This document shows positions 1 to 45,834 of a DNA stretch of 45,834 nucleotides, piece by piece. The stretch comes from Desulfobacterales bacterium (GTDB lineage: Bacteria > Desulfobacterota > Desulfobacteria > Desulfobacterales > JAHEIW01). Under the pieces are notes generated by a model. That model was not told the DNA's origin, ran no database searches, and saw nothing but the letters and a program-made list of their open reading frames with translations. How positions within the stretch are numbered: position 1 is the stretch's first letter; every line of letters begins with the position of its first letter. The stretch lies in the NCBI GenBank assembly GCA_050122795.1, contig JASFIG010000001.1, forward strand, positions 1 through 45,834, written 5' to 3'. A program made the position numbers and the translations under genes.

Positions 1-1
1 T

Positions 2-1078
2 CCCAGGCCCTTTCCGCTGCAACAGGTGTGGGCTTCCACCCTGGGGATCGGGTTTGCCCTTTTTATTTTCACCACCATGCAGGCTATGGGGGGCTGGGTA
101 TTATCTCTGTCACCCGGCGCTAATGGGGGGACCATATTGCCGCTTCAAAGCCTTATCGACAGCGGGGGTAATGCTCTGGTGCCCTTGCTGATTCATCTAA
201 TGAAAGACACGGCGCCCTTTGCCGTGGGCATTCTGGCGATCTGTGCGCTGGCGGCCATGCAGTCCACCGGTGCGGCCTATATGTCGACCGCCTCTGGTAT
301 GCTGACGCGCGACATCGTCAAGCGGCATATTGTCAAGGATATGACTGAAACCGGACAAACCCACTGGGGCCGTATCACAGTGCTGATCGTTGTCGGGTCG
401 GCCCTGATCTTCGCCACCCTGGTGCCCGGCGCCATCGTTATGCTGGGCGCCTTTGCGACCTCTTACGGGTTTATGATGTACCCGTCCCTGATTGCGGTCT
501 GTTACTGGAAATTCCTGACCCGTCAGGGAGTGGTCACCGGTCTGATCTGCGGTATGATCGCGGTGTTCTTAACCTTCAGGTTCGATCTGGGACTTCCCTG
601 GGGCTACAATCCGCTGACGATTTTTGCCGCCGGCTGGGGCATCCTGTTCAACCTGCCGGTTGCCATCCTTATCAGCCTGTTCACACAGCCCACGGGTGAG
701 CTGGATGCCAAACAGAAGGAATGGCACGCATTTATTAAAGAACACGCATCTTTACCGCCGGAAAAGCGTGGGCTGATCAAATGGGGCTGGATTGCAGCTT
801 TGGTCTGGTTCTTTTTTGCCATCGGCCCGGGCGCTGTGATCGGTAACACCATCTTTGGTGATCCCGCAGCGCCTGCTTCATGGGCAAATGGAATGCCGTC
901 GATCTGGATCTGGCAGATTATTTTCTGGGTGCTGGGTATCGGCATGATGTGGTTCCTGGCCTACAAGCTGGAGATGTCGACCAACATCACCACCGACTTT
1001 GAGGTCTTGAAACACGATATTTACGAAGAGGAGCCGGCCGTTGCCGAGTCGACCTCGCGGGGACAGTCAGGCGTTTAA
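2..1078 (+). CDS. Sodium:solute symporter (SSS/SLC5) family transporter, C-terminal ~358 aa; the 5' end lies outside the window
   Basis: The frame is open from the window edge, with no stop before the GTG at 26. It has many hydrophobic helices and an SSS-like segment (AICALAAMQSTGAAYMSTASGMLTRDIV). It ends at TAA 1076-1078 and is followed by a strong hairpin terminator. Confidence 0.75.
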   Translation, partial: PRPFPLQQVWASTLGIGFALFIFTTMQAMGGWVLSLSPGANGGTILPLQSLIDSGGNALVPLLIHLMKDTAPFAVGILAICALAAMQSTGAAYMSTASGMLTRDIVKRHIVKDMTETGQTHWGRITVLIVVGSALIFATLVPGAIVMLGAFATSYGFMMYPSLIAVCYWKFLTRQGVVTGLICGMIAVFLTFRFDLGLPWGYNPLTIFAAGWGILFNLPVAILISLFTQPTGELDAKQKEWHAFIKEHASLPPEKRGLIKWGWIAALVWFFFAIGPGAVIGNTIFGDPAAPASWANGMPSIWIWQIIFWVLGIGMMWFLAYKLEMSTNITTDFEVLKHDIYEEEPAVAESTSRGQSGV

Positions 1079-1116
1079 CATTTACCGTTTTAGCCCTGAT
1101 GTTTCCGATAATAAAA

Positions 1117-1154
1117 GGATGAGGAGGCGCTTGCGCCTCCTCATCCAACCTTTT
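1117..1154 (+). terminator. Rho-independent terminator after the SSS transporter gene
   Basis: Perfect 14-nt inverted repeat GGATGAGGAGGCGC-TT-GCGCCTCCTCATCC (1117-1146), followed by CCTTTTCG. Confidence 0.7.
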
Positions 1155-1182
1155 CGTTAAAGGGAAATCAGTTATTGAATAG

Positions 1183-1680
1183 ATGAAACGATTATTTTTG
1201 ATACTGACGATATCTTTTTTCACAGCTGCCGGCTGCGGTCTCGGGACGCCAGAGTTCAAAGATGCCGTTTTAGACGGTGCTTCCAATCTGAACAGGGGCA
1301 GAACGGAAAAAGCCCTGGAAGATTTCAACCGGGCCATTGGCATTGATCCTACACATCAAGATGGCTACATGGGCCGGGCTGACACCCTCAACACCATGGG
1401 GCGCTATGAAGAAGCTCTCATGGATTACAATAGAGCCATTGAAATCAAACCAACCCTGGCCCACGCTTATGTCAATCGGGCGATCGCCTACAGCCATCTG
1501 GGGCAATATGAAAAGGCAATTGCCGATTATGAGAAAGGGCTGGAGCTGGATCCGGAGATCGATGACCCGCCCGGTTTTATAACGCGACTTTTCAGCAACG
1601 AGCCGAATACCGACAAGGGTATCCGCCGCCATCTTGAATTTTTGAAACAAAAAGTGCAATCGTCTGATCGTAGCTCATGA
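1183..1680 (+). CDS. TPR-repeat lipoprotein
   Basis: N-terminal signal peptide with a lipobox-like FTAAGC. About three 34-aa TPR units (e.g. ALEDFNRAIGIDPTHQDGY, EEALMDYNRAIEIKPTLAHAY, EKAIADYEKGLELDPE). Confidence 0.8.
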   Translation: MKRLFLILTISFFTAAGCGLGTPEFKDAVLDGASNLNRGRTEKALEDFNRAIGIDPTHQDGYMGRADTLNTMGRYEEALMDYNRAIEIKPTLAHAYVNRAIAYSHLGQYEKAIADYEKGLELDPEIDDPPGFITRLFSNEPNTDKGIRRHLEFLKQKVQSSDRSS

Positions 1681-1688
1681 TCCAGAAA

Positions 1689-1793
1689 ACAGAAACCAGA
1701 TAACAGAGGACAGAGGACAGAATGCTGAAACAGATGACAGATGATAAAACCGAGAGTGGATACCGCCATCTGTCCTCTGTCCTCTATTATCTG
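1689..1793. repeat. Purine-rich ACAGA/CAGAGG tandem tract forming a 24/25-bp long-range inverted repeat
   Basis: The left arm CAGATAACAGAGGACAGAGGACAGA (1697-1721) pairs with TCTGTCCTCTGTCCTCTATTATCTG (1769-1793) with one mismatch and a 47-nt loop. ACAGA recurs about 7 times between 1689 and 1742. Confidence 0.8.
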
Positions 1794-1893
1794 TAACCAA
1801 AGAGGCCAAGCGTTTTACGTCTTACGAACCGGAAAAATTAGAAATCACAACCACATAGACACCTGAACACGATTCGTCCAAAGGAGGCAAATC

Positions 1894-3801
1894 ATGGCAA
1901 ACCCTTATGACATTGCCCATAAGCAATCCATCGAAGACCCGAACGGTTTCTGGGGGACGGCAGCCGAAGACTGCCACTGGTATAAAAAGTGGGATAAGGT
2001 TCTGGATGACAGCAACAAACCGTTTTATCGCTGGTTTAGCGGCGGGGAAACGAACACGTGCTACAATGCGGTGGATTATCATATCGAAAGCGGCCGCGGT
2101 GAGCAAGATGCGATAATTTATGACTCCCCGGTTACCGATACCATCAAGAAATACACCTATAACCAGCTGCGGGATGAGGTGGCTCGGTTTGCCGGCGCGC
2201 TGGCCGCCCAGGGTGTAGCCAAGGGGGATCGGGTCCTGATTTACATGCCGATGATTCCTGAGGCCTTGATTGCCATGCTGGCCAGCGCCCGTATCGGCGC
2301 GGTGCATTCTGTGGTCTTTGGCGGGTTTGCGGCCAAAGAGCTGGCGGTGCGCATCAATGATGCCAAGCCCAAGGTGATTGTGTCCGCTTCCTGCGGTATC
2401 GAAGTCAAACGGGTTATCGCCTACAAACCGCTGCTTGACAAGGCCATTGACATGGCCGAAGCCAAACCGGATTATTGCATTATCAAACAGCGGCCCATGG
2501 AAACCGCCGCGATGATCGACGGGCGGGATCTGGACTGGGATGAAGTCACGGCCAAAGCCCAGCCGCATGAGTGTGTGCCGGTGGCGGCCACCGACCCGCT
2601 GTACATCCTGTATACCTCCGGAACCACCGGCGTGCCCAAGGGCGTGGTACGGGACAACGGCGGGCATATGGTGGCCTTGAAATGGACCATGGGCGCCATT
2701 TACAATGTGGACGCCGGTGACGTTTATTGGGCAGCATCGGATGTGGGCTGGGTTGTGGGTCACTCCTACATTGTTTATGGGCCATTATTGAAGGGGTGCA
2801 CCACGATTGTATTCGAAGGTAAACCGGTAGGAACGCCGGATGCCGGCGTTTTCTGGCGCGTGATTTCCGAGCATAACGTCAAAGTCATGTTTACGGCACC
2901 GACGGCATTTCGCGCCATCAAGCGCGAAGATCCTCAAGCGGAGCTGATGAAAAATTATGATCTGTCTAATTTTAAGGCGCTTTTTCTGGCCGGAGAACGC
3001 ACGGATCCGGATACCCTTAAATGGGCTGAAAACAGCCTGAACGTTCCGGTCATCGACCACTGGTGGCAGACGGAAACCGGCTGGGCCATCGCCGGCAATT
3101 GTCTGGGGCTGCATCATTTTCCGGTCAAGGAAGGCTCGCCCACCAAGGCGGCGCCGGGCTGGAATCTGCAGGTGGTCGACGAAAACACCCAACCGGTTGC
3201 CTCCGGGGAAATCGGCGCCCTGGTGGCCAAACTGCCGTTGCCGCCGGGCACACTTCCCACCCTGTGGAACAATGACGAGGGCTTTTTGGCGGCCTACATG
3301 GAAGAGTTTCCCGGATATTATAAAACCGCGGATGCCGGCTATATTGATGATGAAGGCTATGTTTTTGTGATGAGCCGCACCGATGACATTATCAACGTTG
3401 CCGGTCACCGGTTATCCACCGGAGCCATGGAGGAAGTTCTGGCGGATCACCCGGACGTGGCCGAATGCGCGGTTTTAGGCGTCGAAGACAAACTCAAGGG
3501 TCAGGTGCCCGTCGGTTTTTTGGTGCTGAATGCCGGTGTCGAAAGGGATTCGGCCGACATTGTCTCGGAAGTCATCCAAATGGTTCGCGATCGCATTGGG
3601 CCGGTGGCTTCTTTTAAAACCGCCACGGTGGTCAAGCGTCTGCCGAAAACGCGCTCCGGTAAAATTTTACGCGGCACCATTCAGAAAATCGCCGACAATA
3701 CGCCTTACAATGTTCCGGCGACCATCGATGATCCTACTATTCTGGACGAAATGGAGCAAGCGCTCACCGGCATCGGTTACGCCAAAGCCAGAAAAGAATA
3801 A
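1894..3801 (+). CDS. prpE: Propionate-CoA ligase / short-chain acyl-CoA synthetase (AMP-forming)
   Basis: 635 aa with an AGGAGG RBS 6 nt upstream. Family motifs present: YTSGTTGVPKG (AMP-binding), IGAVHSVVFGGFAAKELAVRINDAKPKVIVSAS, DVGWVVGHSYIVYGPLL, GRTDDIINVAGHRL and LPKTRSGKILR. The overall pattern resembles PrpE/ACSS3 more than Acs. Confidence 0.85.
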   Translation: MANPYDIAHKQSIEDPNGFWGTAAEDCHWYKKWDKVLDDSNKPFYRWFSGGETNTCYNAVDYHIESGRGEQDAIIYDSPVTDTIKKYTYNQLRDEVARFAGALAAQGVAKGDRVLIYMPMIPEALIAMLASARIGAVHSVVFGGFAAKELAVRINDAKPKVIVSASCGIEVKRVIAYKPLLDKAIDMAEAKPDYCIIKQRPMETAAMIDGRDLDWDEVTAKAQPHECVPVAATDPLYILYTSGTTGVPKGVVRDNGGHMVALKWTMGAIYNVDAGDVYWAASDVGWVVGHSYIVYGPLLKGCTTIVFEGKPVGTPDAGVFWRVISEHNVKVMFTAPTAFRAIKREDPQAELMKNYDLSNFKALFLAGERTDPDTLKWAENSLNVPVIDHWWQTETGWAIAGNCLGLHHFPVKEGSPTKAAPGWNLQVVDENTQPVASGEIGALVAKLPLPPGTLPTLWNNDEGFLAAYMEEFPGYYKTADAGYIDDEGYVFVMSRTDDIINVAGHRLSTGAMEEVLADHPDVAECAVLGVEDKLKGQVPVGFLVLNAGVERDSADIVSEVIQMVRDRIGPVASFKTATVVKRLPKTRSGKILRGTIQKIADNTPYNVPATIDDPTILDEMEQALTGIGYAKARKE

Positions 3802-3813
3802 AGTGGTATCGCT

Positions 3814-4203
3814 ATGCCCAAAGAAATACTCATCGTTGATGATGAGCCCAGCATTGTCGTTCCCATCCAATTTTTGATGGAGCAGCAGGGCTATAATGTC
3901 ATTGTTGCCAAGAACGGCGAGGATGCGCTTGACATTATCCTAAAATACAAGCCCGATCTCATCCTGCTGGATATTATGCTTCCCGGAATTGATGGGTATG
4001 AGGTCTGTGAAATCGTGCGTTTGAATCCTGATTTTAGAAATGTAAAGATCATCTTTCTGACAGCCAAGGGCCGCGAGGTCGAAATTGCCAAGGGCATGGC
4101 ACTCGGGGCGGACGCCTATATCATCAAACCGTTTTCGAATGCAGAAGTTGTGGCCAAGGTCAAAGAACTGCTTGAAAATACGCATGAAGAAACGGGGACT
4201 TAA
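3814..4203 (+). CDS. Single-domain response regulator (CheY-like REC)
   Basis: 129 aa. REC signature present: ILIVDDE, DLILLDIMLPGIDG (phospho-acceptor Asp), IFLTAKG, YIIKPF. No output domain. Confidence 0.85.
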   Translation: MPKEILIVDDEPSIVVPIQFLMEQQGYNVIVAKNGEDALDIILKYKPDLILLDIMLPGIDGYEVCEIVRLNPDFRNVKIIFLTAKGREVEIAKGMALGADAYIIKPFSNAEVVAKVKELLENTHEETGT

Positions 4204-6343
4204 ATTTTGGCAGGCAATTGCGCTATCTTGTGCAGCTTGGCTGATCATATGCATTGGTTTCGCCGTCTGGTTTAAAACCCAACTATCTGCTGAAGCGCTC
4301 AGCTTTCTTGTGGGCATCATAAAGGTTCATTTCGGACCGCTTCTTATCCTGACCGTGCTTTTGCTGCTGTCCAGCGCTCTGTTTCTGGACCTTATGTTGC
4401 GCAAATACATCCGGCCGTTGCGTAAAATTAGCGAGCAAGTTTCATTGGTGAATCCCACCAATCCATCCCACCGCTTTGAGATTACCGGTGCCGCCGAGAT
4501 TCAACAGCTTTGCGATCGTTTAAACGAAGGGGCGGCGCATTACGAATCCCTGTTGAATGATATCCAGGGCCGCGTTAATACGGCCAGGGCCCAATCGGAG
4601 GAAGAAAAAAACATCCTGGCGGCGATCATGTCGGAGTTGCCTGAAGGGGTGATTGTGTGCAATCCCGACGGCCAGATACTGCTGTACAATAACCGTGCAA
4701 AACACATGGTTTCGGGAGAGGGCGATAGCAGCCATGAAACATCCATACGGTTTATCGGCCTGGGGCGTTCGGTTTTCGAAGTTTTTGACGAAAACCTGAT
4801 GCGGCACACCATTGATCAGATCACTGAAAAATTAAAAAAGAACGAACCGAATGTGGTTTACCATTTCGTCTCTCCGGGGGCCGAAAATACCTTGCTTCGG
4901 ATCGAGGCAGTGCCGGTCCTGGACTACCGCAAGCACTACACCGGTTTAATTCTGATTCTAACCGATATTACCCAGCAGCTCGAATCTCAAAATTTTTTAA
5001 ATCTCACATTACAGTCTTTTACCCGCGGCATTCGGGCTTCCTTTGCCGGTATCCGCTCGGCCATTGAAACCATCCTGGATTTCCCGGATATGGATGTCAA
5101 TCGCCTCGAAACACTCAAGCAGATTATTCACAAAGAGTCGCTGAACATCGGCAGCATTTTAGAGCGCGACCCAACGCTGTCATCGCAACCCATGTACAAT
5201 CAGTGGCCGCTGACACGGATTGCGGTGCGCGACCTGTTTGAGATGCTGCAGGCCCGCTGTCGCCAAAATCCAAAGCTCCGGATTTTAACAGAGAATCTGT
5301 CCGCCGAGCATACGGTCAGTGTCGACCATTCTTCCTTTCTGCTGGCTTTGCTGTACATTATCCACCAGATCCAGACCGCCACCGGCGTGACTGAAATGTC
5401 ATGTCGTTTGAGCGAGTTGAGGCGTTTTGTCGGCCTGGATTTGCTCTGGTCGGGTCAGCCGATAAAGGCCGATGTCATGAAGGACTGGGAAACCCGGCCG
5501 CTAACGTTTGAAAAAGAAGGTCTTTCGTTAACCCTCAGACAAGTGATTGATCATCACAACGGTGAAATCGGTATATACGCATCCAAACGCCTGAAGAATA
5601 TGTTTTATGTGCGCTTTTTTCTGCCGGTTCCTTACCTGATGCGGCCCGAAAAAGCCCGGTCGTTAACGATCATACCGGAAAGCCGCCCTGAGTTTTACGA
5701 TTTTGATATGTTTTTGCAGGTGGAGGAGCAACCGGAGCTGCAGAACCGCAATTTATCAAAGCTGACCTACACGGTGTTCGATCTGGAAACCACCGGTTTG
5801 AACCCCACCGAGGGCGATGAGATCATCTCTGTTGGGGCTGTTCGCATCGTCAATGGTCGTTTACTGCAAAATGAGCGCTTCGAACAACTGGTGGACCCCC
5901 GGCGCTCGGTGCCCTGGACTTCGGTGCGGATACACGGCATTCACCCGGAGATGTTGGAGGGCATGCCGACCATCGATGAAGTGCTGCCGATGTTTCATGA
6001 TTTTGCAAAAGACACCATTCTGCTGGCTCACAACGCGGCCTTTGATATGCGTTTTTTGCAGTTAAAGGAGGCGCAAACCGGAGTGCGCTTTGTAAATCCG
6101 GTGCTGGATACATTATTGCTGTCGGCCGTCGTCCATCCGTCGCATGAAGACCATAATCTGGAAGCGATTGCCAAGCGGCTGGGAGTTCAGATTCTGGCGC
6201 GTCATACCGCCATGGGCGATGCCGTGTCGACCGGTGAAATGTTTCTCAAATTTTTGCCACTGCTGTCTCAGCAAAAAATTTTTACGCTCAAGCAGGCTCT
6301 GGAAGCTTCGCAAAAGACGTTCTATGCCCGTCAGAAATTCTAA
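4184..6343 (+). CDS. Membrane sensor (2 TM, HAMP-like, PAS-like, degenerate HisKA/HATPase-like core) fused to a C-terminal DnaQ/epsilon-type DEDDh 3'-5' exonuclease
   Basis: Start chosen at ATG 4184 (MKKRGLKFWQ...), which overlaps the REC gene stop by 20 nt. Hydrophobic helices at the N-terminus. PAS-like EEKNILAAIMSELPEGVIVCNPDGQILLYNNRA. H-box-like FTRGIRASFAGIRSAIE with no His. HATPase-like tail HHNGEIGIYASKRLKNMFYVRFFLP without G-boxes. Exonuclease motifs are intact: VFDLETTGL (ExoI), LLAHNAAFDMRFL (ExoII), HTAMGDAVSTGEMF (ExoIII, H-x4-D). Confidence 0.75.
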   Translation: MKKRGLKFWQAIALSCAAWLIICIGFAVWFKTQLSAEALSFLVGIIKVHFGPLLILTVLLLLSSALFLDLMLRKYIRPLRKISEQVSLVNPTNPSHRFEITGAAEIQQLCDRLNEGAAHYESLLNDIQGRVNTARAQSEEEKNILAAIMSELPEGVIVCNPDGQILLYNNRAKHMVSGEGDSSHETSIRFIGLGRSVFEVFDENLMRHTIDQITEKLKKNEPNVVYHFVSPGAENTLLRIEAVPVLDYRKHYTGLILILTDITQQLESQNFLNLTLQSFTRGIRASFAGIRSAIETILDFPDMDVNRLETLKQIIHKESLNIGSILERDPTLSSQPMYNQWPLTRIAVRDLFEMLQARCRQNPKLRILTENLSAEHTVSVDHSSFLLALLYIIHQIQTATGVTEMSCRLSELRRFVGLDLLWSGQPIKADVMKDWETRPLTFEKEGLSLTLRQVIDHHNGEIGIYASKRLKNMFYVRFFLPVPYLMRPEKARSLTIIPESRPEFYDFDMFLQVEEQPELQNRNLSKLTYTVFDLETTGLNPTEGDEIISVGAVRIVNGRLLQNERFEQLVDPRRSVPWTSVRIHGIHPEMLEGMPTIDEVLPMFHDFAKDTILLAHNAAFDMRFLQLKEAQTGVRFVNPVLDTLLLSAVVHPSHEDHNLEAIAKRLGVQILARHTAMGDAVSTGEMFLKFLPLLSQQKIFTLKQALEASQKTFYARQKF

Positions 6344-6344
6344 A

Positions 6345-6484
6345 GGTTCAGAGGTTCAGGGTTCAAAGGGTCAGAGGTTGATTGCAGAAGATAAATATCG
6401 GATATCAGAGGACCGAAGTCGTAAACCTTTGAACCTCTGAACCCGGAACCCTGAACGGTTTGCCTGATACTATAGGGATCAGGC
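6345..6484. repeat. Degenerate GGTTCAGR 8-mer tandem repeats with an inverted complement, plus a terminal 7-bp hairpin, between convergent genes
   Basis: Left: GGTTCAGAGGTTCAGGGTTCAAAGGGTCAGAGGTT (6345-6379). Right: CCTTTGAACCTCTGAACCCGGAACCCTGAAC (6426-6456). Several alternative perfect 10-14-bp registers exist, e.g. 6345-6358 with 6430-6443. A further hairpin GCCTGAT-N9-ATCAGGC (6462-6484) lies directly downstream of the kinase stop codon. Confidence 0.75.
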
Positions 6485-6485
6485 A

Positions 6486-9263
6486 TTAAGAAGTGGGGGC
6501 GGTCTCGCGGGAGGTGGGCAACGTGAACGAAAAAGTGGATCCTTCGCCGGGCTTGCTTTCGACCCATATGCGTCCGTGGTGGAAATCAATAATGCGCTTG
6601 CTGATGGTCAGGCCAATGCCCGTTCCATAAGGCCGGCCCCGGGCGGGATCTTTTATCTGGTGGAATTTTTCAAATATCTTGTCCTGGTCGCGGCTGCGAA
6701 TGCCAATACCGTTGTCCTGGACATCGACCTGTACCTGCTGTTCGCTGGCTGTCAATCGAATGGTTATTTTACCGCGATCGGAGTCGCAAAATTTGACGGC
6801 ATTTGAGATCAGGTTCACCATGACCTGTACCAGCCGGTCACGATCGCCGGAAATGAGAGGGGGGTTGTCGGTCAATTCATAATCGATGGTGATCTTTTTA
6901 TCTTCAACCAGTTGACGGGTGCTGGCAACCGCGTCCTGAATGACCACTTTGATATCGGTTGCAATGATGACCCAGTCCATCTGGGCGGATTCGATTTTTT
7001 CATAATCCAGCACCTGGTTGATCAGTCGGGTCAACCGCTCGCTTTCTTTAATGATGATACCGGTAAAGTTTTTGTGCTGGTCTGCGCCGATTTCCGGATT
7101 GGTGTGCAGGATTTCAGCCAGGGAGCGGACCGACGTCAGCGGGGTGCGCAACTCGTGCGTAACAGTTGAGATAAATTCGTCTTTAAGGCGGTCCAGATCC
7201 TTGAGGCGGCGGTTGGCTTCCTGAAGCTCGGCGGTGGCCTTCTCAAGTTCCCGGCTGTAGGCAATCACCTGCCGGGTCTCATCGAGGATGTTCAAGACTT
7301 CCTCGATACCCAGTGATTCTTCCTTGACCACTGAGGCGACCATGACCCGGGCGGATGCCGAGCCAATAGCGCCGGCCAGCAATCTTTCAGCGTAGCCGAC
7401 CAGATTGGCATCGGCGGTTACCAGGTAGTTCCAGCTGAGTTTGCGTTTATTGGCGTAGTCGGCCAGCGCCTCATCGGTGCGCTGTCGGCCCAGAAAGCGT
7501 ATCAACAGGGATTTAAGGTCCGGCAGGTGGGCCGTTCCGCGCCAGAAGTGGGATCCAGCAGCTTCACCGGAATATCTGAATACGTCAACGAACAAAGCAG
7601 CCTGGGTATGCTCGATGGTGCGCGGGCGGCTGAATAAAGATACACCGACATACGCAGCGGTGTTCGCCAGCAGACTCCAGAAAACTGCATGGGAAATTTG
7701 ATTGAAGCCCTGCAAGCCAAATAATTCAAACGGCTTGAGCAGCTCAATTCCCAGCGGTCCCTGTTTGACGAAATTTTCAGCGATGATGCCGGCCGGCACC
7801 AGGGAGGGCAGGAAAAGAGTGTAAATCCACACGGCGAATCCGGCCAGCAGGCCGCAGACAGCGCCGCTGCGGGTGCCACCTTTCCAGAAGATGCCGCCCA
7901 GCAGAGCCGGTGCAAACTGGGCAACCGCGACGAAGGAGACCAGTCCCATGGAGACGAGGGCATAGAATTCGCCGATGGTGCGAAAATAGGCGTAACCCAG
8001 CAGCAGAACTAAAACGATGCTGCATCTACGAATGGTCAGCAGCAGCCCGCTGTAGTCCTGTCGCAGGCCCATCTCTTCGATGGGCAGCCGCAGCAGGACC
8101 GGCATGACCAGATCGTTACAGATCATGGTGCTTAACGCAATGGTTTCGACGATGACCATGCCGGTTGCAGCCGACATGCCGCCAAGATAAACGAATAAAG
8201 CGATGAGCTGTTGGCGTTCGGCCATCGGCAGTGTGAGCACAAATGTGTCGGCATCGACACCCCCGTGCGGAAAATGCAATATGCCGCTTAATGCCACCGG
8301 TACGACAAAGACATTAATGGCCAGAAGATACAGCGGGAATAGCCAGATCGCTTTGTTGAGGTGCTCCTCGTTGACGTTTTCGACAACGGTGATCTGAAAT
8401 TGACGCGGTAAAAATATAATCGCCAGCATCGATATCAACAGATGAATGCTCCAGTCCGCGTAACTGAATCCCTGGCCTTTTATCGTCAGGTGTTTATCGA
8501 AAATCAAGGAGCTGAGGCCACCGGATTGCCCCCCAAGGCTATTCTTCGCATCGGTAAATTGGGTGGCTTTTTGAAAAAGGTCTCCCAATCCGTTATGGAT
8601 AAAATAGGTGACAAATATCCCGACGGTCAAAAAGGCGGCCAGCTTGACAATCGATTCAAAAGCGATGGCGGCCACCAGTCCCTCATGTCGCTCGGTTGCG
8701 TCCAGGTGACGGGTGCCGAACAGAATGGCAAATACGGCCAGCAGCAGGGCAATATAAAAGGCCGGGTCGTACATAATCGGAACGTCGGAAAAACTGAATG
8801 AAACTGATACTTCGGGGTATTGGGTGATCAGCAAAAAACCGGTTGAAATCGCTTTAAGCTGCAGTGCAATATAAGGGATGACACCGATAACCGCAATGTT
8901 TGTGGCAAGCCCACCGAGGGTGGTGCTTTTACCGTAGCGGGAGGCAATAAAATCGGCAATGGAGGTAATGCGGTGAACCTTGCTGATACGGATAATTTTC
9001 TGCCAGACGGACCAGCCCAGCAGCGCCATCAGCGTCGGCCCGATGTAAATGGTTAAAAAGCCCAGTCCGCTGCTGACAGCCAGTCCGACGCTGCCGTAAA
9101 AAGTCCAGGCCGTGCAATAAACGGCCATGGAAAGTGCGTAGATGTAGGGGTTGCTGATAATGCTGCGCCCGGCATCAGCGCGTTTGTCACCATAATGGGC
9201 GATGGCGAAAAGCAACCCCATGTAGGCAAATGACACAAAAAGTATGGCCCCGGTTTCCAGCAT
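6486..9263 (-). CDS. Sensor histidine kinase with an N-terminal sodium:solute-symporter (SLC5-like) domain (CbrA/CrbS-type architecture, no receiver domain)
   Basis: 925 aa. The first ~560 aa are polytopic and SSS-like. They are followed by a coiled coil, the H-box FISTVTHELRTPLTSV and HATPase motifs (NLISNAVKF, DNGIGI, GTGIGLTISKRII). Confidence 0.85.
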   Translation of the reverse strand: MLETGAILFVSFAYMGLLFAIAHYGDKRADAGRSIISNPYIYALSMAVYCTAWTFYGSVGLAVSSGLGFLTIYIGPTLMALLGWSVWQKIIRISKVHRITSIADFIASRYGKSTTLGGLATNIAVIGVIPYIALQLKAISTGFLLITQYPEVSVSFSFSDVPIMYDPAFYIALLLAVFAILFGTRHLDATERHEGLVAAIAFESIVKLAAFLTVGIFVTYFIHNGLGDLFQKATQFTDAKNSLGGQSGGLSSLIFDKHLTIKGQGFSYADWSIHLLISMLAIIFLPRQFQITVVENVNEEHLNKAIWLFPLYLLAINVFVVPVALSGILHFPHGGVDADTFVLTLPMAERQQLIALFVYLGGMSAATGMVIVETIALSTMICNDLVMPVLLRLPIEEMGLRQDYSGLLLTIRRCSIVLVLLLGYAYFRTIGEFYALVSMGLVSFVAVAQFAPALLGGIFWKGGTRSGAVCGLLAGFAVWIYTLFLPSLVPAGIIAENFVKQGPLGIELLKPFELFGLQGFNQISHAVFWSLLANTAAYVGVSLFSRPRTIEHTQAALFVDVFRYSGEAAGSHFWRGTAHLPDLKSLLIRFLGRQRTDEALADYANKRKLSWNYLVTADANLVGYAERLLAGAIGSASARVMVASVVKEESLGIEEVLNILDETRQVIAYSRELEKATAELQEANRRLKDLDRLKDEFISTVTHELRTPLTSVRSLAEILHTNPEIGADQHKNFTGIIIKESERLTRLINQVLDYEKIESAQMDWVIIATDIKVVIQDAVASTRQLVEDKKITIDYELTDNPPLISGDRDRLVQVMVNLISNAVKFCDSDRGKITIRLTASEQQVQVDVQDNGIGIRSRDQDKIFEKFHQIKDPARGRPYGTGIGLTISKRIIDFHHGRIWVESKPGEGSTFSFTLPTSRETAPTS

Positions 9264-9266
9264 TGG

Positions 9267-9500
9267 TTATGGCTCGGTTTGTTCAAAGGGTGTTGATGGG
9301 GGTTGCCCGCGGGTTTTTGTCGCCATGGCTGCCAGCAGAATTAAGAAAACCCAGGCGGTAAAGATATACCATATGAGCAGGGGCAAGCCGAAGATACTGG
9401 TTTTGAGGTTGAACAATGACAACAGTGGGTAATTGAAAAGAACGCTACCCAACAGAAATAAACCGACCAAGCGTTTATTTTTTCTGGCTTTGGGTGTCAC
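9267..9500 (-). CDS. Small 2-TM membrane protein immediately upstream of the SSS-kinase (putative symporter small-subunit-like partner)
   Basis: 77 aa with a GTG start preceded by AAGGTG. Two hydrophobic helices (LVGLFLLGSVLFNYPLLSLF and LPLLIWYIFTAWVFLILLAAMA). Its stop is 3 nt before the kinase ATG. Confidence 0.55.
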   Translation of the reverse strand: MTPKARKNKRLVGLFLLGSVLFNYPLLSLFNLKTSIFGLPLLIWYIFTAWVFLILLAAMATKTRGQPPSTPFEQTEP

Positions 9501-9512
9501 TGGTCACCTTTT

Positions 9513-9557
9513 GCATGCCCGTTAAGCTGGAAAAGGGCGAATCATTTAACGGCATGC
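9513..9557. promoter_or_regulatory. Inverted repeat GCATGCCCGTTAA-N20-TTAACGGCATGC in the divergent intergenic region
   Basis: 12 of 13 positions are complementary. It lies between the minus-strand small-ORF/kinase operon and the plus-strand DUF294 gene. It is a candidate operator or 5'-UTR hairpin. Confidence 0.3.
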
Positions 9558-9741
9558 TACTATAAATTAATTGGATTGCAGTGTCAAATGCGTCCTGAGT
9601 TATCGGTACGCGACGTTCAGTAAATGTTATTCGAATTGGCACATGACGCCAGGTATGCTACGGTAGGATCGATCGTTGCAGATGCCCGATGCTATGCTTT
9701 ACGAGGCCCTCGAACGCCTGCCGCCAAGAACAGGAGACAGT

Positions 9742-12072
9742 ATGTCAGACCCCATCCTTACCTTTTTATCAAAGCTGGTTCCGTTTTCAAAGCTGCCGGC
9801 GGAAGAATGCAAGCGAATCGCTGAATCGGCAACCACTGAAAACTACGCCGGCGGACACAATTTGTCCGTGCAGGGACGAACGAAACTGGAGTGCATTTAT
9901 CTTGTAAAAGAAGGTATTTTAGAGCTTTTTTATGAATCCGACGGTGAAAAAGAAATGACCGGCATCATCAAAAAAGGTGAAATTTTCGGGGGCATTTCGA
10001 TCCTGATGAATGCCGGCATATCCGTTCGTTCGGTCAAAGTCGTTGAAGATGTCAGCTTATACGTGGTGCCCAAAAAGGTCTTCCTGGAAGTTGCGACCCA
10101 GTACACTGATTTTTACGAATTTTTTGCCGAGAAGTTCCGCAAGCGAATGCTGAACAAATCCTACGCATCGGTGGTCGCCGCCGGTCAGGCACTCCATTTC
10201 TTGCATGAGCTGGTACCGTTTTCGTTTCTTCCCCAAACGGATCTGGAAAAAATGGCAGCGGCGATTTCTATTATCAACTATCCCAAAGATACCATTCTGT
10301 TTGCCCAGGGGCGCTCCAAAATCGATTATCTGTACATCGTCCAAAAAGGGGCGGCCGAGCGCTACTTTGAAGAGAATGATGAAAAAAACCTGCGTGGCAT
10401 ACTGGGCGAGGGGGATATGTATGGTGGTATTTCCATGCTGGTCAACGATGGCATCGCCATAAGGACGCTGAGGGTGATTGAGGATTCCTATTTCTACATT
10501 TTGCCCAAGGAGCTGTTTTTGGAAGCCTGCCAGAAACACGGCGCCTTTTCAGACTTTTTCACCGATACCTTCGGCAAGCGGATGCTCGATCGGTCCTATG
10601 CCGAAATCATCGCCCATAACCGCAGGCCACGCGAGCAGGTCACTGATTTTTTTAATCGGCCGGTTGAAAGCATCTACAACAAAGATCTGGTTTACTGCGA
10701 TCAGAACATGCCGATCCAGGCAGCCGCTGCGGTGATGAGCGAGCACAACACAAGCTCTATTTTTGTGCGTGAGCACAGAGGTCAATTTGTCGGTGTGGTG
10801 ACCGACAATGACCTCAGAAAAAAGGTGACCGCCACCGGATATGATATCCTGAAGCCGGTTTCCGACATCATGTCATCACCGTTAAGCATGATTTCCGAAA
10901 AAGCGCTTCTTTTCGAGGCCCTGATGGAAATGATGCGAGAAAATATCAAGCACCTGGCGGTCACCAACAGCGATGATAAAGTCGTTGGTGTTATCACCAA
11001 TCGCGATTTGCTCAGAGCCCAGGGGCAGTCGCCATTGTTTATCATCCGCGAGATTATCCAGGCCAAGTTTATCAACCAGATTGTTCAGGTGCGGCAACAG
11101 GTGCCACGGTTAATTGAAACACTGATCAATACCGGCACCAAGGCTCACAATGTAACCGGTCTTTTGACGACGATTTCAGATACCACCCTGGAAAAAATCA
11201 TCGGATTCGCGCTGGACGAATTCGGCCCGCCCCCGGTCAGATTTGTTTTTATGATCCTGGGCAGCGAGGGCCGCAGAGAACAAACGTTAAAGACCGATCA
11301 GGACAATGCCATTATTTTTGAAGATGTGCCTTCCGAATCTCTTAAGAAAGTGACCCAATATTTTCTAAAATTCAGCGAGCGGGTCTGCAACTGGCTGGAT
11401 GAAGCCGGTTACGCCCTGTGCAAGGGCGGGATTATGGCCAAGAATGCCAACTGGTGCCAGCCATTGTCCACCTGGAAAAGCTATTTCAGACGCTGGATTC
11501 ATACGGCCGAGCCCGAAGCGTTGCTGCAGGCCAGTATTTTCTTCGATTTTCGATCCGGATACGGCGATGAGGAATTGATCACCGATCTGCGTCGATACCT
11601 GTTTAAGGAATTGAGCGGCTGGCCGGGATTTTTTCGCCATATGGCTGAAAATGCGATGTATTTCACCCCTCCGATCGGCTTTTTCCGCAATTTTGTGGTG
11701 GAGTCCGAAGGCGAGCACCGGGATGCCTTTGACATCAAGGCCGCCATGCAGCCAATTGTCGACTATGCCAGAATCTATGCTCTCAATCATCAAATCGACG
11801 AGACCAATACGCATGCACGCCTGAATCAACTGCTGGCCCTCAAAAAGATCAGCCCCGAGGAGCATATTGAACTGGAGACAGCCTACAGCTACATGATGCA
11901 ACAACGGTTGGCGCGCCAGGTTGAAGCCATGGTCGAAGAAAACGTAGCGCCGAATAATTATATCAACCCCAAAAAATTGTCACGTATCGAACAAACCATG
12001 CTCAAGGAAATCTTCAAGCGCGTCGAAAAATTCCAGGGCAAACTCAGTTTTGATTTTACCGGGCTGACCTAA
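9742..12072 (+). CDS. Signal-transduction protein: 2x cyclic-nucleotide-binding domain, CBS pair, DUF294 (GlnD-like) nucleotidyltransferase and DUF294_C
   Basis: Start chosen at ATG 9742, with an AGGAGA RBS at 9733-9738. Two cNMP-like repeats (LVPFSKLP...GEIFGGISILMN and LVPFSFLP...GDMYGGISMLVN). Two CBS motifs (...VGVVTDNDLRKKV and ...VGVITNRDLLRAQ). NTase motif ILGSEGRREQTLKTDQDNAIIF. Confidence 0.85.
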   Translation: MSDPILTFLSKLVPFSKLPAEECKRIAESATTENYAGGHNLSVQGRTKLECIYLVKEGILELFYESDGEKEMTGIIKKGEIFGGISILMNAGISVRSVKVVEDVSLYVVPKKVFLEVATQYTDFYEFFAEKFRKRMLNKSYASVVAAGQALHFLHELVPFSFLPQTDLEKMAAAISIINYPKDTILFAQGRSKIDYLYIVQKGAAERYFEENDEKNLRGILGEGDMYGGISMLVNDGIAIRTLRVIEDSYFYILPKELFLEACQKHGAFSDFFTDTFGKRMLDRSYAEIIAHNRRPREQVTDFFNRPVESIYNKDLVYCDQNMPIQAAAAVMSEHNTSSIFVREHRGQFVGVVTDNDLRKKVTATGYDILKPVSDIMSSPLSMISEKALLFEALMEMMRENIKHLAVTNSDDKVVGVITNRDLLRAQGQSPLFIIREIIQAKFINQIVQVRQQVPRLIETLINTGTKAHNVTGLLTTISDTTLEKIIGFALDEFGPPPVRFVFMILGSEGRREQTLKTDQDNAIIFEDVPSESLKKVTQYFLKFSERVCNWLDEAGYALCKGGIMAKNANWCQPLSTWKSYFRRWIHTAEPEALLQASIFFDFRSGYGDEELITDLRRYLFKELSGWPGFFRHMAENAMYFTPPIGFFRNFVVESEGEHRDAFDIKAAMQPIVDYARIYALNHQIDETNTHARLNQLLALKKISPEEHIELETAYSYMMQQRLARQVEAMVEENVAPNNYINPKKLSRIEQTMLKEIFKRVEKFQGKLSFDFTGLT

Positions 12073-12137
12073 GTTCGATTTCAACGCAGCGCTTCCTGTT
12101 GGCCGACAAATGTCTCCCCTGATGGGACAGCGCCGCC

Positions 12138-15128
12138 TTATCTGCCCTTTATCCACACCGCAACCAGCACCCCCATCAGCAAAACAAGGACCACGAACAG
12201 ATACCATTCTTCGAAGGGATGCCGGGTTTCAGGTTCGAAAAGTTTATCTGCCAGACGAAACGGAATGGCTGTGTTCTTGATGCTCAGATTGAGATTGAGC
12301 GCTTGCGGTTCCACGTCATGCGGAACAGATAAGATATGCGTATAGGTTCCGTCAAGTCGATCCTGCAAGCTGCCCATCCACCTCCCTTCGGACGCCTCCA
12401 ATTTCATGGAGCCGGCATGACCGGGGCCCAAAAAGTTACCCAGAGCATCTTTGGGCGTGACGCGAATTTCATAGGCCTTAACATCTTGCTCAATGGCGGG
12501 TTGGCGAGCGGCTTCGACTGCAGTAGAAGCCGGATCGACATTGATGGTTACATATTTTTCGATGACCTTTTCGCGCTTGAACAGAATGCCGTCGCCGGTG
12601 GTTCCGGAAGTCTGAACATAAAACACATAGGTTCCCTGCTGGCGGGTATCGCTGAAACGAGCCGTATAGACGCCATCATTGGCTTTAGCATCGCCGTGGG
12701 ACTGATCATCAACCATTTGCACAGGTTCGGGGCGGGTGCGTTGCGGCAACGGAATTTGACTGTTTTTCGTCAGGTAGATCGCCTTGCGGTGGAGCGCGGA
12801 CAGGTCTTCCTGACCCTGCTTTTGCGGCACCTGCTTCAGCGCACTCAGGGGGATCGGATGTTTGGCAAACCAGTTGCCCAGACCCTCCTGTGGGCGGGTG
12901 ACCTGGATGCCAATGTCCTGCAGCCCCCTGACGGGTTGATTGCCTTCACTTAGCGAGGCACTCACAACAATGGCATCGCCGGTTTGATAAGCCTTGCGGT
13001 CAAATTTAATGTTCATTTTCAAATCCGAGCGGGTAATGACACTGTACTGGTATTTTTCGTTTTTGGCTTCAGCTGAATCGGCCAGCGAGACCTTGATTTG
13101 CCAGGGGACGGGTCCGACTTTGCCGGGTTGATTGAGAAATAGACTTTCGAAGGCAATGATCCGGAATGTATCACCGCTCGTCGTCTGAACGCCTGCGACC
13201 GGGTCTGTGAGCGTTATTTCCTGCCCGTCGGAGGAGGTGACCGTCAGCAACAGTCTGTCGCGCTGAAAAGCAACCCAGCTTAAATAGACGATGACTTTTT
13301 TGTCGGACTTGCTGATATAAAAATCATGAACCTGGGTTTCACCGCTGTTAATGACAGCCATCGGATCTGCTGCAGATTCCAGCTGCAATGTGTCGACCAA
13401 TACGGCCTTGTACCTTTCCTGCAGGGCATTGCCGGGGTCCCAGGTCCCGGGGTTGAAATTGGGGTCAGCAGTCACATCGTAAAAGCCGCCCCAAGTCCCG
13501 GTTCCAATATTATTGAGCAGATCGTGCGGAACTTCGGCCGGTTGGCCAAATCCGATCGCATGCACGTTGATAGCGGCCGCATTCAGGTTGTCAACGAGCT
13601 GGTCAATCTGCGCAGCTTCCACACCCGCTATCGCGGGGCAATTTTGAAAACCGTCGCTTAAAAGAACCAGGGCCTTGCGGCTGGCATTGCCGAAAAGACC
13701 TGATGCGGTATCGATACCGGCCAGCAACGGAGTGCTGCCGCCGGGCGTCAGGCCTGGAATGGTGGTATCAATGGCCGTAGCGATGGTGCTTTCCTGCACG
13801 AGGGCAAGATCGGAAATAATCTGGCCCTCACAGGCCTGCTGCGGCTGGCGCGGAAAAGCGGCGATGGCGAAGTTTGCGCCGCAGGGATTGAAATAATTCA
13901 GCATCCACACAAACGGGATCGCCGCCTGTTTGGCCAGGGTGATCCGCCTGGCCGGCTCGGCAACATTGACGGACCCATCATGTCCCCAGTTCATGCTGCC
14001 GGATCGGTCAAACAGCAAAACCACCGACGCATCCAGCGGCTGTGCTGCCGGTGCCGGAATAATGGGAGGGTTGCTGCCCGTCACTCCGACAATAACATCG
14101 TCAGGCGGAACCTGCTGATAGACGGCCGTGTAAAGGGCGGTGAAAATTGTCTGCGGCCAGTGGACGGTGTTCTGGTGAACAGATACAGGACCGTTGCCGG
14201 GTACTTCTAGATAATCGATATTGACGGCGTTGTCCGCCAGATTCTTTGCTAGAACTCTTCCCTGGCAATCATCGGAGGGCGTGCTGCCGCCCACAAAATC
14301 CCCGTTGTCGCCGGCATATAGCGTGACATACAGAACGCCGTCCTGAGGCGGCGATCCCGGTGGCCGGCTGCCGGGTGCCTCGCTCGCATAATCGATGGAG
14401 GGATCGAAGTTGGCGGCACGGGTGTCCTGAATGTCGTGGCCATTGAGGTCTGCGATGAAATCTTCAGCGTCCGCACCCAAAGACCAACAAGTCACTCCAC
14501 CGTAGCCATTGTTGAGCTGTCTGGCGGCCAGGCTGGCACTGGGCAATACGGGCATGTTTAATCCATGATTGGGCGGCGCGATGGCAATAAACGCCGAAAC
14601 CGGGATATCGCTATTGTTGTCATGAAGATTTTTTATATACGTGCGTGAGCTGAGTGTGCCCTTGCTGTAGGCGATGATCACCACTTTCAGATCCGGGTTG
14701 TTCGGGTCCTGCGGCTGATGGCGTGCCAGAATGCTATCAATGGCGTCCCCAATATCCGCGGCATCCAGCGCAATGGAGCGCCCCTGGTCCTCAAAGTAAA
14801 TGAAGTAGGGCTCGATGCCCAGGCAGGCGTTTTGTGGTAACGCCAGGGTCTGTTTGAAAGAGGGCAGGTTGCCCAGCGAATGCCACCAGTTTTTCTGATA
14901 ATTCGGATTGCTCGGGTCCGGGTTGGGATCATGGCCATGGACGAATAAAACCGGGATTTTGCGTGCGGGTGGCGCGGAGTTTTCAGTCAATTGGCTGCCA
15001 TCGTTCAGAAAAACCGTGGCTGCGGCTACTTGCGGGGCTAAGTTCGGCAGCGTGGCAGCCAGAAACAACATCACTGCAACCCCGCTACAAACGATAAAGA
15101 ATCGGCTGTGATTTCGTTTTTTTACCAT
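12138..15128 (-). CDS. Large secreted, C-terminally membrane-anchored protein: alpha/beta-hydrolase (lipase-like), vWA domain and beta-rich Ig-like region
   Basis: Start chosen at ATG 15128 (MVKKRNHS..., GGAG RBS). Signal peptide ends ...PQVAAA. VLFVHGH plus the nucleophile elbow A-Y-S-K-G (an AxSxG lipase-type motif). vWA MIDAS residues VVLLFDRSGSMNW, GGSTPL and LVLLSDGFQN. Terminal TM helix WYLFVVLVLLMGVLVAVWIKGR. Confidence 0.75.
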   Translation of the reverse strand: MVKKRNHSRFFIVCSGVAVMLFLAATLPNLAPQVAAATVFLNDGSQLTENSAPPARKIPVLFVHGHDPNPDPSNPNYQKNWWHSLGNLPSFKQTLALPQNACLGIEPYFIYFEDQGRSIALDAADIGDAIDSILARHQPQDPNNPDLKVVIIAYSKGTLSSRTYIKNLHDNNSDIPVSAFIAIAPPNHGLNMPVLPSASLAARQLNNGYGGVTCWSLGADAEDFIADLNGHDIQDTRAANFDPSIDYASEAPGSRPPGSPPQDGVLYVTLYAGDNGDFVGGSTPSDDCQGRVLAKNLADNAVNIDYLEVPGNGPVSVHQNTVHWPQTIFTALYTAVYQQVPPDDVIVGVTGSNPPIIPAPAAQPLDASVVLLFDRSGSMNWGHDGSVNVAEPARRITLAKQAAIPFVWMLNYFNPCGANFAIAAFPRQPQQACEGQIISDLALVQESTIATAIDTTIPGLTPGGSTPLLAGIDTASGLFGNASRKALVLLSDGFQNCPAIAGVEAAQIDQLVDNLNAAAINVHAIGFGQPAEVPHDLLNNIGTGTWGGFYDVTADPNFNPGTWDPGNALQERYKAVLVDTLQLESAADPMAVINSGETQVHDFYISKSDKKVIVYLSWVAFQRDRLLLTVTSSDGQEITLTDPVAGVQTTSGDTFRIIAFESLFLNQPGKVGPVPWQIKVSLADSAEAKNEKYQYSVITRSDLKMNIKFDRKAYQTGDAIVVSASLSEGNQPVRGLQDIGIQVTRPQEGLGNWFAKHPIPLSALKQVPQKQGQEDLSALHRKAIYLTKNSQIPLPQRTRPEPVQMVDDQSHGDAKANDGVYTARFSDTRQQGTYVFYVQTSGTTGDGILFKREKVIEKYVTINVDPASTAVEAARQPAIEQDVKAYEIRVTPKDALGNFLGPGHAGSMKLEASEGRWMGSLQDRLDGTYTHILSVPHDVEPQALNLNLSIKNTAIPFRLADKLFEPETRHPFEEWYLFVVLVLLMGVLVAVWIKGR

Positions 15129-15243
15129 GATATGACTCCAATCATTTAGATAACATGACGGTTTGCGGTGGGCCCAGTATTCAGAAAGGATCTTTTGCAA
15201 AGATAATTGAAATTTAAATATCGGAGGTCAATAGAATTGTCAA

Positions 15244-15687
15244 CTATTCAAGCGTCCTGGCAATCAGGCGAACCTTGCGTTCGATATCGGAAATCTCCTT
15301 GAGCAGGCCGTCGGGCGGTGTGTCGCCTGAAAATTTGTGCTGGGTTATTCGGTATTGCAAATTCAGGTATTGCTTGTTCAGATCGATAAATGCTTTATCG
15401 CGATCCCCATGGGTGCTGTGGGCAACTGTCGTCTGAGCAGAATGTTTGGTGCCTTTCTTTTTGCGGCGAACACACAATAGACCGATAACGCCTACAGCCA
15501 GCAGAATCAATACCGTGCCCTTTGAAAAGGAAACAGACACTTTGCCATCCTGCGTTGCGATTTGACGTTGCCGGTGTGCGGGGGTCGGGCCTTGCGAGCC
15601 GGCAAGAGTCTCCTGAAATCCAGGAAGCAATGCACAGAGAATGAATATGCAGATTGAAGCGGTATGTGCGAGGTGCTTCATCTTCAT
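15244..15687 (-). CDS. Hypothetical bitopic membrane protein (signal peptide, one TM helix, cytoplasmic coiled-coil tail)
   Basis: 147 aa with an AAGAGG RBS. Hydrophobic N-terminus. TM helix VLILLAVGVIGLLCV followed by RRKKKG. It lies directly upstream of, and co-oriented with, the vWA protein. Confidence 0.55.
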   Translation of the reverse strand: MKMKHLAHTASICIFILCALLPGFQETLAGSQGPTPAHRQRQIATQDGKVSVSFSKGTVLILLAVGVIGLLCVRRKKKGTKHSAQTTVAHSTHGDRDKAFIDLNKQYLNLQYRITQHKFSGDTPPDGLLKEISDIERKVRLIARTLE

Positions 15688-16277
15688 TTTGCCTCTTGAC
15701 GAATCGAAGGTTGGCCAGAGAGGGCAATGGGCTGATCTTGAAAATGTGATTGACTGTGTCTAGTTGGCGTTTTGCGAAGATCAGCGCACCAATGACTAGT
15801 GCAAAAACTAGGCCTTATTATTTGCAATGCCGAAAGTTTTTACAGTTATATAACTGACGCGGGTTTACGGGGGTATAGTAAACATATGAAGTTAATTTTG
15901 CTCTTGGTAACGAGAAAAAAATTATAATTTTGTGCAATATCATGTGCAGGAAATAATACGCATGCTATTGAATTAATTATAAATAATATTATAATGAGTC
16001 AGTCGACCTTCATTGTTTACTATCGCATTTAAAGGATTGAAATAGATTCATTTACTAGTCATGATCTCAATTTGCCCGCACCCATTATAAAGGATATGGA
16101 AGTCGCCGAAAAAGAGCTTGTGGTTGAATCCACTTCAACATCCGCAAAATACGGTTGCCGTGTTTGTAAAATAAAGATACAATAATCCAAATTCAGATTC
16201 GGGCTGATCTCATCTTCATGATCGACAAACGCGATCATTTCTAAAGGTGAACTTCAACCTATGATGAGGAATCGCGC

Positions 16278-17336
16278 ATGACTTCTAAAAAAGAAAACCT
16301 GCTCACCAGGCTGGAAAAAGATGTTGTCCTCGTGGCCGAAGGCTACCTTTTTGAACTTGAAAGAAGAGGCTATCTCAAGGCCGGCCCATTTGTTCCTGAA
16401 GCGGTTTTGAAGTTTCCAGATGCGGTCCGGGAACTGCACCTTGAATTTTTAAGGATGGGCACGGATGTGGTTGTCGCTTTTACCTATTACGGCCACCGGT
16501 CAAAGATGAAAGCGGTCGGCCTGGAAGATCAGCTCGAGACGTTGAATGTCAGGGCTGTCGAGCTGGCTAAAAATGTGGCCGACGCAAACGGGTGCCTGAC
16601 GGCGGGAAACATTTGCAATACATGGGAATATGATACCCGCCAAATCGATCTGTCCGAACAAAAGGTCAAAAACATTTTCAGCGAACAGGTGCAGTGGGCC
16701 GTTTCCGGTGGAGTCGATTTTATTGTCGCTGAAACCTTCAGTCACCTGGGAGAAGCTTTGATTGCATTGGAGGTCATTAAACAGGCCGGACTTCCGGCGG
16801 TCATCACCTTTACGCCGGCCACCCCTCAAAGCTGCGATGGCTATGCCTGGGCGGATGCCTGTAAAATCCTCGAAGACAACGGCGCCGATGTGGTCGGATT
16901 AAACTGTGGCCGCGGCCCGCAAACGATGCTGCCGCTTTTGGCGGAAATCCGGCAAACGGTCAGCGGGCATGTGGCCGCCCTGCCGGTTCCCTACCGCACG
17001 GACAACCACAGCCCGAGCTTCTTTGACCTGCGCCTGTCGGACGGCAAAAACGCCTTCCCGGTGGCGCTGGACCCGTTTGTGCTGACGCGCTTTGAGATGG
17101 CTGATTTCACCGTACAGGCCCGCGATATGGGCATCAACTATATCGGCATCTGCTGCGGGGCCGGGCCGCACCACGTGCGTGCCATGGCCGAGGCTCTGGG
17201 CCGCGAGGTACCCGCCAGTGAGTATTCTCCGAATATGGATCTGCATCCCATTCTGGGCGATCAAAACGCCCAAAAAAAACAGTACCGCGAATGTATGCTG
17301 GGTCCACTGCACGATGAACCCGATGCTGATAAATAA
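16278..17336 (+). CDS. Homocysteine S-methyltransferase family protein (BHMT-like, Zn-dependent)
   Basis: 352 aa with a GAGGAA RBS. BHMT-like N-terminus (EGYLFELERRGYLKAGPFVPEAVL). Zn-ligand cysteines in GLNCGRGP and ICCGAGPHHV. Confidence 0.8.
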   Translation: MTSKKENLLTRLEKDVVLVAEGYLFELERRGYLKAGPFVPEAVLKFPDAVRELHLEFLRMGTDVVVAFTYYGHRSKMKAVGLEDQLETLNVRAVELAKNVADANGCLTAGNICNTWEYDTRQIDLSEQKVKNIFSEQVQWAVSGGVDFIVAETFSHLGEALIALEVIKQAGLPAVITFTPATPQSCDGYAWADACKILEDNGADVVGLNCGRGPQTMLPLLAEIRQTVSGHVAALPVPYRTDNHSPSFFDLRLSDGKNAFPVALDPFVLTRFEMADFTVQARDMGINYIGICCGAGPHHVRAMAEALGREVPASEYSPNMDLHPILGDQNAQKKQYRECMLGPLHDEPDADK

Positions 17337-17436
17337 AACATGCGGCATCGCAGTAAAGGGACAGGCGACAAACAGATTCATGTCAATTGGTGATCATGAA
17401 GAACCGGTGGATTCGAAGCGGATACAAATTTCTATA

Positions 17437-17672
17437 TTAGCTGATGAATAGTTCGGACAGCATTTTTTTCAACTCCGCAATATCGGTATCATCGGGATGG
17501 CCGACAGCTTTTGGGGCATCGTCAATCCACACAGGCGGTTCGGGTTTATTTTTCGCTTTTTCGAGCATTACCGGATTCACCTCGCCTTTGGATCCGTCAG
17601 GGCTTCATACACCGCTTGGGCCAATTTTTGCGTATTGCCGCTCTGGCTTGAATAAATGATCAATGATTTCAT
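17437..17672 (-). pseudogene. Flavodoxin-family gene remnant (frameshift plus loss of the central part)
   Basis: A strong RBS (GAGGAGATAAA-ATG) precedes MKSLIIYSSQSGNTQKLAQAVYEALTDPKAR, which then meets a stop. A shifted frame continues as EVNPVMLEKAKNKPEPPVWIDDAPKAVGHPDDTDIAELKKMLSELFIS. Together these give ~75 aa against ~140-170 aa for intact flavodoxins. Confidence 0.5.
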
Positions 17673-17681
17673 TTTATCTCC

Positions 17682-17969
17682 TCAATCAAACGCCATCTCT
17701 GTTTTCCATTCTTTCCAAACTGTTCCCACCAGATCCGGTCCGGGCTTCAGCGTTGCTTTTCCCGGACGCCAGCCCGACGGTGTTGCCTCCTTGCCCTTGC
17801 TTTCCCTGACCCATTGGAATGCCTGGACCTGACGTATGGTTTCATTAACATTCCGCCCGACAGGGGGCGTCAGCACTTCGTAGCCTTGTACGACCCCTTC
17901 CGGATCAATGATGAACCTTCCGCGCGCCTCTACACCGGCAAGATAAGGGTTCCAAACTCGTTTACGCAT
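17682..17969 (-). pseudogene. Peroxiredoxin (1-Cys/Prx6-like) C-terminal fragment, lacking the catalytic N-terminal half
   Basis: The 95 aa match only the C-terminal part of Prx (RGRFIIDPEGVVQ, VGRNVNETIRQVQAFQ, ATPSGWRPGKATLKP). There is no PxxxTxxC peroxidatic motif, and the upstream sequence carries stops and no Prx-like frame. Confidence 0.5.
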
Positions 17970-18160
17970 GGGTTCTCCAATATGGTTGTATTTTCAGCGA
18001 AGACTAAACCGCTATAAGAATATTGGCAACTTATCAGGATGGCTTGGATTTTTTTAGACGGGCTTTATTTCCCACCACCTGGTGGGGTTTTGGGATTCTA
18101 GCCTGTCAGATTGAACAAGAACCGTATGAATATATTTCAACGCCCTTGATAAGAAATATA

Positions 18161-18493
18161 TTAATGGTCACAGACGTTTGCGCCGGTCATCAGCGTGTTA
18201 TTCAGATAACTATTGACGAGTTCTTCAGGTGGTAGTGCGGGGGCTCCGGTGACAACCTTGATGCCCCTTTCATCGAAAAGGCCAACCGCCCTTTGCCCCA
18301 TTCCACCGGCGATAATAACATCGGCTCCCAATTCGTGGAGCCATCTTGGCAGGATACCGGGCTCATGAGGCGGGGGTACGAATATTTGTTTATTAGCAAT
18401 TTCATTGTCAACAACTTCGATGAGTGCAAACTCCTGGCAGTGTCCAAAATGTGCGGTTAGTTTTCCATTTGCTAATGGTATGGCAAATTTCAT
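18161..18493 (-). CDS. NifX/NifB-like (dinitrogenase FeMo-cofactor-binding fold) family protein
   Basis: 110 aa. Family pattern MKFAIP..G.L..HFGHC..F.L.EV plus GADVIIAGGMGQRAVGLFDERGIKV. AGGAGG RBS. Confidence 0.8.
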   Translation of the reverse strand: MKFAIPLANGKLTAHFGHCQEFALIEVVDNEIANKQIFVPPPHEPGILPRWLHELGADVIIAGGMGQRAVGLFDERGIKVVTGAPALPPEELVNSYLNNTLMTGANVCDH

Positions 18494-18668
18494 GTTTACA
18501 TTCCTCCTGTTTTATCAGTTAACTTCAAGCCATCTCAAAAATAGTAGATTACGCTCAAGAACAAGGCAGAAGTCGACGCAAAAGCGCAGCATACGTGCAG
18601 TATGTGAGCATTTTAAGGAGGCTTCTAACGCAGTTATTGAGTGTCAGATGCATTTTTGAGATAGCTTG

Positions 18669-19535
18669 TTATAAATTTAGGGATTTTGATAAAGTATTCC
18701 AGATTCTTTTGACTGCCTCGCCAGCGCTTGAGTTACCGTTATATTGAAAAATTGTTTTGCCTTGTACCATGGCTTTTGTGAAAACCGGATCAAATGGAAT
18801 CCTTCCCAAGCAGGACAGGCCTTCATCTCGTGCAAAATTTTCAATATCACGGGTTAGGTCCGGATTGAGGTCAAATCTGTTGATGCACACCATAGCCGGC
18901 ACCTTAAAATGATTTGCCAGTTGCACAACCCGTTCCATATCGTGAATGCCTGAAAGCGTGGGTTCTGTCACAATAAGTACAGCGCTGGCACCACCAATGG
19001 AGGCAATTACCGGACACCCGACGCCGGGAGGACCGTCTGTCAGTATAAGACCAAGATGCTTTTCATCTGCCAGTCTTTTGGACTCTTGGCGCACGAGCGT
19101 TACCAGCTTACCGGAATTTTCCTCAGCAATTCCAAGCCTGGCATGAACCATGGGACCGAATCGGGTTTCTGAATAAAACCAATGACCGCACCTATTTTCA
19201 GGGAAATCGATCGCCTTTTCCGGACAAAAATAGACACATACGCCGCAACCCTCGCAGTCGATGGGATTGACTTTAAAATCATCACTGATTGCGCTAAACT
19301 TGCAAAGATCTACGCACCGTCCGCATTCTGTACATTTGTCTTTGTTAATATCGGCCGTGTGACCGGATTTAAATTCGGCACGCATGCATATATACGGGTC
19401 CATAATCAGGTGAAGATCTGCAGCGTCCACATCTGCGTCGCAAAGAACTTTGCTTTCAGCTAATGATGCAAATGATGCAATTAGACTGGTTTTTCCTGTA
19501 CCGCCTTTACCACTGATGACAATCAATTCTTTCAT
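18669..19535 (-). CDS. MinD/ParA-superfamily P-loop ATPase with an inserted 2x[4Fe-4S] ferredoxin domain
   Basis: 288 aa. Deviant Walker A SGKGGTGKTS. CTECGRCVDLCKFSAI and CEGCGVCVYFCPEKAI. Conserved DGPPGVGCPVIAS. Confidence 0.85.
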   Translation of the reverse strand: MKELIVISGKGGTGKTSLIASFASLAESKVLCDADVDAADLHLIMDPYICMRAEFKSGHTADINKDKCTECGRCVDLCKFSAISDDFKVNPIDCEGCGVCVYFCPEKAIDFPENRCGHWFYSETRFGPMVHARLGIAEENSGKLVTLVRQESKRLADEKHLGLILTDGPPGVGCPVIASIGGASAVLIVTEPTLSGIHDMERVVQLANHFKVPAMVCINRFDLNPDLTRDIENFARDEGLSCLGRIPFDPVFTKAMVQGKTIFQYNGNSSAGEAVKRIWNTLSKSLNL

Positions 19536-19551
19536 GTTTGGTGTATCGTTT

Positions 19552-20412
19552 TTAGCATTTGGTGTTTATTGTTTGATGGCTGGAAAGATGCCTAATTTTT
19601 TCATAGAGCGCTAAGAATCTCTCCTTCCATTCCGGCATGACGTCAACCAGCATCTCTCCCCTTGAATAGGCTTCCGCAATCTGCCGATCAAACGGAATTT
19701 CCATAAGAATAGGCAGGCTCTCTCGAAGGGCATATTCTCTTGCTTTGTCATCTCCCAGATCAGACCTGTTGATGATCAACCCCAACGGAATATTAAGTAT
19801 TTGAGCTGCACCCACCGCCAGTTTCAGGTCATATAAACCAAAAGGCGTTGGCTCGGTAACCAGCAGCACAAAGTCGGTATCTTTCATGGATGCAATCACC
19901 GGGCATGAGGTCCCTGGAGGGGCGTCGATGATGGTGAATTTACCAGGATTCTGGTAGGCGCGCACTTTTTTGATCAGCGGCGGCGACATGGCTTCACCAA
20001 CCCGTAATCGGCCATGAATAAACTCGATACCGTTGCTGTGACCCTTTTGAATGACGCCGAGCTCCCGACCACCTTGAATAATCGCCCCTTCAGGACAGAC
20101 CTCCCAGCACCCGCCGCAGCTATGGCAGAGTTCTTCAAATATCAGTACATTTTCATTCAGGACTGCAATGGCCTTAAACTGGCAGATTTCTGCACATTTT
20201 CCACAATAGGTGCACTTGTCTTCATCGACTTCAGGCACCGGCATCGAAACCGTCTCCGAACCCGCAAATGACGGATTGATAAATAGATGTGCGTTGGGTT
20301 CTTCCACATCACAGTCCAGCAGCTGGACATTGGAGCCTATCGATCGGGCCAAATTGGTTGCCACTGTCGTTTTTCCGGTCCCGCCTTTTCCACTGGCAAT
20401 GCTAATGATCAT
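19552..20412 (-). CDS. MinD/ParA-superfamily P-loop ATPase with an inserted 2x[4Fe-4S] ferredoxin domain (paralog of 18669-19535)
   Basis: 286 aa. SGKGGTGKTT. CTYCGKCAEICQFKAI and CHSCGGCWEVCPEGAI. DAPPGTSCPVIAS. Confidence 0.85.
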   Translation of the reverse strand: MIISIASGKGGTGKTTVATNLARSIGSNVQLLDCDVEEPNAHLFINPSFAGSETVSMPVPEVDEDKCTYCGKCAEICQFKAIAVLNENVLIFEELCHSCGGCWEVCPEGAIIQGGRELGVIQKGHSNGIEFIHGRLRVGEAMSPPLIKKVRAYQNPGKFTIIDAPPGTSCPVIASMKDTDFVLLVTEPTPFGLYDLKLAVGAAQILNIPLGLIINRSDLGDDKAREYALRESLPILMEIPFDRQIAEAYSRGEMLVDVMPEWKERFLALYEKIRHLSSHQTINTKC

Positions 20413-20413
20413 T

Positions 20414-21001
20414 TCATAATTTCTCCAAATTATTAATGCGCGTTAGGATACTCTTCATCTGTTGGTTTAATCTTTCGGCCTGCTCTTTGAGGTTTTCCAA
20501 TTCCTGATTTCCGGACGTACTATTTTCTTCTTTATCTTTGACGCTTCGATTTCCGGACGTATTGAAACTTCTACCCATGCCCCCACGGCCTCCCATTCCG
20601 CGTCGAACCCCAGAGCCACGTCCTATCCCGGTTCCTGCTCCCATGCCAAAATGGCTGTCAACTGTTGGTTTATTACTGGGTTTGAGATTGCCGGTGGCAT
20701 ATTTTTTCAAAACGTCTCTTATGGTTCCCTGTTCTCCTGTAAACAGCTCAATTCCGGCTGCCAAAAGCGTATCCACCGCATTTGGGCCACAATTACCGGT
20801 TATGACAACCTCAACCCCTTTGGAGGCCAGAAATTGGGAGGCTTGAATGCCGGCACCACCTCCCATAGCAGCACTTTCGTTTGGGTAAACTTCAAACCGC
20901 ATATCGTCAGAATCAACCACTAAATAATATGCACAACGGCCAAATCGAGGATCGAGCTGGGAATCCATAGTATTTCCGGTGGAGCTAACAGCAATTTTCA
21001 T
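20414..21001 (-). CDS. NifX/NifB-like domain fused to a Gly/Arg-rich, coiled-coil (DUF5320-like) tail
   Basis: 195 aa. N-terminus MKIAVSS...LDPRFGRCAYYLVVD...GVEVVITGNCGPNA. C-terminus GMGAGTGIGRGSGVRRGMGGRGGMGR...LENLKEQAERLNQQMKSILTRINNLEKL. Confidence 0.8.
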   Translation of the reverse strand: MKIAVSSTGNTMDSQLDPRFGRCAYYLVVDSDDMRFEVYPNESAAMGGGAGIQASQFLASKGVEVVITGNCGPNAVDTLLAAGIELFTGEQGTIRDVLKKYATGNLKPSNKPTVDSHFGMGAGTGIGRGSGVRRGMGGRGGMGRSFNTSGNRSVKDKEENSTSGNQELENLKEQAERLNQQMKSILTRINNLEKL

Positions 21002-21081
21002 TGTTTACTCTCCTTTAGCAACTTAAGGGTGTTCAATAAAAACTGAATTTTCGGCGGTGCAGATTATGGTTTTCTTCAATC

Positions 21082-21097
21082 TGCATGAAATATGCCA
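21082..21097 (-). promoter_or_regulatory. sigma54 (-24/-12) promoter for the NifX/MinD cluster
   Basis: The minus strand reads TGGCATATTTCATGCA. GG and GC have the canonical 10-nt spacing. It lies ~80 nt upstream of the ATG at 21001. Confidence 0.6.
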
Positions 21098-21185
21098 CCG
21101 GGTTTGAATTCAATAAGTAATGTCGAATCGAATACTTAGTTCAATTGAAGAATAAAAGCCAATTCGCCTCATTCATCAATCTTAG

Positions 21186-21221
21186 AAAAATTGCGAAATA
21201 TTATTTGAATATTTTCGAAAT
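21186..21221 (-). promoter_or_regulatory. Candidate enhancer (UAS) for the 21082 promoter
   Basis: The minus strand reads TTTCGAAAATATTCAAATAATATTTCGCAATTTTT. The outer CG cores are ~22 bp apart. The nearest core is ~98 bp from the -24 GG. Confidence 0.45.
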
Positions 21222-21413
21222 CCATCATTCACATGATTTAATCAAAACGTCTCAAGCCAATAGCCGGCATGTCAGATGGTATATTTCAATGATGGCATGT
21301 ATAGGAGAAATGAGAGCGATTTTCCAAAGTTAGACACATTATCATATTTGAGAATCCAAAATGGACCCTTTTATACACGGGTCCAAAGTCTGTGCAGAAA
21401 CCTATTATTTCCT

Positions 21414-21429
21414 TGGTATAGCTGTTGCA
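21414..21429 (+). promoter_or_regulatory. Weaker sigma54-like promoter candidate upstream of the 87-aa ORF
   Basis: TGGTATAGCTGTTGCA has correct GG/GC spacing and a canonical TTGCA -12 box, but T replaces C at position 4. It lies 144 nt upstream of ATG 21573. Confidence 0.35.
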
Positions 21430-21572
21430 ACCACCCAAATGTGGAAGCCAGTATGATTCCGAATTAGCGAAACACGGAGTCGAGAAAATGAAAATACCGA
21501 TCCCCAAAGAGGCAATAAAAAAAATTTTAGTAGAATTAAATCAGATTATCCGGAAATATAGGAGGTAGTGAT

Positions 21573-21836
21573 ATGTATGCATTAATTTATGACGAATTCG
21601 ATCCAGCAAAGCGCGAAAAGGAAGTCATTTCTGTCCACAAGACCAGAGAGACTGCCGAAAAGGCTTTGCAGAAACGGCAGCGTAAGCTGGGCAAAAGGGT
21701 CTGGCAATGCCACACCCGGATCGTGTGGATCTACGACCCGGTTCACAAAGGAGATATCGTTACACCCGACACATTCGATACATGGGCACCCGGTGAGACA
21801 ATTCCAGAAGGAGATCGAGTACCGGATGGGGACTAA
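21573..21836 (+). CDS. Hypothetical 87-aa protein
   Basis: AGGAGG RBS 7 nt upstream. I recognised no family. Confidence 0.5.
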   Translation: MYALIYDEFDPAKREKEVISVHKTRETAEKALQKRQRKLGKRVWQCHTRIVWIYDPVHKGDIVTPDTFDTWAPGETIPEGDRVPDGD

Positions 21837-21878
21837 AAGGGATTTTAGATGGGGGTGCTATTATGGGTTTCTGTTTTT

Positions 21879-23186
21879 CTAAGCGCCATAAACGGCCACA
21901 TCTTTTAGATCATCCTGCAGATATTCGCGTTCATTTTCACCGAGGATGCCTAAGGCCAAACAGATCAGGGTCCACAGGTGAATGACACCGTAGCCACCGC
22001 CGTAGTGCTCGCTAAGCTCATGAATCTGGGCATGGCAATTGTGACAGCCTGCGATGCAATAATCCGCTTTGGTGTTCTGAATTTGAACGTCCTTTAAGCG
22101 CCCAAATTCCAGCCGCTGTTTTTTGAGGCCGGATTGCAGGAATCCGCCGCCGCCACCGCAGCAGTAATTATTGGAGCGGTTGGGGGTCATATCGATGAAA
22201 TTTTCTTCCCCGACAACGGTTTTGACCACAAAGCGTAGATCTTCGGCAATGGGATCGCCGTAGCTTTTGCGTACGATCTGGCAGGGATCCTGAACCGTAA
22301 ACTTGATTTTTAGATCCTTGTTCCAATCCGAATTGACGTTCAGTTTACCTTCACGGATCCATTGCGCATAATATTCATAGATGTTTTTAACCTCGAATTT
22401 GTGGTCGATGTTGAATTTTTTCAGTCCTGCCAGGACTGAGAAGGTCACGTGACCTCACTCGGTATTTAAAAAAATCTGACAACCAAGGTCATCGGCCTGT
22501 TTGGCGGTGGTGCGCACAATGTGTTCCCAGGCGTCATTGTCAGCCAGAAACATGCAGTAATTTTCGCCGCCCCAGCCTTTGGACCCGTAAGTCCAGTCTG
22601 CTCCCGCCAGGTGCAAAATTTTCCACAGGGGCACCATCTCATCGGGTTCTGTCACGGGCTCTCTGGAATTCTGATTTAAAAAGAAATAGGCGCCTTTTTT
22701 GTCAATCGGTGCCTGCATGTCTTTAAAATCCGGCTGGGCTTCCTGGTATTCTTCTAAGACATCTTCGACCACAAAGGTGAAATCCTCCGGAGATGCCCCC
22801 ATGGCACTGCAGCTGTCATTTCTCAGAGCCATATCGCAGGAGCCCAAAATGCCTTTGGGTCTTTCATCTCGTGGCCTGCTGCCGCGCACATTGTAAATCA
22901 GCTGGGGAATATCGATTTTCATCGGACAGACATAGATGCAGCGCTGGCACATGGTGCACATCCAGGGCCAGTCCGATTTAAGAATTTCATCGTCCAGTCC
23001 CAGAGCGGCCATCCGCAAAAATTTACGCGGATCCATACCCGCCAGACCTGTCGCCGGGCACCCGGACGAGCAGGCCCCGCAGGTCAGGCATAGATTCAGA
23101 TTGCCGCCTTCTGGCAAAAGCTGCATGACCTCGTCCATGAAACGGCTTTTCTTTTTGCTGCCCAGTTTGACAACCTCATCAGACAT
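21879..23186 (-). CDS. Selenocysteine-containing Fe-S oxidoreductase (2x[4Fe-4S] plus CCG domains; HdrD/GlpC/DsrK-like), 435 aa with Sec at TGA 22455-22457
   Basis: ORFs 22455-23186 and 21879-22448 share one frame and are joined by a single TGA (...QIFLNTE-U-GHVTFSVLAGL...). N-terminus CLTCGACSSGCP and CTMCQRCIYVCP. C-terminal CCG domain DPCQIV, NYCCGGGGG, AGCHNCHAQI. A 7-bp hairpin lies 15 nt downstream of the TGA. Confidence 0.75.
22421..22439 (-). promoter_or_regulatory. Candidate SECIS hairpin for the Fe-S oxidoreductase UGA
   Basis: The minus strand reads UCAGUCC-UGGCA-GGACUGA (perfect 7-bp stem, 5-nt loop), starting 15 nt after the UGA. Confidence 0.45.
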
Positions 23187-23352
23187 TTGTGGCCTCCTTG
23201 GTTTGCTTTTTGTCGGTTCAACGAAATTGTACGATATACTCTCATGATTGAAAATAAAGCGGTACTGAAACCGCCTTAAAAAATTTTTGTGTGTGTTACA
23301 AATTGCTGCTTTTGAGGTGAAGATGGTACAGATTTTTCATTGATTATTTTAA

Positions 23353-23368
23353 AGCATGGAGTATGCCA
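23353..23368 (-). promoter_or_regulatory. sigma54 promoter for the Sec-containing Fe-S oxidoreductase gene
   Basis: The minus strand reads TGGCATACTCCATGCT. It lies ~165 nt upstream of the ATG at 23186. Confidence 0.6.
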
Positions 23369-23447
23369 TCGTGAGATTCTTGTGAAAAGCTGTTTAAAAT
23401 TAAATGATTACACTCTGTTTTGTCTTTAATTGGATTTGAAATGTATC

Positions 23448-23483
23448 AAAATTTCGAAATTTTTTTCGCAAAATTTCGAAATT
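23448..23483 (-). promoter_or_regulatory. Tripartite palindromic enhancer (UAS) for the 23353 promoter
   Basis: The minus strand reads TTCGAAATTTTGCGAAAAAAATTTCGAAATTTT. It contains a perfect 16-bp palindrome AAAATTTCGAAATTTT (23448-23463). The cores are ~11 bp apart. The nearest core is ~89 bp from the -24 GG. Confidence 0.55.
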
Positions 23484-23570
23484 ATTTGTTATGGTAGACT
23501 GAAATTTTAGTGTCAAAGCTAACTTCGTCGGCACTGTCCAACTTTAACGGCGTCTAAAAATACAAAAGTT

Positions 23571-26255
23571 GTGAACATGACCATCCGCAAAAAAATGATC
23601 CTGATTCTGCTGGCATGTACGATCGTGCCGATGTGTTTTGTCGGTCTGCTTGGATACTATCATGCCAGGAAAAGTCTGGAATCCCTGAGGATAGAGCAGC
23701 TGAGAAGTATTGCCGACCTCAAGGCCGTGCGGATCAATGATTTTTACGTCGATCAGCAAAGACACATCAAGATGGCGCAGCAACGCCCCACTCTAAAAAA
23801 ATATGCCGCTGTTGCGGCAGAATTTGCGAATGACTTTTCCGGCCCGGCCTATGAAACCATCCAGGATGAACTGGACCAAGCACTGCGCATCTACCAGCCG
23901 CTTTATGATTTCAAAAATGTCATTCTGGCAAACCCTGAGAGTCAAATCGTTTACGTTTTGGAGCGATCTTTAAGCTGGCAAATGCTGGGTCAGGCCCTGC
24001 CGGATTTGTGGCGGGAATCATTTCAGGATGCCCCTGACCGAATCCAACTTTCAGATGTTGTGGCAAGTCAAAACCAGGCCGGCAGATTTTCGATGTTCTT
24101 CCTGGCACCGATCCAATCTGATGGCGGGCAGTTGGTCGGGGTGGCTGTGTTTGAATCCGACATGGCGCCGATTTACGATCTCATTCAAGATGCGACCGGG
24201 TTGGGAAATACCGGCGAAACTTTAATTGCCAGAAAAAATGGCGATCAAGCCCTGTTTCTTAATCCCCTTCGTCATGATCCCGATGCAGCCTTAAAAAGAA
24301 AGATTGACTTTGGAGAAAAACAAGCCATCCCTATTCAAGAGGCCCTCAAAGGCAACAATGGAAGTGGAATATCTGTGGACTACCGCGGGCAGGAAGTTAT
24401 CGCAGCCTGGCGCTATATTCCATCACTGGATTGGGGGATGGTGGCCAAGATCGATATTGCGGAGGCCTTTGAACCCGTTACCGCGCTGCGAGATTTTGTT
24501 CTCATCCTTGGCATTGCAGTCATTGTGCTCAGCATCTTTGTTGCATATATGGTTGCCAAGTCCATTTCTGATCCGATTCAAGCCCTGCAGCAAGGCGTGG
24601 TAGAAGTCGGTCGAGGCAATTTAGGCCACAAAGTCGCAACTGACGCCAAGGATGAAATCGGACAGCTGGGGCGAACATTCGACCAAATGACCGAACAGCT
24701 AAAGGCAGTGACGGCTTCAAGGGATGAATTGGATAGAGAAATAAAAAAACGCAGGAAGGTTGAGAAAGAACTCCAAAAAAGTATGAATGAGGTGGGCGAG
24801 CGGATCAAAGAGCTGAATTGCCTTTTTGAGATATCCCGTCTGGTGGAAAAACGAGAGCTGACTTTAGAGGAAATCCTCCAGGGCCTCGTTGATCTCATTC
24901 CACCGGCCTTTCAGTACCCGGAAATAACCTGTGCCGAAATTATGATAGAAAATCAAAAATTCAGCACCGGTAATTTTGAAAAAACTCAATGGATGCTTAG
25001 CCAACATATTGTAATATTTAAAAATACAGTTGGAACTTTAGCTGTTTATTATCTCGATGAAAGACCGCAAAGTGATGAAGGGCCTTTTTTAGAGGAAGAA
25101 AGAAATTTGGTCAATACGATTGCTGAACGAATTGGACGAATTATAGAGCGTAATCGAGCTCAAACAGCTTTAGTCGAAAGCGAGAAACGCTTTCGGCAAT
25201 TAGTGGAACATTCCTTAACGGGCATATCGATCATTCAAGATGGCCACATCGTTTATCAGAACCCTGAACAGGAAAGGCTACTGGGTCCCTTACCGCGGCC
25301 GATCAAATTTGCAGACACGGACTCTATCCACCCGGACGATGTTGAAAAAGTAAATCAATTTTATCAAAGCATCAGCACAGGCAAGTTGCCCATTGGCGTT
25401 ACGGATTTCAGATTTTATCCATCCGGCGGAAAAATCAGCCACAGCAATATGAAATGGGTCCACTGCCAGGCCAGCCGGATCGAATTTCAGGGAAAAGATG
25501 CGATGTTGGTCAATATGATGGATATGACCAAAACCAAAGAGCTGGAATATCTTTTGACCGTCCAGGATAAGATGGCTTCTTTGGGCCGGGTGGCAGCCGG
25601 GATCGCACATGAAATTCGCAACCCGCTTTCAGGAATCAATATCTATCTAAACACGCTTAAAAAGCTTCACCACCGGGAGGGAACGGAAGAAAAGGTTGAG
25701 CAAATATTGAATCAAATTCAATCGGCTTCTATAAAAATTGAATCCGTAATTCGCAGGGTCATGGATTTCGCCAAACCCGGCGAACCGAAGTTGGAGTTAA
25801 TTGATATTAATGAACCCATCGCAGATGCGATCAACCTCACTGCAGTGACAATGCGTAAAAGTCGCATAAAAATTGAGAAGTCATTAGCAAATGACGTGCC
25901 GCGATCGCATGCTGATAGAAATCTAATCGAAGAGATCGTTTTAAACCTGTTGAACAACGCTGTCGAAGCCATGAAAGGCATGGAAGTGAGTAAAAAGATT
26001 GACATTGCATCGTTTACAGAAGGCGGGCACATTATTATCCAGATCTCTGATTCAGGCCCGGGTGTTCCGCTAGAAATCAGGAATAAAATATTCGACCCGT
26101 ATTTTACCACGAAACACGAAGGTACCGGTATCGGTCTGAGTTTATGTCACCGAATCATCAACGATCATGGTGGAACCTTAACTGTAGCGGACAGCCATTT
26201 AGGGGGAGCGGAGTTTCGGGTCGAAATTCCGATTCAAAAAAAAGCGAACACCTAA
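23571..26255 (+). CDS. Multi-domain sensor histidine kinase (TM, periplasmic double-Cache-like domain, TM, HAMP, GAF-like, PAS, HisKA, HATPase)
   Basis: 894 aa. The start may be GTG 23571 or ATG 23577. TM helices at ~aa 9-30 and ~310-330 flank a ~280-aa periplasmic domain. HAMP (DEIGQLGRTFDQMTEQL). PAS (ESEKRFRQLVEHSLTGISIIQDG). NtrB-type H-box AAGIAHEIRNPLSGI. HATPase motifs LLNNAVEA, DSGPGV, GTGIGLSLC. Confidence 0.85.
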   Translation: MNMTIRKKMILILLACTIVPMCFVGLLGYYHARKSLESLRIEQLRSIADLKAVRINDFYVDQQRHIKMAQQRPTLKKYAAVAAEFANDFSGPAYETIQDELDQALRIYQPLYDFKNVILANPESQIVYVLERSLSWQMLGQALPDLWRESFQDAPDRIQLSDVVASQNQAGRFSMFFLAPIQSDGGQLVGVAVFESDMAPIYDLIQDATGLGNTGETLIARKNGDQALFLNPLRHDPDAALKRKIDFGEKQAIPIQEALKGNNGSGISVDYRGQEVIAAWRYIPSLDWGMVAKIDIAEAFEPVTALRDFVLILGIAVIVLSIFVAYMVAKSISDPIQALQQGVVEVGRGNLGHKVATDAKDEIGQLGRTFDQMTEQLKAVTASRDELDREIKKRRKVEKELQKSMNEVGERIKELNCLFEISRLVEKRELTLEEILQGLVDLIPPAFQYPEITCAEIMIENQKFSTGNFEKTQWMLSQHIVIFKNTVGTLAVYYLDERPQSDEGPFLEEERNLVNTIAERIGRIIERNRAQTALVESEKRFRQLVEHSLTGISIIQDGHIVYQNPEQERLLGPLPRPIKFADTDSIHPDDVEKVNQFYQSISTGKLPIGVTDFRFYPSGGKISHSNMKWVHCQASRIEFQGKDAMLVNMMDMTKTKELEYLLTVQDKMASLGRVAAGIAHEIRNPLSGINIYLNTLKKLHHREGTEEKVEQILNQIQSASIKIESVIRRVMDFAKPGEPKLELIDINEPIADAINLTAVTMRKSRIKIEKSLANDVPRSHADRNLIEEIVLNLLNNAVEAMKGMEVSKKIDIASFTEGGHIIIQISDSGPGVPLEIRNKIFDPYFTTKHEGTGIGLSLCHRIINDHGGTLTVADSHLGGAEFRVEIPIQKKANT

Positions 26256-26282
26256 CCGCTTTCCAAAAACCAGGAGTAAGTG

Positions 26283-27671
26283 ATGATTAAATTTTCTATA
26301 TATGTCATAGATGACGAGCAAACCATACGGGATGGCATCACGATGACCCTTGAGGCCGACTATCGTGTAAAATCTTTTTCTGAGGCGGAACCCGCTATCG
26401 ATTCTTTAGAAGAGGATTCCCCGGATCTGATCTTGCTGGATGTGGGGTTACCGGGGATGGATGGAATTGAGGCCCTCCGTCAAATTAAATCATCACATCC
26501 GGATATTCTGGTCATCATGATCACCGCCTATGAAGCAGTCGATACAGTAATATCGGCTATGAAACTGGGTGCCTACGACTATGTGATCAAGCCGCTTCAT
26601 ATGGACGGATTGGAGGTCACCATACGCAATGCCCTGGATTCCATACGACTTAAAAAGGAAATTCAACAGCTCCAGGAAAAGCATCTCCAAGAAAACATCC
26701 CGTGTTTTATCAGTGAAAGCAATGCCATTCAGGATGTGATGGACTTTGTCCAGATGGTGGCCAAAAGCCCGGACACCCCGGTGCTCATCATGGGTGAAAC
26801 CGGCACCGGCAAAGAACTCATTGCCAGCGCCATTCACTATTATAGCCCGAATTTTAAGGCCCCATTTGCCACCGTGAATTGCGCGGCCATCCCCAAAGAT
26901 CTGATTGAAAGTGAGCTATTTGGCTACGAAAAAGGGGCTTTCAGCGGTGCGGGCGCATCCGGCAAAAAAGGCTTAATCGAAGAATCGGCTAACGGCACCT
27001 TGTTTTTGGATGAAATTGGCGATCTTAGCCTTGAAGCCCAGGCCAAGCTGCTGCGGTTTCTCGAGCTCGGTGAGTTTTACAGAGTCGGAGGAACGAAAAA
27101 AAAGCATATTCAAACCCGTGTGATTTCTGCCACCAACAAGGAACTCAGCCAATTGATCGAGGACGGCCTATTTCGAAAAGACCTGTATTTTAGGCTCGGG
27201 GTGATTAAAGTCAAGGTGCCGTCTTTAAACGAGCGGCCAGACGATATTGGGCCCCTAGCAAAATATTTTCTTCAGGAATTCAGCCATAAGTTTGGTAAAA
27301 AATTTACCGGAATCTCCGCTGATGCCGGAAACGCTTTACTGGCTCACAACTGGACCGGTAACGTGAGAGAATTGAAAAATCTCATGGAGGCGGCGGCCCT
27401 GACGGGCAAAGGACCGGAACTCAAATTAGAGGATCTGGGATTGGAATCTGAAAATCTGTATCGTAAGTCGGCTGCAGCCAGAAATGCGGATGGGCTTTCC
27501 CCTCTGCCTGCTGAAGGTCTTGATTTATCCGAGCGGCTTCAAGCTTTTGAAAGGCACTATATCAAACAGGCCCTTAAAATTGCTAAAGGCAATGAGAGCA
27601 AGGCCGCCAAACTGTTAAATATGAATCATCATACATTTCGTTATCGCAGGAAAAAATTGTTTGCTGAATAA
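26283..27671 (+). CDS. sigma54-dependent response regulator (NtrC family: REC, AAA+, Fis-type HTH)
   Basis: REC motifs IYVIDDE and DLILLDVGLPGMDG. AAA+ motifs GETGTGKE, GAFSGA (a GAFTGA variant), LFLDEIG, RVISATN. HTH GNESKAAKLLNMNHHTFRYRRKKL. CAGGAG RBS. Confidence 0.9.
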   Translation: MIKFSIYVIDDEQTIRDGITMTLEADYRVKSFSEAEPAIDSLEEDSPDLILLDVGLPGMDGIEALRQIKSSHPDILVIMITAYEAVDTVISAMKLGAYDYVIKPLHMDGLEVTIRNALDSIRLKKEIQQLQEKHLQENIPCFISESNAIQDVMDFVQMVAKSPDTPVLIMGETGTGKELIASAIHYYSPNFKAPFATVNCAAIPKDLIESELFGYEKGAFSGAGASGKKGLIEESANGTLFLDEIGDLSLEAQAKLLRFLELGEFYRVGGTKKKHIQTRVISATNKELSQLIEDGLFRKDLYFRLGVIKVKVPSLNERPDDIGPLAKYFLQEFSHKFGKKFTGISADAGNALLAHNWTGNVRELKNLMEAAALTGKGPELKLEDLGLESENLYRKSAAARNADGLSPLPAEGLDLSERLQAFERHYIKQALKIAKGNESKAAKLLNMNHHTFRYRRKKLFAE

Positions 27672-27777
27672 CGATATCAATAATCATCATCTTTTTTGTT
27701 GTCTTATTTCCGATATCTTTGGTTTCTTTCATATACCTCTCATATCCCCAAGTCGATCTATAATTTTCCTCAATCGC

Positions 27778-27814
27778 TTTTTTTGAAATCTTAAAAAAGT
27801 CATCTTCGAAATTC
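27778..27814 (+). promoter_or_regulatory. Candidate enhancer (UAS) for the 27906 promoter
   Basis: TTTTTTTGAAATCTTAAAAAAGTCATCTTCGAAATTC. This is a degenerate version of the tripartite element. The TTCGAAATT core at 27805-27813 lies ~100 bp from the -24 GG. Confidence 0.4.
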
Positions 27815-27905
27815 TTCTAATTTGTAATCTTTTATCAATTTATCCGAAGAGACAAAAAAAAAATAAGACAATAAATTTATTACAAATTTTATCATAGCTG
27901 TTTAT

Positions 27906-27921
27906 TGGCATGTTATATGCT
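27906..27921 (+). promoter_or_regulatory. sigma54 promoter upstream of the universal stress protein gene
   Basis: TGGCATGTTATATGCT has canonical GG/GC spacing. It lies 116 nt upstream of ATG 28037. Confidence 0.55.
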
Positions 27922-28036
27922 TCTAAAAAATTAGAGCGACTCTTTTAAAGGTCTATCTAATATATGGCAAAGGAAAAGCGGAGAGAACTCTGGAAAAAAT
28001 TATATCTTAAAAAGGAAACCAGAACCGAATAACCAA

Positions 28037-28549
28037 ATGGCTTCTCACCTTCATAGAATGCTTTATGCTACGGATCTTTCCGCAGCCTCAATAGATTCAT
28101 TTCAGTACGTCCTTAATTATGCCGCCAAAAACAATTCAGCCTTGATCGTATTTCACGTAGTCAATCAAAGATCGATTACCTGTTCGAAGATACTGGCCAC
28201 TTTCTACAATGAGGGTGACGAGCACAAAATTCGACAAGAAAAAGTCAACGCTGCATTAAAGTGTATGAAAACTCTTCTGGAGCTGCAACGTCAAAAAGAG
28301 CTTCATAATCCTTTCGAGCACGTGAATACGATTGAATACCTGGTTGTTCATTATGGAAGGATCGCACAAGAAATTGTTGAAAAAGCCCATCAGTGGGGAT
28401 GCGATTTTATTATCCTGGGGCCCCGCAGAAAGCGGTTATTCGGACGGTTCCTACTTCCCAGTATATCGCGAAAAGTGATCCGTAGAACCGATAAGCCGGT
28501 GCATGTCGTAAAGAGGTCAAAAAAGAAAAGCGATGATTTGCGCCATTAA
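28037..28549 (+). CDS. Universal stress protein (UspA family)
   Basis: 170 aa. Usp-like pattern MLYATDLS...ALIVFHVV...DFIILGPRRK...VIRRTDKPVHVV. Basic C-terminal tail. Confidence 0.75.
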   Translation: MASHLHRMLYATDLSAASIDSFQYVLNYAAKNNSALIVFHVVNQRSITCSKILATFYNEGDEHKIRQEKVNAALKCMKTLLELQRQKELHNPFEHVNTIEYLVVHYGRIAQEIVEKAHQWGCDFIILGPRRKRLFGRFLLPSISRKVIRRTDKPVHVVKRSKKKSDDLRH

Positions 28550-28554
28550 AAACC

Positions 28555-28603
28555 TTCTTTTCGAAATTTTCCTACCTAAGCCTTCGCAATTTTTCAAAAT
28601 TTC
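28555..28603 (+). promoter_or_regulatory. Candidate enhancer (UAS) for the 28683 promoter
   Basis: TTCTTTTCGAAATTTTCCTACCTAAGCCTTCGCAATTTTTCAAAATTTC. The TTCGAAATTTT and TTCGCAATTTTT cores are 23 bp apart. The nearer one is ~99 bp from the -24 GG. Confidence 0.45.
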
Positions 28604-28682
28604 ATTTCCCAAGTTCTCCAATACAAACGGGTAGAAATTCTAACCATACAGAATCATGTTACTTTTTAGCACATGATCTTCA

Positions 28683-28698
28683 TGGCACATTTTATGCT
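28683..28698 (+). promoter_or_regulatory. sigma54 promoter upstream of the PFOR gene
   Basis: TGGCACATTTTATGCT, 40 nt upstream of ATG 28738. Confidence 0.6.
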
Positions 28699-28713
28699 CC
28701 TAAATAACTCTAA

Positions 28714-32280
<3,567 letters not shown>

Positions 32281-32463
32281 TATGAAAATTTGGGTGGTCC
32301 GTATTGGCGGTTGGATTCTATCCGTTGTTTATTGGTTATGCGGAATTAAATACTGGGATTTATTCGGTGGCCGCCAAAATGATGATCGGTCAAATCACAG
32401 AATCCGCAAATTAAATGATAATCGTTTAAGATAGCCATACCATTCAAAAGGAGAAGATCCTTT

Positions 32464-32709
32464 ATGGCGTTTAAATTTCAAATTGACGAAGATCGGTGTA
32501 AGGGATGCGGGCTGTGTGTAAGTGTATGCCCTAAAAAAGTTTTGGAAATTTCCGAAAATGTGAACGCTAGGGGTTACTTTCCGGTCTATCAGGCGCGACC
32601 GGAAGATTGTAATTTCTGCGCGCTGTGCTGCGTGATGTGTCCGGATGTAGCGATCGAAATTATTGAAATCGCGGAAGAGGCGCCTTCAAAAACAAAAGAA
32701 GCTGCTTGA
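32464..32709 (+). CDS. 2x[4Fe-4S] ferredoxin-type delta subunit of 2-oxoacid:ferredoxin oxidoreductase
   Basis: 81 aa. CKGCGLCVSVCP and CNFCALCCVMCP. AAGGAG RBS. Confidence 0.8.
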   Translation: MAFKFQIDEDRCKGCGLCVSVCPKKVLEISENVNARGYFPVYQARPEDCNFCALCCVMCPDVAIEIIEIAEEAPSKTKEAA

Positions 32710-32790
32710 AACCAGAAACAGGTAAAATAGAATACGTTATAATGGATCAATACAGCGAAGGGACTTTGATTTACGTTAATGGGGGATAGA

Positions 32791-33861
32791 ATGGGCAAAG
32801 TATTAATGAAGGGTAACGAAGCCATCGGTGAGGCCGCCATCCGGGCAGGCTGCTCGAACTATTTCGCTTATCCCATCACGCCACAATCAGAGGTGGCCGA
32901 ATACTTATCCCGGCGTCTGCCGGAAATCAACGGCGTGTTTTTACAAGGTGAAAGTGAAGTGGCTGTATCCTATATGATCTTTGGTGCTGCTGCCTGTGGC
33001 GAAAGGGTTTTTACCACCTCATCGAGTCCGGGCATCAGTCTAATGAGTGAAGGCATCAGTTATATCACGTCGGCCGAGTGCCCGGCGGTATTTGTCAATA
33101 TTATGCGGGGCGGACCGGGATTGGGTGGCATTCTTCCTTCCCAGGCCGATTATTTTCAGGCAACCAAAGGCGGCGGTCATGGCGACTATAAGCTGCTGGT
33201 TATGGCGCCGGCCAGTGTCCAGGAAGCTGTTGAGATGGTCATGCAAGCCTTTCCGCTGGCTGAAAAATATCGCAACCCGGTGATGATCCTGGGGGATGGT
33301 CTGATCGGCCAGATGATGGAGCCGGTGGAGTTTCCCGAGCACCTCAAGAGTGAACCGACCAACAAAGACAGCTGGGCCACCAACGGGATGGCCACCCGCA
33401 AGAGCACCAAACGCAATCTGGTTAAAACACTTTATTTAAATCCTGAGGAGCTCAATGATCATAATCTTAAATTAAAAGCCAAATATGAAAAGATGGCATG
33501 TGAGGAGATTCGTTACGAAACCTATAACGTGGAAAGAGATTATCAGGTACTTATTGTGAGTTACGGTACCATGAGCCGGGTGTGCCGAACAGCCGTTGAT
33601 AATTTGCAGGAAGAAGGGCTTGAAGTCGGGATGATCAGGCCCCAGCATCTTTTTCCTTTCCCGCAGGAGGCCATTTTACAGGCCGCCTGCAAAAAGAGCT
33701 GCGACGCCGTTTTGGGTGTTGAGATGTCGATGGGGCAAATGGTTGAGGATATCGAGCGCAGCGTTAAAGGAAAGCGCCCGGTGCGCTGGTATGGAAAATG
33801 CGGCGGTGACGTTCCGACACCTGAGGAGGTCATGGAGGAGATCCGTAAATTGGTCAAATAG
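32791..33861 (+). CDS. 2-oxoacid:ferredoxin oxidoreductase alpha subunit
   Basis: Start chosen at ATG 32791 (MGKVLMKGNEAIGEAAIRAGC...YPITPQSE), a typical Kor/Vor/PorA N-terminus. Confidence 0.85.
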   Translation: MGKVLMKGNEAIGEAAIRAGCSNYFAYPITPQSEVAEYLSRRLPEINGVFLQGESEVAVSYMIFGAAACGERVFTTSSSPGISLMSEGISYITSAECPAVFVNIMRGGPGLGGILPSQADYFQATKGGGHGDYKLLVMAPASVQEAVEMVMQAFPLAEKYRNPVMILGDGLIGQMMEPVEFPEHLKSEPTNKDSWATNGMATRKSTKRNLVKTLYLNPEELNDHNLKLKAKYEKMACEEIRYETYNVERDYQVLIVSYGTMSRVCRTAVDNLQEEGLEVGMIRPQHLFPFPQEAILQAACKKSCDAVLGVEMSMGQMVEDIERSVKGKRPVRWYGKCGGDVPTPEEVMEEIRKLVK

Positions 33862-33973
33862 TTAAATGGTCGACGGGTTGAATTAATTTAAAGTTTAACC
33901 ATCTGTCCTTTTTATATCAAACGAATTAACCAGTTGACCATTCAACCGATTGACTGAACATAGGAGAAAATAA

Positions 33974-34741
33974 ATGGGAAAAACATATCAGAAACCCAAA
34001 GCGCTCTCCCATCGGATGACCCATTACTGTCCGGGCTGCACCCATGGTGTGGCGCACCGGTTGGTCGCTGAAGTTATTGACGAGTTGAATATCCGGGACC
34101 GCACGGTGGGTATCGCCCCGGTGGGCTGCGCCGTTTTAGCCTATGAGTATTTTACGTTTGATTTTCAGGAAGCTGCCCACGGCCGGGCCCCGGCCATGGC
34201 TACCGGCATCAAACGGGTTCGACCCGATCTGATGGTGTTTACCTATCAGGGGGATGGGGATCTGGCGAGCATTGGAACTTCAGAAATTATCCATGCGGCC
34301 AACCGGGGTGAAAAGTTTACGGTCATCTTTATCAATAATGCAGTTTATGGAATGACCGGCGGACAGATGGCGCCGACGACATTGCCGCAGCAAAAAACAA
34401 CAACGTCACCTCAGGGGCGAAATGTAGACGAGGTGGGGATGCCCATGAAAATGGCTGAAGTGCTTGCTGCCCTGGAAACACCGGGATATATCGCCCGGCA
34501 ATCGCTCATCAAACCTAAATACATTGTCAAAGCAAAGAAAGCCATTAAGAAGGCCTTTACCTGCCAGGTGCAGCATCGAAGTTTTAGCTTCGTCGAATTG
34601 ATCAGCACCTGTCCGACCAACTGGGGAATGATACCGGTAGAAGCAGTCAAATGGGCCGAAGAGAACATGCATGCGTATTATCCATTGGGCGAGTACAAGA
34701 CGCCTGAGAAAGCGACTGAACCGCAAAAGCGTGCTGCTTAG
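33974..34741 (+). CDS. 2-oxoacid:ferredoxin oxidoreductase beta (TPP-binding) subunit
   Basis: 255 aa. YCPGCTHG, and GDGD...NNAVYGMTGGQ (TPP-binding motif). Confidence 0.85.
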   Translation: MGKTYQKPKALSHRMTHYCPGCTHGVAHRLVAEVIDELNIRDRTVGIAPVGCAVLAYEYFTFDFQEAAHGRAPAMATGIKRVRPDLMVFTYQGDGDLASIGTSEIIHAANRGEKFTVIFINNAVYGMTGGQMAPTTLPQQKTTTSPQGRNVDEVGMPMKMAEVLAALETPGYIARQSLIKPKYIVKAKKAIKKAFTCQVQHRSFSFVELISTCPTNWGMIPVEAVKWAEENMHAYYPLGEYKTPEKATEPQKRAA

Positions 34742-34816
34742 CGCAACTGAAAGAAGTTGTTCTTTTTACAGCCGTAATGAACGATCCGCTATCAGCTCAA
34801 ATGGGGAGGCAATCCG

Positions 34817-35347
34817 ATGCAAAGTGAAGTGAAATTTGCCGGATTTGGTGGCCAGGGCATCATGTTAATCGGCAAGATCCTTGCGCATGCAGAAATGCAG
34901 GCCGGATCCGAAGTCGTTTGGATCCCGTCATACGGTCCAGAAATGCGTGGCGGAACGGCCTATTGCACAGTGGTCTCCAGTGACCGGCCCATCGGCTCAC
35001 CGATTATTCAAAATCCACAGCATCTGGTGGCCATGAACCGCCCCTCTCTTGAAAAATTTGCACCCGCGGTGAAACCCGGGGGCGTCATATTTATCAACAG
35101 CTCATTAATCTCCATTCATTCCGGGCGCAACGATGTGGATGAATTTAGCGTCCCGATCATCGGCATTGCCAAGGATTTGGGGAATGTCAAAGTTGCCAAT
35201 ATCGTGGCGCTGGGTGCCTTTGTTGCCCGCAGTAAAATTGTCGATTTCGATTTGCTAAAGGATTCTGTCAGGGATGAATTTTCGGGTAAAAGAAAGCTGA
35301 TACCCATCAATCTGGAGGCTTTAGAGAAAGGCCGCCAGGCGGCTTAG
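34817..35347 (+). CDS. 2-oxoacid:ferredoxin oxidoreductase gamma subunit
   Basis: 176 aa. FAGFGGQGIMLIGKILA...YGPEMRGGTA, a typical gamma-subunit motif. Confidence 0.85.
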   Translation: MQSEVKFAGFGGQGIMLIGKILAHAEMQAGSEVVWIPSYGPEMRGGTAYCTVVSSDRPIGSPIIQNPQHLVAMNRPSLEKFAPAVKPGGVIFINSSLISIHSGRNDVDEFSVPIIGIAKDLGNVKVANIVALGAFVARSKIVDFDLLKDSVRDEFSGKRKLIPINLEALEKGRQAA

Positions 35348-35365
35348 AAACAAAAGAAATAAGGG

Positions 35366-35632
35366 ATGGTAAAGATGAAATTATCGGTGTGTGGTAAAGG
35401 TGGCAGCGGTAAAAATAGCGTCGTATGCCTTCTGTCGGCTGCGGCTCAAGCGAAAGGATTGAAGACGCTTGTGATCGATTCTGATGAATCCAACTCCGGG
35501 CTCTTTCGAATGCTGGGATTTAGCAAACCCCCGATTCCGCTGATGAGCCTGGTAGGAGGAAAAACAGGGATTAAAGATAAAATGAACCAGACGTCTATCC
35601 TATCTGAAAAGGATATTACGCTGGAACAATGA
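35366..35632 (+). pseudogene. Truncated CooC/MinD-like P-loop ATPase (N-terminal 88 aa only, degenerate Walker A)
   Basis: KLSVCGKGGSGKNSVVCLLSAAAQAKGLKTLVIDSDESNSG resembles the first third of CooC-type ATPases. Asn replaces the Walker A Thr/Ser. The ORF stops where the AT-rich regulatory region begins. Confidence 0.45.
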
Positions 35633-35763
35633 AACCGGTTTTTATCATTCCATTGCCCTAAGAAGAAACGGGCAACACTTATATTTCTACTGACCCCATT
35701 ATTGATTTCATGCTGATCCTGCCAGGGTTTTAAATCATCCATCAGTCGTGGAACTCCTGTTCG

Positions 35764-35796
35764 TTCGAAATTTTGCGAAAAGATTTCGAAATTTTT
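35764..35796 (+). promoter_or_regulatory. Tripartite palindromic enhancer (UAS) for the 35884 promoter
   Basis: TTCGAAATTTTGCGAAAAGATTTCGAAATTTTT. In promoter-relative orientation it is almost identical to the element at 23448-23483. The nearest core is ~98 bp from the -24 GG. Confidence 0.55.
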
Positions 35797-35883
35797 CAAA
35801 TAATTTAGCGCAACTTGGGCTATTCGAAAATTTTTATAAGGATAAGTATATGAATTTATACAACTAAGTTAGATTTCATCTAA

Positions 35884-35899
35884 TGGCATAATTCATGCA
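35884..35899 (+). promoter_or_regulatory. sigma54 promoter for the GAF-kinase / activator operon
   Basis: TGGCATAATTCATGCA. Its -12 box overlaps the first in-frame ATG (35895) of the kinase ORF. Confidence 0.5.
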
Positions 35900-37226
35900 C
35901 AATGATCAATTGCTGAGAAAAATGAATACACTACACACCCAACTGTCTACCGATTCGGAAATCAGTATCGAAACCTTTTACCGGGTTTTCCGGGACATTA
36001 GCACCCTGGTGCACACCGGCAAAAGTTTAAAAGAGGTCCTGGATCGGGTTGTCTGGAAAGCGACGGATCTGCTCACCGCCAAAGGTGCTTTGCTCAGAAT
36101 CCGCAACCTGGAAACACAGCAGTTTGCGGTTGTGGCTGCATTCGGTCTGGGTGAAAGATATCTGAATAAAGGACCCGTTACGAGCGAAAAAATTATTACA
36201 GATGAAATCCGACAAAACCGGGTTTTGATCATCGATGATATCTGGAAAGCCCCCCGGGTCGAATACCCGCAGGCGGCCTGGGATGAAGGCATCCGCATGA
36301 TTTTAGACATCCCCCTGACCGTTGCAGATCAAATCATCGGGCTTTTAAGAATCTATCTGCCCGAGACCAGAAATTTTTCAGAAGATGAACTTGATTTTAT
36401 GGTTTCCATCGGCGAGCAATGCGCCTGTGCGATCAACAAGGCCCGTCTGATCGAAAACCAGAAAGCCCGTTATGACCACCTGGCCATTCAAACCGAGAAG
36501 ATGTCGGCCCTGGGACGCATGGCAGCAGGGATTGCGCATGAAATCAATAATCCGCTGGCGGGTATTTTACTTTTCAGCTCAAATTTGAGAAAAAAAGTGC
36601 CCGCCAAGGGTGACCTGAAAGAAGGGCTGGATGTCATTGTTCGAGAGACGGTGCGCTGCAAAACCATTATCCAGGAGCTTTTGGAATTCTCTCGTGATCG
36701 GGAGCCACGCAAGGAAATGGCGAATCCGAACGCCATCCTGGAAAAGGCCTTGAAAATTTTGGAAAACGAATTTCGCCTGCATCACATTCAGATCGAAAAA
36801 CATCTTGCCGACGAAATGCCTGAAACACTGCTGGATGAAAACCAGATCGAACAGGTCTTTGTGAATCTGTTGCTGAATGCGGTGCAAGCCATTGAAGAAA
36901 AAGGCATCATCACCGTAACCAGCAGCAACGATAAAGGCCGCGAGAAGGCCCTTATCGAAATTACGGATACCGGCAACGGTATTCCTGCGGAGAATTTAGC
37001 CAAAATTTTTGAGCCTTTTTACTCCACCAAACCCAAAGGTACCGGTCTGGGGCTGGCGGTCAGCTATGCTATTATCAAAAACCACCAGGGCGACATCCAT
37101 GCTTTCAGCCAATCCGGACAGGGTGCCCGCCTCGTAATAGAGCTTCCGATTTTAGCCCAATCCGTGCAGCCGCAAAATCGCTGCCGGGACAACAATAATG
37201 CACCAAACAGCGGAGAGGCCTGTTAA
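35895..37226 (+). CDS. Cytoplasmic sensor histidine kinase (GAF, HisKA, HATPase; NtrB/AtoS-like)
   Basis: 443-aa ORF. The true start is possibly ATG 35922, if the overlapping sigma54 promoter is used. GAF-like region aa ~35-185. H-box AAGIAHEINNPLAGI. HATPase motifs LLLNAVQA, DTGNGI, GTGLGLAVS. Confidence 0.8.
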   Translation: MHNDQLLRKMNTLHTQLSTDSEISIETFYRVFRDISTLVHTGKSLKEVLDRVVWKATDLLTAKGALLRIRNLETQQFAVVAAFGLGERYLNKGPVTSEKIITDEIRQNRVLIIDDIWKAPRVEYPQAAWDEGIRMILDIPLTVADQIIGLLRIYLPETRNFSEDELDFMVSIGEQCACAINKARLIENQKARYDHLAIQTEKMSALGRMAAGIAHEINNPLAGILLFSSNLRKKVPAKGDLKEGLDVIVRETVRCKTIIQELLEFSRDREPRKEMANPNAILEKALKILENEFRLHHIQIEKHLADEMPETLLDENQIEQVFVNLLLNAVQAIEEKGIITVTSSNDKGREKALIEITDTGNGIPAENLAKIFEPFYSTKPKGTGLGLAVSYAIIKNHQGDIHAFSQSGQGARLVIELPILAQSVQPQNRCRDNNNAPNSGEAC

Positions 37227-38653
37227 TGCACGGGAGCCACATTTTGATTATTGATGATGAGCCGGTTGTTTGCGACGGATGCCGGGCCGTGCTTTCAGAA
37301 AAGTACGCGGTAGACGCCTGTTTGACCGGCAAAGAAGGTCTCGATGCGTTTTTAAAAGGACAATATGATTTGGCCCTTCTGGATATGAAACTGCCCGATA
37401 CTGACGGGATGGACATTTTGCGGATCATCCGTCAGGATAAGCCCGGTGCTTATGTGATCGTAATGACCGGCTATTCGACGGTTAAAAATGCGGTTCAGGC
37501 CATGAAATCAGGCGCTTTTGACTACCTGGCCAAGCCATTTACTGACGATGAGCTTCTGTTGGCCGTTGAAAAAGTGATCGAGCACAAACACCTCAAAGAA
37601 GAAAATCTTGCCCTGCGCAATCAGCTATATGAGCAATTTGATTTCAGCAACATTATCGGCGAAGATCGCGCACTTTTGAAAGTCTTTGACGGAATCCGCA
37701 AAGTTGCACCCACAGACAGTACCGTTCTGCTGCAGGGGGAGAGCGGAACGGGAAAAGAGCTTTTTGCGCGGGCCATTCATACCCGCAGCCCCAGAGCTGG
37801 CCGACGTTTTGTTGCCCTGGATTGCAGCTGTCTTTCTCCCAGCGTGCTGGAAAGCGAGCTGTTCGGGCATGTCAAAGGCGCCTTTACGGGCGCCATTCAG
37901 GACAAGGCCGGTATCTTTGAAGTGGCTAACGAGGGGACGCTTTTCCTGGACGAGATTTCCAACCTGACCCTTGAGGTTCAGGGCAAACTGCTGCGCGTAA
38001 TGGACACCCATGAATATAAACCGGTAGGCGCCAGCACCTTCAAAAAAACCGATGTCCGCATCATCGCGGCCACCAACCGCGATCTGAAAATCATGGTGGC
38101 TGAAAATACGTTCAGGGAAGATCTACTTTACCGCCTGAATGTTTTCCCCGTATATCTTCCGCCGCTGCGCGAGCGCAAAGACGATATTCCCAGCCTGGCG
38201 TATCATTTTCTGCGTTTTTTTTGCCGCAAGACCGGTAAGAAAATAGAAGGGTTTAGCGACGATGCCTTGCAAGTACTGGTCAATCAGCATTGGCCGGGAA
38301 ACGTGCGCCAGCTTAAAAATGTGATTGAACGCCTGGTGATTATGGCGGATCAGCGACTGCTCGACGGGCCCCAGCTTTTAGAGCATTTGCACCCCCGAAG
38401 ATCAAATGGTGGTAACAACGCCATCCCGGAAACCATCAAAGAACTCAAGGCTGTGAAGAAACACCTGCTCGACGTGCGCTATGGTGACCTGGAGAAAGCT
38501 TTCCTCGTCAAAGCACTCAAGGCCTGCGACGGCAACATCACGCGTGCGGCTGCCAGGGTGGGAATCAAAAGACCCAACTTCCACACCCTGATGAAGAAGC
38601 ATAATCTGTCCGTCAAAGATTTGAGCCGCATGTCCGACCCGGCGGGACATTAA
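37226..38653 (+). CDS. sigma54-dependent response regulator (NtrC/AtoC family)
   Basis: 475 aa. The start overlaps the kinase stop (TAATG). REC motifs ILIIDDE and DLALLDMKLPDTDG. AAA+ motifs GESGTGKE, GAFTGA, LFLDEIS, RIIAATN. HTH GNITRAAARVGIKRPNFHTLMKKH. Confidence 0.9.
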   Translation: MHGSHILIIDDEPVVCDGCRAVLSEKYAVDACLTGKEGLDAFLKGQYDLALLDMKLPDTDGMDILRIIRQDKPGAYVIVMTGYSTVKNAVQAMKSGAFDYLAKPFTDDELLLAVEKVIEHKHLKEENLALRNQLYEQFDFSNIIGEDRALLKVFDGIRKVAPTDSTVLLQGESGTGKELFARAIHTRSPRAGRRFVALDCSCLSPSVLESELFGHVKGAFTGAIQDKAGIFEVANEGTLFLDEISNLTLEVQGKLLRVMDTHEYKPVGASTFKKTDVRIIAATNRDLKIMVAENTFREDLLYRLNVFPVYLPPLRERKDDIPSLAYHFLRFFCRKTGKKIEGFSDDALQVLVNQHWPGNVRQLKNVIERLVIMADQRLLDGPQLLEHLHPRRSNGGNNAIPETIKELKAVKKHLLDVRYGDLEKAFLVKALKACDGNITRAAARVGIKRPNFHTLMKKHNLSVKDLSRMSDPAGH

Positions 38654-38672
38654 CCAAAAAAAGGCAGTGGCG

Positions 38673-38693
38673 TGTATGGACGGCCATACATTT
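38673..38693 (+). terminator. Possible terminator hairpin after the activator gene
   Basis: TGTATGG-ACGG-CCATACA followed by TTT. The stem is short, so it is weak. Confidence 0.4.
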
Positions 38694-38879
38694 GATAACC
38701 AAATGAATTTTTTCGCAATAATCGCAATTGCATGGCGTTGAGGTGTATAGCGCTTCATACGATTGGCCCGATCGGCAGCAGGGTTTCACGGTGATGCCGT
38801 CGATCGCAATATATCGATATGATTTGATAAAACCAGCAGCCCGATTGTTTTTCGAAGCGACCCCGAACATGGCACACAA

Positions 38880-38895
38880 TTTGCCACACAAGGGG
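38880..38895 (+). promoter_or_regulatory. Canonical sigma54 promoter for the REC-hdrA-mvhD-fdhA operon
   Basis: TGGCACACAATTTGCC (TGGCAC-N5-TTGC), 55 nt upstream of ATG 38951. Confidence 0.6.
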
Positions 38896-38950
38896 TTGAA
38901 CACGCGAAAAAACGCTTATTCGAAAAACCTTTTAGAATAGGAGGACCGCC

Positions 38951-39640
38951 ATGAACGCCATCCAGGAATTGAATATGACCGAACACGGTATTCCGCCTCA
39001 CATTCTGGTGATGGAGGATGAGGCCAGCGTGGCGCAGGGGCTGCAAATGGTGCTGTCGGAAGAGGGCTACGATGTCGATTTGGCCATGACCGGCAGTGGT
39101 GCGCTGAACGCCTTTCACCAAAAGGGCTTCGACCTGCTGGTTGCCGATCTGCGCCTGCCGGACATCGACGGAATGGAGGTCATCCGGCAGGTCAAGGAAA
39201 CCAAGCCCGACACGGAGGTGATTGTCATCACCGGTTACTCCAGTATTGATTCCGCGGTGGAAGCCATGAAGCTGGGCGCCTTTGAGTACCTTCCAAAACC
39301 CTTTACCGATGACCAGTTCAAACAGGCTGTCGACGGCGCTTTGAAGGAGAAAAAGGCGGTTTCAGCCGAAAAACCGGCAGTCGATTTTGAAACCGAGGAA
39401 GGCCAGCTGATTCAAAAGCGGGAGGTGATCCGGGCGCTCGATCGAACCGCGGAAGACCCGGATTTCTGGCTCGATCTAATGGAAAAAGGCTCCGCGGCGC
39501 TGGCAGATTATCAGCTTTCCGGCAGGGCCAAGTATGCCATCAGCCAGGGTGACCTCAACTGGATAAACGAAAATGTGGGCGAGCTCACCCAGAAGCAGTT
39601 GATGTTTATATACAAGCGACTGGAGCGGGAAGCCTGGTAA
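38951..39640 (+). CDS. Response-regulator receiver protein with an uncharacterised ~90-aa C-terminal domain
   Basis: 229 aa with an AGGAGG RBS. REC motifs ILVMEDE, DLLVADLRLPDIDG, VIVITGY, EYLPKPF. I did not recognise the C-terminal part (EDPDFWLDLMEKGSAALADYQLSGRAKYAISQGDLNWINENVGELTQKQLMFIYKRLEREAW) as a DNA-binding domain. Confidence 0.8.
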   Translation: MNAIQELNMTEHGIPPHILVMEDEASVAQGLQMVLSEEGYDVDLAMTGSGALNAFHQKGFDLLVADLRLPDIDGMEVIRQVKETKPDTEVIVITGYSSIDSAVEAMKLGAFEYLPKPFTDDQFKQAVDGALKEKKAVSAEKPAVDFETEEGQLIQKREVIRALDRTAEDPDFWLDLMEKGSAALADYQLSGRAKYAISQGDLNWINENVGELTQKQLMFIYKRLEREAW

Positions 39641-39676
39641 GTTTCAATGTATATATTTTTAATGTGAGGTAATACA

Positions 39677-42600
39677 ATGGGTGACAATAAGGATTTGAAT
39701 GGTGCTGTGATGGTGGTGGGCAGCGGCATTGCCGGTATGCAGGCGGCTTTAGATGCGGCCGATTCGGGCTTTTTCGTTTACGTGGTCGAAAAGTCTGCCG
39801 CCATCGGCGGGGTGATGGCGCAGCTGGACAAGACCTTTCCGACCAATGACTGTTCGATGTGAATTCTGGCACCGAAACTGGTCGAGGTCGGCCGGCACCC
39901 CAACATCGAGCTGCTCACCCTCTGCCAAGTCTCCGCTGTCGACGGCGATGAAGGCAACTTCAGGGTCAGCGTAATCCAGCAACCCCGCTATGTGGATATG
40001 AATAAATGCATTGCCTGCGGCCAGTGCGCTGCAAAATGCCCCAAAAAAGTTGTCGATACATACAATCAAGGTCTGATCAAGCGCAAGGCGATATATGTGC
40101 CTTACTCGCAGGCCGTGCCCCTTAAATACACCATTGATCCGCAGAACTGTATCTACCTGACCAAAGGAAAATGCGGTGCATGCGAAAAAATTTGCCCCAG
40201 CGGCGCCATTCATTTCGATGATCAGCCCAAAGAGATGACACTCGAAGTCGGCTCTGTCATTCTGGCTCCCGGTTTTCAGCCTTATGACCCGGCCGGTGAG
40301 GATATATACGCTTATGACAAGTCAGCGGATGTGGTGACGGCGTTGGAATTTGAACGCATACTTTCGGCCACCGGCCCGTATGAAGGGCATTTGCTAAGGC
40401 CTTCGGCAGCATCTCAGCAAAGACCGCCGCGCAAAATTGCCTGGGTTCAATGCGTGGGTTCCCGGGACATCAACCGCTGTGAAAACGGATATTGCTCTGC
40501 GGTCTGCTGCACAATTGCCGTCAAACAATCCGTGATGGCTAAAGAACACTGCGCCGGACCGTTGGACTGCGCCATTTTTTATATGGACATGCGAACCCAG
40601 GGAAAGGATTTTGATCGGTATTTTGAAAACGCCGGCCGCAAGGGGATTCGCTTCGTTCGATCCCGCATCCATTCCATCACCCCTGCCAGCGACAGCGAAG
40701 ACCTTCTGATTCGGTATGTAAATGAAGATGGATCGACAACCGAGGAGGCCTTCGACATGGCGGTGCTTTCAACCGGCTTGCAGGTTGCCCCCGAGGTCTC
40801 GCAACTTTCCAACCGCCTGGGCATTGAACTCGATCCCTATCGGTTTGTGCAGTCAGACAGTTTTCATCCGGTGGCGACTTCCAGACCGGGAATATACGCC
40901 TGCGGCGCATTTACCGGCCCTAAAGATATCCCTCAATCGGTTATGGAAGCCAGCGCGGCGGCCTGCGCAGCAACTGAAAATCTGGCTGAAGCTCGCCACA
41001 GCCTTACTGCCGCAAACGAAACGGCCCCGCAAAAAGATGTTCGGCGGGATCCACCTCGAATCGGTGTATTTGTTTGCAATTGCGGCATCAACATCGGCGG
41101 TGTGGTCGACGTTCCCGCTGTGGTCGAAGATGCCAAAACGCTGCCAAACGTGGTGTATGTCGAAGAAAATCTGTTTACCTGCTCCCAGGACACTCAGGAC
41201 AAGATAGCAGCGGTCATCAAGGAAAAAGGCCTGAATCGCATCGTTGTTGCTGCCTGCACTCCGCGGACTCACGAGGCACTTTTTCAGGAAACACTGACGG
41301 GTGCGGGTCTGAACAAGTATCTGCTGGAAATGGCCAACATTCGCAATCAGGACTCCTGGGTCCACGCCAACAATCCCGATGCAGCCACCCAAAAGGCTAA
41401 AGATCTCGTGCGCATGGCAGTGGCCAAGTCTTCGTTACAAAGCCCGTTGCTGCAAACCGAATTGCCGATCAATCATTCCGCGCTGGTTGTAGGCGGCGGT
41501 GTTGCCGGCTTGACGGCCGCGCTGGCTCTGGCCCGTCAGGGGTATCCGGTGCACATCGTAGAGCAGTCGGATCGTCTCGGCGGTAATGCCCGGCGACTCC
41601 ATCACACTTACCGGGGAGAAAATATTTCAGACCATTTGCATGAACTTAGCGAAGAGATCAGATCAGATGATCGGATCACCATTCACATGGAAACCCGCAT
41701 CTCGAATGTTGCCGGTTTTATCGGTAATTTCAAGACCGAGCTTTTAAAACATTCAGGGTCTGATTCCGTTGAACATGGTGTTGCCATTCTGGCCACCGGC
41801 GCCAAGGAACATCAGACCGATCAATATTTATACGGCCAACATCCCGCTGTGGTCACCCAGCTGGAACTGGATCAACTTTTCAAACAGGATGATCCCCGCT
41901 TGAAGAAGGCAAGCCACGTGGTGTTTATCCAGTGCGTGGGTTCGCGGGAACCGGACCGGCCTTATTGCTCGAAAGTGTGCTGCACACATTCGATTAAAAG
42001 TGCTCTGCTATTTAAAGACCAAAACCCGGACGTCAATGTCTATGTGCTCTATCGTGATATCCGCACCTACGGCAAACGGGAAGATATTTACCGTGAGGCC
42101 AGGGCGCGCGGGGTGCTTTTTTTCAGATATGGTCCGGACCGCAAGCCGGTCGTCAAAGCGGATGGCAACCTTGTGGAGGTCAATTTCAACGACCCGATCC
42201 TGGGCCGGAATTTCTCCGTGCCGGCGGATTTCGTCTGTCTGGCCACCGGTATTGATGCCTATCACGATCTGGAATTGACCCGTAAATTCAAGGTCCCCCT
42301 GGATGCGGACGGATGGCTGCAGGAAGCCCATCAAAAACTCAGACCGGTGGATTTTGCCAATGATGGTATTTATGTTTGCGGTATGGCGCACTATCCCAAA
42401 CCCATCGAAGAAAGCATTGCCCAGGCCCGCGCTGCCGCATCAAGGGCTTTGACTGTTTTGGCCATGGACAGCATCAAAGTCGGCGGGGGTGTTTCTTACA
42501 TTGAACCCGAGCTGTGCTCGGGATGCCTGGGATGCATCGAGGTTTGCCCTTTTGGCGCCATTGCGTTTGACGCCGAGCGAAGGATTGCAGAAGTCAATCC

Positions 42601-42718
42601 GGCACTGTGCAAGGGCTGCGGCGCCTGTTCGGCCGCCTGTCCTTCGGAAGCAGTGGTTTTAAAAGGTTTTAGCCATCAGCAGCTGTACGCCCAGATTAAG
42701 AGCGCCCTGGCTGCCTAA
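39677..42718 (+). CDS. hdrA: Heterodisulfide-reductase subunit A-like flavoprotein (large, two-module HdrA), 1013 aa, selenocysteine at TGA 39860-39862
   Basis: ORFs 39677-39862 and 39992-42718 are in the same frame, with only one TGA between them. The context [17 protein letters not shown] matches the HdrA Cys/Sec site. Two dinucleotide-binding folds ([13 protein letters not shown] and [13 protein letters not shown]). Several 4Fe-4S motifs ([45 protein letters not shown]). CVGSRD is present twice. Confidence 0.85.
39878..39895 (+). promoter_or_regulatory. Candidate SECIS hairpin for the hdrA UGA
   Basis: CUGGUC-GAGGUC-GGCCGG (6-bp stem including 2 G-U pairs), starting 16 nt after the UGA. 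The stem is weak. Confidence 0.3.
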
Positions 42719-42794
42719 TGAGAAAAATAAGATCTTGTTTGTTGTTTTCGTGGTTGAGTATTGAAATCTTCAACCATTCTATTCAGGGGAAAGT

Positions 42795-43322
42795 ATGAAA
42801 CCACAAAATTTTGAACCCAAGATCATCGCCTTTCTGTGTAACTGGTGCACATATGGTGCGGCGGACCTGGCCGGCGTCAGCCGCTTGAGCCACCCGCCCA
42901 ACATTCGGGTGATTCGGGTGATGTGCTCGGGTACCGTATCACCGCATCATATCCTGCGGTCGTTTCAATGTGGAGCAGACGGTATTCTGGTCGGCGGCTG
43001 ACATCTCGGTGATTGCCATTACCTGTACGGTAATTACATGACGGTCAAACGCATGCGGGTGTTGCAGCAGCTTCTCAAATTTGTCGGGCTGGACGGACGC
43101 CTGCATCTGGAATGGATCTCTTCGGCCGAAGCCCAGAAATATGTGCGGGTGGTGACCGAATTTACCGAAAAGATAAAGGCCCTGGGACCGAACCCGCTGA
43201 AAGGGTATACCGAAAAGATTGAAGCTTTAGGGCCGAGAGCCCTTGCCGGTTCAGCTCACACGGATATAGTGCTGCAAAAGCAACGGCCGACTGCCGCAAA
43301 GCGTAAGATTAAAATTGCCTAA
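42795..43322 (+). CDS. mvhD: MvhD/FlpD-like (methyl-viologen-reducing hydrogenase delta subunit family) protein, 175 aa, selenocysteine at TGA 42999-43001
   Basis: ORFs 42795-43001 and 43038-43322 share a frame. The join reads [21 protein letters not shown], which is the family's GC(U)HxGDCHY motif. N-terminus [18 protein letters not shown]. Confidence 0.85.
43018..43034 (+). promoter_or_regulatory. Candidate SECIS hairpin for the mvhD UGA
   Basis: AUUACC-UGUAC-GGUAAU (perfect 6-bp stem), starting 17 nt after the UGA. An alternative hairpin GGUGAU-UGCC-AUUACC overlaps it. Confidence 0.3.
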
Positions 43323-43332
43323 GGAGATGGAA

Positions 43333-44142
43333 ATGATAGAAGAGGTGAAGACCTGGCTTCAGGAGGGCAGGGTGGATATTTTTCTGGGGTACCGCATGAT
43401 GGCGGGGCATCCGCTGCCCCATGTGTTCGTAAAAGATAAATTGCAGGAGGTCGATGAATTGATCACTGGCGATGCCCGCTACCCGCTGGAAAAATTAGCC
43501 GCCGGAATTGCGGCCGAACAACCGGACATCAAAATCGGTATGCTGGCACGGGACTGCAACAAGCGCGCTTTGAATGTTTTATCCATCTGGAACCAATTGG
43601 ATTCCGGACAGCTCGAGACCCTCGACATTAATTGCTGTCCTTCCAATCTCAAAGACGGGGCGCAATGTTCATATTTAAAACCGTCCAAAACCGGATTTCA
43701 TAAAAAGCGGGTCGGTATCGATAATCAATCTGACCCTGAAGATTTTGAAACCTATGATCAGCAGGAACGCTTTACACGCTGGATGAATGAATTCCAACGG
43801 TGCATCAAATGCTACGGTTGCCGCAATACCTGCCCGGTTTGCTTTTGCGAGGAATGCAGTCTGGAGCACCCGGATCTAGTCAAGACCGGAGATTTGCCTC
43901 CGGAGATTCCGATTTTCCACCTGGTCAGGGCAGTGCACATGGCCGGTCGCTGTGTTGACTGCGGACTGTGCGAAGAAGCCTGTCCGGTTGATATTCCCTT
44001 GCGCTTGCTCTATCGCAAGGTCAATCAAATCGTCTCAGATCTTTTCGATTACCGGCCCGGTTCAAACACCGACCAGTCGCCGTTCAGTGTCCTGGGAGAA
44101 ATGCCGCCAGAACCTGAACCACTCAAAGCTGCGGAAGGATGA
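43333..44142 (+). CDS. 4Fe-4S dicluster protein (AsrA/HydB-like CxxCxxCxxxCPxCxC motif), putative electron-transfer subunit between Hdr and Fdh
   Basis: AAGGAG RBS at 43321-43326. The start is ATG 43333 (or 43327). CIKCYGCRNTCPVCFCEEC and CVDCGLCEEACP. Confidence 0.7.
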   Translation: MIEEVKTWLQEGRVDIFLGYRMMAGHPLPHVFVKDKLQEVDELITGDARYPLEKLAAGIAAEQPDIKIGMLARDCNKRALNVLSIWNQLDSGQLETLDINCCPSNLKDGAQCSYLKPSKTGFHKKRVGIDNQSDPEDFETYDQQERFTRWMNEFQRCIKCYGCRNTCPVCFCEECSLEHPDLVKTGDLPPEIPIFHLVRAVHMAGRCVDCGLCEEACPVDIPLRLLYRKVNQIVSDLFDYRPGSNTDQSPFSVLGEMPPEPEPLKAAEG

Positions 44143-44177
44143 TGGAAAACAATCTGTTTTTAGAGGGAGTATAAAAC

Positions 44178-45834
44178 ATGGAAGTTAAATATGTCCCTTC
44201 GGTATGTTCTTATTGCGGAACGGGGTGCGGTGTGCTGTTTGAAGTCATCGACGGAAAATTAACCGCAACCTTGCCGTTAAAAACCCATCCGGTCAATGAA
44301 GGACGGCTGTGCATCAAGGGCTGGAATCTGCATGAATATGTCAACAGCTTTATGCGCCTGAAAGCCCCGCTGATCAAAACCGGCGGACGATTTCGTCGCG
44401 TCTCCTGGGATCAGGCCATTCAGGTGACCGCCGAGCGGTTCACGGACATCATTGCCAAACACGGGCCCGACAGCGTCGGCGTGCTGGTTTCGGCCAAAAT
44501 CACCAATGAGGAAAATTATATCGCTCAGAAGTTTGCCCGGGCCGTCATTGGAACCAACAACGTGGATCACTGCGCGCGTCTTTGACATTCCTCGACGGTG
44601 GCCGGTCTGGCCGCCGCATTCGGCAGCGGTGCCATGACCAATTCCATCGCTGAAATCGAAGACGCCGGCTGTATTTTCGTCATCGGCTCCAACACCACAG
44701 CCTGTCATCCATTGGTAGCACGAAGAATCCTGCGCGCCAAAGACAAGGGTGCCAGGCTGATCGTCGCCGACCCACGCAATATCCACCTGGCCCGGTTCGC
44801 AGACATTGCCGTCAATCATCGACTCGGCAGCGATGTGGCCCTGCTGAACGGAATGATGCACATCATTATCCAAAACAGCTGGCATGATCAGGATTACATT
44901 TCTCAAAGAACCGAAGGCTTCGACGAACTCAAGGTGGCTGTTGAAAGGTATACGCCCGAAAGGGTTCAATCCATTACCGGGGTTAATCCAGTGGACCTTG
45001 AATGCATGGCCGGACTGTATGCCACCAATCCACCGGCCAGTTTGCTTTACGCCATGGGTATCACCCAGCACACCAGCGGGGTCGATAACGTCAAATCCTG
45101 TTGCAACCTGGCGCTTTTGTGCGGCAATGTGGGCGTACACGGCGGGGGAGTCAACCCGTTGAGAGGCCAGAACAATGTTCAGGGCGCCTGCGATATGGGC
45201 GGACTGCCCAATGTCTTTCCGGGCTATCAGCCGGTCAATGACGAGAAGATCCGACAAAAATTTGCAACCGCCTGGAAAACAGACCTTCCCGAGCGGGCCG
45301 GTTATACGGTCACCGAAATGGTTCAGATGATGATTGAGGGCGATTTAAAGGCCCTGTATGTGATCGGCGAAAACCCCAAACTCAGTGACGCCGATCGCAA
45401 TCATTTAAACAAAGCACTGGCCAATCTGGATTTTTTGGTGGTCCAGGGCCTCTTTTTGTCGGAAACCGCCCAGGTGGCCGATGTGGTACTGGCGGCCGCA
45501 TCGGTTGCCGAAAAAGAGGGCACCTTTACCAATACGGAGCGCCGTTGCCTGCGCATTCACAAAGCCATAGAGCCCATTGCCGACACCCTGCCCGACTGGC
45601 AGATTATCGCCAAACTTTCAGGCGCCATGGGCTATGAAATGGCTTACACCGGTCCTGAAGAAATCTTCAATGATTTGGCAACACTGACACCGAAGAGCTA
45701 CGGTGGTATGTCCTATGCGCGTCTGGGTATCGATGGCCTGCAATGGCCGTGTCCCGATTCAAATCATCCCGGAACACCCTATCTGCACAAAGATGAGTTT
45801 GCCCGCGGCAAAGGCCAATTTCATGCCATCGAAT
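44178..45834 (+). CDS. fdhA: Formate dehydrogenase alpha subunit (molybdopterin/tungstopterin), cytoplasmic type, selenocysteine at TGA 44583-44585; the 3' end lies outside the window
   Basis: N-terminal 4Fe-4S motif CSYCGTGCG without a twin-arginine signal. Classic Sec context NVDHCARL-U-HSSTVAGL. The frame stays open to the window end, with RGQNNVQGACDMGGLPNVFPGYQ, GENP and EKEGTFTNTERR. Confidence 0.9.
44596..44616 (+). promoter_or_regulatory. SECIS hairpin for the fdhA UGA
   Basis: CGGUGGCC-GGUCU-GGCCGCCG (8-bp stem with one G-U pair). The stem starts at the 11th nt after the UGA (10-nt gap). From memory, the apical loop GGUCU is the same as in the E. coli fdhF SECIS. Confidence 0.6.

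Follow-up and report, generated by a model that had tools for sequence, protein, structure and literature searches.

The CrbS/CrbR system of Vibrio and Pseudomonas, also named MxtR/ErdR, links an SLC5/STAC-type sensor kinase to acs, an actP-type sodium:solute symporter (SSS) permease and prpE. CrbS is a hybrid kinase with a PAS domain and a C-terminal receiver, and it acts via the LuxR-type DNA-binding regulator CrbR. In Pseudomonas, the targets include actP, acs, prpE and an operon that encodes a cNMP-CBS-DUF294 protein and an RNase_T exonuclease (PP_0354/PP_0353; Pflu5625; PA3232-PA3235) (PMC9927547, PMC8402216). The P. putida operon PP_0354/PP_0353 is among the strongest direct targets, and the function of the pair is explicitly described as unresolved, as the first-pass annotation of our locus had stated (PMC9927547, PMC8402216, PMC5715377, bioRxiv 10.64898/2026.09.07.749794). 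P. aeruginosa PA3232-PA3235 are up about 16-fold on propionate (PMC9765439), and Pseudomonas deletions impair growth only mildly on pyruvate and propionate, while acetate growth is unaffected (PMC9927547; bioRxiv 10.64898/2026.09.07.749794).

Other described systems resemble single parts of the locus. CbrA of P. putida has a 13-TM SLC5 domain, a PAS domain and no receiver, and signals to NtrC-type CbrB in catabolite control with histidine as its ligand; the small two-TM peptide CbrX binds its SLC5 domain in PDB 10ED (PMC13488458). In Caulobacter, DivL is a His-less kinase scaffold, with Tyr at the phospho-acceptor site, that is proposed to read the phosphorylation of the single-domain receiver DivK and regulates the kinase CckA. 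Writer/eraser logic for protein nucleotidylylation is found in GlnE, where writer and eraser are two copies of one fold and erasure proceeds by phosphorolysis, and in Legionella, where AMPylation by DrrA is undone by SidD, a metal-dependent phosphatase-fold enzyme. Reversible covalent modification of Acs under the control of a sensor of the cNMP-binding or CBS type is known from mycobacterial Pat (cAMP-regulated) and Bacillus AcuABC.

Here we describe a 12-kb locus at the start of a window, the whole stretch of DNA analysed, of 45,834 nucleotides from a Desulfobacterales bacterium (GCA_050122795.1, JASFIG010000001.1). In this locus, the CrbS/R regulon of Pseudomonas is gathered at one site. 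The first-pass annotation had called the module unexplained, which does not wholly apply.

Results

Every gene listed by the first-pass annotation was found within the 12-kb part of the window, including the SSS transporter, receiver (REC) protein, membrane exonuclease, SSS kinase with its membrane partner, and DUF294 protein (Pfam, 10ED, ORFs; Table 1). CrbS/R targets are scattered on the chromosome, whereas here all genes lie together. The full order, Acs-SSF-TPR-PrpE-like-REC-exonuclease-(kinase/peptide, opposite strand)-DUF294, recurs in L004 and L005 (exonuclease identity with the window 57-78%), and partially in L006 and L007, which both stop at a contig edge. Conservation among several Desulfobacterales relatives is thus confirmed, and the arrangement is not due to chance. 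Unlike CrbS/CrbR, the conserved module contains no DNA-binding regulator, and neither an RNA-binding domain (Pfam) nor an Rfam element was found in the locus.

Table 1. Features of the locus, in window coordinates
Feature	Position (nt)	Strand	Details
SSS transporter, C-terminal 358 aa	2..1078	+	cut by window edge; PF00474 1.8e-8
TPR lipoprotein	1183..1680	+	signal peptide with AAGC lipobox; TPR_1 3.7e-28
PrpE-like short-chain acyl-CoA synthetase, 635 aa	1894..3801	+	ACAS_N, AMP-binding, AMP-binding_C
REC-only protein, 129 aa	3814..4203	+	PF00072 2.4e-28
Pseudo-histidine-kinase/DEDDh exonuclease fusion, 719 aa	4184..6343	+	homologue lengths, Foldseek
PAS domain of fusion, aa ~150-265	4631..4978	+	PAS_9 5e-6, PAS_4 2e-5
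Degenerate kinase core of fusion	4991..5632	+	DHp-like helices aa 270-327, CA-like domain aa 340-483
DEDDh 3'-5' exonuclease domain	5756..6343	+	RNase_T 3.3e-35
SLC5/STAC-type sensor histidine kinase, 925 aa	6486..9263	-	HisKA 2.7e-17, HATPase_c 2.7e-30
Kinase core, aa 690-925	6489..7196	-	
SLC5 domain of kinase, ~aa 1-545	7629..9263	-	
CbrX-like two-TM hairpin peptide, at most 77 aa	9267..9500	-	start codon uncertain
Divergent control region	9501..9741		between peptide/kinase operon and DUF294 gene; promoter scan, five-locus alignment
DUF294 protein, 776 aa	9742..12072	+	Pfam
Two cNMP-like domains	about 9841..10101 and 10237..10545	+	Pfam
CBS pair	10660..11019	+	Pfam
DUF294 NTase	11095..11517	+	Pfam
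DUF294_C	11626..12057	+	Pfam

The PrpE-like, REC and exonuclease genes form an operon in this order, with a 12-nt gap after the first gene and a 20-nt overlap between the REC gene and the exonuclease gene start. In the divergent control region, a promoter scan and a five-locus alignment identify a conserved TTGACA-17-TATAGT promoter oriented toward the peptide/kinase operon, and the alignment shows a second conserved block, ATTTGAATTGGCAC...TGCTACGGTA, oriented toward the DUF294 gene.

The truncated SSS transporter also gives weak TIGR03648 (VC_2705 family) matches; in related loci the transporter measures 645-672 aa and follows a 677-aa Acs (L001, L004, L005). The synthetase was previously assigned to the PrpE type, and PrpE is indeed its best model (NF007815, 749 bits), although the score falls below the NCBI cut-off of 955; the Acs model gives 639 bits (cut-off 657). 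A TPR lipoprotein gene, missing from the earlier list, lies between the SSS and PrpE-like genes here and in L001, L004-L006, L009, L010 and L078.

The N-terminus of the kinase has no Pfam SSF match, even at E<10. Residues 7-488 match the P. putida CbrXA SLC5-STAC structure (10ED) at E=3e-66, so the SSS-domain kinase assignment made earlier holds despite the absent Pfam match, and the protein is a true SLC5-domain kinase. The lysine aligned to CbrA K196 is conserved, and H703, the N box and the G boxes are invariant; sequence comparison gave no confirmation of a STAC domain. Like CbrA and unlike CrbS, the kinase has no receiver domain, and unlike both it has no PAS match. The small peptide is CbrX-like by its hairpin form and its place beside the kinase: its stop lies 3 nt ahead of the kinase ATG, a close placement also seen for CbrX and CbrA, and ORFs of 76-80 aa occupy the equivalent site in L005, L006 and L016.

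The exonuclease gene had been given a start at 4085, which we correct to 4184 because all homologues are 719-731 aa long. The protein begins with two TM helices (~aa 8-31 and 52-72); a linker and a PAS domain come next, followed by DHp-like helices, a CA-like domain and the exonuclease domain. In a model of medium quality (mean pLDDT 56, core 70-85, PAS region 70-83), the top Foldseek matches are all sensor kinases (WalK, VicK, YF1, HK853, DivL 4q20; E 2e-19 to 1e-9). The degenerate core also aligns to the locus kinase by hhalign (E 8.4e-5, probability 60%), with TRGIRASFAGIRSAIE opposite THELRTPLTSVRSLAE. An invariant arginine, Arg281, occupies the phospho-acceptor site, and none of the 22 ORFs that align there has histidine at it. 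Of these ORFs, 20 are fused to the exonuclease and two to DUF294; they represent 21 distinct loci, with L001 and L002 being one and the same. The CA-like domain has no N, G1 or G2 motifs. The surface of DHp helix 1 is invariant although the histidine is lost. The exonuclease, first described as having acquired its own membrane sensor, has not gained a ligand sensor; it bears a pseudo-histidine-kinase scaffold, with only ~20 residues between its TM helices. In L035 and L045, the module from PAS to CA-like domain is joined to DUF294 instead of the exonuclease, so it would be a portable regulator for either enzyme.

The exonuclease domain itself retains all DEDDh catalytic residues (D533, E535, D621, H674, D679), and the motifs are invariant across 18 homologues and 30 loci. 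It scores 112.8 bits against the TIGR00573 dnaq-family domain (cut-off 71.5), and its nearest named relatives are the Pol III epsilon and PolC proofreading exonucleases. The Pseudomonas exonuclease is described only by an RNase_T match and has no secretion signal (PMC9927547), whereas that of the locus carries the pseudo-kinase.

The sole receiver at the locus stands alone and is coupled to the exonuclease gene, whereas that of CrbS is built into the kinase. Its residues DD, D53, T and K are all present. Orthologues (47-98% identity) lie directly upstream of the pseudo-kinase exonuclease in 20/20 loci that keep the DHp-like helix, and adjoin 0/11 sensor-exonucleases that do not; in L035, L045 and L059, an orthologue (59-61% identity) directly follows the SLC5 kinase. 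Most likely, the pseudo-kinase senses whether the neighbouring REC protein is phosphorylated. Single-domain receivers often serve as sinks, and this one might do no more than take phosphate from the SLC5 kinase, as a sink or connector, with the exonuclease regulated independently of phosphorylation through PAS or membrane contacts. The PAS domain of the fusion would suit such control, as would its paired TM helices and very short loop, which may recall intramembrane-sensing kinases that respond to a partner transporter. The strict association of receiver and DHp-like helix, the translational overlap and the invariant helix 1 surface make this explanation unlikely.

The start of the DUF294 gene gives 776 aa, as in homologues, and is preceded by GGAG. 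Its GS...DQD motif is intact, as had been noted, and the GS...DxD and FFDFR motifs are invariant across the family. With an AF2 model of the DUF294 module (pLDDT 93.9), Foldseek at E < 1e-3 returned only DrrA-Rab8a (5.5e-9, TM 0.65) and both GlnE halves (TM 0.66-0.69), which share the NTase plus helical substrate-binding fold and the G-S...D-x-D site and align across the whole 335 aa. In the same search, RNA uridylyl-transferases appeared at noise level only (E>0.2, TM<0.2), and no similarity to cGAS/DncV-like synthases was seen. The fold result agrees with an earlier grouping of DUF294_C with GlnD/GlnE/DrrA by sequence (PMC3710099). The cNMP domain of the window shows weak similarity to the Pat model (E 6e-5). 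In both phosphate-binding cassettes the sequence is [FY]GG...R[ST], and the ribose-contacting Glu is missing family-wide, which makes gating by cNMP doubtful.

We then consider the partners of DUF294 in 78 species loci, counted from the 80 best matches to the window protein, a choice that over-represents Desulfobacterota. A phosphoesterase lies at most three genes away or is fused in 41/78, and an adjacent one is absent in 37/78. The partners are of the DEDDh type in 29 loci, calcineurin-like in nine and N-terminal PHP fusions in three. The calcineurin-like partners (~250 aa), which weakly match YfcE-type phosphodiesterases, stand in the exonuclease's place in other phyla, in most cases with a 4-nt overlap at the NTase stop. 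For the fused PHP domain, the closest matches are pAp phosphatase (NF041577, E 8e-31) and RNase RNM. Overall, DUF294/phosphoesterase pairing is present in at least 10 phyla. Within 10 kb, 44/78 loci have an SSS transporter (raw count) and 20/78 an Acs/PrpE-type gene. The recurrence of DUF294/exonuclease pairs with acs/actP-type genes, noted in the first-pass annotation, is therefore borne out by this multi-phylum scan and by the Pseudomonas literature, in which the genetics agrees with a carboxylate link (PMC9927547, PMC8402216, PMC9765439, bioRxiv 10.64898/2026.09.07.749794).

Discussion

As our leading but tentative model, we propose that a relay from kinase to receiver to pseudo-kinase controls the eraser in a switch based on protein nucleotidylylation, with the DUF294 protein as the writer. 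The SLC5/STAC kinase with its bound CbrX-like peptide would report the availability or flux of short-chain carboxylates, the context of this locus in place of the histidine of CbrA, and would autophosphorylate. Phosphate would pass to the single-domain receiver encoded within the prpE operon, which would dock on the membrane-anchored pseudo-kinase at its His-less DHp helices, as phosphorylated DivK may on DivL, and so activate or silence the DEDDh domain fused to them. Unlike for DivL-DivK, we infer this interaction from gene linkage only; the site also differs (Arg instead of Tyr), as does the output, which would be the fused exonuclease domain rather than another kinase.

The DUF294 protein, as a GlnE/DrrA-type nucleotidyltransferase, would place an NMP on a protein hydroxyl under control of its CBS pair (adenine nucleotides) and two non-canonical cNMP-like domains. 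The DEDDh domain would hydrolyse the protein-O-P-5'-NMP phosphodiester, the same bond chemistry as removal of a 3'-terminal nucleotide. The likeliest targets would be the acyl-CoA synthetases encoded alongside (PrpE-like, Acs) or else the SSS permease, although naming Acs or PrpE is a guess from gene linkage. In contrast to the acetylation of Pat and AcuABC, the presumed chemistry is nucleotidylylation.

A writer/eraser pair had already been suggested in the first-pass annotation. The fold match to DrrA and GlnE alone and the three unrelated phosphoesterase partners support that idea, and its cNMP gating is the part in doubt. Unlike GlnE, DUF294 is present as a single copy, and its partners are hydrolases of the DEDDh, PHP or calcineurin-like type. 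The N-terminal half of GlnE shares the fold of DUF294 and acts in AMP removal, so DUF294 itself could be the eraser. We know of no DEDDh enzyme that removes a nucleotide from protein, which counts against the eraser role. The kinship of the PHP domain to pAp phosphatase and RNase RNM would equally fit small-nucleotide or oligonucleotide substrates, and this too counts against the switch, as do the mild Pseudomonas deletion phenotypes, the 37/78 DUF294 loci that lack a neighbouring phosphoesterase and the medium quality of the pseudo-kinase model.

Two other substrates for the enzyme pair deserve consideration, each at low probability. The first is an RNA (or DNA) 3' end, to which DUF294 would add untemplated nucleotides that the DEDDh exonuclease trims; with tRNA, sRNA or the operon mRNA as substrate, this would be post-transcriptional control of carboxylate genes. 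CCA-adding and poly(A) enzymes belong to the Pol-beta NTases, the exonuclease part is a bona fide DnaQ/epsilon-family DEDDh domain with all motifs, and the fused PHP variant is close to RNase RNM. Such editing is nonetheless improbable given the full-length alignment to DrrA and GlnE over noise-level RNA uridylyl-transferases, the replacement of the exonuclease by calcineurin-like partners, and the lack of RNA-binding domains and Rfam elements in the locus.

The second is a small nucleotide: DUF294 would make a linear or unusual nucleotide signal, or modify a nucleotide cofactor (CoA, pAp), and the phosphoesterase would degrade the product. All three partner folds have members that act on small nucleotides, as the DEDDh fold includes oligoribonuclease, PHP includes pAp phosphatase and calcineurin-like enzymes include YfcE-type phosphodiesterases, and CBS and cNMP-like domains bind nucleotides. 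We give this option equally little weight, because the large helical 'substrate-binding' domain of the NTase is of the GlnE/DrrA type, as is usual in protein modifiers, and the NTase does not resemble cGAS/DncV-like synthases.

Least likely of all, the neighbours would be co-regulated carboxylate-response genes lacking functional coupling, with the exonuclease a DNA-repair or proofreading paralogue; mild Pseudomonas knock-out phenotypes (PMC9927547) fit this, but the stop/start overlaps, the PHP-NTase fusion, the exchange of one regulatory module between both enzymes and the pairing kept in at least 10 phyla speak against it, in favour of a direct functional pair.

If the proposed protein nucleotidylylation switch is correct, it would adjust the uptake and activation of carboxylates to the energy state, and the locus would represent self-contained carboxylate sensing of the CrbS/CbrA type with an enzymatic rather than a transcriptional output.

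Gene content and order of the module

Every gene that the first-pass annotation had listed is present in the window, and the order of these genes is conserved in relatives. Names of homologues and a contig of 95% identity assign the organism to Desulfobacterales. In the corrected gene models, the DUF294 start at 9742 is preceded by GGAG and gives a product whose length matches those of its homologues, and the start of the exonuclease fusion overlaps the stop of REC, the stand-alone receiver, by 20 nt. Because prpE and REC are separated by only 12 nt, we treat prpE, REC and the exonuclease fusion as one operon. The best-scoring family for the synthetase is PrpE, yet its scores fall below the NCBIfam cut-offs (NF007815, 749 versus 955; TIGR02316, 702 versus 827), and the Acs models are also below theirs (639 versus 657). 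Since the best match is PrpE but lies under the NCBI cut-off, we call this putative short-chain acyl-CoA synthetase PrpE-like.

Coordinates of the module genes and of other features of the window
Feature	Position	Strand	Basis or remarks
SSS transporter, C-terminal 358 aa	2..1078	+	Cut by window edge; ORF listing, Pfam/NCBIfam
Perfect 14-bp hairpin	1117-1146		After the SSS gene
TPR lipoprotein	1183..1680	+	ORF listing, Pfam/NCBIfam
Inverted repeat	1697-1793		TPR-prpE gap; 25-nt arms, 96% complementary
PrpE-like acyl-CoA synthetase	1894..3801	+	ORF listing, Pfam/NCBIfam
REC-only protein	3814..4203	+	PF00072, 2.4e-28
Membrane PAS/RNase_T exonuclease fusion, 719 aa	start 4184 (corrected)	+	More than 100 homologues of 719-731 aa
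Inverted repeat	6345-6450		Between the convergent exonuclease and kinase genes; 14-25-nt arms
HisKA/HATPase kinase	6486..9263	-	Pfam
Two-TM ORF before kinase, 77 aa	9267..9500	-	ORF listing
Divergent region	9501-9741		Between peptide/kinase operon and DUF294
DUF294 protein, 776 aa	start 9742 (corrected), end 12072	+	Two cNMP-binding domains, CBS pair, DUF294, DUF294_C
Two PF00027 stretches of the DUF294 protein	9742-10545	+	cNMP-like cassettes
Secreted/anchored protein, 1,020 aa	12138-15200	-	Lipase-like N-terminus, VWA, invasin-like Ig, 'choice-of-anchor X' motif
dCache-HAMP histidine kinase and NtrC-type sigma-54 activator, then good sigma-54 promoter-like sites	23571-32280		
Sigma-54-like site TGGCATGTTATATGCT	27906		Upstream of universal stress protein
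Sigma-54-like site TGGCACATTTTATGCT	28683		Upstream of 1,187-aa pyruvate:ferredoxin oxidoreductase

We compared gene order on contigs carrying exonuclease homologues that are 55-78% identical. In two related loci, L004 and L005, the series is complete and reads Acs (677 aa)-SSF-TPR-PrpE-like-REC-exonuclease-(kinase and peptide, other strand)-DUF294. A third, L006, keeps it up to the kinase and peptide at its contig edge, and the Olavius Delta-1 symbiont (L001) keeps it up to the exonuclease, followed by unrelated genes; L003 retains just REC, the exonuclease and a truncated synthetase. Because Acs heads the module in related loci, a true Acs gene probably lies just left of the window. Outside the module the flanks vary among loci, and the remainder of the window (16-46 kb), which is unrelated to the module, was ruled out as part of it.

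The DUF294 transferase is predicted to resemble protein AMPylators

A search of 1.84 billion cluster representatives found 4,181 relatives of the DUF294 protein. Their N-termini consist of CBS only, of one cNMP domain plus CBS (~635 aa), of two cNMP domains plus CBS (~777 aa; common in Desulfobacterota and the type to which the window protein belongs), of sCache-PAS-CBS (~850-1000 aa) or of PHP-sCache-PAS-CBS (~1070-1230 aa). The window protein matches PF03445 (5e-49) and PF10335 (2e-45). In 22 diverse members, GSEGRREQTLKTDQDN and FFDFR are invariant, as are GS...DxD and the third Asp; by these motifs, the domain does not look catalytically dead, a possibility that the first-pass annotation had raised against its own proposal.

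A PDB sequence search with the protein and its profile returned only CBS and cNMP relatives and gave noise for the nucleotidyltransferase (NTase), so structure prediction was needed for this domain. The predicted model of the NTase and C-domain has a pLDDT of 93.9, and only four PDB chains match the NTase model below E 1e-3 in Foldseek. Matches are to the AMPylation domain of DrrA bound to Rab8a (5.5e-9, TM 0.65) and to GlnE, both its N-terminal half (1v4a) and two chains of its C-terminal half (3k7d), with TM 0.66-0.69. This agrees with an earlier sequence-based grouping of DUF294_C with GlnD, GlnE and DrrA (PMC3710099). On the predicted model, the DUF294 NTase is built like protein AMPylators, a fold that points to a protein as the acceptor. 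The next matches are aminoglycoside NTases at TM ~0.3, and RNA uridylyl-transferases are at noise level; we consider it unlikely that the DUF294/exonuclease pair serves in RNA 3'-end editing.

The first-pass annotation had further proposed that the writer/eraser pair is gated by cyclic nucleotides. Two cNMP-like domains are indeed present, but both carry the cassette [FY]GG[IV]S..N....R[ST], in which the Arg is kept and a Gly stands in place of the ribose-contacting Glu. This replacement is conserved family-wide (DUF294 ORFs of loci L004-L085; shared form [FY]GG[IV]S[IM]L[ML]N....R[ST]), and the canonical cassette G-E...R-[ST]-A is absent from both domains. Because the cassettes are non-canonical across the family, gating by cyclic nucleotides is uncertain, and the sequences suggest that these domains may bind a different ligand.

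Three phosphoesterase folds accompany DUF294 across phyla

With a DUF294 profile built from 22 sequences, we scanned GTDB at one genome per species and took the best 80 of at least 598 loci, a sample biased to relatives of the query. The scanned loci span Desulfobacterota, SAR324, Bacteroidota, Calditrichota, Gemmatimonadota, Verrucomicrobiota, Lentisphaerota, Riflebacteria, Acidobacteriota, Actinomycetota, Cyanobacteria and others. ORFs were called crudely and labeled by phmmer/jackhmmer, with Pfam run on representatives. The gene association expected from the first-pass annotation is found among these best-matching loci. An SSS transporter lies within 10 kb in 44/78 loci (34/48 when only loci with at least 3 kb on both sides are counted), often accompanied by a small subunit of the DUF485 (YjcH-like) or DUF4212 type, and an Acs/PrpE-type synthetase is present in 20/78 (14/48). 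SSS genes number a handful per genome, so adjacency in more than 50% of loci should be far above expectation. An SLC5 kinase is found in 8/78 loci (4/48), and a phosphoesterase lies within three genes of DUF294 or is fused to it in 41/78 (27/48).

Most of the 41 phosphoesterase partners (29) are DEDDh exonucleases. Those of Bacteroidota are short (~233 aa) and encoded upstream, with an RNase_T match of 1.2e-12 in L071, the one checked with Pfam. Nine are calcineurin-like metallophosphoesterases whose genes follow immediately downstream, in most cases with a 4-nt overlap with the NTase stop; the one run against Pfam (L048) was confirmed as Metallophos. The other three are N-terminal PHP fusions. 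Because jackhmmer with a PHP query strayed into the TM/sCache region and called PHP too often, this count is restricted to three proteins of more than 1,050 aa with phmmer PHP matches, one of which (L061) was checked and confirmed with Pfam.

Three unrelated metal-dependent phosphodiester-cleaving folds are interchangeable beside one GlnE/DrrA-like transferase, sometimes fused to it or translationally coupled. This is what a pair of nucleotidylylating writer and phosphoesterase eraser would look like. The nearest matches of the fused PHP domain are pAp phosphatase and RNase RNM, which would also suit small nucleotides or oligonucleotides as substrates. We rate a role of the DUF294/phosphoesterase pair in small-nucleotide signaling about as improbable as one in RNA 3'-end editing. 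A cNMP-phosphodiesterase role for the partners was rejected, because the calcineurin-like ones accompany sCache-type DUF294 proteins that have no cNMP domain.

Seven Desulfobacterota loci encode a radical-SAM protein (~365 aa, spore-photoproduct lyase-like) directly downstream of DUF294, for example at L009 7419-8519, L013 11075-12193, L015 11015-12112, L016 10975-12075 and L078 8096-9193. The window does not have this gene.

The exonuclease is fused to a pseudo-kinase

The exonuclease had been taken to possess its own membrane sensor. We find a pseudo-kinase scaffold instead, and because its two TM helices are joined by only ~20 residues, the fusion has no periplasmic sensor domain. The top 50 Foldseek matches of its TM-PAS-DHp-CA fold are all sensor kinases or kinase-like (E 2e-19 to 1e-8) and include, at 2e-19 to 1e-9, WalK, VicK, YF1, ThkA, HK853, EnvZ, KinB and DivL; the AlphaFold model has a pLDDT of 56 overall and 70-85 across PAS-DHp-CA. 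Profile-profile alignment (hhalign) pairs residues 275-491 with the DHp and CA domains of the locus kinase (E 8.4e-5, probability 60%) and places TRGIRASFAGIRSAIE of the fusion opposite THELRTPLTSVRSLAE of the kinase, and therefore Arg281 replaces the phospho-acceptor His. In the same alignment, the N-box Asn and the G1/G2 Gly boxes are absent from the CA-like domain. The H-box His is missing from all relatives that align there; these are 20 exonuclease fusions and two DUF294 fusions, 22 ORFs in all, and come from 21 distinct loci. We call the protein a pseudo-kinase because both the phospho-acceptor His and the N and G boxes have been lost.

Despite the loss of the His, DHp helix 1 is almost invariant in an 18-sequence alignment, a sign that this surface is conserved for an interaction. 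The exonuclease domain matches RNase_T (3.3e-35) and TIGR00573 (above cut-off). Its DEDDh motifs FDLETTG (D-x-E), HNAAFDMRF (H-N-x3-D) and HTAMGDA (H-x4-D) are invariant in the same alignment and in the loci.

An SLC5 kinase and a dedicated receiver

Neither Pfam, even at E<10, nor NCBIfam detects an SSS/SSF domain in the N-terminus of the kinase. Its description as an SSS-domain histidine kinase is nevertheless borne out by a PDB sequence search, which settled the matter: residues 7-488 align to CbrA in PDB 10ED chain A (E=3e-66; 1.4e-71 with a profile), the cryo-EM structure of the P. putida CbrX-CbrA SLC5-STAC fragment (PMC13488458). In this alignment, the kinase has the 13-TM SLC5 (SSS) transporter-like N-terminal domain and conserves the Lys that corresponds to CbrA K196. 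We looked for a four-helix STAC domain between SLC5 and the kinase core: the ~145 aa from TM13 to the DHp are STAC-sized, but residues 530-690 have no PDB sequence match and no Pfam match that would confirm one. The kinase core is intact (HisKA 2.7e-17, HATPase_c 2.7e-30), with H703, N817/N821, DNGIGI and GTGIGL invariant. Pfam finds no PAS and no receiver domain, and the protein ends at the CA domain. In contrast, CrbS is a hybrid kinase with PAS, a C-terminal receiver and a LuxR-type partner, CrbR, none of which we find in the window kinase or its module. In the window as in L004 and L005, the module encodes no HTH regulator and no DNA-binding response regulator.

The peptide ORF, whose stop lies 3 nt before the kinase ATG, encodes two hydrophobic helices and is kept in L005, L006 and L016. 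In 10ED, CbrX forms a hairpin of two helices that packs against the SLC5 domain. By position and topology, the peptide appears equivalent to it, as a CbrX-like accessory peptide.

The acidic pocket, phospho-Asp, Thr and Lys of a receiver are present in the REC translation (VDDEP, LLDIMLPG, FLTAKG, IIKPF). In 20/20 loci whose exonuclease keeps the DHp helix, a REC orthologue (47-98% identity to the window's) ends a few bases from the exonuclease start. For the Desulfobacula-type sensor-exonucleases, which have a divergent middle region, an adjacent REC is found in 0/11, and only L059 among them has a REC orthologue at all, ~4.5 kb away beside an SLC5 kinase. There and in L035 and L045, the orthologue (59-61% identity) directly follows the SLC5 kinase in the same orientation. 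Beside this kinase-REC operon, L035 (2566-4806) and L045 (8744-11020) encode a His-less PAS-DHp-CA module, degenerate in its kinase parts and with a weak HisKA match, that is fused to DUF294 without cNMP, CBS or exonuclease domains. This regulatory module has been swapped between the putative writer and the putative eraser.

In L033, L038, L054 (8476-9099), L057 and L058, an inserted LemA-family gene (~200 aa) separates the sensor-exonuclease from DUF294. These loci are of the Desulfobacula/Desulfotignum type, in which the exonuclease has no DHp-like helix and no upstream REC.

Read from gene linkage alone, the simplest arrangement is a relay from kinase to REC to pseudo-kinase. The SLC5 kinase would phosphorylate REC, and REC would dock on the pseudo-kinase and so regulate whichever enzyme the pseudo-kinase is fused to. 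DivL-DivK is a known analogue of such docking.

Intergenic elements and other window genes

The peptide/kinase operon and DUF294 diverge from a shared intergenic region, two blocks of which are kept in the window, L004, L005, L007 and L008. The first is a TTGACA-17-TATAGT promoter. The second, ATTTGAATTGGCAC(N~15)TGCTACGGTA, is sigma-54-like yet does not fit a sigma-54 site; it may serve as promoter of DUF294 or as a site for a regulator. The palindrome GCATGCCCGTTAA...TTAACGGCATGC (9513-9558) was dropped as an operator candidate because it is not conserved in L004, L005 and L008. Sigma-54 promoter matches in the window are as many as expected by chance, with none in the intergenic regions of the module, and an Rfam scan of the window found no RNA family. 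The three inverted repeats in the table, long and close to perfect, lie in intergenic gaps of the module and may be terminators or REP-like elements.

The gene for the 1,020-aa protein converges on DUF294, and the same gene follows DUF294 in L007 and not in more distant loci. Further along the window, the dCache-HAMP kinase, the NtrC-type activator and the genes after them may form a separate pyruvate/acyl-CoA regulatory unit.

Discussion

In P. fluorescens, P. putida and P. aeruginosa, the SLC5/STAC system CrbS/CrbR (MxtR/ErdR) controls acs, actP/yjcH and scpC (PMC5715377, PMC8402216, PMC9927547), and prpE and the methylcitrate genes are also targets (bioRxiv 10.64898/2026.09.07.749794). Another target is an operon encoding a cNMP-CBS-nucleotidyltransferase and an RNase_T exonuclease (Pflu5625; PP_0354/PP_0353). 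It is among the most strongly dependent targets, and ErdR binds the PP_0354 promoter; deletion mutants are only modestly impaired on pyruvate and propionate, and these papers call its function unknown (PMC5715377, PMC8402216, PMC9927547, bioRxiv 10.64898/2026.09.07.749794). PA3232-PA3235 are up ~16-fold on propionate (PMC9765439), and no DUF294 member has been characterized (PMC8402216; bioRxiv 10.64898/2026.09.07.749794). The link to acs/actP-type genes that the first-pass annotation described is correct according to this Pseudomonas work, and the DUF294/exonuclease association itself is already known and not new. The window version differs from the CrbS/R-type module in that its genes sit together in one place, no transcription factor is among them, and the exonuclease is fused to a pseudo-kinase and comes with a dedicated receiver.

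Hydrolysis of protein-O-P-5'-NMP frees 5'-NMP, as 3'-5' exonucleolysis does. Because both reactions release 5'-NMP, a DEDDh domain is chemically plausible as an eraser, although we know of no precedent for a DEDDh eraser of protein nucleotidylylation. The AMPylator-like fold and the swapping of phosphoesterases favor the writer/eraser interpretation first put forward for this locus, which is supported in part; its gating by cNMP is uncertain. In the model that we propose, the writer would carry nucleotide-binding sensor domains and the eraser would, in this lineage, be wired to a carboxylate-sensing phosphorelay; by gene linkage, the best candidate targets would be the acyl-CoA synthetases or the SSS permease. 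As a whole, relay-gated writing and erasing of protein nucleotidylylation is a serious possibility that we place somewhat short of probable. Spelled out in full, the two-component relay would end in reversible protein nucleotidylylation and not in transcription, running from the kinase through the free receiver to a dead-kinase-gated DEDDh de-AMPylase/de-UMPylase that opposes a DUF294 writer on acyl-CoA synthetases or the SSS permease. We regard this complete chain as rather doubtful.

The function of the Pseudomonas DUF294/exonuclease operon has resisted genetics for almost a decade. The locus and the cross-phylum comparison narrow the DUF294 question to testable statements and specific experiments, with the partner in this lineage apparently wired directly to an SLC5-kinase phosphorelay via the pseudo-kinase and dedicated receiver. 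If the relay-gated writer/eraser model is true, DUF294 would have its first function, and a DnaQ-family exonuclease would for the first time be seen to act on protein. Confirmation of the model would assign a role to a domain family that is thousands strong (4,181 cluster representatives), reveal a non-transcriptional output of transceptor kinases, and provide a compact co-encoded protein set for reconstitution. It would also add a new post-translational layer of control over acetate and propionate activation, of relevance to anaerobic carbon cycling and to short-chain fatty-acid use by pathogens.

Follow-up and report, generated by a model that had tools for sequence, protein, structure and literature searches.

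A membrane-anchored pseudo-histidine kinase carrying a DEDDh exonuclease, encoded with a receiver, a sensor kinase, an acyl-CoA synthetase and a DUF294 nucleotidyltransferase

The locus and its conserved neighbours

The window analyzed is a stretch of 45,834 nucleotides from a Desulfobacterales bacterium (contig JASFIG010000001.1). A gene for a membrane pseudo-histidine kinase fused to a DEDDh exonuclease was delimited at 4184..6343 (plus strand) from its open reading frame, translation and homologs. The frame begins with ATG, encodes 719 aa and stops at 6341-6343. A mechanical call opens the frame upstream, at a TTG at 4085; the ATG at 4184 was preferred because 107 full-length homologs (at least 55% identity) start at the ATG position. 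The core was matched by 584 clusters (50% identity clustering), with lengths mostly 700-740 aa among the 150 representative clusters listed, and the gene was present at 80 genome loci. Members of the family were found in Desulfobacterales, Beta- and Gammaproteobacteria, Chloroflexi and Thermoleophilia. A chance origin of the fusion was excluded because the whole architecture is conserved across phyla, and the close full-length homologs, their lengths and the number of loci likewise removed the concern that two genes had been joined by an assembly artifact. Carriers are often acetate-scavenging organisms of wastewater or sediment (Accumulibacter, Competibacter, Dechloromonas, Zoogloea, Thauera, Desulfobacterales).

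A stand-alone receiver (REC; 3814..4203, plus strand; Pfam Response_reg, E 2e-28) lies directly upstream, with residues DD 9-10, D52, T83 and K105 read by eye. Its stop overlaps the ATG of the fusion gene by 20 nt. REC was directly upstream in 70 of 77 loci, from several phyla, and missing from that position in 7 of 77; the commonest spacing was a 4-nt overlap (30/71 loci). The original prediction of a co-translated pair is supported by both the local overlap and these counts. Immediately upstream of REC, an acetyl/propionyl-CoA synthetase (1894..3801, plus strand; NCBIfam) scored 749 bits against PrpE and 639 bits against Acs, both below the equivalog cut-offs. A sodium:solute symporter gene clipped by the window edge is represented by its 3' part at 2..1078 (plus strand; Pfam SSF; NCBIfam VC_2705-family, MctP and PutP). 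At 6486..9263 (minus strand) lies a gene for a true sensor histidine kinase of 925 aa with HisKA and HATPase_c matches, whose N-terminus is a polytopic transporter-like domain of ~560 aa with weak similarity (E 5e-8) to the VC_2705 sodium/solute symporter family. The gene at 9676..12072 (plus strand) encodes a DUF294 nucleotidyltransferase that also has a CBS pair and two cNMP-binding domains (Pfam DUF294, DUF294_C, cNMP_binding, CBS).

An ortholog of the true kinase was located within 6 kb in 46 of 57 loci. Among the 44 loci with enough flank, a DUF294 gene was found within 10 kb in 35, an Acs homolog within 10 kb in 26, and REC, histidine kinase and DUF294 all nearby in 31. In one locus (L031) the genes for Acs, histidine kinase, REC, the pseudokinase-exonuclease and DUF294 are colinear and tightly packed; another (L081) holds DUF485, SSF and CBS/DUF294 genes with REC and the pseudokinase-exonuclease. 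The whole cassette was absent from both Competibacter loci. The acyl-CoA synthetase, transporter-like kinase, single-domain REC, pseudokinase-exonuclease and CBS/cNMP-regulated DUF294 protein thus form a conserved cassette. Membership of the divergent kinase (6486-9263) and of DUF294 (9676-12072) had been missed in the earlier reading of the window, and it is this link that hints most strongly at function. In other bacteria, cofitness links DUF294/RNase T genes to a DUF4212-SSF symporter (10.1101/072470), PA3232-PA3235 are induced ~16-fold on propionate (PMC9765439), and the DUF294 protein Pflu5625 belongs to the CrbS/R acetate regulon, with no phenotype on deletion of DUF294 in P. fluorescens (PMC5715377).

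Domain architecture of the 719-aa protein

All coordinates in this section are on the plus strand. Two putative transmembrane helices (~residues 6-72; 4199..4399) with a very short outer loop were placed from the hydrophobic sequence and from N-terminal helices of the AF2 model (residues 4-33 and 36-89); the lack of a periplasmic sensor domain is inference only. A HAMP-like helix-loop-helix and signaling helix (~residues 73-144; 4400..4615) was assigned from the NCBIfam WalK alignment (residues 59-270 against WalK 184-370) and from Foldseek, for which the top match was a full-length WalK model (~480 aligned columns). Pfam HAMP gave no match in the 719-aa protein, even at E 0.1; the membrane and HAMP assignment is provisional, resting on the hydrophobic sequence, the AF2 helices and the full-length WalK alignment. 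A PAS domain (~residues 145-265; 4616..4978) was matched slightly over cut-off at residues 151-265 (PAS_9, 27.2 bits against a cut-off of 27; PAS_4, 25.6 against 23.1) and appears in the AF2 model as a five-stranded sheet at residues 155-261. In 96 sequences, which were used for conservation of the PAS and linker motifs, N169 is nearly invariant, and C159, G163, Y168 and GLGRS 192-196 are kept at a level of at least 90%. The order of transmembrane N-terminus, HAMP-like linker and PAS-like domain given in the original prediction was therefore retained.

The PAS domain is followed by a DHp-like helical hairpin (residues 263-327; 4970..5164), identified by hhalign, residue counts and AF2, and by a degenerate CA (HATPase_c-like) domain (residues 342-481; 5207..5626), identified by hhalign, family counts and Foldseek. 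The AF2 core consists of a helical hairpin (263-299, 305-327) and then an alpha/beta sandwich (344-481). Alignment by hhalign to the cores of the neighboring true kinase of the operon gave a probability of 99.6% (E 8e-24, 214 columns), and Foldseek returned the kinases WalK, VicK, YF1, ThkA and HK853 (E 1e-18 to 1e-8, the lowest kinase value being 2e-18). By both methods the class I kinase layout, a DHp hairpin and then a Bergerat-fold CA domain, is present, in agreement with the HisKA/HATPase-like core originally proposed; the predicted structure of that core likewise matches kinases. Pfam HisKA and HATPase_c gave no match in the 719-aa protein, even at E 0.1, and were absent from the precomputed Pfam domains of 120 homologs. 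Of the profile searches proposed at the outset, the one for RNase_T was thus positive (see below) and those for HisKA and HATPase_c were not.

In the profile alignment the phospho-acceptor His falls at R281 (5024-5026), not at A285, so the by-eye assignment of Ala to this position was corrected; R284 corresponds to the conserved Arg in HELRTP. In the 84 representatives used for family residue counts, the His-equivalent position holds Glu in 46, Thr in 7, Lys in 6, Gln in 6, Arg in 5, Asp in 4 and His in 1, and no conserved His was found anywhere in the DHp in this family alignment. A conventional kinase with a mis-aligned His is ruled out, since only one of the 84 representatives has His at this position. 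The N-box Asn positions are occupied by Y391 and Q395 (F/Y and R/Q across the family), the G1 Asp is replaced by W422 (Trp in 81/84 representatives), the G2 box reads EGLSLTL in place of GxGLGL, and the ATP lid of the CA-like domain is shortened, bearing out the claim that the ATP-binding boxes are lost. Autophosphorylation is predicted to be impossible, since neither the acceptor His nor the ATP-binding residues remain. Approximately 20 DHp positions, including H+10, H+11, H+14, H+34 and H+37, carry the same consensus residue as the true kinase of the operon; it is specifically the catalytic H, E, L, T and P that have been replaced.

A linker motif, SRPEFYDFDMF (residues 500-510; 5681..5713), joins the kinase-like core to the C-terminal domain. 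R501, P502, D506, F507, L509 and F510 are kept in at least 90% of the 96 sequences, and with a pLDDT below 50 over residues 497-516 the segment is probably flexible. A DEDDh (DnaQ/PolC-type) 3'-5' exonuclease domain (residues 527-690) and a conserved C-terminal helical tail (691-719) occupy 5762..6340. Pfam RNase_T (PF00929) was matched at residues 531-685 (E 3e-35, 122.6 bits against a cut-off of 24), and PDB 2p1j was matched at E 3e-30. Identity to PolC exonuclease domains is 36-39%, the Foldseek superposition on PolC has an rmsd of 1.5 A over 187 columns, and target-normalized TM-scores against epsilon and DnaQ domains are 0.84-0.88, with a model pLDDT of ~90 over residues 527-700. The motifs DLETTG, HNAAFD and H674-x4-D679 are present, and D533, E535, D621, H674 and D679 are each kept in at least 81 of 84 representatives. 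The DnaQ-type C-terminus was therefore correctly recognized, and no substitution at the five catalytic residues would disable it; their retention is observed, and catalytic activity is inferred from residues and fold.

Profile-profile alignment, structure prediction and family residue counts together establish the protein as a membrane-anchored pseudo-histidine kinase (transmembrane, HAMP, PAS, DHp and CA-like parts) carrying a DEDDh exonuclease, as the original prediction had it. Literature searches found no published description of this architecture, in line with the earlier statement that it is not a characterized signaling arrangement.

Proposed mechanism and alternatives

In the overall explanation proposed, the dead kinase would be the docking site of phosphorylated REC (REC~P), which would thereby control an exonuclease working in opposition to DUF294. 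This explanation is given a probability of about 0.5; docking, antagonism, substrate and target are all inferred. The true kinase would sense the supply of short-chain carboxylate via its symporter-like domain and phosphorylate the small receiver. REC~P would then dock on the retained DHp surface of the pseudokinase, for which the 'reverse signaling' of DivL and DivK~P serves as model, the pseudo-kinase DivL being known to read out a phosphorylated receiver (PMC4211667). Docking, together with PAS/HAMP inputs, would switch the tethered exonuclease on or off. The exonuclease would strip 3'-terminal nucleotides that DUF294 adds to RNA, DNA or an oligonucleotide, and this write/erase pair would tune acetate/propionate uptake and activation genes at the level of expression or activity. 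A fuller version is offered only tentatively: the phosphorelay would end at a membrane-tethered 'eraser' exonuclease set against the cNMP/CBS-regulated 'writer' DUF294, with a 3'-terminal RNA tag added and removed, or a linear oligonucleotide messenger made and destroyed, and with acetate/propionate uptake and activation controlled post-transcriptionally.

Retention of a docking surface on the DHp is inferred from residues, without direct evidence that REC binds this protein rather than the true kinase alone. The loci without an upstream REC, the two Competibacter loci and the lack of a phenotype on DUF294 deletion in P. fluorescens count against the docking model. In a different reading, given a low probability, the dead kinase core is a dimerization and transmission scaffold only, the exonuclease is gated by the protein's own TM/HAMP/PAS parts, and the receiver acts elsewhere. 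The strong conservation in the PAS domain (N169; C159, G163, Y168, GLGRS 192-196) suggests a ligand or partner site and is consistent with such gating. REC is absent at some loci, and comparison of the DHp domains of pseudokinase and true kinase gave no co-evolution signal (26.9% identity within genomes, 26.5% across genomes). Within the window, these two DHp domains are only 18% identical, hardly more than the 13% and 17% given by two unrelated window kinases. Against a pure scaffold, REC directly precedes the gene in most loci across phyla, its stop codon overlapping the start codon, and DHp positions outside the catalytic motif are kept as in the REC-cognate kinase. Possible gates under the scaffold model are a PAS-bound metabolite or membrane contact with a transporter, and possible REC targets are DUF294, the true kinase (with REC serving it as a phosphate sink) or some other target.

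The docking model leaves the substrate as a nucleic acid or oligonucleotide. With the same signaling logic, DUF294 could instead modify a protein (the acyl-CoA synthetase or a transporter), and the DEDDh domain could hydrolyze the protein-O-P-nucleoside linkage and free a 5'-NMP. This is regarded as rather unlikely, a little behind the scaffold model. Release of a 5'-NMP from a phosphodiester is DEDDh-type chemistry, but to our knowledge no DEDDh enzyme de-nucleotidylates proteins, and the domain is closest to DNA proofreading exonucleases (36-39% identity). The DUF294 catalytic domain (with DUF294_C) has, on the other hand, been grouped with the GlnD/GlnE protein-modifying transferases (PMC3710099), a classification that points its substrate away from nucleic acid; the authors of the Pflu5625 study expect protein nucleotidylation (PMC5715377), and the gene adjoins a candidate target, Acs.

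Two further alternatives are highly improbable. JGI and some NCBI records label the family 'DNA polymerase III subunit epsilon', and structurally the C-terminal domain is closest to the PolC exonuclease, as would fit a proofreading or repair enzyme with mere extra domains. The scores for TIGR01406 (105.3 bits against a cut-off of 222.7) and PRK05711 (98.6 against 196) are nevertheless far too low, and the protein is membrane-anchored, bears sensor domains and sits in a metabolic signaling cassette rather than among replication genes. Traits of DnaQ proper are also absent: this 719-aa membrane protein is not a small soluble subunit, and only a family-specific tail of ~30 residues follows the domain. 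A cryptic active kinase or phosphatase with non-canonical residues would be compatible with the retained histidine kinase fold, and the majority Glu at the His position could, as speculation, mimic a phosphorylated state; nothing remains, however, of the N-box Asn, the G1 Asp or the G2 glycines, the lid is shortened, and position H+4, Thr/Asn in the phosphatase motif, holds Ala, Ser or Gly. An anti-phage defense nuclease is the least credible alternative, since the PADLOC models that match the exonuclease domain (Cas-associated DEDDh and PDC-S48) cover the generic DEDDh domain only, the gene has metabolic neighbors (acs, symporter), and conservation of the cassette is vertical across orders rather than tied to variable islands.

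Two-component systems rank with the most thoroughly studied bacterial signaling devices and, as far as we know, nearly always act through transcription factors, cyclic-di-GMP enzymes or chemotaxis proteins. A dead kinase joined to a nuclease, in a family as widespread as this one, would represent an output of a new kind, and a receiver-sensing pseudokinase would be a second example after DivL. The family is also connected to the DUF294-exonuclease pair, which relatives of Pseudomonas, Vibrio and Shewanella co-regulate with their uptake of acetate and propionate. If true, the eraser/writer reading would provide both a new class of two-component output and a function for this long-unexplained pair, which many bacteria carry by acs/actP. 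The cassette (kinase, receiver, gated nuclease, nucleotidyltransferase) names likely regulatory partners of the pair, so that the question can be put to a direct test in vitro; how the wastewater and sediment carriers control their uptake of short-chain fatty acids is of practical interest.

Comparison with known systems

Pol III epsilon and the PolC proofreading domain share with the present protein the fold and the five catalytic residues (36-39% identity, rmsd 1.5 A). The present protein differs in having no polymerase part, in failing the dnaQ equivalog cut-offs and in its sensor domains and membrane anchor; its family also differs from PolC in a family-specific SRPEFYDFDLF linker and a C-terminal tail. 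Degenerate histidine kinase modules serve as regulatory scaffolds in NifL and in plant phytochromes and ethylene receptors, and NifL and phytochrome A were among the Foldseek matches. The GHKL domain of NifL still binds nucleotide. We know of no nuclease carried by the kinase-related domains of NifL, phytochrome or ethylene receptors.

The true kinase of the cassette (6486-9263) resembles CrbS/CbrA-type kinases, which have an SLC5 symporter-like input domain, in its large polytopic N-terminus with weak similarity to a sodium/solute symporter family, and it lies next to acs; CrbS controls acs (PMC5715377). It differs from CrbS/CbrA in lacking a Pfam SSF match and a receiver domain, and its partner is a REC-only protein, not the DNA-binding CrbR.

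Pairs of DUF294 and DnaQ-like exonuclease proteins include PA3233/PA3232 of P. aeruginosa, Pflu5625 of P. fluorescens, Sama_1525 of Shewanella and Psest_0349 of P. stutzeri. The exonucleases of these pairs are short soluble proteins under transcriptional control by CrbS/CrbR. In the present cassette, by contrast, the exonuclease is fused to a membrane pseudokinase and the cassette has its own kinase and receiver; control would therefore be post-translational. Common to both are the CBS/cNMP-DUF294 protein and the DEDDh exonuclease. The pairs adjoin actP/acs in Gammaproteobacteria and are linked with acetate, propionate and lactate transporters and acetyl-CoA synthetase (PMC9765439, PMC5715377, 10.1101/072470); both traits, a nearby DUF294 gene and the acs/symporter link, are present here.

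DivL of Caulobacter crescentus shares with the present protein a membrane or PAS-containing histidine kinase scaffold without the acceptor His, and both have a single-domain receiver as partner, although for the present protein receiver binding is only inferred, from gene adjacency and the retained DHp residues. The DHp/CA module of DivL is repurposed as an input that reads the phosphorylation state of a receiver (PMC4211667). The His position of DivL is taken by Tyr, and DivL works through modulation of the kinase CckA, whereas the present family has Arg or Glu at that position, has lost the ATP-binding residues as well and carries a DEDDh exonuclease fused in cis.

Gene start, domain architecture and predicted structure

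The mechanical ORF of the target gene (4184-6343, +; 719 aa) opens at a TTG at 4085. The ATG at 4184 is the start shared by 107 full-length homologues (55-100% identity, 715-731 aa) with the common N-terminus MK..G.KFW, and a mis-called start or artefactual fusion was ruled out by these lengths and N-termini. The stop of the single-domain receiver gene (REC, 3814-4203) lies 20 nt past this ATG, and the ORF coordinates thus agree with the 20-nt overlap given in the original prediction. Pfam matched only PAS (residues 151-265, barely over the cut-off) and RNase_T (531-685, E 3e-35) in the protein. HAMP, HisKA and HATPase_c gave no Pfam match even at E 0.1 and likewise none in NCBIfam, so kinase homology was shown through profile-profile alignment and structure instead. 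In NCBIfam, residues 59-270 aligned with the HAMP-PAS portion of WalK and the C-terminus with the exonuclease domains of PolC, DinG and DnaQ, always far under equivalog cut-offs.

An alignment of 42 close homologues gave an initial AF2 model of low quality (pLDDT 59.7, exonuclease <50); the one used instead drew on 96 sequences, distant representatives among them (pLDDT 82.7, pTM 0.61). In this model two N-terminal membrane helices, almost without an outer loop, precede a HAMP-like helix-loop-helix that continues as a long signalling helix. A PAS fold comes next (strands 155-261), then a hairpin of helices 263-299 and 305-327 and a sandwich of alpha/beta type over 344-481; a linker of low confidence (497-516) leads on to a confidently modelled exonuclease domain. 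In a Foldseek search of the PDB, the first 480 residues matched full-length or PAS-containing histidine kinases (WalK, VicK 4i5s, YF1 4gcz, ThkA 3a0r, HK853; E 2e-18 to 1e-8) and also the degenerate kinase-like regulators NifL and phytochrome A.

The motif SRPEFYDFD(L/M)F (residues 500-510; window 5681-5713) is near-invariant family-wide, though it lies in the predicted flexible linker (pLDDT <50). Its DFDLF end resembles the QL(S/D)LF pentapeptide that binds the beta clamp; a role in docking or autoinhibition would be just as possible.

The fusion is widespread. A core-only profile (residues 265-520) retrieved 584 clusters at 50% identity with E <=0.001, 370 of them with E <=1e-10, and most of the 150 clusters listed were 700-740 aa long with the core at residues ~260-530, as expected of a real fusion and not of an assembly artefact. 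The genome scan used one genome per species and took 80 loci of 498 confirmed relatives. Carriers among these 80 were Desulfobacterales, many Rhodocyclales and Burkholderiales (Thauera, Zoogloea, Dechloromonas, Azonexus, Accumulibacter, Hydrogenophaga, Rhodoferax), Pseudomonas, Competibacter, Thiothrix, Chloroflexi and one member of the Thermoleophilia. In a core-only word-index search, which returned mostly fragments, the homologues P0128 and P0134 appeared to be stand-alone cores. They were rejected as natural split genes: every cassette gene in the P0134 locus, L081, is broken, including CBS and DUF294, and the splits are probably assembly frameshifts. All long genes across L081 329-7285 lie in pieces, for which frameshift errors of a long-read assembly are the probable cause, in preference to a natural separation of kinase core from exonuclease. 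In two Burkholderiales MAGs (L037, 2296-4431 and 10034-11989; L038 likewise) the module is locally duplicated, since two full-length paralogues ~6 kb apart each have their own REC upstream, with two DUF294 genes in between.

A degenerate kinase core joined to an intact exonuclease

Cores of 84 family representatives (29-44% identical to the window protein) were aligned by hhalign with 61 cores of neighbouring true kinases, giving a probability of 99.6% and E 8e-24 over 214 columns. The kinase motif T-H-E-L-R-T-P-L fell over T-R281-G-I-R284-A-S-F in the target, which makes R281 the equivalent of the acceptor His and R284 the conserved H-box Arg. The original prediction had put Ala at the phospho-acceptor position; this was not borne out, A285 having been chosen by eye. 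The His-equivalent position is held by Glu in 46 of the 84 representatives, followed by Thr (7), Lys (6), Gln (6), Arg (5), Asp (4) and His (1), and no conserved His was found at any other position of the dimerisation hairpin (DHp) across the 84. Tyr or Phe and Gln or Arg stand at the two N-box Asn positions, Trp takes the place of the G1 Asp almost without exception (81/84), and the G2 GxGLGL box is absent along with much of the ATP lid, in keeping with the earlier reading that the ATP-lid G-boxes are missing. Because hhalign places the acceptor His at R281 and the His, N-box, G1 and G2 residues are lost, the protein is, as judged from these alignments, a genuine pseudo-kinase. A cryptic kinase is unlikely, and a mis-aligned conventional kinase was ruled out by the hhalign result together with the family residue counts.

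With PolC-type proofreading domains the C-terminal domain shares 36-39% identity (2p1j, E 3e-30). Its model superposed on PolC with an rmsd of 1.5 A (187 columns) and reached TM-scores of 0.84-0.88 against epsilon and DnaQ domains. D533, E535, D621, H674 and D679 are all present, each kept in at least 81 of the 84 representatives, and the claim of a DEDDh exonuclease with all catalytic motifs holds across the family. A role in replication proofreading is unlikely, and a score of 105 bits on TIGR01406, against a cut-off of 222.7, does not justify calling the protein "DNA polymerase III subunit epsilon" as some databases do. Anti-phage defence is likewise unlikely; PADLOC matched the generic DEDDh domain only.

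A conserved cassette near carboxylate activation genes

The window opens with a symporter fragment (2-1078), a TPR protein gene (1183-1680) and an acetyl/propionyl-CoA synthetase gene (acs, 1894-3801), followed by REC and the target gene. Convergent to the latter is the gene for a true HisKA/HATPase kinase of 925 aa (6486-9263, -), and beyond it lies that for a protein with two cNMP-binding domains, a CBS pair, DUF294 and DUF294_C (9676-12072). Context was counted by tblastn of window proteins against the 80 loci (of 498 relatives), with loci holding enough sequence as denominators. A receiver was found directly upstream of the target-family gene on the same strand in 70/77 loci, most commonly with a 4-nt stop/start overlap (30/71, the start codon nearest the stop being picked). 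A kinase orthologue lay within 6 kb in 46/57 loci, a DUF294 gene within 10 kb in 35/44 and an Acs homologue nearby in 26/44; REC, kinase and DUF294 occurred jointly in 31/44. Ca. Desulfobacillus denitrificans, whose genome is complete (L031), has acs and the genes for kinase (923 aa), REC, target-family protein (730 aa) and CBS-DUF294 in this order, colinear and tightly packed. Since L081 holds DUF485 (YjcH-like), SSF, CBS/DUF294, REC and a target-family gene, the cassette there stands directly behind a yjcH-actP-type acetate permease pair.

With R281 in place of Ala as its one correction, the original observation holds, and its interpretation is supported and can be taken further: the target is the nuclease component, gated by inference, of a conserved kinase/receiver/pseudo-kinase-exonuclease/DUF294 cassette tied to short-chain carboxylate activation genes. 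Firmly established are the domain architecture, the lost kinase residues and kept nuclease residues, and the conservation of the gene context.

Sensor domains of the DUF294 partner vary, from two cNMP-binding domains and a CBS pair in the window (9676-12072) to a CBS pair only in L031 (12064-13521). Many betaproteobacterial loci (L040, L041, L055-L057, L059, L060, L063, L065, L066) carry a tandem DUF294 pair downstream of the exonuclease gene.

Elsewhere in the window, the symporter and TPR genes have between them a perfect 13-bp GC-rich hairpin (GGATGAGGAGGCG-CAAG-CGCCTCCTCATCC; 1117-1146) with a T-run after it; it is likely a terminator or attenuator setting the transporter apart from the acs-REC-exonuclease unit. 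Promoter and terminator counts in a scan of the window were at most ~2 standard deviations above shuffles. The only match worth noting was a near-consensus sigma-70-type promoter (9559-9587, -; TTGACA, 17 nt spacer, TATAGT, 11/12 matches) facing the kinase gene, in the 412 nt that separate this gene from the divergently transcribed DUF294 gene. Just downstream of DUF294, encoded on the other strand, is a 1020-aa ORF (12138-15200, -) whose sole Pfam match was sub-threshold (Invasin_D3, E 2e-5), possibly a large surface or adhesin-like protein. Two sigma-54-type two-component pairs (23571-27671 and 35895-38653; a dCache-HAMP kinase with an NtrC-like regulator and a GAF kinase with an NtrC-like regulator) stand on either side of 28717-35347, where a large pyruvate:ferredoxin oxidoreductase and a 2-oxoacid:ferredoxin oxidoreductase of three subunits are encoded. 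Genes of acyl-CoA/2-oxoacid metabolism and of its control abound throughout the window.

Inferred receiver docking, possible substrates and comparison with known systems

At about 20 positions the pseudo-kinase DHp carries the family consensus residue of the operon's true kinase. Numbered from the phospho-acceptor His, these include D at H-8, T at H-1, R+3, L+6, I+9, R+10, A+11, E+14, P+20, R+27, R+29, F+30, I+33, I+34 and E+37; the residues specifically replaced are the catalytic H, E, L, T and P. H+11, H+34 and H+37 match the HK853-RR468 rewiring sites A271, V294 and D297 relative to H260 (numbers from PDB titles; equivalence across the loop approximate). Such a pattern fits descent of the core from the operon kinase lineage with its receiver-docking face kept. 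Co-evolution between pseudo-kinase and true kinase DHps gave no signal (same-genome identity 26.9%, cross-genome 26.5%), a result that can neither support nor exclude a shared receiver. Because this test was negative, docking of the receiver on the pseudo-kinase stays an inference, held with moderate confidence.

That a DEDDh 3'-5' exonuclease is paired with a nucleotidyltransferase of Pol-beta type suggests that the two act against each other on one substrate; both this antagonism with DUF294 and the kind of substrate are inferred with low confidence. Rfam found no RNA family in the whole window, hence no riboswitch or sRNA candidate substrate, and a PDB sequence search with the DUF294 protein matched the CBS and cNMP domains alone, with no pointer to the transferase substrate. 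DUF294_C is classed with the C-terminal domains of GlnD/GlnE (PMC3710099), so a protein-linked nucleotide substrate remains possible.

A literature search for kinase-like scaffolds that carry a DEDDh exonuclease, including DUF294 with exonuclease (COG2905/PF03445), yielded no paper describing the fusion, consistent with the view that this is not a characterised signalling architecture. The simpler DUF294-exonuclease pair is documented yet unexplained. In a fitness study a DUF4212-SSF symporter was cofit with a nearby "COG2905 (RNase T domain protein)", speculated to be necessary for symporter expression (10.1101/072470). PA3232-PA3235, ActP included, are induced ~16-fold on propionate (PMC9765439). 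One member of the CrbS/R acetate regulon is the DUF294 protein Pflu5625; deleting it gave no phenotype, and the authors of that study expect protein nucleotidylation (PMC5715377). The target family, widespread and unstudied, makes the DUF294-exonuclease question testable.

For such receiver docking there is a precedent in DivL, whose output domains sense DivK~P without the His (PMC4211667). The ~560-aa polytopic membrane N-terminus of the partner kinase (6486-9263, -) gave no Pfam match and only a weak one to VC_2705-family sodium/solute symporters (TIGR03648, E 5e-8); by sequence it has the look of a sensor domain descended from a transporter. On account of this weak match the cassette kinase was likened to the transporter-like sensor kinases CrbS/CbrA, which control acs (PMC5715377). 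Unlike these, it is without a receiver domain, and its partner is a receiver-only protein.

Follow-up and report, generated by a model that had tools for sequence, protein, structure and literature searches.

Classical enhancer-dependent promoters include enteric glnAp2, which is activated by NtrC, and nifH, which is served by NifA together with IHF. The E. coli promoters fdhF, hycA and hyfA belong to the FhlA formate regulon. In D. vulgaris Hildenborough the orp operons have sigma-54 promoters that need IHF and a dedicated activator, OrpR, a one-component PAS-[4Fe-4S] protein whose binding motif is GGGCGYRTTTTGCGCCC and whose control is limited to these two operons (PMC8359166). The por-lactate operon of Desulfovibrio, including D. 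vulgaris, is activated in a sigma-54-dependent manner by LurR of the LurSR system, which binds GTCCGCTTTTTCAGAC, and its promoter has TTGT at -12 (PMC6456213). DVU3305 is part of a D. vulgaris general-stress three-component system and shares its operon with a kinase and an additional receiver protein. It binds GTTGCGATATGCAAC-type sites, and UspA-domain proteins and pyruvate-metabolism genes are among its targets (PMC3333781, PMC4641369).

The window analysed here is a 45,834-nucleotide stretch of a Desulfobacterales genome, in which the original prediction had placed five sigma-54 promoters, each directed at the adjacent operon. All five 16-mers were recovered at the predicted coordinates and strands with 10 nt from GG to GC, and a target gene was identified downstream of each. 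The gene labels (NifX-like/MinD-Fer4 cluster, Fer4+CCG protein, Usp, PFOR, GAF kinase and two REC-AAA-HTH_8 activators) were also correct. Judged from sequence, the five sites are very probably the sigma-54 promoters of one local regulon driven by the HK1-EBP1 two-component system. No rpoN gene lies within the window. The predicted features are as follows.

21001 to 18161, minus strand: promoter 1 target operon, encoding NifX-like/DUF5320, MinD-Fer4 (two) and NifX-like proteins (ORP-like)
21082-21097, minus strand: promoter 1, TGGCATATTTCATGCA; target start codon 81 nt 3'
21126-21138, minus strand: IHF-like site of promoter 1, TAAGTATTCGATT; differs from the complement of WATCAANNNNTTR at 1 position; begins 41 nt upstream of TGGC
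21179-21222, minus strand: promoter 1 enhancer, TTTCGAAAATATTCAAAT plus TTTCGCAATTTTTCTAAG, ~123 and 100 nt upstream of TGGC
23186 to 21879, minus strand: promoter 2 target, HdrD/HmcF-like Fer4+CCG gene with one in-frame TGA (22455-22457)
23353-23368, minus strand: promoter 2, TGGCATACTCCATGCT; leader 167 nt
23398-23410, minus strand: IHF-like site of promoter 2, TAATCATTTAATT; 1 mismatch; 42 nt upstream of TGGC
23440-23483, minus strand: promoter 2 enhancer, TTTCGAAATTTTGCGAAA-N5-TTTCGAAATTTTGATA, in the divergent region shared with the HK1/EBP1 operon
23571-26255, plus strand: HK1, sensor histidine kinase (dCache_1, HAMP, PAS, HisKA, HATPase)
26280-27671, plus strand: EBP1, NtrC-type activator (REC, sigma-54 AAA+, HTH_8) with a GAFSGA loop
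27780-27823, plus strand: promoter 3 enhancer, distal TTTTTGAAATCTTAAAAA (degenerate), proximal CTTCGAAATTCTTCTAAT
27869-27881, plus strand: IHF-like site of promoter 3, CAATAAATTTATT; 1 mismatch; 37 nt upstream of TGGC
27906-27921, plus strand: promoter 3, TGGCATGTTATATGCT; leader 116 nt
28037-28549, plus strand: Usp, promoter 3 target
28558-28601, plus strand: promoter 4 enhancer, TTTTCGAAATTTTCCTAC...CTTCGCAATTTTTCAAAA
28683-28698, plus strand: promoter 4, TGGCACATTTTATGCT, directed at PFOR
28739 (ATG, likely start, after AAGGAGG) to 32280, plus strand: PFOR, promoter 4 target
32464-35347: OFOR delta-alpha-beta-gamma genes
35763-35800, plus strand: promoter 5 enhancer, GTTCGAAATTTTGCGAAA-N2-ATTTCGAAATTTTTCAAA; site-to-site spacing 21 nt
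35823-35833: third half-site at promoter 5
35884-35899, plus strand: promoter 5, TGGCATAATTCATGCA, directed at the GAF histidine kinase and EBP2
35922 (probable start) to 37226, plus strand: GAF histidine kinase
37226-38653, plus strand: EBP2, second NtrC-type activator; canonical GAFTGA loop, HTH unlike that of EBP1

All five promoters are preceded by two tandem sites of about 18 bp, with the consensus TTTCGAAATTTTGCGAAA and TTTCGAAATTTTTCTAAA, approximately 122 and 100 nt upstream of TGGC. The motif TTCGMAAWTTT was matched 9 times compared with 0.59 expected, and all 9 matches lie upstream of promoters 1, 2, 4 and 5. Between the first base of the TTCGMAA enhancer core and TGGC, distances cluster at 99-101 and 121-124 nt. 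A 44-nt enhancer PWM trained exclusively on other genomes scored promoters 4, 3, 2 and 1 at 38.1, 32.3, 29.6 and 22.7 bits, respectively, against a maximum of 8 bits in 20 shuffles. The degenerate distal site at promoter 3 counts against the model.

An IHF-like site is found about 40 nt upstream of TGGC at three of the five window promoters (1, 2 and 3). That of promoter 3 is the weakest of the three because it is offset (-37) from the usual -42/-40. At promoters 4 and 5 none occurs at one mismatch or fewer, and both this lack and the offset at promoter 3 count against the model. With the same mismatch limit and a distance of 37-47 nt upstream of TGGC, such sites were present at 15/33 promoters compared with 0.57 expected, and 14/15 matches fall at -42 to -40.

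Conservation was examined in 69 loci with EBP1 relatives, mostly from Desulfobacterales MAGs. Enhancer-plus-promoter units in these loci lie either immediately downstream of the HK1-EBP1 gene pair or divergent to it, and the pair itself is kept in most long loci. The promoter 2 16-mer is identical ahead of a 92%-identical orthologue of the Fer4+CCG gene (L010), and orthologous Usp promoters are present in two other loci (L005 and L008). In an independent metagenome scan, for which the enhancer 18-mer was the sole query, 123 matches had sufficient flank, and 34/123 carry TGGYAY-N5-NTGC beginning 98-102 nt downstream of the 18-mer start. The compact sigma-54 regulon that had been proposed is strongly supported, beyond motif geometry, by the shared two-site enhancer at a fixed distance, by the three IHF-like sites and by conservation in genomes and contigs; motifs, geometry, non-random occurrence, conservation and linkage to EBP1 orthologues all come directly from computation.

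Several target genes were characterized further. Window proteins match the domain of the MrpORP model. The HdrD/HmcF-like Fer4+CCG gene product is a predicted selenoprotein. PFOR scored 1904 bits against its model (cut-off 911), and the OFOR genes may be co-transcribed with it from promoter 4. The -12 box of promoter 5 overlaps the first ATG (35895) of the longest ORF. A transcript beginning ~12 nt past GC would have to be translated from the following in-frame ATG at 35922, where a shorter 434-residue gene call on another contig (L003) begins. This start leaves a leader of only ~12 nt and a weak ribosome-binding site, which counts against the model. Single-domain receiver proteins and Usp are the most frequent targets across genomes, and PFOR is a target nowhere but in the window. 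On that account the regulon's theme seems closer to stress/redox than to 2-oxoacid oxidation specifically.

HK1 is presumed to be the cognate kinase of EBP1; a sequence search with its sensor domain returned no solved homologue. The Sigma54_activat domain of EBP1 scored 213 bits, and the protein reaches none of the NCBIfam equivalog cut-offs (NtrC, 386 vs 559 bits; AtoC, 377 vs 714 bits). Its helix GNESKAAKLLNMNHHTFRYRRKK is nearly invariant among orthologues from 88% down to 52% identity. Co-localization and this conserved helix suggest that EBP1 is the likely binder of the TTTCGAAA enhancer, although another activator with the same helix elsewhere in the genome may be responsible instead. 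GAFSGA in place of GAFTGA counts against the model; Kazakov et al. treat it as a functional natural variant. Both activators named in the original prediction are NtrC-type and encoded in the interval, but they are not equivalent, as the enhancer tracks EBP1, whereas EBP2, with its operon, is apparently under the control of the regulon instead of directing it. Identity between EBP2 and EBP1 is only 37%, and most enhancer-carrying loci lack an EBP2 orthologue. A promoter-like site with different upstream repeats lies 3' of EBP2, at 38870, and is possibly controlled by it.

Could the five 16-mers be chance matches in AT-rich intergenic DNA? The pattern specifies few bases, and an extra TGGCAY-N5-ATGC match at 2351-2365 (minus strand), antisense within an acetyl-CoA synthetase gene and without an enhancer, looks inert and is taken to be a chance occurrence. 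However, the pattern occurs 6 times in the window compared with 0.36 ± 0.54 expected (100 dinucleotide-preserving shuffles, none of which reached 6). In the 7.5 kb of intergenic DNA scanned (42.5% GC), 4 matches are fully intergenic compared with a mean of 0.017 (5000 shuffles, maximum 2). This randomness check, proposed at the outset, shows the pattern to be far commoner than in shuffles, and the same enhancer is found at the same distance at every site in an arrangement that recurs in other genomes and metagenome contigs. Chance is vanishingly improbable and was effectively refuted by the shuffles and cross-genome conservation. Sigma-70-like matches are not enriched in the region (22 vs 29.7 expected). 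The 16-mers might instead be operators of a dimeric protein, since TGGCAT...ATGC holds a perfect 4-bp inverted repeat, GCAT-N5-ATGC. The arms, however, do not covary: 10/11 promoters with C at -21 keep A at -15, not G. GG (-25/-24) and TGC (-14 to -12) were preset by the search pattern, but orientation to the downstream gene, the -100/-122 enhancer, the IHF-like site and the adjoining sigma-54 activator gene also fit sigma-54, making an operator very unlikely. Control of the five promoters by EBP2, or by both activators jointly, is improbable. Both are inside the interval, and since autoregulation is common among NtrC-type activators, the position of promoter 5 ahead of the EBP2 operon is a point for EBP2. 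Conversely, the enhancer travels with HK1-EBP1 where a close EBP2 orthologue is absent (for instance in L014, L015, L017, L018 and L020), the near-invariant recognition helix across enhancer loci is that of EBP1 and differs in EBP2, and the site 3' of EBP2 has upstream repeats of its own.

The -12 box had been described as atypical. ATGC is indeed present in all five promoters, but it is a minority variant with precedent rather than a new element. A occupies -15 in about 11% of curated sigma-54 promoters, among them E. coli fdhF, hycA, hyfA and zraP, which carry ATGC at -12 in the curated compilation (TGGCATAAAAGATGCA, TGGCACAAAAAATGCT, TGGCATCCTTTATGCA); hypA, beside them there, has TTGC. These promoters show a functional A at -15, and one that members of a single regulon can have in common. 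As a minority form of the -12 element it is tolerated, and 54/64 non-redundant regulon promoters keep it, with T in only 2. A general sigma-54 preference of the Desulfobacterales lineage would explain ATGC in enhancer-less candidates (L010 2031, L046 7971 and L026 13239, with further examples in L013 and L029). Against this, canonical TTGC candidates are present in the same genomes (window 38870, L017 661, L018 3355 and L134 3125), and a strict-criteria background outside the regulon, a very small sample, gave T3/A1 compared with A54/T2 in the regulon. A lineage preference is doubtful, at perhaps one chance in four. An activator-specific promoter class, in which A at -15 would be co-adapted to the GAFSGA form of the EBP1 loop in contact with sigma-54 and the -12 fork junction, is improbable. 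In its favor, 46/52 EBP1 orthologues have GAFSGA while GAFTGA is the form in EBP2 and in most of the remaining activators of these loci, the GAFTGA Thr forms cross-links with fork-junction DNA at -12/-11 and reportedly communicates with promoter DNA, and one GAFTGA orthologue (L060) adjoins a T-type promoter. Only 2 promoters in the sample are linked to GAFTGA orthologues. The D. vulgaris GAFSGA activators DVU3305 and DVU2827, however, have targets with T, C and T at -15. Furthermore, the E. coli fdhF and hyc promoters, whose activator is FhlA, likewise have A at -15.

In the preferred model, a regulon driven by HK1-EBP1, phosphorylated EBP1 would bind the two dyad-like ~18-bp sites ~122 and 100 nt upstream of TGGC, which are 21-23 bp apart and so on roughly the same helix face, and would then assemble as an AAA+ ring. 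At some promoters an IHF-type bend ~40 nt upstream of TGGC would bring the ring to the closed complex, and ATP hydrolysis would open the promoter. Binding by EBP1, a requirement for sigma-54 and IHF, the positions of transcription starts and the sensing of a signal by HK1 are what we infer from these patterns. The predicted targets are the ORP-like NifX/MinD-Fer4 cluster, the HdrD/HmcF-like selenoprotein, Usp, PFOR, possibly together with the 2-oxoacid oxidoreductase, and the GAF-kinase/EBP2 operon, the last suggesting a two-level cascade. Such a regulon would span pyruvate oxidation, metal-cluster proteins, a selenoprotein and stress proteins.

Each of the described systems shares part of this arrangement. 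The orp operons likewise place NifX/orange-protein-like and MinD/Mrp-type Fe-S ATPase gene clusters behind sigma-54 promoters, but the window activator is a response regulator, its regulon is much wider than that of OrpR, and the OrpR motif GGGCGYRTTTTGCGCCC is absent from the window. As in LurSR/por, a two-component sigma-54 activator is encoded directly upstream of the PFOR gene. In contrast to that system, lactate genes are absent here, PFOR is not a common target across genomes, and the LurR motif GTCCGCTTTTTCAGAC is absent from the window. EBP1 resembles DVU3305 in features: both are response-regulator activators with GAFSGA, and a kinase partner, Usp-type targets and pyruvate metabolism recur in the DVU3305 system. 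DVU3305 differs in its GTTGCGATATGCAAC-type sites and in target promoters with T or C at -15. The E. coli ATGC promoters are unrelated in organism, activator and enhancer. Classical NtrC-type systems share with this regulon a -24/-12 promoter and, some 100-140 bp upstream, a pair of dyad activator sites facing the same side of the helix, with an IHF-type site between these and the promoter in some cases; their REC/AAA+/Fis-type HTH activator is likewise encoded beside its kinase. The TTTCGAAA-type enhancer, the target genes and the GAFSGA of EBP1 distinguish this regulon from them. It is a regulatory unit of a well-known kind in an uncultured sulfate-reducer-type genome.

The original prediction placed five sigma-54 promoters in the window, and all five 16-mers were found exactly as written, on the strands listed below. 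The -24/-12 geometry claimed for them is also exact, with GG and GC 10 nt apart at 5/5 sites, each of which combines a TGGCAY -24 element with TGC(A/T) at -12. The gene labels attached to the surrounding genes were confirmed by Pfam and NCBIfam.

Proposed promoters with their predicted downstream targets, and regulatory genes
21082-21097, minus strand: promoter 1; ORP-like cluster (NifX-like + DUF5320, two MinD-Fer4 ATPases, NifX-like protein matching the MrpORP C-terminal domain)
23353-23368, minus strand: promoter 2; HdrD/HmcF/TmcB-like Fer4+CCG protein (one in-frame TGA, then a stable hairpin)
27906-27921, plus strand: promoter 3; Usp
28683-28698, plus strand: promoter 4; bona fide PFOR (1904 bits, cut-off 911)
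35884-35899, plus strand: promoter 5; second two-component system (GAF kinase/EBP2)
23571-26255: HK1, dCache/HAMP/PAS histidine kinase
26280-27671: EBP1, NtrC-type activator
37226-38653: EBP2, NtrC-type activator

TGGCAY-N5-ATGC has 6 matches in the 45.8-kb window, where dinucleotide-preserving shuffles predict 0.36 and none got to 6. Intergenic DNA (7.5 kb) contains 4 fully intergenic matches versus 0.017 expected. The pattern is far from being equally frequent in shuffled sequence; equal frequency was the outcome named as refuting the original prediction. All five sites are located intergenically and face the downstream gene, with start-codon distances of 81, 167, 116, 19-41 and ~23 nt for promoters 1-5. 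The -12 box of the fifth contains ATG 35895, with which the longest GAF-kinase ORF begins. With a start at 35922, the ATG that follows in frame, the leader would shrink to just ~12 nt; on metagenome contig L003 the GAF-kinase gene call lacks 9 residues relative to the other contigs and fits a start at this codon. The sixth match (2351-2365, minus strand) falls within an acetyl-CoA synthetase gene in antisense orientation, has no enhancer and none of the accompanying features, and is probably due to chance. A dyad operator of the form GCAT-N5-ATGC was rejected because -21 does not covary with -15. No rpoN gene lies within the window.

A repeated TTTCGAAATTTT element, overlooked in the original prediction, was spotted on reading the upstream regions. 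TTCGMAAWTTT occurs in 9 copies in the window versus 0.59 expected, and 9/9 are upstream of promoters 1, 2, 4 and 5. Promoter-anchored alignment of the upstream regions revealed two ~18-bp dyad-like sites with the consensus TTTCGAAATTTTGCGAAA (distal) and TTTCGAAATTTTTCTAAA (proximal). Counted upstream from TGGC, the TTCGMAA cores of the wider set begin at 121-124 and 99-101 nt; those of window promoter 2 depart from this and lie at 112 and 90-94 nt. The sites fall within the ~80-150 bp at which upstream activator sequences of sigma-54 promoters are expected, and their arrangement is that of the classical NtrC-type UAS, in which a pair of dimer sites is separated by about two helical turns and lies roughly 100 bp upstream. 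A 44-nt weight matrix was built with training sequences from other genomes only, and 20 shuffled windows served as the control. Promoters 4, 3, 2 and 1 scored 38, 32, 30 and 23 bits, respectively, while the best shuffled score was 8. Promoter 5 has both enhancer sites at a spacing of 21 nt, and the gapless matrix misses them. An extra enhancer-type half-site, TTCGAAAATTT, is found at 35823-35833 (plus strand), 61 nt upstream of promoter 5 between enhancer and promoter; the other four promoters have no equivalent. A full-text literature search with the enhancer sequence returned no microbial paper and matched only unrelated eukaryotic papers.

An IHF-like 13-mer, with at most one mismatch to the complement of WATCAANNNNTTR, is present in 15/33 non-redundant promoters (shuffles: mean 0.57, maximum 3). 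Its typical form is TAAC-N4-TTGATT, and it starts 37-47 nt upstream of TGGC, in 14/15 cases at -42 to -40. In the window such sites are found at -41 in promoter 1, at -42 in promoter 2 and, in weaker form, at -37 in promoter 3, with none within one mismatch at promoters 4 and 5.

Window proteins were found identical on JGI metagenome contigs, and the closest genomes are uncultured Desulfobacterales and Desulfobacteraceae MAGs. Orthologues of EBP1 range from 88% identity down to about 52% (Desulfobacula, Desulfobacter). The pairing of dCache kinase and EBP1 is kept in the relatives' loci, where units of enhancer and promoter either follow EBP1 directly, lie in front of the kinase in divergent orientation, or are found at a distance of a few kb. 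As an independent test, a metagenome collection was scanned with the enhancer 18-mer TTTCGAAATTYTTCTAAA alone, leaving promoter information unused. In 34/123 adequately flanked matches TGGYAY-N5-NTGC starts 98-102 nt downstream of the 18-mer start. The other matches presumably lie in unrelated DNA, where an AT-rich 18-mer can occur by chance.

Two NtrC-type activators had been claimed in this interval, and EBP1 and EBP2 both have the REC-AAA+-HTH_8 architecture (EBP1: REC 98.7, Sigma54_activat 213.2 and HTH_8 35.9 bits). Both fall below all NCBIfam equivalog cut-offs and so outside the named equivalogs (NtrC, AtoC, ZraR, GlrR etc.). The two share only 37% identity and have different recognition helices. 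Because the EBP1 recognition helix, GNESKAAKLLNMNHHTFRYRRKK, is nearly invariant over all orthologues, and because the enhancer accompanies the HK1-EBP1 pair even in loci without a close EBP2 orthologue, the enhancer likely belongs to EBP1. A sequence search of solved structures for the ligand of the HK1 sensor domain matched the kinase core and PAS region only. Through promoter 5, EBP1 would also control the GAF-kinase/EBP2 operon. A promoter-like site (38870-38885, plus strand; TGGCACACAATTTGCC) lies downstream of EBP2; it has the canonical TTGC and itself forms a TGGCA...TGCCA palindrome, and a different set of repeats, TCGCAAT, is found ~140 nt upstream of it at ~38713-38733. A gene cluster begins 66 nt after the site; its first gene encodes a receiver protein, and it also includes an HdrA-like protein, a selenocysteine formate dehydrogenase and, on the identical contig L001, a FlpD-domain protein. 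It is plausible that EBP2 targets this site, which would create a cascade. Taken together, the genomic patterns make it very probable that the five promoters form a sigma-54 regulon operated by HK1-EBP1 via the shared enhancer. The regulon proposed originally is upheld in this refined form, with the enhancer, EBP1 as the regulator and conservation in relatives added.

The -12 box had been described as atypical. A occupies -15, the first base of the box, in 5/5 window sites in place of the consensus T. The literature consensus is TGGCAC-N5-TTGCW and that of Desulfovibrio is tGGcacg / tTGCt, in which the lower-case t indicates that -15 is weakly conserved. Position -15 was counted by hand in part of the curated promoter table (S2, part 1) of PMC12316311. 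In that part, E. coli promoters have T14, C7 and A4 and Desulfomicrobium promoters T19, C6, A2 and G1, so that A is found in 6/53 sampled promoters (~11%), the E. coli examples being fdhF, hycA, hyfA and zraP. Because these curated promoters carry A, ATGC is a functional form with precedent, and T at -15 is a consensus preference, not a requirement. The fdhF, hycA and hyfA promoters belong to one regulon, the FhlA formate regulon. The box is a minority form and not a new element.

The same base prevails across the regulon. A is found at -15 in 27/33 promoters of the genome loci (26 distinct 16-mers) and in 29/34 of the independent metagenome set, where T is absent. The pooled non-redundant promoters (n=64) have 54 A, 6 C, 2 T and 2 G at -15, and the neighboring spacer positions vary freely. 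T at -14, G at -13 and C at -12 are found in 33/33 promoters of the regulon matrix, these positions being preset by the search pattern. More distant orthologous loci of the Desulfobacula type tend to have C at -15. Canonical TTGC candidates are present in the same genomes (38870 in the window; 661, 3355 and 3125 in the relatives' loci L017, L018 and L134, respectively). The strict non-regulon background is T3 and A1, four sites that are too few, and looser criteria added several ATGC sites that have no enhancer. The A bias may be a property of the regulon, or partly of the lineage.

EBP1 (residues ~210-224) and 46/52 orthologues have GAFSGA instead of GAFTGA, the sequence found in EBP2. Kazakov et al. 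list GAFSGA among the loop variants expected to stay functional. Because contacts of the GAFTGA threonine with sigma-54 region I, and its cross-linking to the -12/-11 fork-junction DNA, have been reported, co-adaptation of loop and promoter is conceivable. A at -15 would then be a selected, regulon-private signature, rather than neutral drift, matched functionally to the GAFSGA loop of EBP1, and signalling from a single activator family to its promoters would be partly insulated. The host genome probably encodes dozens of sigma-54 activators. However, the listed target promoters of the D. vulgaris GAFSGA activators DVU3305 and DVU2827 have T, C and T at -15, and only two promoters in the present set are linked to GAFTGA orthologues. 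Such matching is improbable. The 64 promoters constitute a clean natural data set for the role of -15 in the -12 element.

First genes behind units of enhancer and promoter were tallied by family over all loci (72 non-redundant genes). The commonest were Response_reg (18) and Usp (10), then ferredoxin-type Fe-S domains (5-6), Nitro_FeMo-Co (5), histidine kinases (4), GNAT acetyltransferases (4), Prismane/CODH (3), CBS (3) and Hsp20 (2). PFOR appears once, in the window. Since this is the spectrum of the commonest first genes and PFOR is just one of 72, the conserved core of the regulon resembles a response to stress, redox or energy state, and PFOR looks like a lineage-specific recruit. The theme originally proposed, 2-oxoacid oxidation with Fe-S handling and a selenoprotein, describes the targets present in the window but not the conserved core, which looks more stress- or redox-related. 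The downstream 2-oxoacid oxidoreductase genes possibly belong with PFOR as targets of promoter 4. Directly 3' of the 2-oxoacid oxidoreductase gamma subunit is an 88-residue ORF (35366-35632, plus strand). It matches CbiA/MinD-type ATPases over their N-terminal P-loop portion only and may represent a truncated gene.

The HdrD/HmcF-like Fer4+CCG gene behind promoter 2 is split by an in-frame TGA at 22455-22457 on the minus strand (...FLNTE*GHVTF...). A hairpin at 22439-22421 lies 18 nt downstream of the TGA (folding z-score -3.0), and orthologues in the relatives' loci L136 and L060 are broken at the same place. The sequence context is consistent with a TGA that encodes selenocysteine. The 167-nt leader from promoter 2 to the start codon of the putative selenoprotein contains a terminator-like hairpin with a T-run (23255-23278, minus strand), kept in the related locus L010, and three loci share a GTACCAYCTTC block ~35 nt downstream of the promoter. 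These elements may act as a leader or attenuator. Scanned with Rfam at gathering thresholds, the window gave no matches over its full length, so the long leaders are without a known riboswitch or leader RNA.

A formate-dehydrogenase-like molybdopterin gene (from 44178, plus strand) has an in-frame TGA at 44586-44588, after which the frame continues; its motif, HCARL*HSS, we take to match the selenocysteine-site motif of FdhA. A cluster at 26-12072 encodes a sodium:solute symporter fragment, acetyl-CoA synthetase, a PAS + RNase T exonuclease, a histidine kinase and a cNMP/CBS/DUF294 nucleotidyltransferase, and presumably resembles the acetate-uptake clusters of other bacteria. Pfam at E <= 1e-5 gave no matches for the ORFs at 12138-15200 (1020 residues) and 15244-15687 (147 residues), both on the minus strand.

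Genomes of Desulfobacteria encode 50-70 sigma-54 activators, the largest known sets (PMC12316311). A two-component activator family with the helix NMNHHTFRYRRKK and the loop GAFSGA can now be paired with a candidate enhancer, TTTCGAAA-type dyads at -122 and -100. To our knowledge almost none of the Desulfobacteria activators has an assigned DNA site or regulon. The targets assigned here in many uncultured Desulfobacterales are single-domain receivers, Usp, NifX/ORP-like, Fe-S and HdrD-like proteins, GNAT acetyltransferases, the hybrid-cluster/CODH family, CBS proteins and Hsp20, to which the window genome adds PFOR and a second activator. They lead to testable predictions on co-regulation of central carbon oxidation with redox and stress functions in sulfate reducers.

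In D. vulgaris sigma-54 control is established for the orp operons, with OrpR and IHF (PMC8359166), and for por, with LurSR (PMC6456213). DVU3305 is a GAFSGA response regulator of Usp-type genes and pyruvate-formate lyase genes (PMC3333781, PMC4641369). The cluster behind promoter 1 has the composition of an ORP cluster, Nitro_FeMo-Co proteins with MinD/Mrp-type P-loop ATPases that carry Fer4 inserts, and the MrpORP model matches 18161-18493 partially (136.7 bits, below the 450-bit cut-off). OrpR is a PAS one-component protein, whereas the activator adjoining the ORP-like cluster here is a response regulator. With up to 3 mismatches, neither the OrpR site GGGCGYRTTTTGCGCCC nor the LurR site GTCCGCTTTTTCAGAC, which lies upstream of por in the LurSR regulon, has a match in the window. 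The published DVU3305 and NmpR sites differ in sequence from the present enhancer, and none of the binding sites of OrpR, LurR and DVU3305 resembles the TTTCGAAA dyads. The overall architecture is that of textbook enhancer-dependent promoters, and within the NtrC family this pairing of activator and enhancer, together with its regulon, appears to be previously undescribed.

Follow-up and report, generated by a model that had tools for sequence, protein, structure and literature searches.

A conserved candidate activator site about 100 bp ahead of five sigma-54 promoters in a Desulfobacterales locus

The 45,834-nucleotide stretch of Desulfobacterales DNA analyzed here (contig JASFIG010000001.1; hereafter, the window) raises the question of what the repeated element TTCGAAATTTT does ahead of its sigma-54 promoters, and which protein would bind it. 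Judged from its sequence and placement, the element is a real and conserved putative upstream activator site (UAS), located about 100 bp ahead of five sigma-54 promoters; it is a fresh and clean instance of a textbook mechanism and does not represent a novel type of site. All five elements and all five promoters (of the form TGGCAY-N5-ATGCW) were found in the window, in agreement with an earlier sequence-only reading that had described a near-identical element upstream of each of five promoters. They are listed below, with distances taken from the start of each unit to the T of TGGCA.

21204..21219, minus strand: UAS-A distal unit TTCGAAAATATTCAAA; 3 mismatches to consensus; 122 nt upstream of P1
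21182..21197, minus strand: UAS-A proximal unit TTCGCAATTTTTCTAA; 1 mismatch; 23.0 bits; 100 nt upstream of P1
21082..21097, minus strand: sigma-54 promoter P1 TGGCATATTTCATGCA, driving the Orp-like operon 21001-18161
23465..23480, minus strand: UAS-B distal unit TTCGAAATTTTGCGAA; 0 mismatches to the distal consensus; 112 nt upstream of P2
23443..23458, minus strand: UAS-B proximal unit TTCGAAATTTTGATAC; 90 nt upstream of P2
23353..23368, minus strand: sigma-54 promoter P2 TGGCATACTCCATGCT, driving the HdrD-like Fer4+CCG gene 23186-21879
27782..27797, plus strand: UAS-C distal unit TTTGAAATCTTAAAAA, weak; 5 mismatches; 124 nt upstream of P3
27805..27820, plus strand: UAS-C proximal unit TTCGAAATTCTTCTAA; 1 mismatch; 24.4 bits; 101 nt upstream of P3
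27906..27921, plus strand: sigma-54 promoter P3 TGGCATGTTATATGCT, driving the Usp gene 28037-28549
28560..28575, plus strand: UAS-D distal unit TTCGAAATTTTCCTAC; 2 mismatches; 123 nt upstream of P4
28583..28598, plus strand: UAS-D proximal unit TTCGCAATTTTTCAAA; 2 mismatches; 22.0 bits; 100 nt upstream of P4
28683..28698, plus strand: sigma-54 promoter P4 TGGCACATTTTATGCT, driving PFOR (28738-32280)
35764..35779, plus strand: UAS-E distal unit TTCGAAATTTTGCGAA; 0 mismatches to the distal consensus; 120 nt upstream of P5
35785..35800, plus strand: UAS-E proximal unit TTCGAAATTTTTCAAA; 1 mismatch; 19.8 bits; 99 nt upstream of P5
35884..35899, plus strand: sigma-54 promoter P5 TGGCATAATTCATGCA, driving the GAF histidine kinase HK2 (about 35922-37226) and EBP2

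The Orp-like operon encodes a Nitro_FeMo-Co/DUF5320 protein, two MinD/Fer4 ATPases and a Nitro_FeMo-Co protein; the HdrD-like gene contains an in-frame TGA, and its product is likely a selenocysteine protein. The PFOR matches the equivalog TIGR02176 with 1904 bits, and P4 probably also drives a four-subunit 2-oxoacid:ferredoxin oxidoreductase at 32464-35347.

Each element consists of two tandem 16-bp imperfect palindromes (four half-sites; consensus TTCGAAATTTTKCKAA) with starts 21-23 bp apart, the distal unit resembling TTCGAAATTTTGCGAA and the proximal unit TTCGAAATTTTTCTAA. The measured distances of the proximal units, 99-101 nt at four promoters and 90 nt at P2, agree with the core-to-GG distances of 98-100 and 89 given in the sequence-only reading. 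The third core that it placed between outer CG cores 21-23 bp apart is the right half of the distal unit, and the fourth half-site (TCTAA or TCAAA) was overlooked. The two 33-mers that it singled out have the sequences it gave, the first running from 23480 to 23448 rather than from 23483; they differ by a 1-nt indel, which accounts for the unit spacing of 22 versus 21. The orientation match that it noted does not reside in the TTTCGAAA core, itself palindromic, but in the asymmetric proximal unit (TTCG... in the distal half, ...TCTAA in the promoter-side half), which points to the promoter in four of the five copies. UAS-C has a distal unit, and UAS-B a proximal one, that matches the consensus poorly; the latter has a degraded promoter-side half that adjoins a 10-bp deletion. 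In the orthologous P2 promoters of loci L006, L008 and L061, the distance is 100 nt and the TCTAA half is intact; the P2 spacer in the window is thus shorter by exactly 10 bp, so that the helical phase is kept.

Within the window, TTCGAAATTTT with at most one mismatch occurs 14 times against 3.0 expected (none of 100 shuffles reaching 14), and TGGYAY-N5-WTGCW six times against 0.64 expected. An independent test of the window was provided by a 21-nt weight matrix, trained solely on sites of other genomes with an AT-rich background, which gave 13 matches of at least 10 bits, 12 of them inside the five elements; the expectation was 0.86 in whole-window shuffles and 1.16 in 200-nt block shuffles, with a maximum of 5. 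It is very improbable, then, that the element is a non-functional dispersed AT-rich repeat or that a single cassette was recently duplicated to give the five promoter regions. The intergenic regions are indeed rich in AT, and short words of such composition recur by chance (about 3 matches expected), but block shuffles preserving the local AT-richness yield about 1 match instead of 13, bearing out the earlier view that AT-richness alone is insufficient.

The same question was addressed with related Desulfobacterales loci, mostly from metagenome-assembled genomes: 69 loci fetched with EBP1 (the NtrC-family regulator encoded at 26280-27671) make up, together with the window, 938 kb of DNA, the counts on these loci covering the surroundings of EBP1. 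The comparison of orthologous loci that had been proposed recovered the element, its orientation and the ~100-nt spacing at 47 unique promoters, all gathered by searching for units on the promoter's own strand. At 45 of the 47, the distance from the proximal unit down to TGGCA is 97-104 nt (mode 100), and at the other two it is 89 or 91 nt; the units are spaced by 21 (3 cases), 22 (13) or 23 bp (27). Among the 73 units with at most two mismatches to TTCGAAATTTTTCTAA in the 938 kb, 60 stand at the canonical distance and orientation to a sigma-54-like promoter, the chance fraction being 0.14%; this contradicts a dispersed repeat without a link to -24/-12 sites and, together with the conserved motif and spacing, supports the helically phased geometry of an oligomerizing enhancer-binding protein suggested previously. 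Unit and promoter are strongly conserved, with CG dinucleotides kept at specific positions in an AT-rich context, whereas the spacer between them has almost no information content and is unrelated between copies and species. Since distance is retained without spacer sequence, selection acts on the geometry, and the copies did not arise by recent duplication; the element also persists in loci with EBP1 orthologues as close as 88% and as distant as about 57% identity, which again argues against a repeat or a duplicated cassette.

The regulators relevant to what binds the element are as follows.

23571..26255, plus strand: HK1, sensor histidine kinase (dCache-HAMP-PAS-HisKA-HATPase)
26280..27671, plus strand: EBP1, NtrC-family response regulator (REC, Sigma54_activat with GAFSGA, AAA_lid_14, HTH_8)
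37226..38653, plus strand: EBP2, second NtrC-family response regulator, itself a target of the element through P5

HK1 is presumed to be the partner of EBP1, and almost every related locus has a kinase gene ahead of its EBP1 orthologue. The closest solved structures to EBP1 are NtrC1/NtrC4-type activators, and its score against the NtrC equivalog (386 bits) is below the 558.6-bit cut-off. We consider it probable that the element is the enhancer of a sigma-54 regulon under the two-component pair HK1-EBP1. The most likely binder is EBP1, because the element travels with EBP1 orthologues and their HTH (LLNMNHHTFRYR) is almost invariant. Of the 40 loci whose EBP1 orthologue reaches 60% identity or more, 35 have a unit scoring at least 12 bits with a matrix trained on those very relatives, and in 25 of the 40 it lies within 400 nt past the EBP1 stop codon; five of the 40 contain no unit on the DNA available there. 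As the loci were retrieved via EBP1 itself, this co-localization is partly inherent in the sample. The HTH GNESKAAKLLNMNHHTFRYRRKKL is near-invariant down to 52% overall identity, and the orthologues at 52-58% identity (Desulfobacula, Desulfobacter) are in most cases accompanied only by weaker variants such as TTAGAAAANNTTCTAA, with the HTH unchanged.

EBP2, alone or with EBP1, might instead bind the enhancer, auto-activating its own operon via UAS-E and controlling the other four promoters. UAS-E is directly upstream of the HK2-EBP2 operon, enhancer-binding proteins commonly show positive autoregulation, and the closest EBP2 loci (L071, L072 and L104) likewise have the element upstream of HK2. 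We nevertheless regard this as unlikely, and EBP2 as probably not the binder. It shares only 37% identity with EBP1, with an HTH unlike the invariant one of EBP1. Among about 40 syntenic EBP2 loci inspected (HK2-EBP2-RR-HdrA, at least 60% identity), the element precedes HK2 only in those closest relatives and L083 and is absent there in most orthologues of 60-70% identity; most element-bearing EBP1 loci have no nearby EBP2 orthologue, the only one being in L022 (63% identity). Many EBP2 loci have instead a separate sigma-54 promoter after EBP2, preceded by the palindrome GTATR-N7-ATAC, as follows in the window.

38745..38760, plus strand: palindrome GTATAGCGCTTCATAC, 125 nt upstream of the 38870 promoter
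38870..38885, plus strand: seventh sigma-54 promoter TGGCACACAATTTGCC, upstream of a response-regulator gene (38951-39640) and an HdrA-like gene

This palindrome, conserved as GTATR-N7-ATAC across EBP2 loci, is proposed as the EBP2 site; the TTCGAAA element is absent at the 38870 promoter. Two sigma-54-like promoters of the window are without the element, at 21414-21429 and 38870-38885.

Binding by a protein other than an enhancer-binding protein, such as a global redox/energy regulator or a nucleoid-associated protein shaping promoter architecture, is similarly doubtful. An AT-rich, phased element might be preferred by a nucleoid-associated protein, the common redox and Fe-S theme of the targets could suit a global regulator, and the link to EBP1 is drawn from co-localization. 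Sigma-54 promoters, however, require an enhancer-binding protein; the element stands almost only at a fixed distance upstream of such promoters, where no other conserved upstream motif was seen, co-localizes with a single regulator family of invariant HTH, and keeps specific CG dinucleotides in AT-rich surroundings. Moreover, none of three characterized motifs, those of LurR, DVU0539/0946 and OrpR, fits.

LurR/LurS (DVU3023/DVU3022) of Desulfovibrio vulgaris is a two-component system with an NtrC-type regulator of the por-lactate operon, its motif GTCCGCTTTTTCAGAC lying at variable distances (-389, -350 and -250) from the start codon (PMC6456213, PMC3333781). The present locus resembles it in having an NtrC-type regulator gene beside a sigma-54-dependent (here, predicted) pyruvate:ferredoxin oxidoreductase gene of a sulfate reducer, and several 16-bp sites upstream of the promoter, conserved across an order, but differs in the site sequence and in the rigid position at 100 nt; no lactate permease, ldh, pta or ack gene was found in the window regions examined. 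DVU0539/DVU0946 of D. vulgaris, an NtrC-type response regulator encoded beside genes for a kinase and a universal stress protein (DVU0540, DVU0542), also targets the por operon (PMC3333781); this target set overlaps the Usp and PFOR targets here, although the motif there is TGCAAA-N6-TTTGCA (18 bp) and not TTCGAAATTTTKCKAA. OrpR (DVU2106) of D. vulgaris, a PAS/Fe-S regulator of the one-component type, has the motif GGGCGYRTTTTGCGCCC and controls just the two orp operons (PMC8359166, PMC3897727). In both systems, sigma-54 promoters drive operons for Nitro_FeMo-Co-domain proteins and MinD/Mrp-type Fe-S ATPases, and the UAS is palindromic; IHF is required in the OrpR system, and an IHF-like site is present here. 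The regulator predicted here is, in contrast, the response regulator of a two-component pair; its motif is another one, and its predicted regulon is larger.

The element is also worth comparing with the enteric glnAp2 enhancer, which consists of two inverted-repeat dimer sites of ~16-17 bp that share one face of the DNA some 100-140 bp ahead of the -24/-12 promoter and are bound by NtrC (NR-I), a REC-AAA+-Fis-HTH response regulator that oligomerizes and loops to sigma-54. Both have two inverted repeats (here, predicted dimer sites) on one face upstream of a -24/-12 promoter and a REC-AAA+-HTH response regulator as binder (here, predicted), and the regulator's own operon adjoins the bound site (here, predicted). 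Here, however, the sequence is TTCGAAATTTTKCKAA rather than TGCACC-N5-GGTGCA, the two sites are spaced by 21-23 bp and not by about 32 bp, and the predicted targets are redox and Fe-S enzymes instead of nitrogen-assimilation functions.

The analysis shows the anatomy of the element, its statistics, the conservation of its motif, orientation and spacing between species, and its co-localization with EBP1 orthologues; beyond this, we infer EBP1 binding, phosphorylation dependence, looping, a role for IHF and a regulatory cascade. One EBP1 dimer, with its Fis-type HTH, would bind each palindrome, and unit starts separated by about two helical turns would place both dimers on one DNA face. Upon phosphorylation by HK1, the bound dimers would assemble an AAA+ ring reaching the sigma-54 closed complex about 100 bp downstream via DNA looping, which an IHF-like bend about 41 nt ahead of TGGCA would assist at many promoters; the promoter would finally be opened by ATP hydrolysis. 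HK1-EBP1 would thereby activate the Orp-like Fe-S/MinD operon (P1), the selenocysteine HdrD-like protein (P2), Usp (P3), PFOR, probably with the 2-oxoacid:ferredoxin oxidoreductase (P4), and HK2-EBP2 (P5). Through the GTATR-N7-ATAC site and the 38870 promoter, EBP2 would then switch on the RR-HdrA-like operon, thus forming a cascade from one enhancer-binding protein to another. The possible IHF sites, seen at three of the five window promoters, are as follows.

21126..21138, minus strand: possible IHF site, 1 mismatch to WATCAANNNNTTR, 41 nt upstream of P1
23398-23410: analogous possible IHF site at P2
27869-27881: analogous possible IHF site at P3

An IHF-like site starting 46 to 35 nt upstream of TGGCA was found at 18 of 52 promoters, compared with 1.0 in shuffled spacers, the starts being mostly at -42/-41.

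Each of the five sigma-54 promoters described in the sequence-only reading (P1 to P5) is preceded by an upstream element (UAS-A to UAS-E, respectively), and each of these is built from a tandem pair of imperfect palindromes of 16 bp, the distal unit starting 21–23 nt beyond the start of the proximal one. The promoters, their elements (units read in the promoter direction; distances from the start of the proximal unit to the T of TGGCA) and the genes that they precede are as follows.

21082-21097, minus strand: P1; distal TTCGAAAATATTCAAA, proximal TTCGCAATTTTTCTAA, 100 nt; an Orp-like set (Nitro_FeMo-Co/DUF5320, two MinD-type ATPases with ferredoxin domains, Nitro_FeMo-Co)
23353-23368, minus strand: P2; distal TTCGAAATTTTGCGAA, proximal TTCGAAATTTTGATAC, 90 nt; HdrD-like Fer4+CCG protein with an in-frame TGA
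27906-27921, plus strand: P3; distal TTTGAAATCTTAAAAA, proximal TTCGAAATTCTTCTAA, 101 nt; universal stress protein (Usp)
28683-28698, plus strand: P4; distal TTCGAAATTTTCCTAC, proximal TTCGCAATTTTTCAAA, 100 nt; pyruvate:ferredoxin oxidoreductase (PFOR; equivalog TIGR02176), then a four-subunit 2-oxoacid:ferredoxin oxidoreductase (OFOR)
35884-35899, plus strand: P5; distal TTCGAAATTTTGCGAA, proximal TTCGAAATTTTTCAAA, 99 nt; GAF histidine kinase (HK2) and an NtrC-family response regulator (EBP2)

The distal units lie 112–124 nt upstream of TGGCAY-N5-ATGCW at all five promoters, and the half-site cores are 10 bp apart inside each unit. All five copies are thus located in the region expected of a UAS, about 80–150 bp ahead of a -24/-12 (GG-N10-GC) promoter, and each offers at least two inverted-repeat sites fit for HTH dimers and phased on one face of the DNA. 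The two best copies, previously read as nearly identical 33-mers, are present, although the first spans 23480-23448, not 23483-23448, and a 1-nt indel separates them. The third core placed between the outer ones also exists, but it belongs to the distal unit, of which it forms the right half, and the element has a fourth half-site besides (TCTAA or TCAAA). Orientation-matched conservation is trivial for the core TTTCGAAA, which is palindromic, so that orientation is carried by the asymmetric proximal unit (TTCG...TCTAA); for the composite element it is non-trivial. A further TTCGAAAATTT core at 35823-35833 (+) stands between UAS-E and P5, some 60 nt ahead of the promoter, and lies outside this conserved two-unit architecture.

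Both parts of the arrangement are strongly enriched over chance. The pattern TGGYAY-N5-WTGCW has 6 matches in the window against 0.64 expected, five of them being P1 to P5, and TTCGAAATTTT with at most one mismatch occurs 14 times against 3.0 expected, a number reached in none of 100 shuffles, with the matches concentrated upstream of the five promoters. A 21-nt weight matrix, trained solely on sites of other genomes with an AT-rich background and applied at a threshold of at least 10 bits, gave 13 matches in the window, of which 12 fall within the five elements; the best match faces the promoter in four of the five (22–24 bits; 19.8 in UAS-E). The same matrix gave 0.86 matches in whole-window dinucleotide shuffles and 1.16 (maximum 5) in shuffles inside 200-nt blocks, which keep local AT-richness, in agreement with the earlier contention that AT-richness alone can hardly account for the element.

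The composite element was found again upstream of sigma-54 promoters in related loci. Scanning with EBP1, the other NtrC-family response regulator of the window (26280-27671, +), at one genome per species yielded 69 loci, nearly all from Desulfobacterales or Desulfobacteraceae MAGs, in which identity to EBP1 ranges from 88% down to about 52%. When these were pooled with the loci fetched with EBP2, the element, its orientation and its distance of about 100 nt recurred at 47 unique promoters, the proximal unit starting 97–104 nt upstream (mode 100) at 45 of them and 89 or 91 nt upstream at the other two, with a unit-to-unit spacing of 21 (3 cases), 22 (13) or 23 nt (27). A generic AT-rich repeat with no positional tie to -24/-12 sites, which the sequence-only reading had named among the findings that would overturn it, or a dispersed repeat of the REP or MITE type, is contradicted by the data: over 938 kb, 60 of the 73 units with at most two mismatches stand at the canonical promoter-relative position and orientation (chance fraction 0.14%), and flanks and spacers are unrelated. 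Information content is high over TTTCGAAATTTTTCTAAATT and the promoter and near zero in the spacer; since the geometry is kept while the spacer sequence is not, recent duplication of a cassette is also excluded.

Which of the two regulators would bind the element was judged from the same comparisons. EBP1 and EBP2 (37226-38653, +) both comprise REC, sigma-54 AAA+ and HTH_8 domains, but they share 37% identity and their recognition helices are different. The AAA+ domain of EBP1 shows the variant GAFSGA, which is on the list of those found in functional Desulfovibrio vulgaris activators, and the HTH segment of EBP1, GNESKAAKLLNMNHHTFRYRRKKL, is almost invariant among orthologues. Of the 40 loci whose EBP1 orthologue reaches 60% identity or more, 35 contain a unit scoring 12 bits or higher, and in 25 of the 40 this unit lies within 400 nt past the EBP1 stop codon, the matrix having been trained on these same loci. 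EBP1 is encoded near the element and co-occurs with it across genomes, as would a cognate regulator, although the use of EBP1 to fetch the loci biases the sample. Hardly any true EBP2 orthologues occur in those loci.

In the window the element also stands ahead of the HK2-EBP2 pair. From the metagenome scan with EBP2 (80 loci, the best 46 inspected), about 40 of the best 46 are syntenic (HK2-EBP2-response regulator-HdrA) at 60% identity or more, and only four of these have the element upstream of HK2, namely the closest relatives (L071, L072 and L104) and L083. In many, a separate sigma-54 promoter lies instead past EBP2 and ahead of the response-regulator gene. The window contains such a seventh promoter and, 125 nt upstream of it, a palindrome:

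38870-38885, plus strand: sigma-54 promoter TGGCACACAATTTGCC, upstream of response-regulator and HdrA-like genes
38745-38760, plus strand: palindrome GTATAGCGCTTCATAC

The palindrome type, GTATR-N7-ATAC, is conserved ahead of this promoter in about 15 EBP2 loci and is probably the binding site of EBP2. The comparison led to the rejection of EBP2 as the binder of the TTCGAAA element, given that most syntenic EBP2 loci lack the element and many have a GTATR-N7-ATAC promoter of their own. We consider EBP1 the likely binder, and the simplest reading of the sequence comparison is that EBP1 acts on the TTCGAAA element and EBP2 on the GTATR-N7-ATAC site. The earlier interpretation of the element as an enhancer for an oligomerising activator is thus supported by strong comparative evidence, consisting of the conserved motif, orientation and spacing together with the co-occurrence of EBP1.

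The pair does not correspond to the systems described for D. vulgaris. LurR (DVU3023) is associated with the 16-bp motif GTCCGCTTTTTCAGAC upstream of por (PMC6456213), which is not present at the window PFOR, where the two P4 units stand instead; DVU0539/DVU0946 with the 18-bp motif TGCAAA-N6-TTTGCA (PMC3333781, Table S7), unlike the window element in both half-site and spacing; and OrpR, a one-component PAS-domain activator, with the 17-bp motif GGGCGYRTTTTGCGCCC (PMC8359166, PMC3897727), whereas EBP1 has a REC and no PAS domain, and the motifs differ. With all three motifs differing, identity of the window system with LurR, DVU0539/0946 or OrpR was rejected; it resembles LurR-por, DVU0539-Usp/por and OrpR-orp in function, yet belongs to none of them. 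The supplementary site tables for Desulfovibrionales and D. vulgaris activators (Kazakov et al. 2015) list neither TTCGAAA nor TTTCGAA, and TTCGCAA and TTGCGAA occur there only within unrelated motifs. A full-text literature search for the motif yielded nothing relevant, its matches being primers of no relation to it and a NagC site of E. coli. Among curated NCBIfam equivalogs (NtrC, AtoC, ZraR, GlrR, NtrX and others), EBP1 scores best with TIGR01818, at 386 bits under the cut-off of 558.6, and both EBP1 and EBP2 remain under every curated equivalog cut-off; the nearest solved structures are NtrC1/NtrC4-type activators.

In the NtrC paradigm, dimers bound at sites on one face of the DNA assemble an AAA+ ring that loops to the closed complex and drives promoter opening with ATP. 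The anatomy of the element fits this textbook mechanism: its two dimer sites on one face are predicted to receive the regulator, which upon activation would oligomerise into the AAA+ ring, the ring would reach the closed complex by looping, and ATP-driven opening would follow. The promoter noted earlier as one helical turn closer to its element is P2. Compared with its orthologues in three related loci (L006, L008 and L061), its spacer (23398-23442) has cleanly lost 10 bp immediately past the proximal unit. The deletion shortens the distance of the element from 100 nt to 90 nt and damages the TCTAA half-site, and thus explains the exception with helical phase kept. A bend between UAS and promoter, provided by an IHF site or intrinsic, is frequent and not obligatory in such systems. 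Of 52 promoters, 18 have an IHF-like site (YAANNNNTTGATW), where shuffled spacers give 1.0; it starts 46 to 35 nt upstream of TGGCA, mostly at -42/-41. In the window, P1, P2 and P3 each have such a site with at most one mismatch, roughly 41 nt ahead of TGGCA, and P4 and P5 have none. A fixed bend would explain the rigid spacing. The element-linked promoters (P1 to P5 and those of related loci) also differ at -12, having A in 39 and T in 2 of 52 (ATGC), whereas the usual sigma-54 element is TTGC and T is found at 64 of the 105 other sigma-54-like sites in these loci; ATGC looks like a regulon-specific promoter flavour.

In the relatives, the first gene downstream of the element-bearing promoters encodes a single-domain receiver protein, typically directly after EBP1, at 18 promoters, followed by Usp (6), histidine kinase (4), Prismane/CO-dehydrogenase-family protein (3) and GNAT acetyltransferase (3), with one or two cases each of, among others, HdrD-like, double Usp, OFOR-beta, MinD/CooC-like, Mrp, NifU_N, CBS-ACT and an orthologue of an 87-aa ORF of the window. 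Low-potential ferredoxin-linked enzymes of redox metabolism and Fe–S maturation form the theme that runs through these genes. HK1 (23571-26255, +), the presumed partner kinase of EBP1, has the domain order dCache-HAMP-PAS. The set of targets suggests that a single sensor kinase governs both Fe–S maturation genes and central low-potential enzymes of carbon and redox metabolism. The HK2-EBP2 operon would have been brought under EBP1 control in this lineage, creating an EBP-to-EBP cascade. We propose, tentatively, that EBP1 and its element define an uncharacterised sigma-54 regulon, widespread among Desulfobacterales, with an unusually hard-wired promoter class (enhancer at 100 ± 3 nt, or nearer by one helical turn, fixed IHF-like site, ATGC rather than TTGC at -12), targeting low-potential ferredoxin-linked enzymes (PFOR, OFOR, CODH-family, HdrD-like) and Fe–S maturation proteins (Orp-like, MinD/Mrp, NifU), and that a second EBP operon was captured here to give the cascade. 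We know of no regulator/site/regulon map for this uncultured Desulfobacterales group, as opposed to the one for D. vulgaris; the present pairing would supply a concrete one for uncultured sulfate reducers. Motif and promoter at a fixed 100 nt are specific enough for annotating the regulon in metagenomes, and the rigid spacing, the phase preserved in P2 and the ATGC -12 element form a natural data set on the limits of enhancer–promoter geometry in sigma-54 activation.

Several further features were observed at the locus.

22455-22457, minus strand: in-frame TGA (ACC GAG TGA GGT) within the HdrD-like gene 21879-23186
23487-23495, plus strand: extended -10-like motif TGTTATGGT, a few nt past UAS-B and facing HK1
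21414-21429, plus strand: sixth sigma-54-like promoter TGGTATAGCTGTTGCA
21573-21836: 87-aa ORF downstream of the sixth promoter
35366-35632, plus strand: 88-aa ORF just upstream of UAS-E

The TGA, also present in the L006 orthologue, is followed about 20 nt downstream by a hairpin CAGTCCTGGCAGGACTG, and the two probably represent a selenocysteine codon with its SECIS element in an HdrD/DsrK-like protein. A consensus scan of 23380-23600 returned no sigma-70 promoter for HK1; the extended -10-like motif, spotted by eye in the alignment and conserved in L005, L006 (TGTTATAGT), L008 and L061, may be the sigma-70 promoter of HK1-EBP1, and because its -35 would overlap the element, EBP1 might repress its own operon. 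The 87-aa ORF has no Pfam or NCBIfam match, and its promoter lacks an own element at -100, UAS-A lying 195–232 nt upstream and facing the opposite way; in L008 the orthologue of the ORF is preceded by a canonical element, at 98 and 120 nt, and similar divergent promoter pairs flank one element in L013, L014 and L016. Of the MinD/CooC-type ATPases, the 88-aa ORF matches the N-terminal P-loop and nothing else, and it may be a truncated gene remnant, as relatives hold a full version (258 aa in L007). Finally, the gene order in L071 (WOR8_10003147) is HK1-EBP1-Usp-HK2-EBP2-RR-HdrA, without the PFOR/OFOR genes that lie in between in the window (27671-35900), so that a 7-kb block with its own element appears to have been inserted in the window lineage or lost in L071.

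Follow-up and report, generated by a model that had tools for sequence, protein, structure and literature searches.

The minus-strand region 23186..21879 very probably encodes a single reductase of the HdrD and DsrK-HmcF-TmcB type, in which codon 244, a UGA, would be read as selenocysteine (Sec) through a SECIS element, with Sec at the cysteine position of the T/GECGH motif, and which would belong to an already catalogued selenoprotein family with a UGH motif. The gene lies in a stretch of 45,834 nucleotides of DNA from a Desulfobacterales bacterium, which was analysed as a whole and is referred to below as the window. On the sequence evidence, one gene spans the two adjacent ORFs, and its internal UGA encodes Sec at a probable catalytic cysteine.

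An in-frame UGA at a conserved cysteine position

The coding sequence of this HdrD-like, DsrK-type Fe-S oxidoreductase (21879..23186, minus strand) comprises 435 codons and a TAG stop, and is preceded by a Shine-Dalgarno sequence, AGGAGG (23193..23198, minus strand), which was read from the sequence 6 nt before the ATG at 23186 and is conserved in the related locus L018. In the window sequence the sole interruption of the frame is a TGA at 22457..22455 (codon 244, minus strand), which separates same-frame ORFs of 243 aa (22455..23186, minus strand) and 189 aa (21879..22448, minus strand). Read-through would give a 48-kDa product of 435 aa, ...FLNTE-U-GHVTFSVL..., with Sec in an N-T-E-U-G-H motif. 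The preliminary description of this DNA had read the two ORFs as a single CCG-domain Fe-S oxidoreductase of 435 aa whose UGA encodes Sec, a reading borne out by the common frame, the single TGA and the full length of the homologues.

Our search returned 2595 homologues, of which the best 120, all full length (412-532 aa), were used as Cys forms. All of these 120 carry Cys at the U244 column, inside an invariant E-C-G-H, as the preliminary description had expected of Cys-containing orthologues. The TGA itself stands at the same column, as NTE-TGA-GH, in at least 120 other Desulfobacterota genomes (counted at species level), and none of the 120 pattern matches was a false positive. In five independently assembled JGI metagenomes the gene, including the TGA, is identical or differs by one base. 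The 189 codons downstream of the TGA are intact and strongly conserved.

The decoding of Sec by this organism is supported indirectly by three further genes for classic selenoproteins in the window, HdrA (with CxxU), MvhD and FdhA; since these carry TGA at canonical Sec sites, the organism is expected to decode Sec. The HdrA-MvhD genes lie 17 kb from the reductase gene. No selA, selB, selC or selD was found within the 45.8-kb window, nor did ARAGORN detect a tRNA there. A genetic code in which UGA is reassigned was ruled out, because TGA serves as the ordinary stop of 3 of the 24 normal genes in the window.

A SECIS-type hairpin downstream of the UGA

A candidate SECIS-type hairpin, identified by its fold and its conservation, occupies positions 22421..22439 (minus strand), where 22439-22432 pair with 22428-22421 around a GGC triloop (22431-22429), at a spacing of exactly 15 nt from the UGA. 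The 7-bp hairpin announced in the preliminary description is thus present where it was placed, and RNAfold lengthens its stem to 8 bp, with a loop of 3 nt. The 60-nt stretch has a minimum free energy of −18.4 kcal/mol (z = −3.0), and 2 of 200 shuffled sequences fold as well.

Across the 120 Sec forms, 94.7% of the cells are paired, pairs 26/30 and 19/37 show compensatory G-C/U-A swaps, and the covariation score is reached by none of 500 shuffles. Within the stem, the entropy of synonymous third positions is about 0 bits, against 1-1.8 bits elsewhere, and the loop base G27 is invariant (120/120). These observations support the view that the hairpin behaves as a bacterial SECIS element across the 120 Sec forms. 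The residue at +8 is Trp in 112 of the 120 Cys forms and never in the Sec forms, because the stem requires CGG or CTG there, and in three Cys-form genes that we examined the hairpin is not retained in the form seen in Sec genes. No SECIS or other credible Rfam family was found, either in the whole window at the gathering threshold or in 22350-22500 with permissive settings; some weak microRNA-like Rfam matches merely reflect the hairpin.

Domain architecture and predicted iron-sulfur clusters

The N-terminal part of the protein (residues 30-91; 22914..23099, minus strand) is an HdrC-like ferredoxin domain (Pfam Fer4_8, E 5.8e-10) with two CxxCxxCxxxC motifs, predicted to hold two cubane [4Fe-4S] clusters. 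Its eight cysteines are all invariant, and HdrC chains in the PDB match it with E values of 1e-12 to 1e-16. At the C-terminal end, residues 297-388 (22023..22298, minus strand) match Pfam CCG with an E value of 2.2e-9 and contain DPC302, NYC342C343GGGGG and C381HNC384H. The five cysteines C302, C342, C343, C381 and C384 are strictly or almost strictly conserved, with a gap at C343 in 1 of the 120 Cys forms. This second CCG module is complete, as the preliminary description had stated, and is predicted to be the site of a noncubane [4Fe-4S] cluster. It aligns with the C-terminal CCG domain of HdrB (PDB 5odc_B).

Between these two domains, a degenerate first CCG-like module (approximately residues 160-290; 22317..22709, minus strand) was recognised with AlphaFold, Foldseek and a weak hhalign match. 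The module has no Pfam match, and retains C211 (ENYC) and U244 (TEUGH) at ligand positions, the other three being lost. The preliminary description had named these two residues, but it had overlooked C117, which is invariant, and C236, which is present in 82 of 91 Sec forms and 116 of 120 Cys forms.

The structural model was built on a Cys form of 76% identity (P0001), and its first module repeats the strand-helix pattern of the second. With Foldseek, the whole of HdrB was aligned over about 296 columns. Sequence profiles searched against the PDB gave alignments for the ferredoxin part and for the second CCG domain only; the first module is too diverged for this. An hhalign comparison of the two modules, which is non-significant (E 0.19) and was used as a consistency check only, pairs C211 with C342 and position 244 with C381. 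The secondary-structure register of the model, this weak alignment and the published statement on the T/GECGH residue (PMC10861901) agree with the earlier placement of the UGA at the CxxC end of the degenerate module, and support the assignment of Sec to the position of the first Cys of that end.

Genomic context and candidate regulation

Adjacent to the reductase gene, which is monocistronic, are a kinase/regulator pair and an ORF of 87 aa; we found no conserved operon partner for the lineage of the window. MetF and/or MetV are adjacent and on the same strand in 28 of the 120 other Sec-form loci, in three gene orders, and these loci include those of the isolates Desulfoprunum benzoelyticum and Desulfopila aestuarii. 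Among the cultured carriers of the gene are Desulfopila aestuarii DSM 18488, Desulfoprunum benzoelyticum DSM 28570 and Desulfoluna spongiiphila AA1. The contexts of the Cys homologues vary, with Etf genes in Desulfonema magnum and benzoyl-CoA-reductase-like genes in Desulfosarcina.

A candidate sigma-54-type promoter, TGGCATACTCCATGCT (GG-N10-GC; 23353..23368, minus strand), lies about 165 nt upstream of the ATG and was identified as a pattern match with two mismatches. It is identical in L018, where the coding DNA is 80% identical. Similar sites occur on the sense strand upstream of the orthologue in 6 of 105 other loci (L018 included), and on the antisense strand in none. Over the whole window there are 34 sigma-54-like matches, against 29.7 in shuffled sequences; as this is no excess, the promoter was assigned from its position and conservation. 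A candidate enhancer (23447..23487), some 80-120 bp further upstream, is made of two 12-bp palindromes, AATTTCGAAATT, repeated 22 bp apart; the copies, at 23450-23483, are completely conserved in L018. The proposal that the gene has its own sigma-54 promoter and enhancer is plausible; both elements are present and fully conserved in L018.

The divergent two-component pair next to the gene (23571..27671, plus strand), assigned from Pfam matches and synteny, consists of a dCache-HAMP-PAS histidine kinase (23571-26255) and an NtrC-type sigma-54 activator with REC-AAA-HTH domains (26280-27671). In L018 it is syntenic with the reductase gene, as here, and in L096 DNA homologous to the kinase/regulator pair adjoins that gene. 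The pair is the likely regulator of the reductase gene.

Proposed role of the Sec residue and alternative explanations

In our proposal, transcription would most likely start from the sigma-54 promoter, activated by the divergent dCache kinase and the NtrC-type regulator, and the region 23186..21879 (minus strand) would yield one cytoplasmic iron-sulfur oxidoreductase of 435 residues, of the HdrD / DsrK-HmcF-TmcB type. UGA-244 would not act as a stop, the 8-bp hairpin recruiting SelB and Sec-tRNA for the insertion of Sec. The first CCG module would have lost its noncubane cluster, while the second would bind one noncubane [4Fe-4S] cluster and the HdrC-like domain two cubanes. Sec would stand at the invariant Cys of T/GE-C-GH, the only ligand position of the lost cluster to survive in DsrK-type proteins, and the presumed catalytic residue. 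Electrons would enter through the two cubane clusters and pass to the noncubane cluster, beside which the selenolate would attack a disulfide or polysulfide substrate. A Se-S intermediate would form, which C211 or the cluster might resolve, and two one-electron steps would then free the products. A redox-active chalcogen site in place of the lost cluster, already suggested in the preliminary description, agrees with the published proposal for DsrK, HmcF and TmcB, where the Cys of T/GECGH is strictly conserved and is regarded as the leftover of the missing cluster, and probably catalytic (PMC10861901). Sec might form a selenenyl-sulfide bond with C211, as the preliminary description would have it, but it could just as well be a ligand of the adjacent noncubane cluster or act on it.

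Of the other explanations, the one to which we give some weight, though we consider it unlikely, makes Sec-244 a permanent metal ligand in the degenerate module, where C117, C211, C236 and U244 would bind a small or linear Fe-S cluster in the manner of the linear [3Fe-4S] cluster of the first CCG domain (D1) of EtfD. Sec binds metal in FdhA and in [NiFeSe] hydrogenase, and the protein has four conserved Cys/Sec positions outside the canonical motifs. Moreover, the first CCG domain of EtfD keeps a four-Cys linear cluster that uses the equivalents of C211 and U244 (PMC13083937). Against this, the protein retains just two of the four ligand positions of EtfD D1; A, V, T or S takes the place of C236 in 9 of the 91 Sec forms and in 4 of the 120 Cys forms; and DsrK and TmcB, which share the motif, are described with one noncubane cluster plus two cubanes (PMC10861901).

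Two further explanations deny Sec altogether. If the UGA were a true stop, a 27-kDa HdrC-like protein of 243 aa and an HdrB-like protein of 189 aa, restarting at the GTG at 22448, would assemble non-covalently. HdrC and HdrB are indeed separate subunits in methanogens, the GTG follows the TGA by 6 nt and is preceded by GAGG, and gene callers have annotated all public copies of the gene as two genes or truncated proteins. Nevertheless, we consider this very improbable: the GTG lacks conservation, with GAA, GTC or ATC at its place in most Sec forms, the hairpin beyond the UGA is conserved down to its synonymous sites, and the split would remove the proposed catalytic residue. Nor does the UGA coincide with a natural protein end or domain boundary, the contrary outcome envisaged in the preliminary description, as the break falls within the HdrB-like part, exactly on an invariant Cys, whereas HdrC and HdrB would meet near residue 120. 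The last possibility, a decaying gene whose TGA arose by nonsense mutation or in assembly, has nothing in its favour beyond the stop codon itself, and seems to us next to impossible; the presence of the TGA in five assemblies and at least 120 genomes, together with the intact and conserved 189 downstream codons, rules out a sequencing or assembly error as well as a pseudogene.

Returning to a Sec residue with a redox role, its location at the proposed catalytic Cys of DsrK, HmcF and TmcB marks this position as chemically active. We tentatively go further in two ways, both of which may well prove wrong: the widespread natural exchange of Cys for Sec could be independent evidence that the T/GECGH residue is the redox nucleophile of all DsrK-type reductases with a single noncubane cluster, and the soluble Sec/Cys family, with its MetF and MetV neighbours, could be a partner of methylene-tetrahydrofolate reductase. 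The link between the Cys-to-Sec exchange and a redox nucleophile at T/GECGH was not found stated in the searchable literature. The Sec form would offer a natural hyper-reactive variant for studying the reduction of disulfides and trisulfides by a single noncubane [4Fe-4S] cluster. In practical terms, at least 120 genomes carry the mis-annotation of this gene as two truncated proteins.

Comparison with known families

A selenoprotein family with a UGH motif, named "Fe-S oxidoreductase-like (GlpC)", has already been catalogued (PMC13188914, PMC1794560), and the present gene is therefore one more member. Its features are those of the family: a UGA opposite the Cys of homologues, the U-G-H motif and a downstream stem-loop, in a protein of the COG0247-type architecture, with a 4Fe-4S dicluster and a CCG domain (Pfam Fer4_8 and CCG). 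Compared by description, the family likewise comprises HdrD/GlpC-type Fe-S proteins of Deltaproteobacteria with one Sec in U-G-H and with Cys-containing homologues, and was predicted from the SECIS element and the Sec/Cys pair. Sec in a DsrK-like reductase is thus not a new discovery, and what is gained is a refinement, a solid but ordinary find. GlpC itself was rejected as the identity of the protein, which scores 25 bits with TIGR03379 (cut-off 280), and neither glpA nor glpB is found in the window.

The nearest named relatives, by best NCBIfam matches, are HmcF, TmcB and DsrK, the cytoplasmic catalytic subunits of the Hmc, Tmc and DsrMKJOP complexes. They have in common with our protein two cubane motifs, one complete CCG motif and the T/GE-C-GH residue (here T-E-U-G-H). 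The scores stay far below the equivalog cut-offs of the three (163 against 750, 155 against 735 and 111 against 400 bits), and judging from these scores the protein is a paralogous relative of the three and none of them. In contrast to DsrK, HmcF and TmcB, which have a membrane cytochrome b partner (DsrM, HmcE and TmcC), no such partner is adjacent here, and none recurs in the neighbourhoods of the 120 Sec forms; in addition, Sec here replaces Cys. The substrate of DsrK is the DsrC trisulfide.

With HdrB/HdrC and HdrD of methanogens (PDB 5odc, 8rvu, 7bkb), the protein shares an HdrC-like N-terminus, an HdrB-like two-lobed fold and a complete C-terminal CCG motif. In HdrB and HdrD both CCG motifs are complete and two noncubane clusters are bound, whereas in our protein the first motif is degenerate and contains Sec. 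We rejected an identity as heterodisulfide reductase HdrD/HdrB, as the first module is without three of the five Cys.

The best structural match is mycobacterial EtfD (PDB 9ojn; E 1.5e-10, TMq 0.65; PMC13083937), which also combines a ferredoxin domain with two CCG domains, the first of them modified. The His of its C-x-H-C motif reaches across and ligates the noncubane cluster of the neighbouring second domain (PMC13083937), and its C-x-H element corresponds to U244-G-H246 in our protein. EtfD differs from our protein in having a heme b region of five transmembrane helices, a linear [3Fe-4S] cluster held by four Cys and a long tail that is disordered, and in having no Sec. As our protein is of 435 aa, has no membrane domain and keeps two of the four ligand positions, it is not an EtfD, and the resemblance is one of fold only.

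Finally, a soluble Sec-containing HdrD4 has been reported in Desulfobacterium autotrophicum HRM2 (PMC2702500). Likened by description, it is, as here, a soluble Desulfobacterales protein with Sec and with homology to HdrC and HdrB, and the HRM2 genome has Sec-containing hdrA/hdrL-mvhD-fdhA loci similar to the locus in the window.

A single selenoprotein gene interrupted by UGA

The gene for the HdrD-like, DsrK-type Fe-S oxidoreductase is on the minus strand (23186..21879), where an upstream ORF of 243 codons (23186..22455, including the TGA) and a downstream ORF of 189 codons (22448..21879, with a mechanical GTG start) share the same frame. Only the TGA at 22457..22455 and two codons ahead of the GTG lie between them, which confirms the proposal of the preliminary description that the two ORFs encode one read-through product of 435 amino acids (...DDLGCQIFLNTE-U-GHVTFSVL..., the UGA codon being U244). 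The same gene, with its TGA, is present in five independently assembled JGI metagenomes with 0–1 base differences, so an assembly or sequencing error can be dismissed. In all five assemblies the public annotation lists two genes.

A search with the joined protein retrieved 2595 homologues, and the best 120 of these were aligned. They are full length (412–532 amino acids, median 435) and 57–76% identical to the query, and all 120 have Cys at the UGA column, within an invariant E-C-G-H that follows N/S-T. This pairing, which the preliminary description had suggested looking for, is by sequence the classical Sec/Cys signature. We also scanned one genome per GTDB species with the degenerate DNA pattern N-T-E-TGA-G-H-x-x-[FY]-x-V-x-x-G, which gave at least 120 matches. 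The matches listed are all true homologues with TGA at the U244 column (Sec forms), and belong to Desulfobacterales, Desulfobulbales, Desulfovibrionaceae, Desulfarculaceae and Desulfatibacillaceae; cultured carriers are Desulfopila aestuarii DSM 18488, Desulfoprunum benzoelyticum DSM 28570 and Desulfoluna spongiiphila AA1. On an ENA contig (L007) a Cys copy is in tandem with a Sec copy (8001-9320 and 9822-11140), recalling the Se-dependent isoenzyme pairs of methanogens; its second copy is annotated merely as a 243-aa fragment. The selenoprotein gene is thus real and well supported, and is mis-annotated in public data as two ORFs. Its reading as a split gene is effectively excluded, as is that as a pseudogene.

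A conserved hairpin downstream of the UGA

The hairpin reported in the preliminary description (22421-22439, minus strand) begins exactly 15 nt downstream of the UGA and is borne out: RNAfold predicts an 8-bp stem, UCAGUCCU/AGGACUGA, closed by a GGC triloop, and the fold of 60 nt has z = −3.0, with 2 of 200 shuffles equally stable. The structure is kept across 120 distinct Sec-form sequences. Counting from the U of UGA, the eight pairs of the helix 19–26 with 30–37 are formed in 94.7% of cells, with compensatory exchanges at pairs 26/30 (G-C in 74, U-A in 36) and 19/37 (U-A in 44, G-C in 32), and switching between A-U and G-U at 21/35. The covariation score was reached by none of 500 shuffles, and pairing falls to 13–41% when the partner strand is slid by 1–3 columns. 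Within the stem, the third-codon positions 24, 27, 33 and 36 have an entropy of 0–0.3 bits, compared with 1–1.8 bits for most third-codon positions outside the hairpin. The apical-loop base G27 is invariant in the Sec forms, in agreement with the apical-loop G conserved in bacterial SECIS elements (PMC1794560). This comparison identifies the hairpin as a conserved RNA element, for which Rfam has no matching family. Directly after the UGA there is a second small hairpin, the perfect palindrome GGUCACGUGACC (22441-22456, minus strand), which is probably incidental because it is not conserved in the other Sec forms.

The stem also constrains the protein. The eighth residue after the Cys is Trp in 112 of the 120 Cys forms, and in Sec forms it is Arg (CGG) or Leu (CTG), never Trp, since C25 must pair with G31. 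Four Cys-form proteins (P0001, P0002, P0021 and P0108), including the two Cys forms most closely related to the protein of the window, have Arg at this position, the residue that the stem forces in Sec forms, which suggests reversion from Sec to Cys with a SECIS-shaped peptide left as a fossil. None of the three Cys-form genes examined at the DNA level retains the hairpin in this form.

Domain architecture and position of U244

Pfam assigns a 4Fe-4S dicluster domain to residues 30–91 and a single CCG domain (module 2) to residues 297–388. By sequence, the PDB matches are HdrC for the N-terminus (E down to 1e-16) and the CCG domain at the C-terminus of HdrB for residues 281–416. The best NCBIfam models, HmcF (163 bits), TmcB (155) and DsrK (111), all score far under their equivalog cut-offs, and the protein is therefore a paralogous relative of HmcF/TmcB/DsrK; GlpC proper scores 25 bits. 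The AlphaFold model of a 76%-identical Cys form (mean pLDDT 82.7, pTM 0.85) has mycobacterial EtfD (9ojn) as best fold match (E 1.5e-10, TMq 0.65), and also aligns with whole HdrB chains over ~296 columns (TM 0.62–0.68 on HdrB length). These alignments indicate that residues ~160–290 are a first CCG module (module 1), predicted to be retained in structure and depleted in Cys.

The eight ferredoxin Cys do not vary among 120 Cys forms and 91 complete Sec forms, and the five CCG Cys of module 2 are invariant or nearly so (one Cys form has a gap at C343). C117, C211 (in ENYC) and position 244 are likewise invariant or all but invariant, and C236 is mostly Cys, being replaced in 4 of the 120 Cys forms and 9 of the 91 Sec forms. 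The preliminary description, by which the degenerate module keeps one Cys and the Sec, was right about C211 and U244 but incomplete, as C117 and mostly C236 are also conserved. In the AlphaFold secondary structure the Cys/Sec of each module is at a helix N-terminus, after a strand, and a weak hhalign match of module 1 with module 2 (E 0.19) gives the same register. In this register C211 would be the counterpart of the first Cys of 'CCG', U244 of the first Cys of 'CxxC', and H246 of H385.

Selenocysteine decoding in the window

The window has no tRNA, selA, selB or selD, and holds three further genes with an in-frame TGA, each at a known Sec position. The HdrA/HdrL-like flavoprotein (39677-42718, plus strand, 1013 aa), of which the ORF list gives the downstream 908-aa part alone, has TGA 39860-39862 in a CxxU motif, the known Sec site of HdrA, and a hairpin with an AGGU loop begins 15 nt past it. 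Directly 3' is an MvhD/FlpD homologue (42795-43322, plus strand; PF02662, E 1.4e-50) with TGA 42999-43001 (GILVGG-U-HLGDCHY), MvhD being a known selenoprotein family. The formate dehydrogenase alpha subunit FdhA (44178-45834, plus strand, running off the window end) has TGA 44583-44585 within HCARL-U-HSSTV, the canonical Sec site; the gene ahead of it encodes a Fer4 protein (43315-44142), perhaps FdhB-like. A hairpin is predicted after each TGA, with G-rich loops in HdrA and FdhA, and less clear in MvhD. As TGA is the normal stop in 3 of 24 well-supported window genes, the genetic code is standard. The TGA codons at canonical sites in HdrA, MvhD and FdhA argue that the source organism decodes Sec.

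Promoter and gene neighbourhood

The gene has a Shine-Dalgarno AGGAGG at −6 from the ATG (minus strand), a candidate sigma-54-type promoter TGGCATACTCCATGCT (23368..23353, minus strand) with GG and GC at canonical spacing, and, further upstream, a candidate enhancer in which the palindrome AATTTCGAAATT occurs twice at a spacing of 22 bp. The divergent neighbours encode a histidine kinase (dCache-HAMP-PAS) and a sigma-54 activator of the NtrC type. In a related MAG (L018, JAHEIW01), where synteny extends over 21844-27672 with 80% of nucleotides identical, the protein is 93% identical and the intergenic region 89% identical, with the promoter candidate and both palindromes fully conserved. Strict sigma-54-type sites precede the orthologue on the sense strand in 6 of 105 other loci, including this MAG, and on the antisense strand in none. 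The promoter and enhancer of the preliminary description are, on this conservation and sense-only occurrence, plausible but unproven. Further intergenic sigma-54-like sites (TGGCAY-N5-WTGCW) at 21082-21097 (minus), 27906-27921, 28683-28698 and 35884-35899 (all plus) are correctly oriented upstream of a NifX-like/MinD-Fer4 cluster and of Usp, large PFOR and GAF histidine kinase genes, and the window has two NtrC-type activators (26280-27671 and 37226-38653). That cluster (18161-21001, minus strand) is co-directional with the selenoprotein gene and downstream of it, with a convergent 87-aa ORF (21573-21836) between, and encodes two Nitro_FeMo-Co (NifX-like) proteins, one a DUF5320 fusion, as well as two ATPases of the MinD/ParA type that contain inserted 4Fe-4S motifs.

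MetF (PF02219) and/or MetV (PF12225) adjoin the Sec-form gene on the same strand in 28 of the 120 loci listed (L009–L128), two cultured strains included, in three gene orders: hdrD-metF, hdrD-metV-metF and metV-metF-(RR)-hdrD (for example L041 421-1293, minus; L069 5665-7406, plus; L035 1519-3116, plus). This adjacency suggests a functional link of the Sec-containing HdrD-like protein to methylene-THF reductase. The link is missing in the window lineage, and the window has no MTHFR gene.

Proposed mechanism and comparison with known systems

The UGA recoding signals, the domain architecture and the residue conservation are the established part of the mechanism. We propose that the two cubane clusters would pass electrons on to module 2 and its single noncubane cluster, and that the U244 selenolate would attack a disulfide or polysulfide substrate, giving a Se-S intermediate that may be resolved by C211 or by the cluster. 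In EtfD the His of the equivalent element (C581-x-H583-C584) crosses over and becomes a ligand of the adjacent noncubane cluster (PMC13083937), and by analogy U244-G-H246 may lie beside the catalytic cluster. The main rival, in which the Sec permanently ligates a metal centre remaining in module 1, seems improbable to us, weakened as it is by the variability of C236 and by the fact that two of the four EtfD-type ligand positions are gone.

A 2026 review lists a protein described as 'Fe-S oxidoreductase-like' (PTHR43551, UGH motif, one Sec) as a high-confidence predicted selenoprotein, citing the 2004 prokaryotic selenoproteome paper (PMC13188914), and the gene is an added member of this already catalogued family. 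The gain is modest, and has three parts: a SECIS element strongly defined by comparison, a recurrent MetF/MetV neighbourhood, and the matching of the Sec position to the Cys proposed as catalytic in DsrK-type reductases, on which the Sec of T-E-U-G-H exactly falls. A single CCG motif is described in DsrK, HmcF and TmcB in a paper that does not mention selenocysteine (PMC10861901), and in the searchable literature we found no paper joining selenocysteine, DsrK and HdrD. Desulfobacterium autotrophicum is reported to have a soluble Sec-containing HdrD4 and Sec hdrA/L-mvhD-fdhA loci (PMC2702500) that resemble the locus in the window, where the HdrA, MvhD, FdhA and Fer4 genes recall its hdrA/L-mvhD-fdhB-fdhA loci.

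Follow-up and report, generated by a model that had tools for sequence, protein, structure and literature searches.

Gene clusters in which an HdrA-type flavoprotein accompanies a formate dehydrogenase, and their reading as bifurcating enzymes, are already published for related bacteria. In Desulfobacterium autotrophicum HRM2, loci V and VI have the order hdrA/hdrL-mvhD-fdhB-fdhA, with selenocysteine (Sec) in all three of HdrA, MvhD and FdhA (Fig. 4 of Strittmatter et al., 2009, PMC2702500), and a bifurcating, Hdr-associated bacterial formate dehydrogenase was proposed for the HdrBCA-MvhD-FdhBA clusters of Desulfobacula toluolica Tol2 and marine Chloroflexi (Sewell et al., 2017, PMC5736913) and for delta-proteobacteria (Poudel et al., 2018, PMC6085437). 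Methanogens have the FdhAB-MvhD-HdrABC complex (PDB 7BKB, 9T1S/9SFI) and the Elp-Hdr complex (8RVU), both with HdrBC and with HdrA as a homodimer. In Geobacter metallireducens, BamE of the class II benzoyl-CoA reductase is a fused, permuted HdrA dimer; it binds two FAD and seven [4Fe-4S] clusters, has a Cys59-x-x-Cys62 pair and passes the high-potential electron on to the HdrD-like BamD (bioRxiv 10.64898/2026.04.10.717634).

The window analysed here, a stretch of 45,834 nucleotides from an uncultured Desulfobacterales bacterium related to sulfate reducers (contig JASFIG010000001.1, assembly GCA_050122795.1), carries at 38951-45834 five plus-strand genes in the order that an earlier note had given: a receiver (REC) protein, HdrA (Sec), MvhD (Sec), an Fe-S protein and a cytoplasmic FdhA (Sec) (Table 1). 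The spacing is as tight as that note held (36, 76, 4-10 and 35 nt between successive genes), and inside the unit, sites resembling promoters or terminators are not in excess. We consider it probable that the operon is under sigma-54 control and encodes a soluble, cytoplasmic complex of four subunits, with a proposed bifurcating electron path.

Table 1. Coordinates of the features discussed, as positions in the window.
Feature	Position	Strand	Evidence
HdrD-like (HdrC+CCG) selenoprotein, U244 (TGA 22455-57)	21879-23186	-	
GAF histidine kinase	35895-37226	+	Pfam GAF/HisKA/HATPase_c
NtrC-type sigma-54 activator	37226-38653	+	Pfam Response_reg/Sigma54_activat/HTH_8
Sigma-54 promoter TGGCACacaatTTGC	38870-38884	+	Read directly in sequence
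REC protein, 229 aa	38951-39640	+	PF00072, 101.6 bits
hdrA, 1013 aa, U62 in NDCSM-U-ILAPK	39677-42718	+	NCBIfam HdrA2, 947 bits in 3 stretches
hdrA Sec codon (39860-62) and SECIS-like hairpin (39878-39895, loop AGGU)	39860-39895	+	Relatives' TGA, consensus hairpin
mvhD, 175 aa, [2Fe-2S] adaptor, U69 in VGG-U-HLGDCHY	42795-43322	+	PF02662 FlpD, 170.9 bits
mvhD Sec codon (42999-43001) and SECIS-like hairpin (43018-43034, loop UGUAC)	42999-43034	+	Relatives
FdhB-like Fe-S adaptor, 271 aa	43327-44142	+	Profile vs PDB, Foldseek
fdhA, Sec Mo/W-bisPGD formate dehydrogenase, U136 in CARL-U-HSS	44178-45834	+	TIGR01591
fdhA Sec codon (44583-85) and fdhF-like SECIS hairpin (44596-44616, loop GGUCU)	44583-44616	+	Relatives

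The promoter is canonical (TGGCAC-N5-TTGC) and lies 67 nt 5' of the REC start codon; it would place the operon, with the receiver protein as its first product, under sigma-54 control. Judging from their position, the GAF kinase and the NtrC-type activator are likely its regulators, and the same pair is also found 5' of the cassette in three related loci (L001, L002 and L004). Of 42 assessable loci, 34 have a 229-aa receiver protein no more than 3 kb 5' of hdrA. Orthologues of the window's receiver protein are 52-92% identical, with an almost invariant, all-helical C-terminal domain of unassigned type (~aa 149-229), and its AF2 model (mean pLDDT 81) finds PDB matches for the REC half only.

HdrA comprises a thioredoxin-reductase-like (TrxR) FAD module with an inserted ferredoxin domain (module 1, aa 12-445), the N-terminal cluster domain (aa 452-600) and a TrxR module with a C-terminal ferredoxin domain (module 2, aa 600-1011). 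It matches 8rvu_a (6.6e-186) and 5odc_A (4e-170) in permuted domain order, as well as 7bkb and 9sfi, and carries GxGxxG motifs at 15 and 606, the C59-x-x-U62 pair and Cys sets for 7 [4Fe-4S] clusters. To judge from its sequence, it is a fused single-chain pseudo-dimer, unlike the homodimeric methanogen HdrA and built like BamE, which by its published description is likewise fused and domain-permuted, with Cys59-x-x-Cys62 in place of C59-x-x-U62. The two also share a conserved Lys at the bifurcating flavin and a degenerate second site: the Lys after the CC motif of module 1 is invariant in 52/52 HdrA orthologues, whereas its module-2 counterpart varies (K/E/Q/R/L/V/S/H/T), and the second flavin module probably has a structural role. 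The Sec site is that of methanogen HdrA, where Sec197 of the methanococcal protein has cluster A3 on one side and the FAD on the other (PMC13518236). Domain searches and motif reading revealed no GltD/NADH-type extra domain, which rules out the name HdrL as defined for HRM2 (PMC2702500) and sets this HdrA apart from the HRM2 protein as described there.

MvhD matches 5odc_D (4.3e-49), U69 aligning with the Cys of GGCHLGDCHY, and also 8rvu_F and 7bkb_F; it is a selenoprotein like the MvhD-type adaptor of the BamE/BamF system, but of normal length where BamF is extended. The following Fe-S protein (alternative starts at 43315 and 43333) matches FdhB subunits over aa 123-251 in profile searches of the PDB (9t1s_M 7e-35, 8rvu_E 5e-32, 7bkb_E 1e-28) and weakly over aa 63-102 (FdhB 84-125); in Foldseek, 7bkb_E and 8rvu_E come first, followed by FrhB. 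FrhB_N or FrhB_C Pfam matches are absent from 27/27 family members, and the AF2 model of the cluster domain has low confidence. These alignments indicate a truncated FdhB: its homology is to the C-terminal cluster domain of the methanogen protein, and the FAD/F420 part (~106 residues) is missing. The earlier note's label "2x[4Fe-4S] protein" is an understatement, given 15 invariant Cys. The HRM2 paper analyses neither a fused-dimer build nor a truncated FdhB (PMC2702500); these two details of HdrA and the Fe-S protein are new here.

The first 552 of ~677 FdhA residues precede the end of the contig (full-length orthologues have 135+540 aa), and the missing end was found in no other contig of the assembly. 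Although C-terminally incomplete, the protein scores 701 bits against TIGR01591 (cut-off 666), and it matches 9t1s_L (8e-186), 7qv7_S, 1aa6 and 7bkb_D. Since its first cluster Cys is residue 10, there is no room for a Tat signal and FdhA should be cytoplasmic. The earlier note had asked for partners 3' of fdhA, where a conventional NAD or membrane module would speak against its reading; the relatives' loci inspected have no fdhB, NAD, membrane or hdrBC module there, so this objection finds no support. Contig C144 of the same genome is consistent with an L002-type region downstream of fdhA.

Each of the three operon UGAs takes the place of a Cys codon, is kept as TGA by most relatives and has a conserved hairpin 3' of it. 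The hdrA codon is TGA in 27 and TGC in 2 motif-matched relatives (consensus hairpin from 25 distinct sequences), the mvhD codon TGA in 57 and TGC/TGT in 15, with an almost invariant hairpin sequence, and the fdhA codon TGA in 70 and TGC in 2; the fdhA consensus hairpin (68 distinct sequences) reaches -15 kcal/mol, and the single-sequence fold z = -1.9. The genome encodes selA and selB; no tRNA-Sec was found in the assembly, which is 85% complete. A fourth Sec codon that the earlier note had counted, U244 of the HdrD-like protein, is real, giving four in 22 kb, and the fragmentation it predicted is seen in relatives' public gene calls, where hdrA is split into 59-64 + 912-929 aa, mvhD into 68-96 + 79-112 aa and fdhA into 135 + 526-547 aa.

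Of 56 related loci with an Fe-S protein of at least 55% identity, spread over several orders of Thermodesulfobacteriota, 52 retain the order HdrA-MvhD-FeS-FdhA. Among more distant loci some lack FdhA, yet there too the Fe-S protein accompanies HdrA-MvhD, which ties it to the Hdr side. The operon resembles HRM2 loci V and VI in gene order (hdrA-type, mvhD, "fdhB", fdhA) and in the Sec of HdrA, MvhD and cytoplasmic FdhA, and, as in HRM2, there are many hdrA/mvhD paralogue loci in the genome. With the clusters of Tol2 and marine Chloroflexi (PMC5736913) and of delta-proteobacteria (PMC6085437) it shares the HdrA-MvhD-FdhB-FdhA core, Sec in FdhA and the proposed function, but it has a receiver protein where those have hdrB/hdrC. 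The equivalent variant occurs in only 5 of 42 related loci (L003, L010, L013, L018 and L055), which have hdrB and a NarI-like/HdrC fusion directly upstream of hdrA.

Homology to the solved methanogen complexes, which extends over FdhA, the FdhB C-terminal cluster domain, MvhD and HdrA (E-values of 1e-28 to 1e-186), makes it very probable that the four proteins associate in one complex: the best or near-best solved relatives of each include Fdh/Elp-Hdr complex subunits, and with the conserved order this supports the earlier suggestion that HdrA/MvhD are wired to a formate dehydrogenase. It speaks against this explanation that the FAD/F420 domain, one of the features that define methanogen FdhB, is missing from the FdhB-like protein. 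Unlike the methanogen complexes, the operon encodes no HdrBC or HdrD high-potential exit module; unlike the Bam complex, it has neither BamD nor the BamBC output, and its input would be a formate dehydrogenase via the FdhB-like adaptor instead of BamGHI.

From the genes, Sec signals, homologies and cassette conservation we infer bifurcation, a direction and the kind of acceptor. Formate would be oxidised at the Sec-Mo/W-bisPGD site of FdhA, and single electrons would pass through the FdhB-like [4Fe-4S] clusters and the MvhD [2Fe-2S] cluster to the FAD of HdrA module 1, beside the C59-x-x-U62 pair. The electron pair would be split at this flavin, the low-potential electron leaving through the inserted ferredoxin domain to ferredoxin and the high-potential one taking the flavin-adjacent [4Fe-4S] cluster to reach a partner encoded outside the operon. 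Its acceptor must differ from that of methanogens, as the host is a bacterium without CoM-S-S-CoB.

A point against this path is that HdrBC or HdrD, which the operon lacks, accepts the high-potential electron in all HdrA systems characterised to our knowledge. It is possible, if doubtful, that the partner is an HdrB- or HdrD-like protein encoded elsewhere, such as the HdrD-like selenoprotein, finally reducing DsrC or feeding the quinone pool. The earlier statement that the window holds no HdrB/C-like subunit is strictly wrong, as this gene lies 16.5 kb upstream of the operon on the opposite strand. Such a partner would be in keeping with 26 CCG-domain matches in the genome, with the five hdrB-containing loci, with the BamE-to-BamD route and with the HdrD-like orthologue of one relative, which adjoins the cassette region (it is 20-53 kb off in two others). 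However, most CCG genes of the genome adjoin other hdrA paralogues, and the HdrD-like gene lies within 7 kb of the cassette in 0/83 loci, is >580 kb away in Desulfosarcina alkanivorans and has only homologues of 32-35% identity in one genome; it is not a conserved neighbour of the cassette.

A complex without bifurcation, working as a formate:ferredoxin (or other single-acceptor) oxidoreductase or as a CO2 reductase with the HdrA flavin as a one-/two-electron converter or wire, seems unlikely. The potentials of formate (-430 mV) and ferredoxin are close, so that such an enzyme is thermodynamically possible, an HdrBC/HdrD gene is absent from the operon and from most relatives, and some HdrA-like proteins are known to play no part in bifurcation, among them sHdrA (6tjr), a match of module 2. 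Yet two features typical of bifurcating HdrA/BamE, the module-1 Lys and the C-x-x-U pair, show strict conservation, a costly 1013-aa selenoprotein with 7 clusters and 2 FAD is unneeded for plain transfer to ferredoxin, and the variants with upstream hdrB and a membrane subunit indicate that the same core works with a high-potential exit. That FdhA and the Fe-S protein (named "formate dehydrogenase subunit beta" or "ferredoxin" in JGI annotation) form an ordinary two-subunit formate dehydrogenase, with HdrA/MvhD merely co-transcribed for another enzyme, is highly improbable, as the Fe-S protein accompanies HdrA-MvhD even where FdhA is missing, its homologous domain is that of FdhB subunits inside Hdr complexes, the four-gene order is almost invariant and no other candidate partner enzyme is conserved nearby.

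In the bifurcating four-subunit complex that we favour, the reaction is expected to be reversible, and CO2 may therefore also be reduced to formate with reduced ferredoxin and a second donor.

The five co-directional genes at 38951-45834 have the order receiver (REC), HdrA, MvhD, Fe-S protein and FdhA once in-frame TGA codons are read as selenocysteine (Sec), and Pfam and NCBIfam assignments confirm their identities; the earlier note had proposed this order from the sequence alone. The genes are spaced by 36, 76, 4-10 and 35 nt, no surplus of promoter-like or terminator-like sites is found internal to the unit, and a canonical sigma-54 promoter lies ahead of it, downstream of a GAF kinase/NtrC-type activator pair. 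The assembly is 85% complete and comprises 529 contigs, of which one, C1, makes up the entire window and ends in fdhA; the missing 125 FdhA residues were found in no other contig of the assembly, and the downstream region was judged from relatives and from another contig of the same genome (C144). The sigma-54-regulated region to which the operon belongs also holds, shortly before it at 28717-34741, the genes for a PFOR of 1187 aa and for a 2-oxoacid:ferredoxin oxidoreductase of two subunits. As had been forecast, hdrA, mvhD and fdhA are broken at UGA in the public gene calls of relatives, where the three UGAs yield six or seven fragments and the operon is thereby hidden from pathway surveys.

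Features of the operon, the domains of its HdrA and the HdrD-like gene of the window
Feature	Position	Strand	Basis or content
Sigma-54 promoter	38870-38884	+	TGGCAC-N5-TTGC
Receiver protein	38951-39640	+	ORF reading, Pfam/NCBIfam
HdrA, 1013 aa, U62	39677-42718	+	TGA read as Sec; Pfam/NCBIfam
HdrA, first module	aa 12-445		First thioredoxin-reductase-like (TrxR) FAD module with inserted ferredoxin domain
HdrA, cluster domain	aa 452-600		HdrA N-terminal cluster domain
HdrA, second module	aa 600-1011		Second TrxR module without insert, plus C-terminal ferredoxin domain
MvhD, U69	42795-43322	+	PF02662, 170.9 bits
Fe-S protein (FdhB-like), 271 aa	43327-44142	+	Profile against FdhB cluster domain
FdhA, U136, 552 of ~677 residues	44178-contig end	+	TIGR01591
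HdrD-like selenoprotein, 435 aa, U244 in LNTE-U-GH	21879-23186	-	HdrC-type 2x[4Fe-4S] N-half and CCG C-half

In alignments, each operon UGA pairs with a Cys in solved homologues, and among motif-matched relatives the Sec codon is TGA in 27 and TGC in 2 sequences for hdrA, TGA in 57 and TGC or TGT in 15 for mvhD, and TGA in 70 and TGC in 2 for fdhA. A conserved hairpin with a G/U-containing loop follows the UGA at +19..36 in hdrA (loop AGGU), at +20..36 in mvhD (loop UGUAC) and at +14..34 in fdhA (loop GGUCU, fdhF-like). These SECIS hairpins sit in conserved coding sequence, in which covariation is not separable from codon conservation, and when folded as single sequences the hdrA and mvhD regions do no better than shuffles, their hairpins standing out through conservation only. 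The genome encodes SelB (365.8 bits) and SelA (618 bits), both exceeding their cut-offs, and has a SelD-like match at 50% identity; Aragorn found no tRNA-Sec in this 85%-complete assembly, which yields only 26 tRNAs, and borderline matches to Rfam RF01852 (47 bits) were rejected as tRNA-Ser. The fourth Sec codon that the earlier note had counted, U244 of the HdrD-like protein, is real as well.

HdrA aligns with solved methanogen HdrA in three stretches of permuted order (best 6.6e-186). Its domains are limited to HdrA-type FAD and Fer4, both GxGxxG motifs (at 15 and 606) open TrxR modules, the two modules are 29% identical, and besides the C59-x-x-U62 pair it has Cys sets sufficient for seven [4Fe-4S] clusters. 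The Lys after the CC motif of module 1 is present in 52/52 full-length orthologues, and the equivalent module-2 position is variable across the same 52 (K, E, Q, R, L, V, S, H or T). Bifurcation at both flavins was therefore rejected, the second Lys not being kept in the orthologues even though the window's own HdrA has Lys in both modules (K283 and K774). BamE, of class II benzoyl-CoA reductase, is described as an HdrA dimer whose two copies are fused and whose domain order is permuted, with clusters E1-E7, a Cys59-Cys62 pair, a bifurcating first FAD with a conserved Lys and a non-bifurcating second FAD (bioRxiv 10.64898/2026.04.10.717634), and by this description the protein studied here is built alike: it is one chain of two TrxR modules in which the N-terminal, inserted and C-terminal cluster domains stand in permuted order, and it has the same 59-x-x-62 pair (here C59/U62) and a conserved Lys at the first flavin only. 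In contrast to BamE, the HdrD-like BamD partner is absent here, and no CCG protein is found within 7 kb in REC-type loci. The Sec site corresponds to Sec197 of methanococcal HdrA, located between cluster A3 and the FAD (PMC13518236). The label "HdrL" (Strittmatter 2009), which denotes HdrA plus a glutamate-synthase/NADH-binding part, was rejected for lack of a GltD-type NAD(P)H domain.

The truncated FdhA still scores 701 bits against TIGR01591 (cut-off 666), has U136-H137 and finds its best solved match in the F420-type FdhA 9t1s_L (8e-186). Its first cluster Cys is residue 10, leaving no room for a Tat signal, and the alignment of solved periplasmic enzymes to it begins only at about residue 44. 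For MvhD, the best solved match is 5ODC_D (4e-49). The protein encoded between the two, previously described as a 2x[4Fe-4S] protein, is indeed an Fe-S protein, and its identity is here refined to a truncated FdhB: in the comparison of a profile from 27 family members with the Fdh/Elp-Hdr cryo-EM entries 9T1S, 8RVU and 7BKB, residues 123-251 correspond to the C-terminal poly-cluster ferredoxin domain of FdhB (9t1s_M, 8rvu_E, 7bkb_E; 7e-35 to 1e-28), FdhB residues 84-125 are matched weakly, and about 106 FdhB residues (125-275) have no counterpart. Pfam FrhB_N and FrhB_C match 0/27 of the family members at E<=1. With the well-predicted residues 1-100 of the AF2 model as query, Foldseek returns FdhB and then FrhB-family folds, and the FrhB-like fold is confined to these N-terminal ~100 residues. 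The family has 15 invariant Cys and, since the model is reliable at residues 1-100 only, cluster number is estimated from Cys counts.

All four proteins thus have counterparts that are in mutual contact in solved complexes, and this homology is the main argument for one physical complex. Compared with the methanogen FdhAB-MvhD-HdrABC complex, the operon encodes an FdhA with a Sec/Cys Mo/W-bisPGD site, both the MvhD adaptor and the HdrA flavoprotein, and the C-terminal cluster domain of FdhB, but neither the FrhB-type FAD/F420-binding domain nor HdrB/HdrC (CCG, non-cubane clusters). The receiver carries an almost invariant, all-helical C-terminal domain of 80 aa ending ...GELTQKQLMFIYKRLEREAW (in the window, the related loci L001, L002 and L004, and 15 further loci), for which there is no Pfam or PDB-sequence match, Foldseek matching the receiver half only; the target of the protein may be the enzyme complex and not DNA.

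With 1434 matches the Fe-S protein family is a large one; its named sources point to Desulfobacterota, and the GTDB representatives that have it include Desulfobacterales, Desulfosarcinaceae, Desulfocapsaceae, Desulfarculia, Desulfobaccales, Syntrophobacterales and others. Among the carriers are the cultured Desulfosarcina alkanivorans PL12 and Desulfacinum hydrothermale DSM 13146, and D. autotrophicum is a further cultured carrier according to the literature (PMC2702500). Among loci with an Fe-S protein of 55% identity or more, the order HdrA-MvhD-FeS-FdhA is found in 52 of 56, with at least three of the four exceptions ending at a contig edge; in more distant loci HdrA-MvhD-FeS is kept and FdhA is missing. 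Among the 42 loci that could be assessed upstream of hdrA, 32 have a receiver gene there, 34 have the 229-aa type at a distance of up to 3 kb, and five have hdrB and a 590-aa NarI-like/HdrC fusion in its place, the HdrBC-free, receiver-headed cassette being the commonest form among related loci. This fusion and a 295-aa HdrB precede the cassette in L003:1512-4205 (Desulfobacteraceae bacterium Eth-SRB2), L010, L013, L018 and L055, a variant that points to anchoring of this Fdh-Hdr core in the membrane and possibly to a link with quinones.

The possibility raised earlier, that FdhA partners with a conventional module encoded just downstream, finds no support in the relatives, in which no gene 3' of fdhA is conserved (L001-L005). 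In L001, the genes after fdhA are a receiver gene and six genes for a membrane [NiFe] hydrogenase of Ech/Hyf type (13469-19053), an arrangement that resembles formate hydrogenlyase and was not seen in the other loci; in L002 and L005 they are usp, selD, TusA-DsrE (yedF-like), hcp and cstA; in L004 a gene for a CGGC protein; and in L003 a convergent formyltransferase gene. The end of C144 matches at 97% the yedF-hcp stretch found after fdhA in L002 and L005, and the continuation of the window is therefore probably of the L002 type. In the closest relatives, selD and the yedF-like gene stand directly 3' of the operon, followed by hcp (L002:13639-15267, L005:9114-10738, L026:3309-3494; C144:10080-10301 in the same genome), and the genome's own selD of that region lies in the unassembled stretch of roughly 2.5 kb that separates C1 from C144; the predicted 3' neighbours of the window's operon are usp, selD and yedF. 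The PFOR and 2-oxoacid oxidoreductase upstream, together with cstA downstream in relatives, hint at a pyruvate/2-oxoacid plus formate module around ferredoxin.

The statement that no HdrB/C-like subunit occurs in the window is not strictly right, given the HdrD-like selenoprotein, whose gene is broken into 243 + 189 aa in the ORF track. Its orthologues are 60-84% identical and have the same in-frame TGA in four of the five genomes checked. As a conserved neighbour of the cassette it was rejected (0/83 loci, with inconsistent linkage across five genomes), and it is a candidate only. After it, at 18669-21001 on the reverse strand, follow two ATPases of MinD/ParA type that carry inserted 4Fe-4S domains, and a Nitro_FeMo-Co/DUF5320 protein. 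Genome-wide there are 26 CCG-domain matches, and most such genes adjoin other hdrA paralogues. About eight other large (~1000-aa) HdrA paralogues are encoded on contigs C100, C63, C72, C270, C2, C41, C253 and C67, with mvhD after most of those checked, and a CCG (HdrB-like) gene lies directly beside hdrA in the first four. The C72 region runs on to a molybdopterin oxidoreductase that shares only 29% identity with FdhA, and the C41 region to an Fe-S protein that shares 26% with the FdhB-like adaptor. With such varied genes beside its paralogues, HdrA-MvhD looks like a module that is reused as a plug for a variety of input enzymes.

We regard an electron-splitting formate dehydrogenase-HdrA complex as the most likely reading of the operon, and do so with moderate confidence. 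Formate would be oxidised at FdhA, and electrons would travel through the FdhB-like clusters and the [2Fe-2S] cluster of MvhD to the first HdrA flavin, which would split the pair, sending one branch to ferredoxin through the inserted ferredoxin domain and the other, through the cluster next to the flavin, to a high-potential partner not encoded in the operon, for which CCG-domain proteins encoded elsewhere in the genome are candidates. The reaction may run in the direction of CO2 reduction, and we infer that the PFOR and 2-oxoacid:ferredoxin oxidoreductase ahead of the operon, under related sigma-54 control, would supply reduced ferredoxin. That the four proteins instead form a formate:ferredoxin enzyme without bifurcation seems unlikely to us. 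Starting from the electron-splitting complex, a wider reading, which we consider doubtful, takes the HdrBC-free majority cassette as a self-contained bacterial formate bifurcase whose high-potential acceptor is unlike any in characterised HdrA systems; under it, the acceptor may be DsrC, an HdrD-like selenoprotein in free form, or an ETF-like carrier that docks on the cluster beside the first flavin, and the conserved receiver could act on the complex itself and not on transcription.

The locus is no new kind of system, as both the cluster type and the bifurcating reading have been published. An hdrA/hdrL-mvhD-fdhB-fdhA cluster with Sec in all three enzymes, along with many hdrA/mvhD paralogues, was described in D. 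autotrophicum HRM2 in 2009 (PMC2702500), and the present genome likewise holds many hdrA paralogues (about eight large ones). Hdr-associated bifurcating formate dehydrogenases have been proposed for D. toluolica and marine Chloroflexi (PMC5736913) and for delta-proteobacterial FdhA lineages (PMC6085437), and Syntrophobacter HdrL-MvhD-FeS proteins have been seen by proteomics. Newly added here are the interpretation of HdrA as BamE-type and of the adaptor as a truncated FdhB, the conservation statistics, and the HdrBC-free, receiver-headed form as the commonest one.

To our knowledge, no candidate electron-bifurcating units of sulfate reducers and syntrophs are more widespread or less understood than HdrA/MvhD modules, and we know of no bacterial Fdh-HdrA complex purified to date. 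The core described here is a BamE-like HdrA dimer in a single chain, in which one flavin site of the bifurcation type is conserved, and the adaptor is an FdhB stripped of its F420 part. In most genomes this core is encoded without any HdrBC. If the bifurcase reading is true, formate oxidation in complete-oxidising sulfate reducers would be tied directly to ferredoxin and to the electron pool of sulfite reduction.
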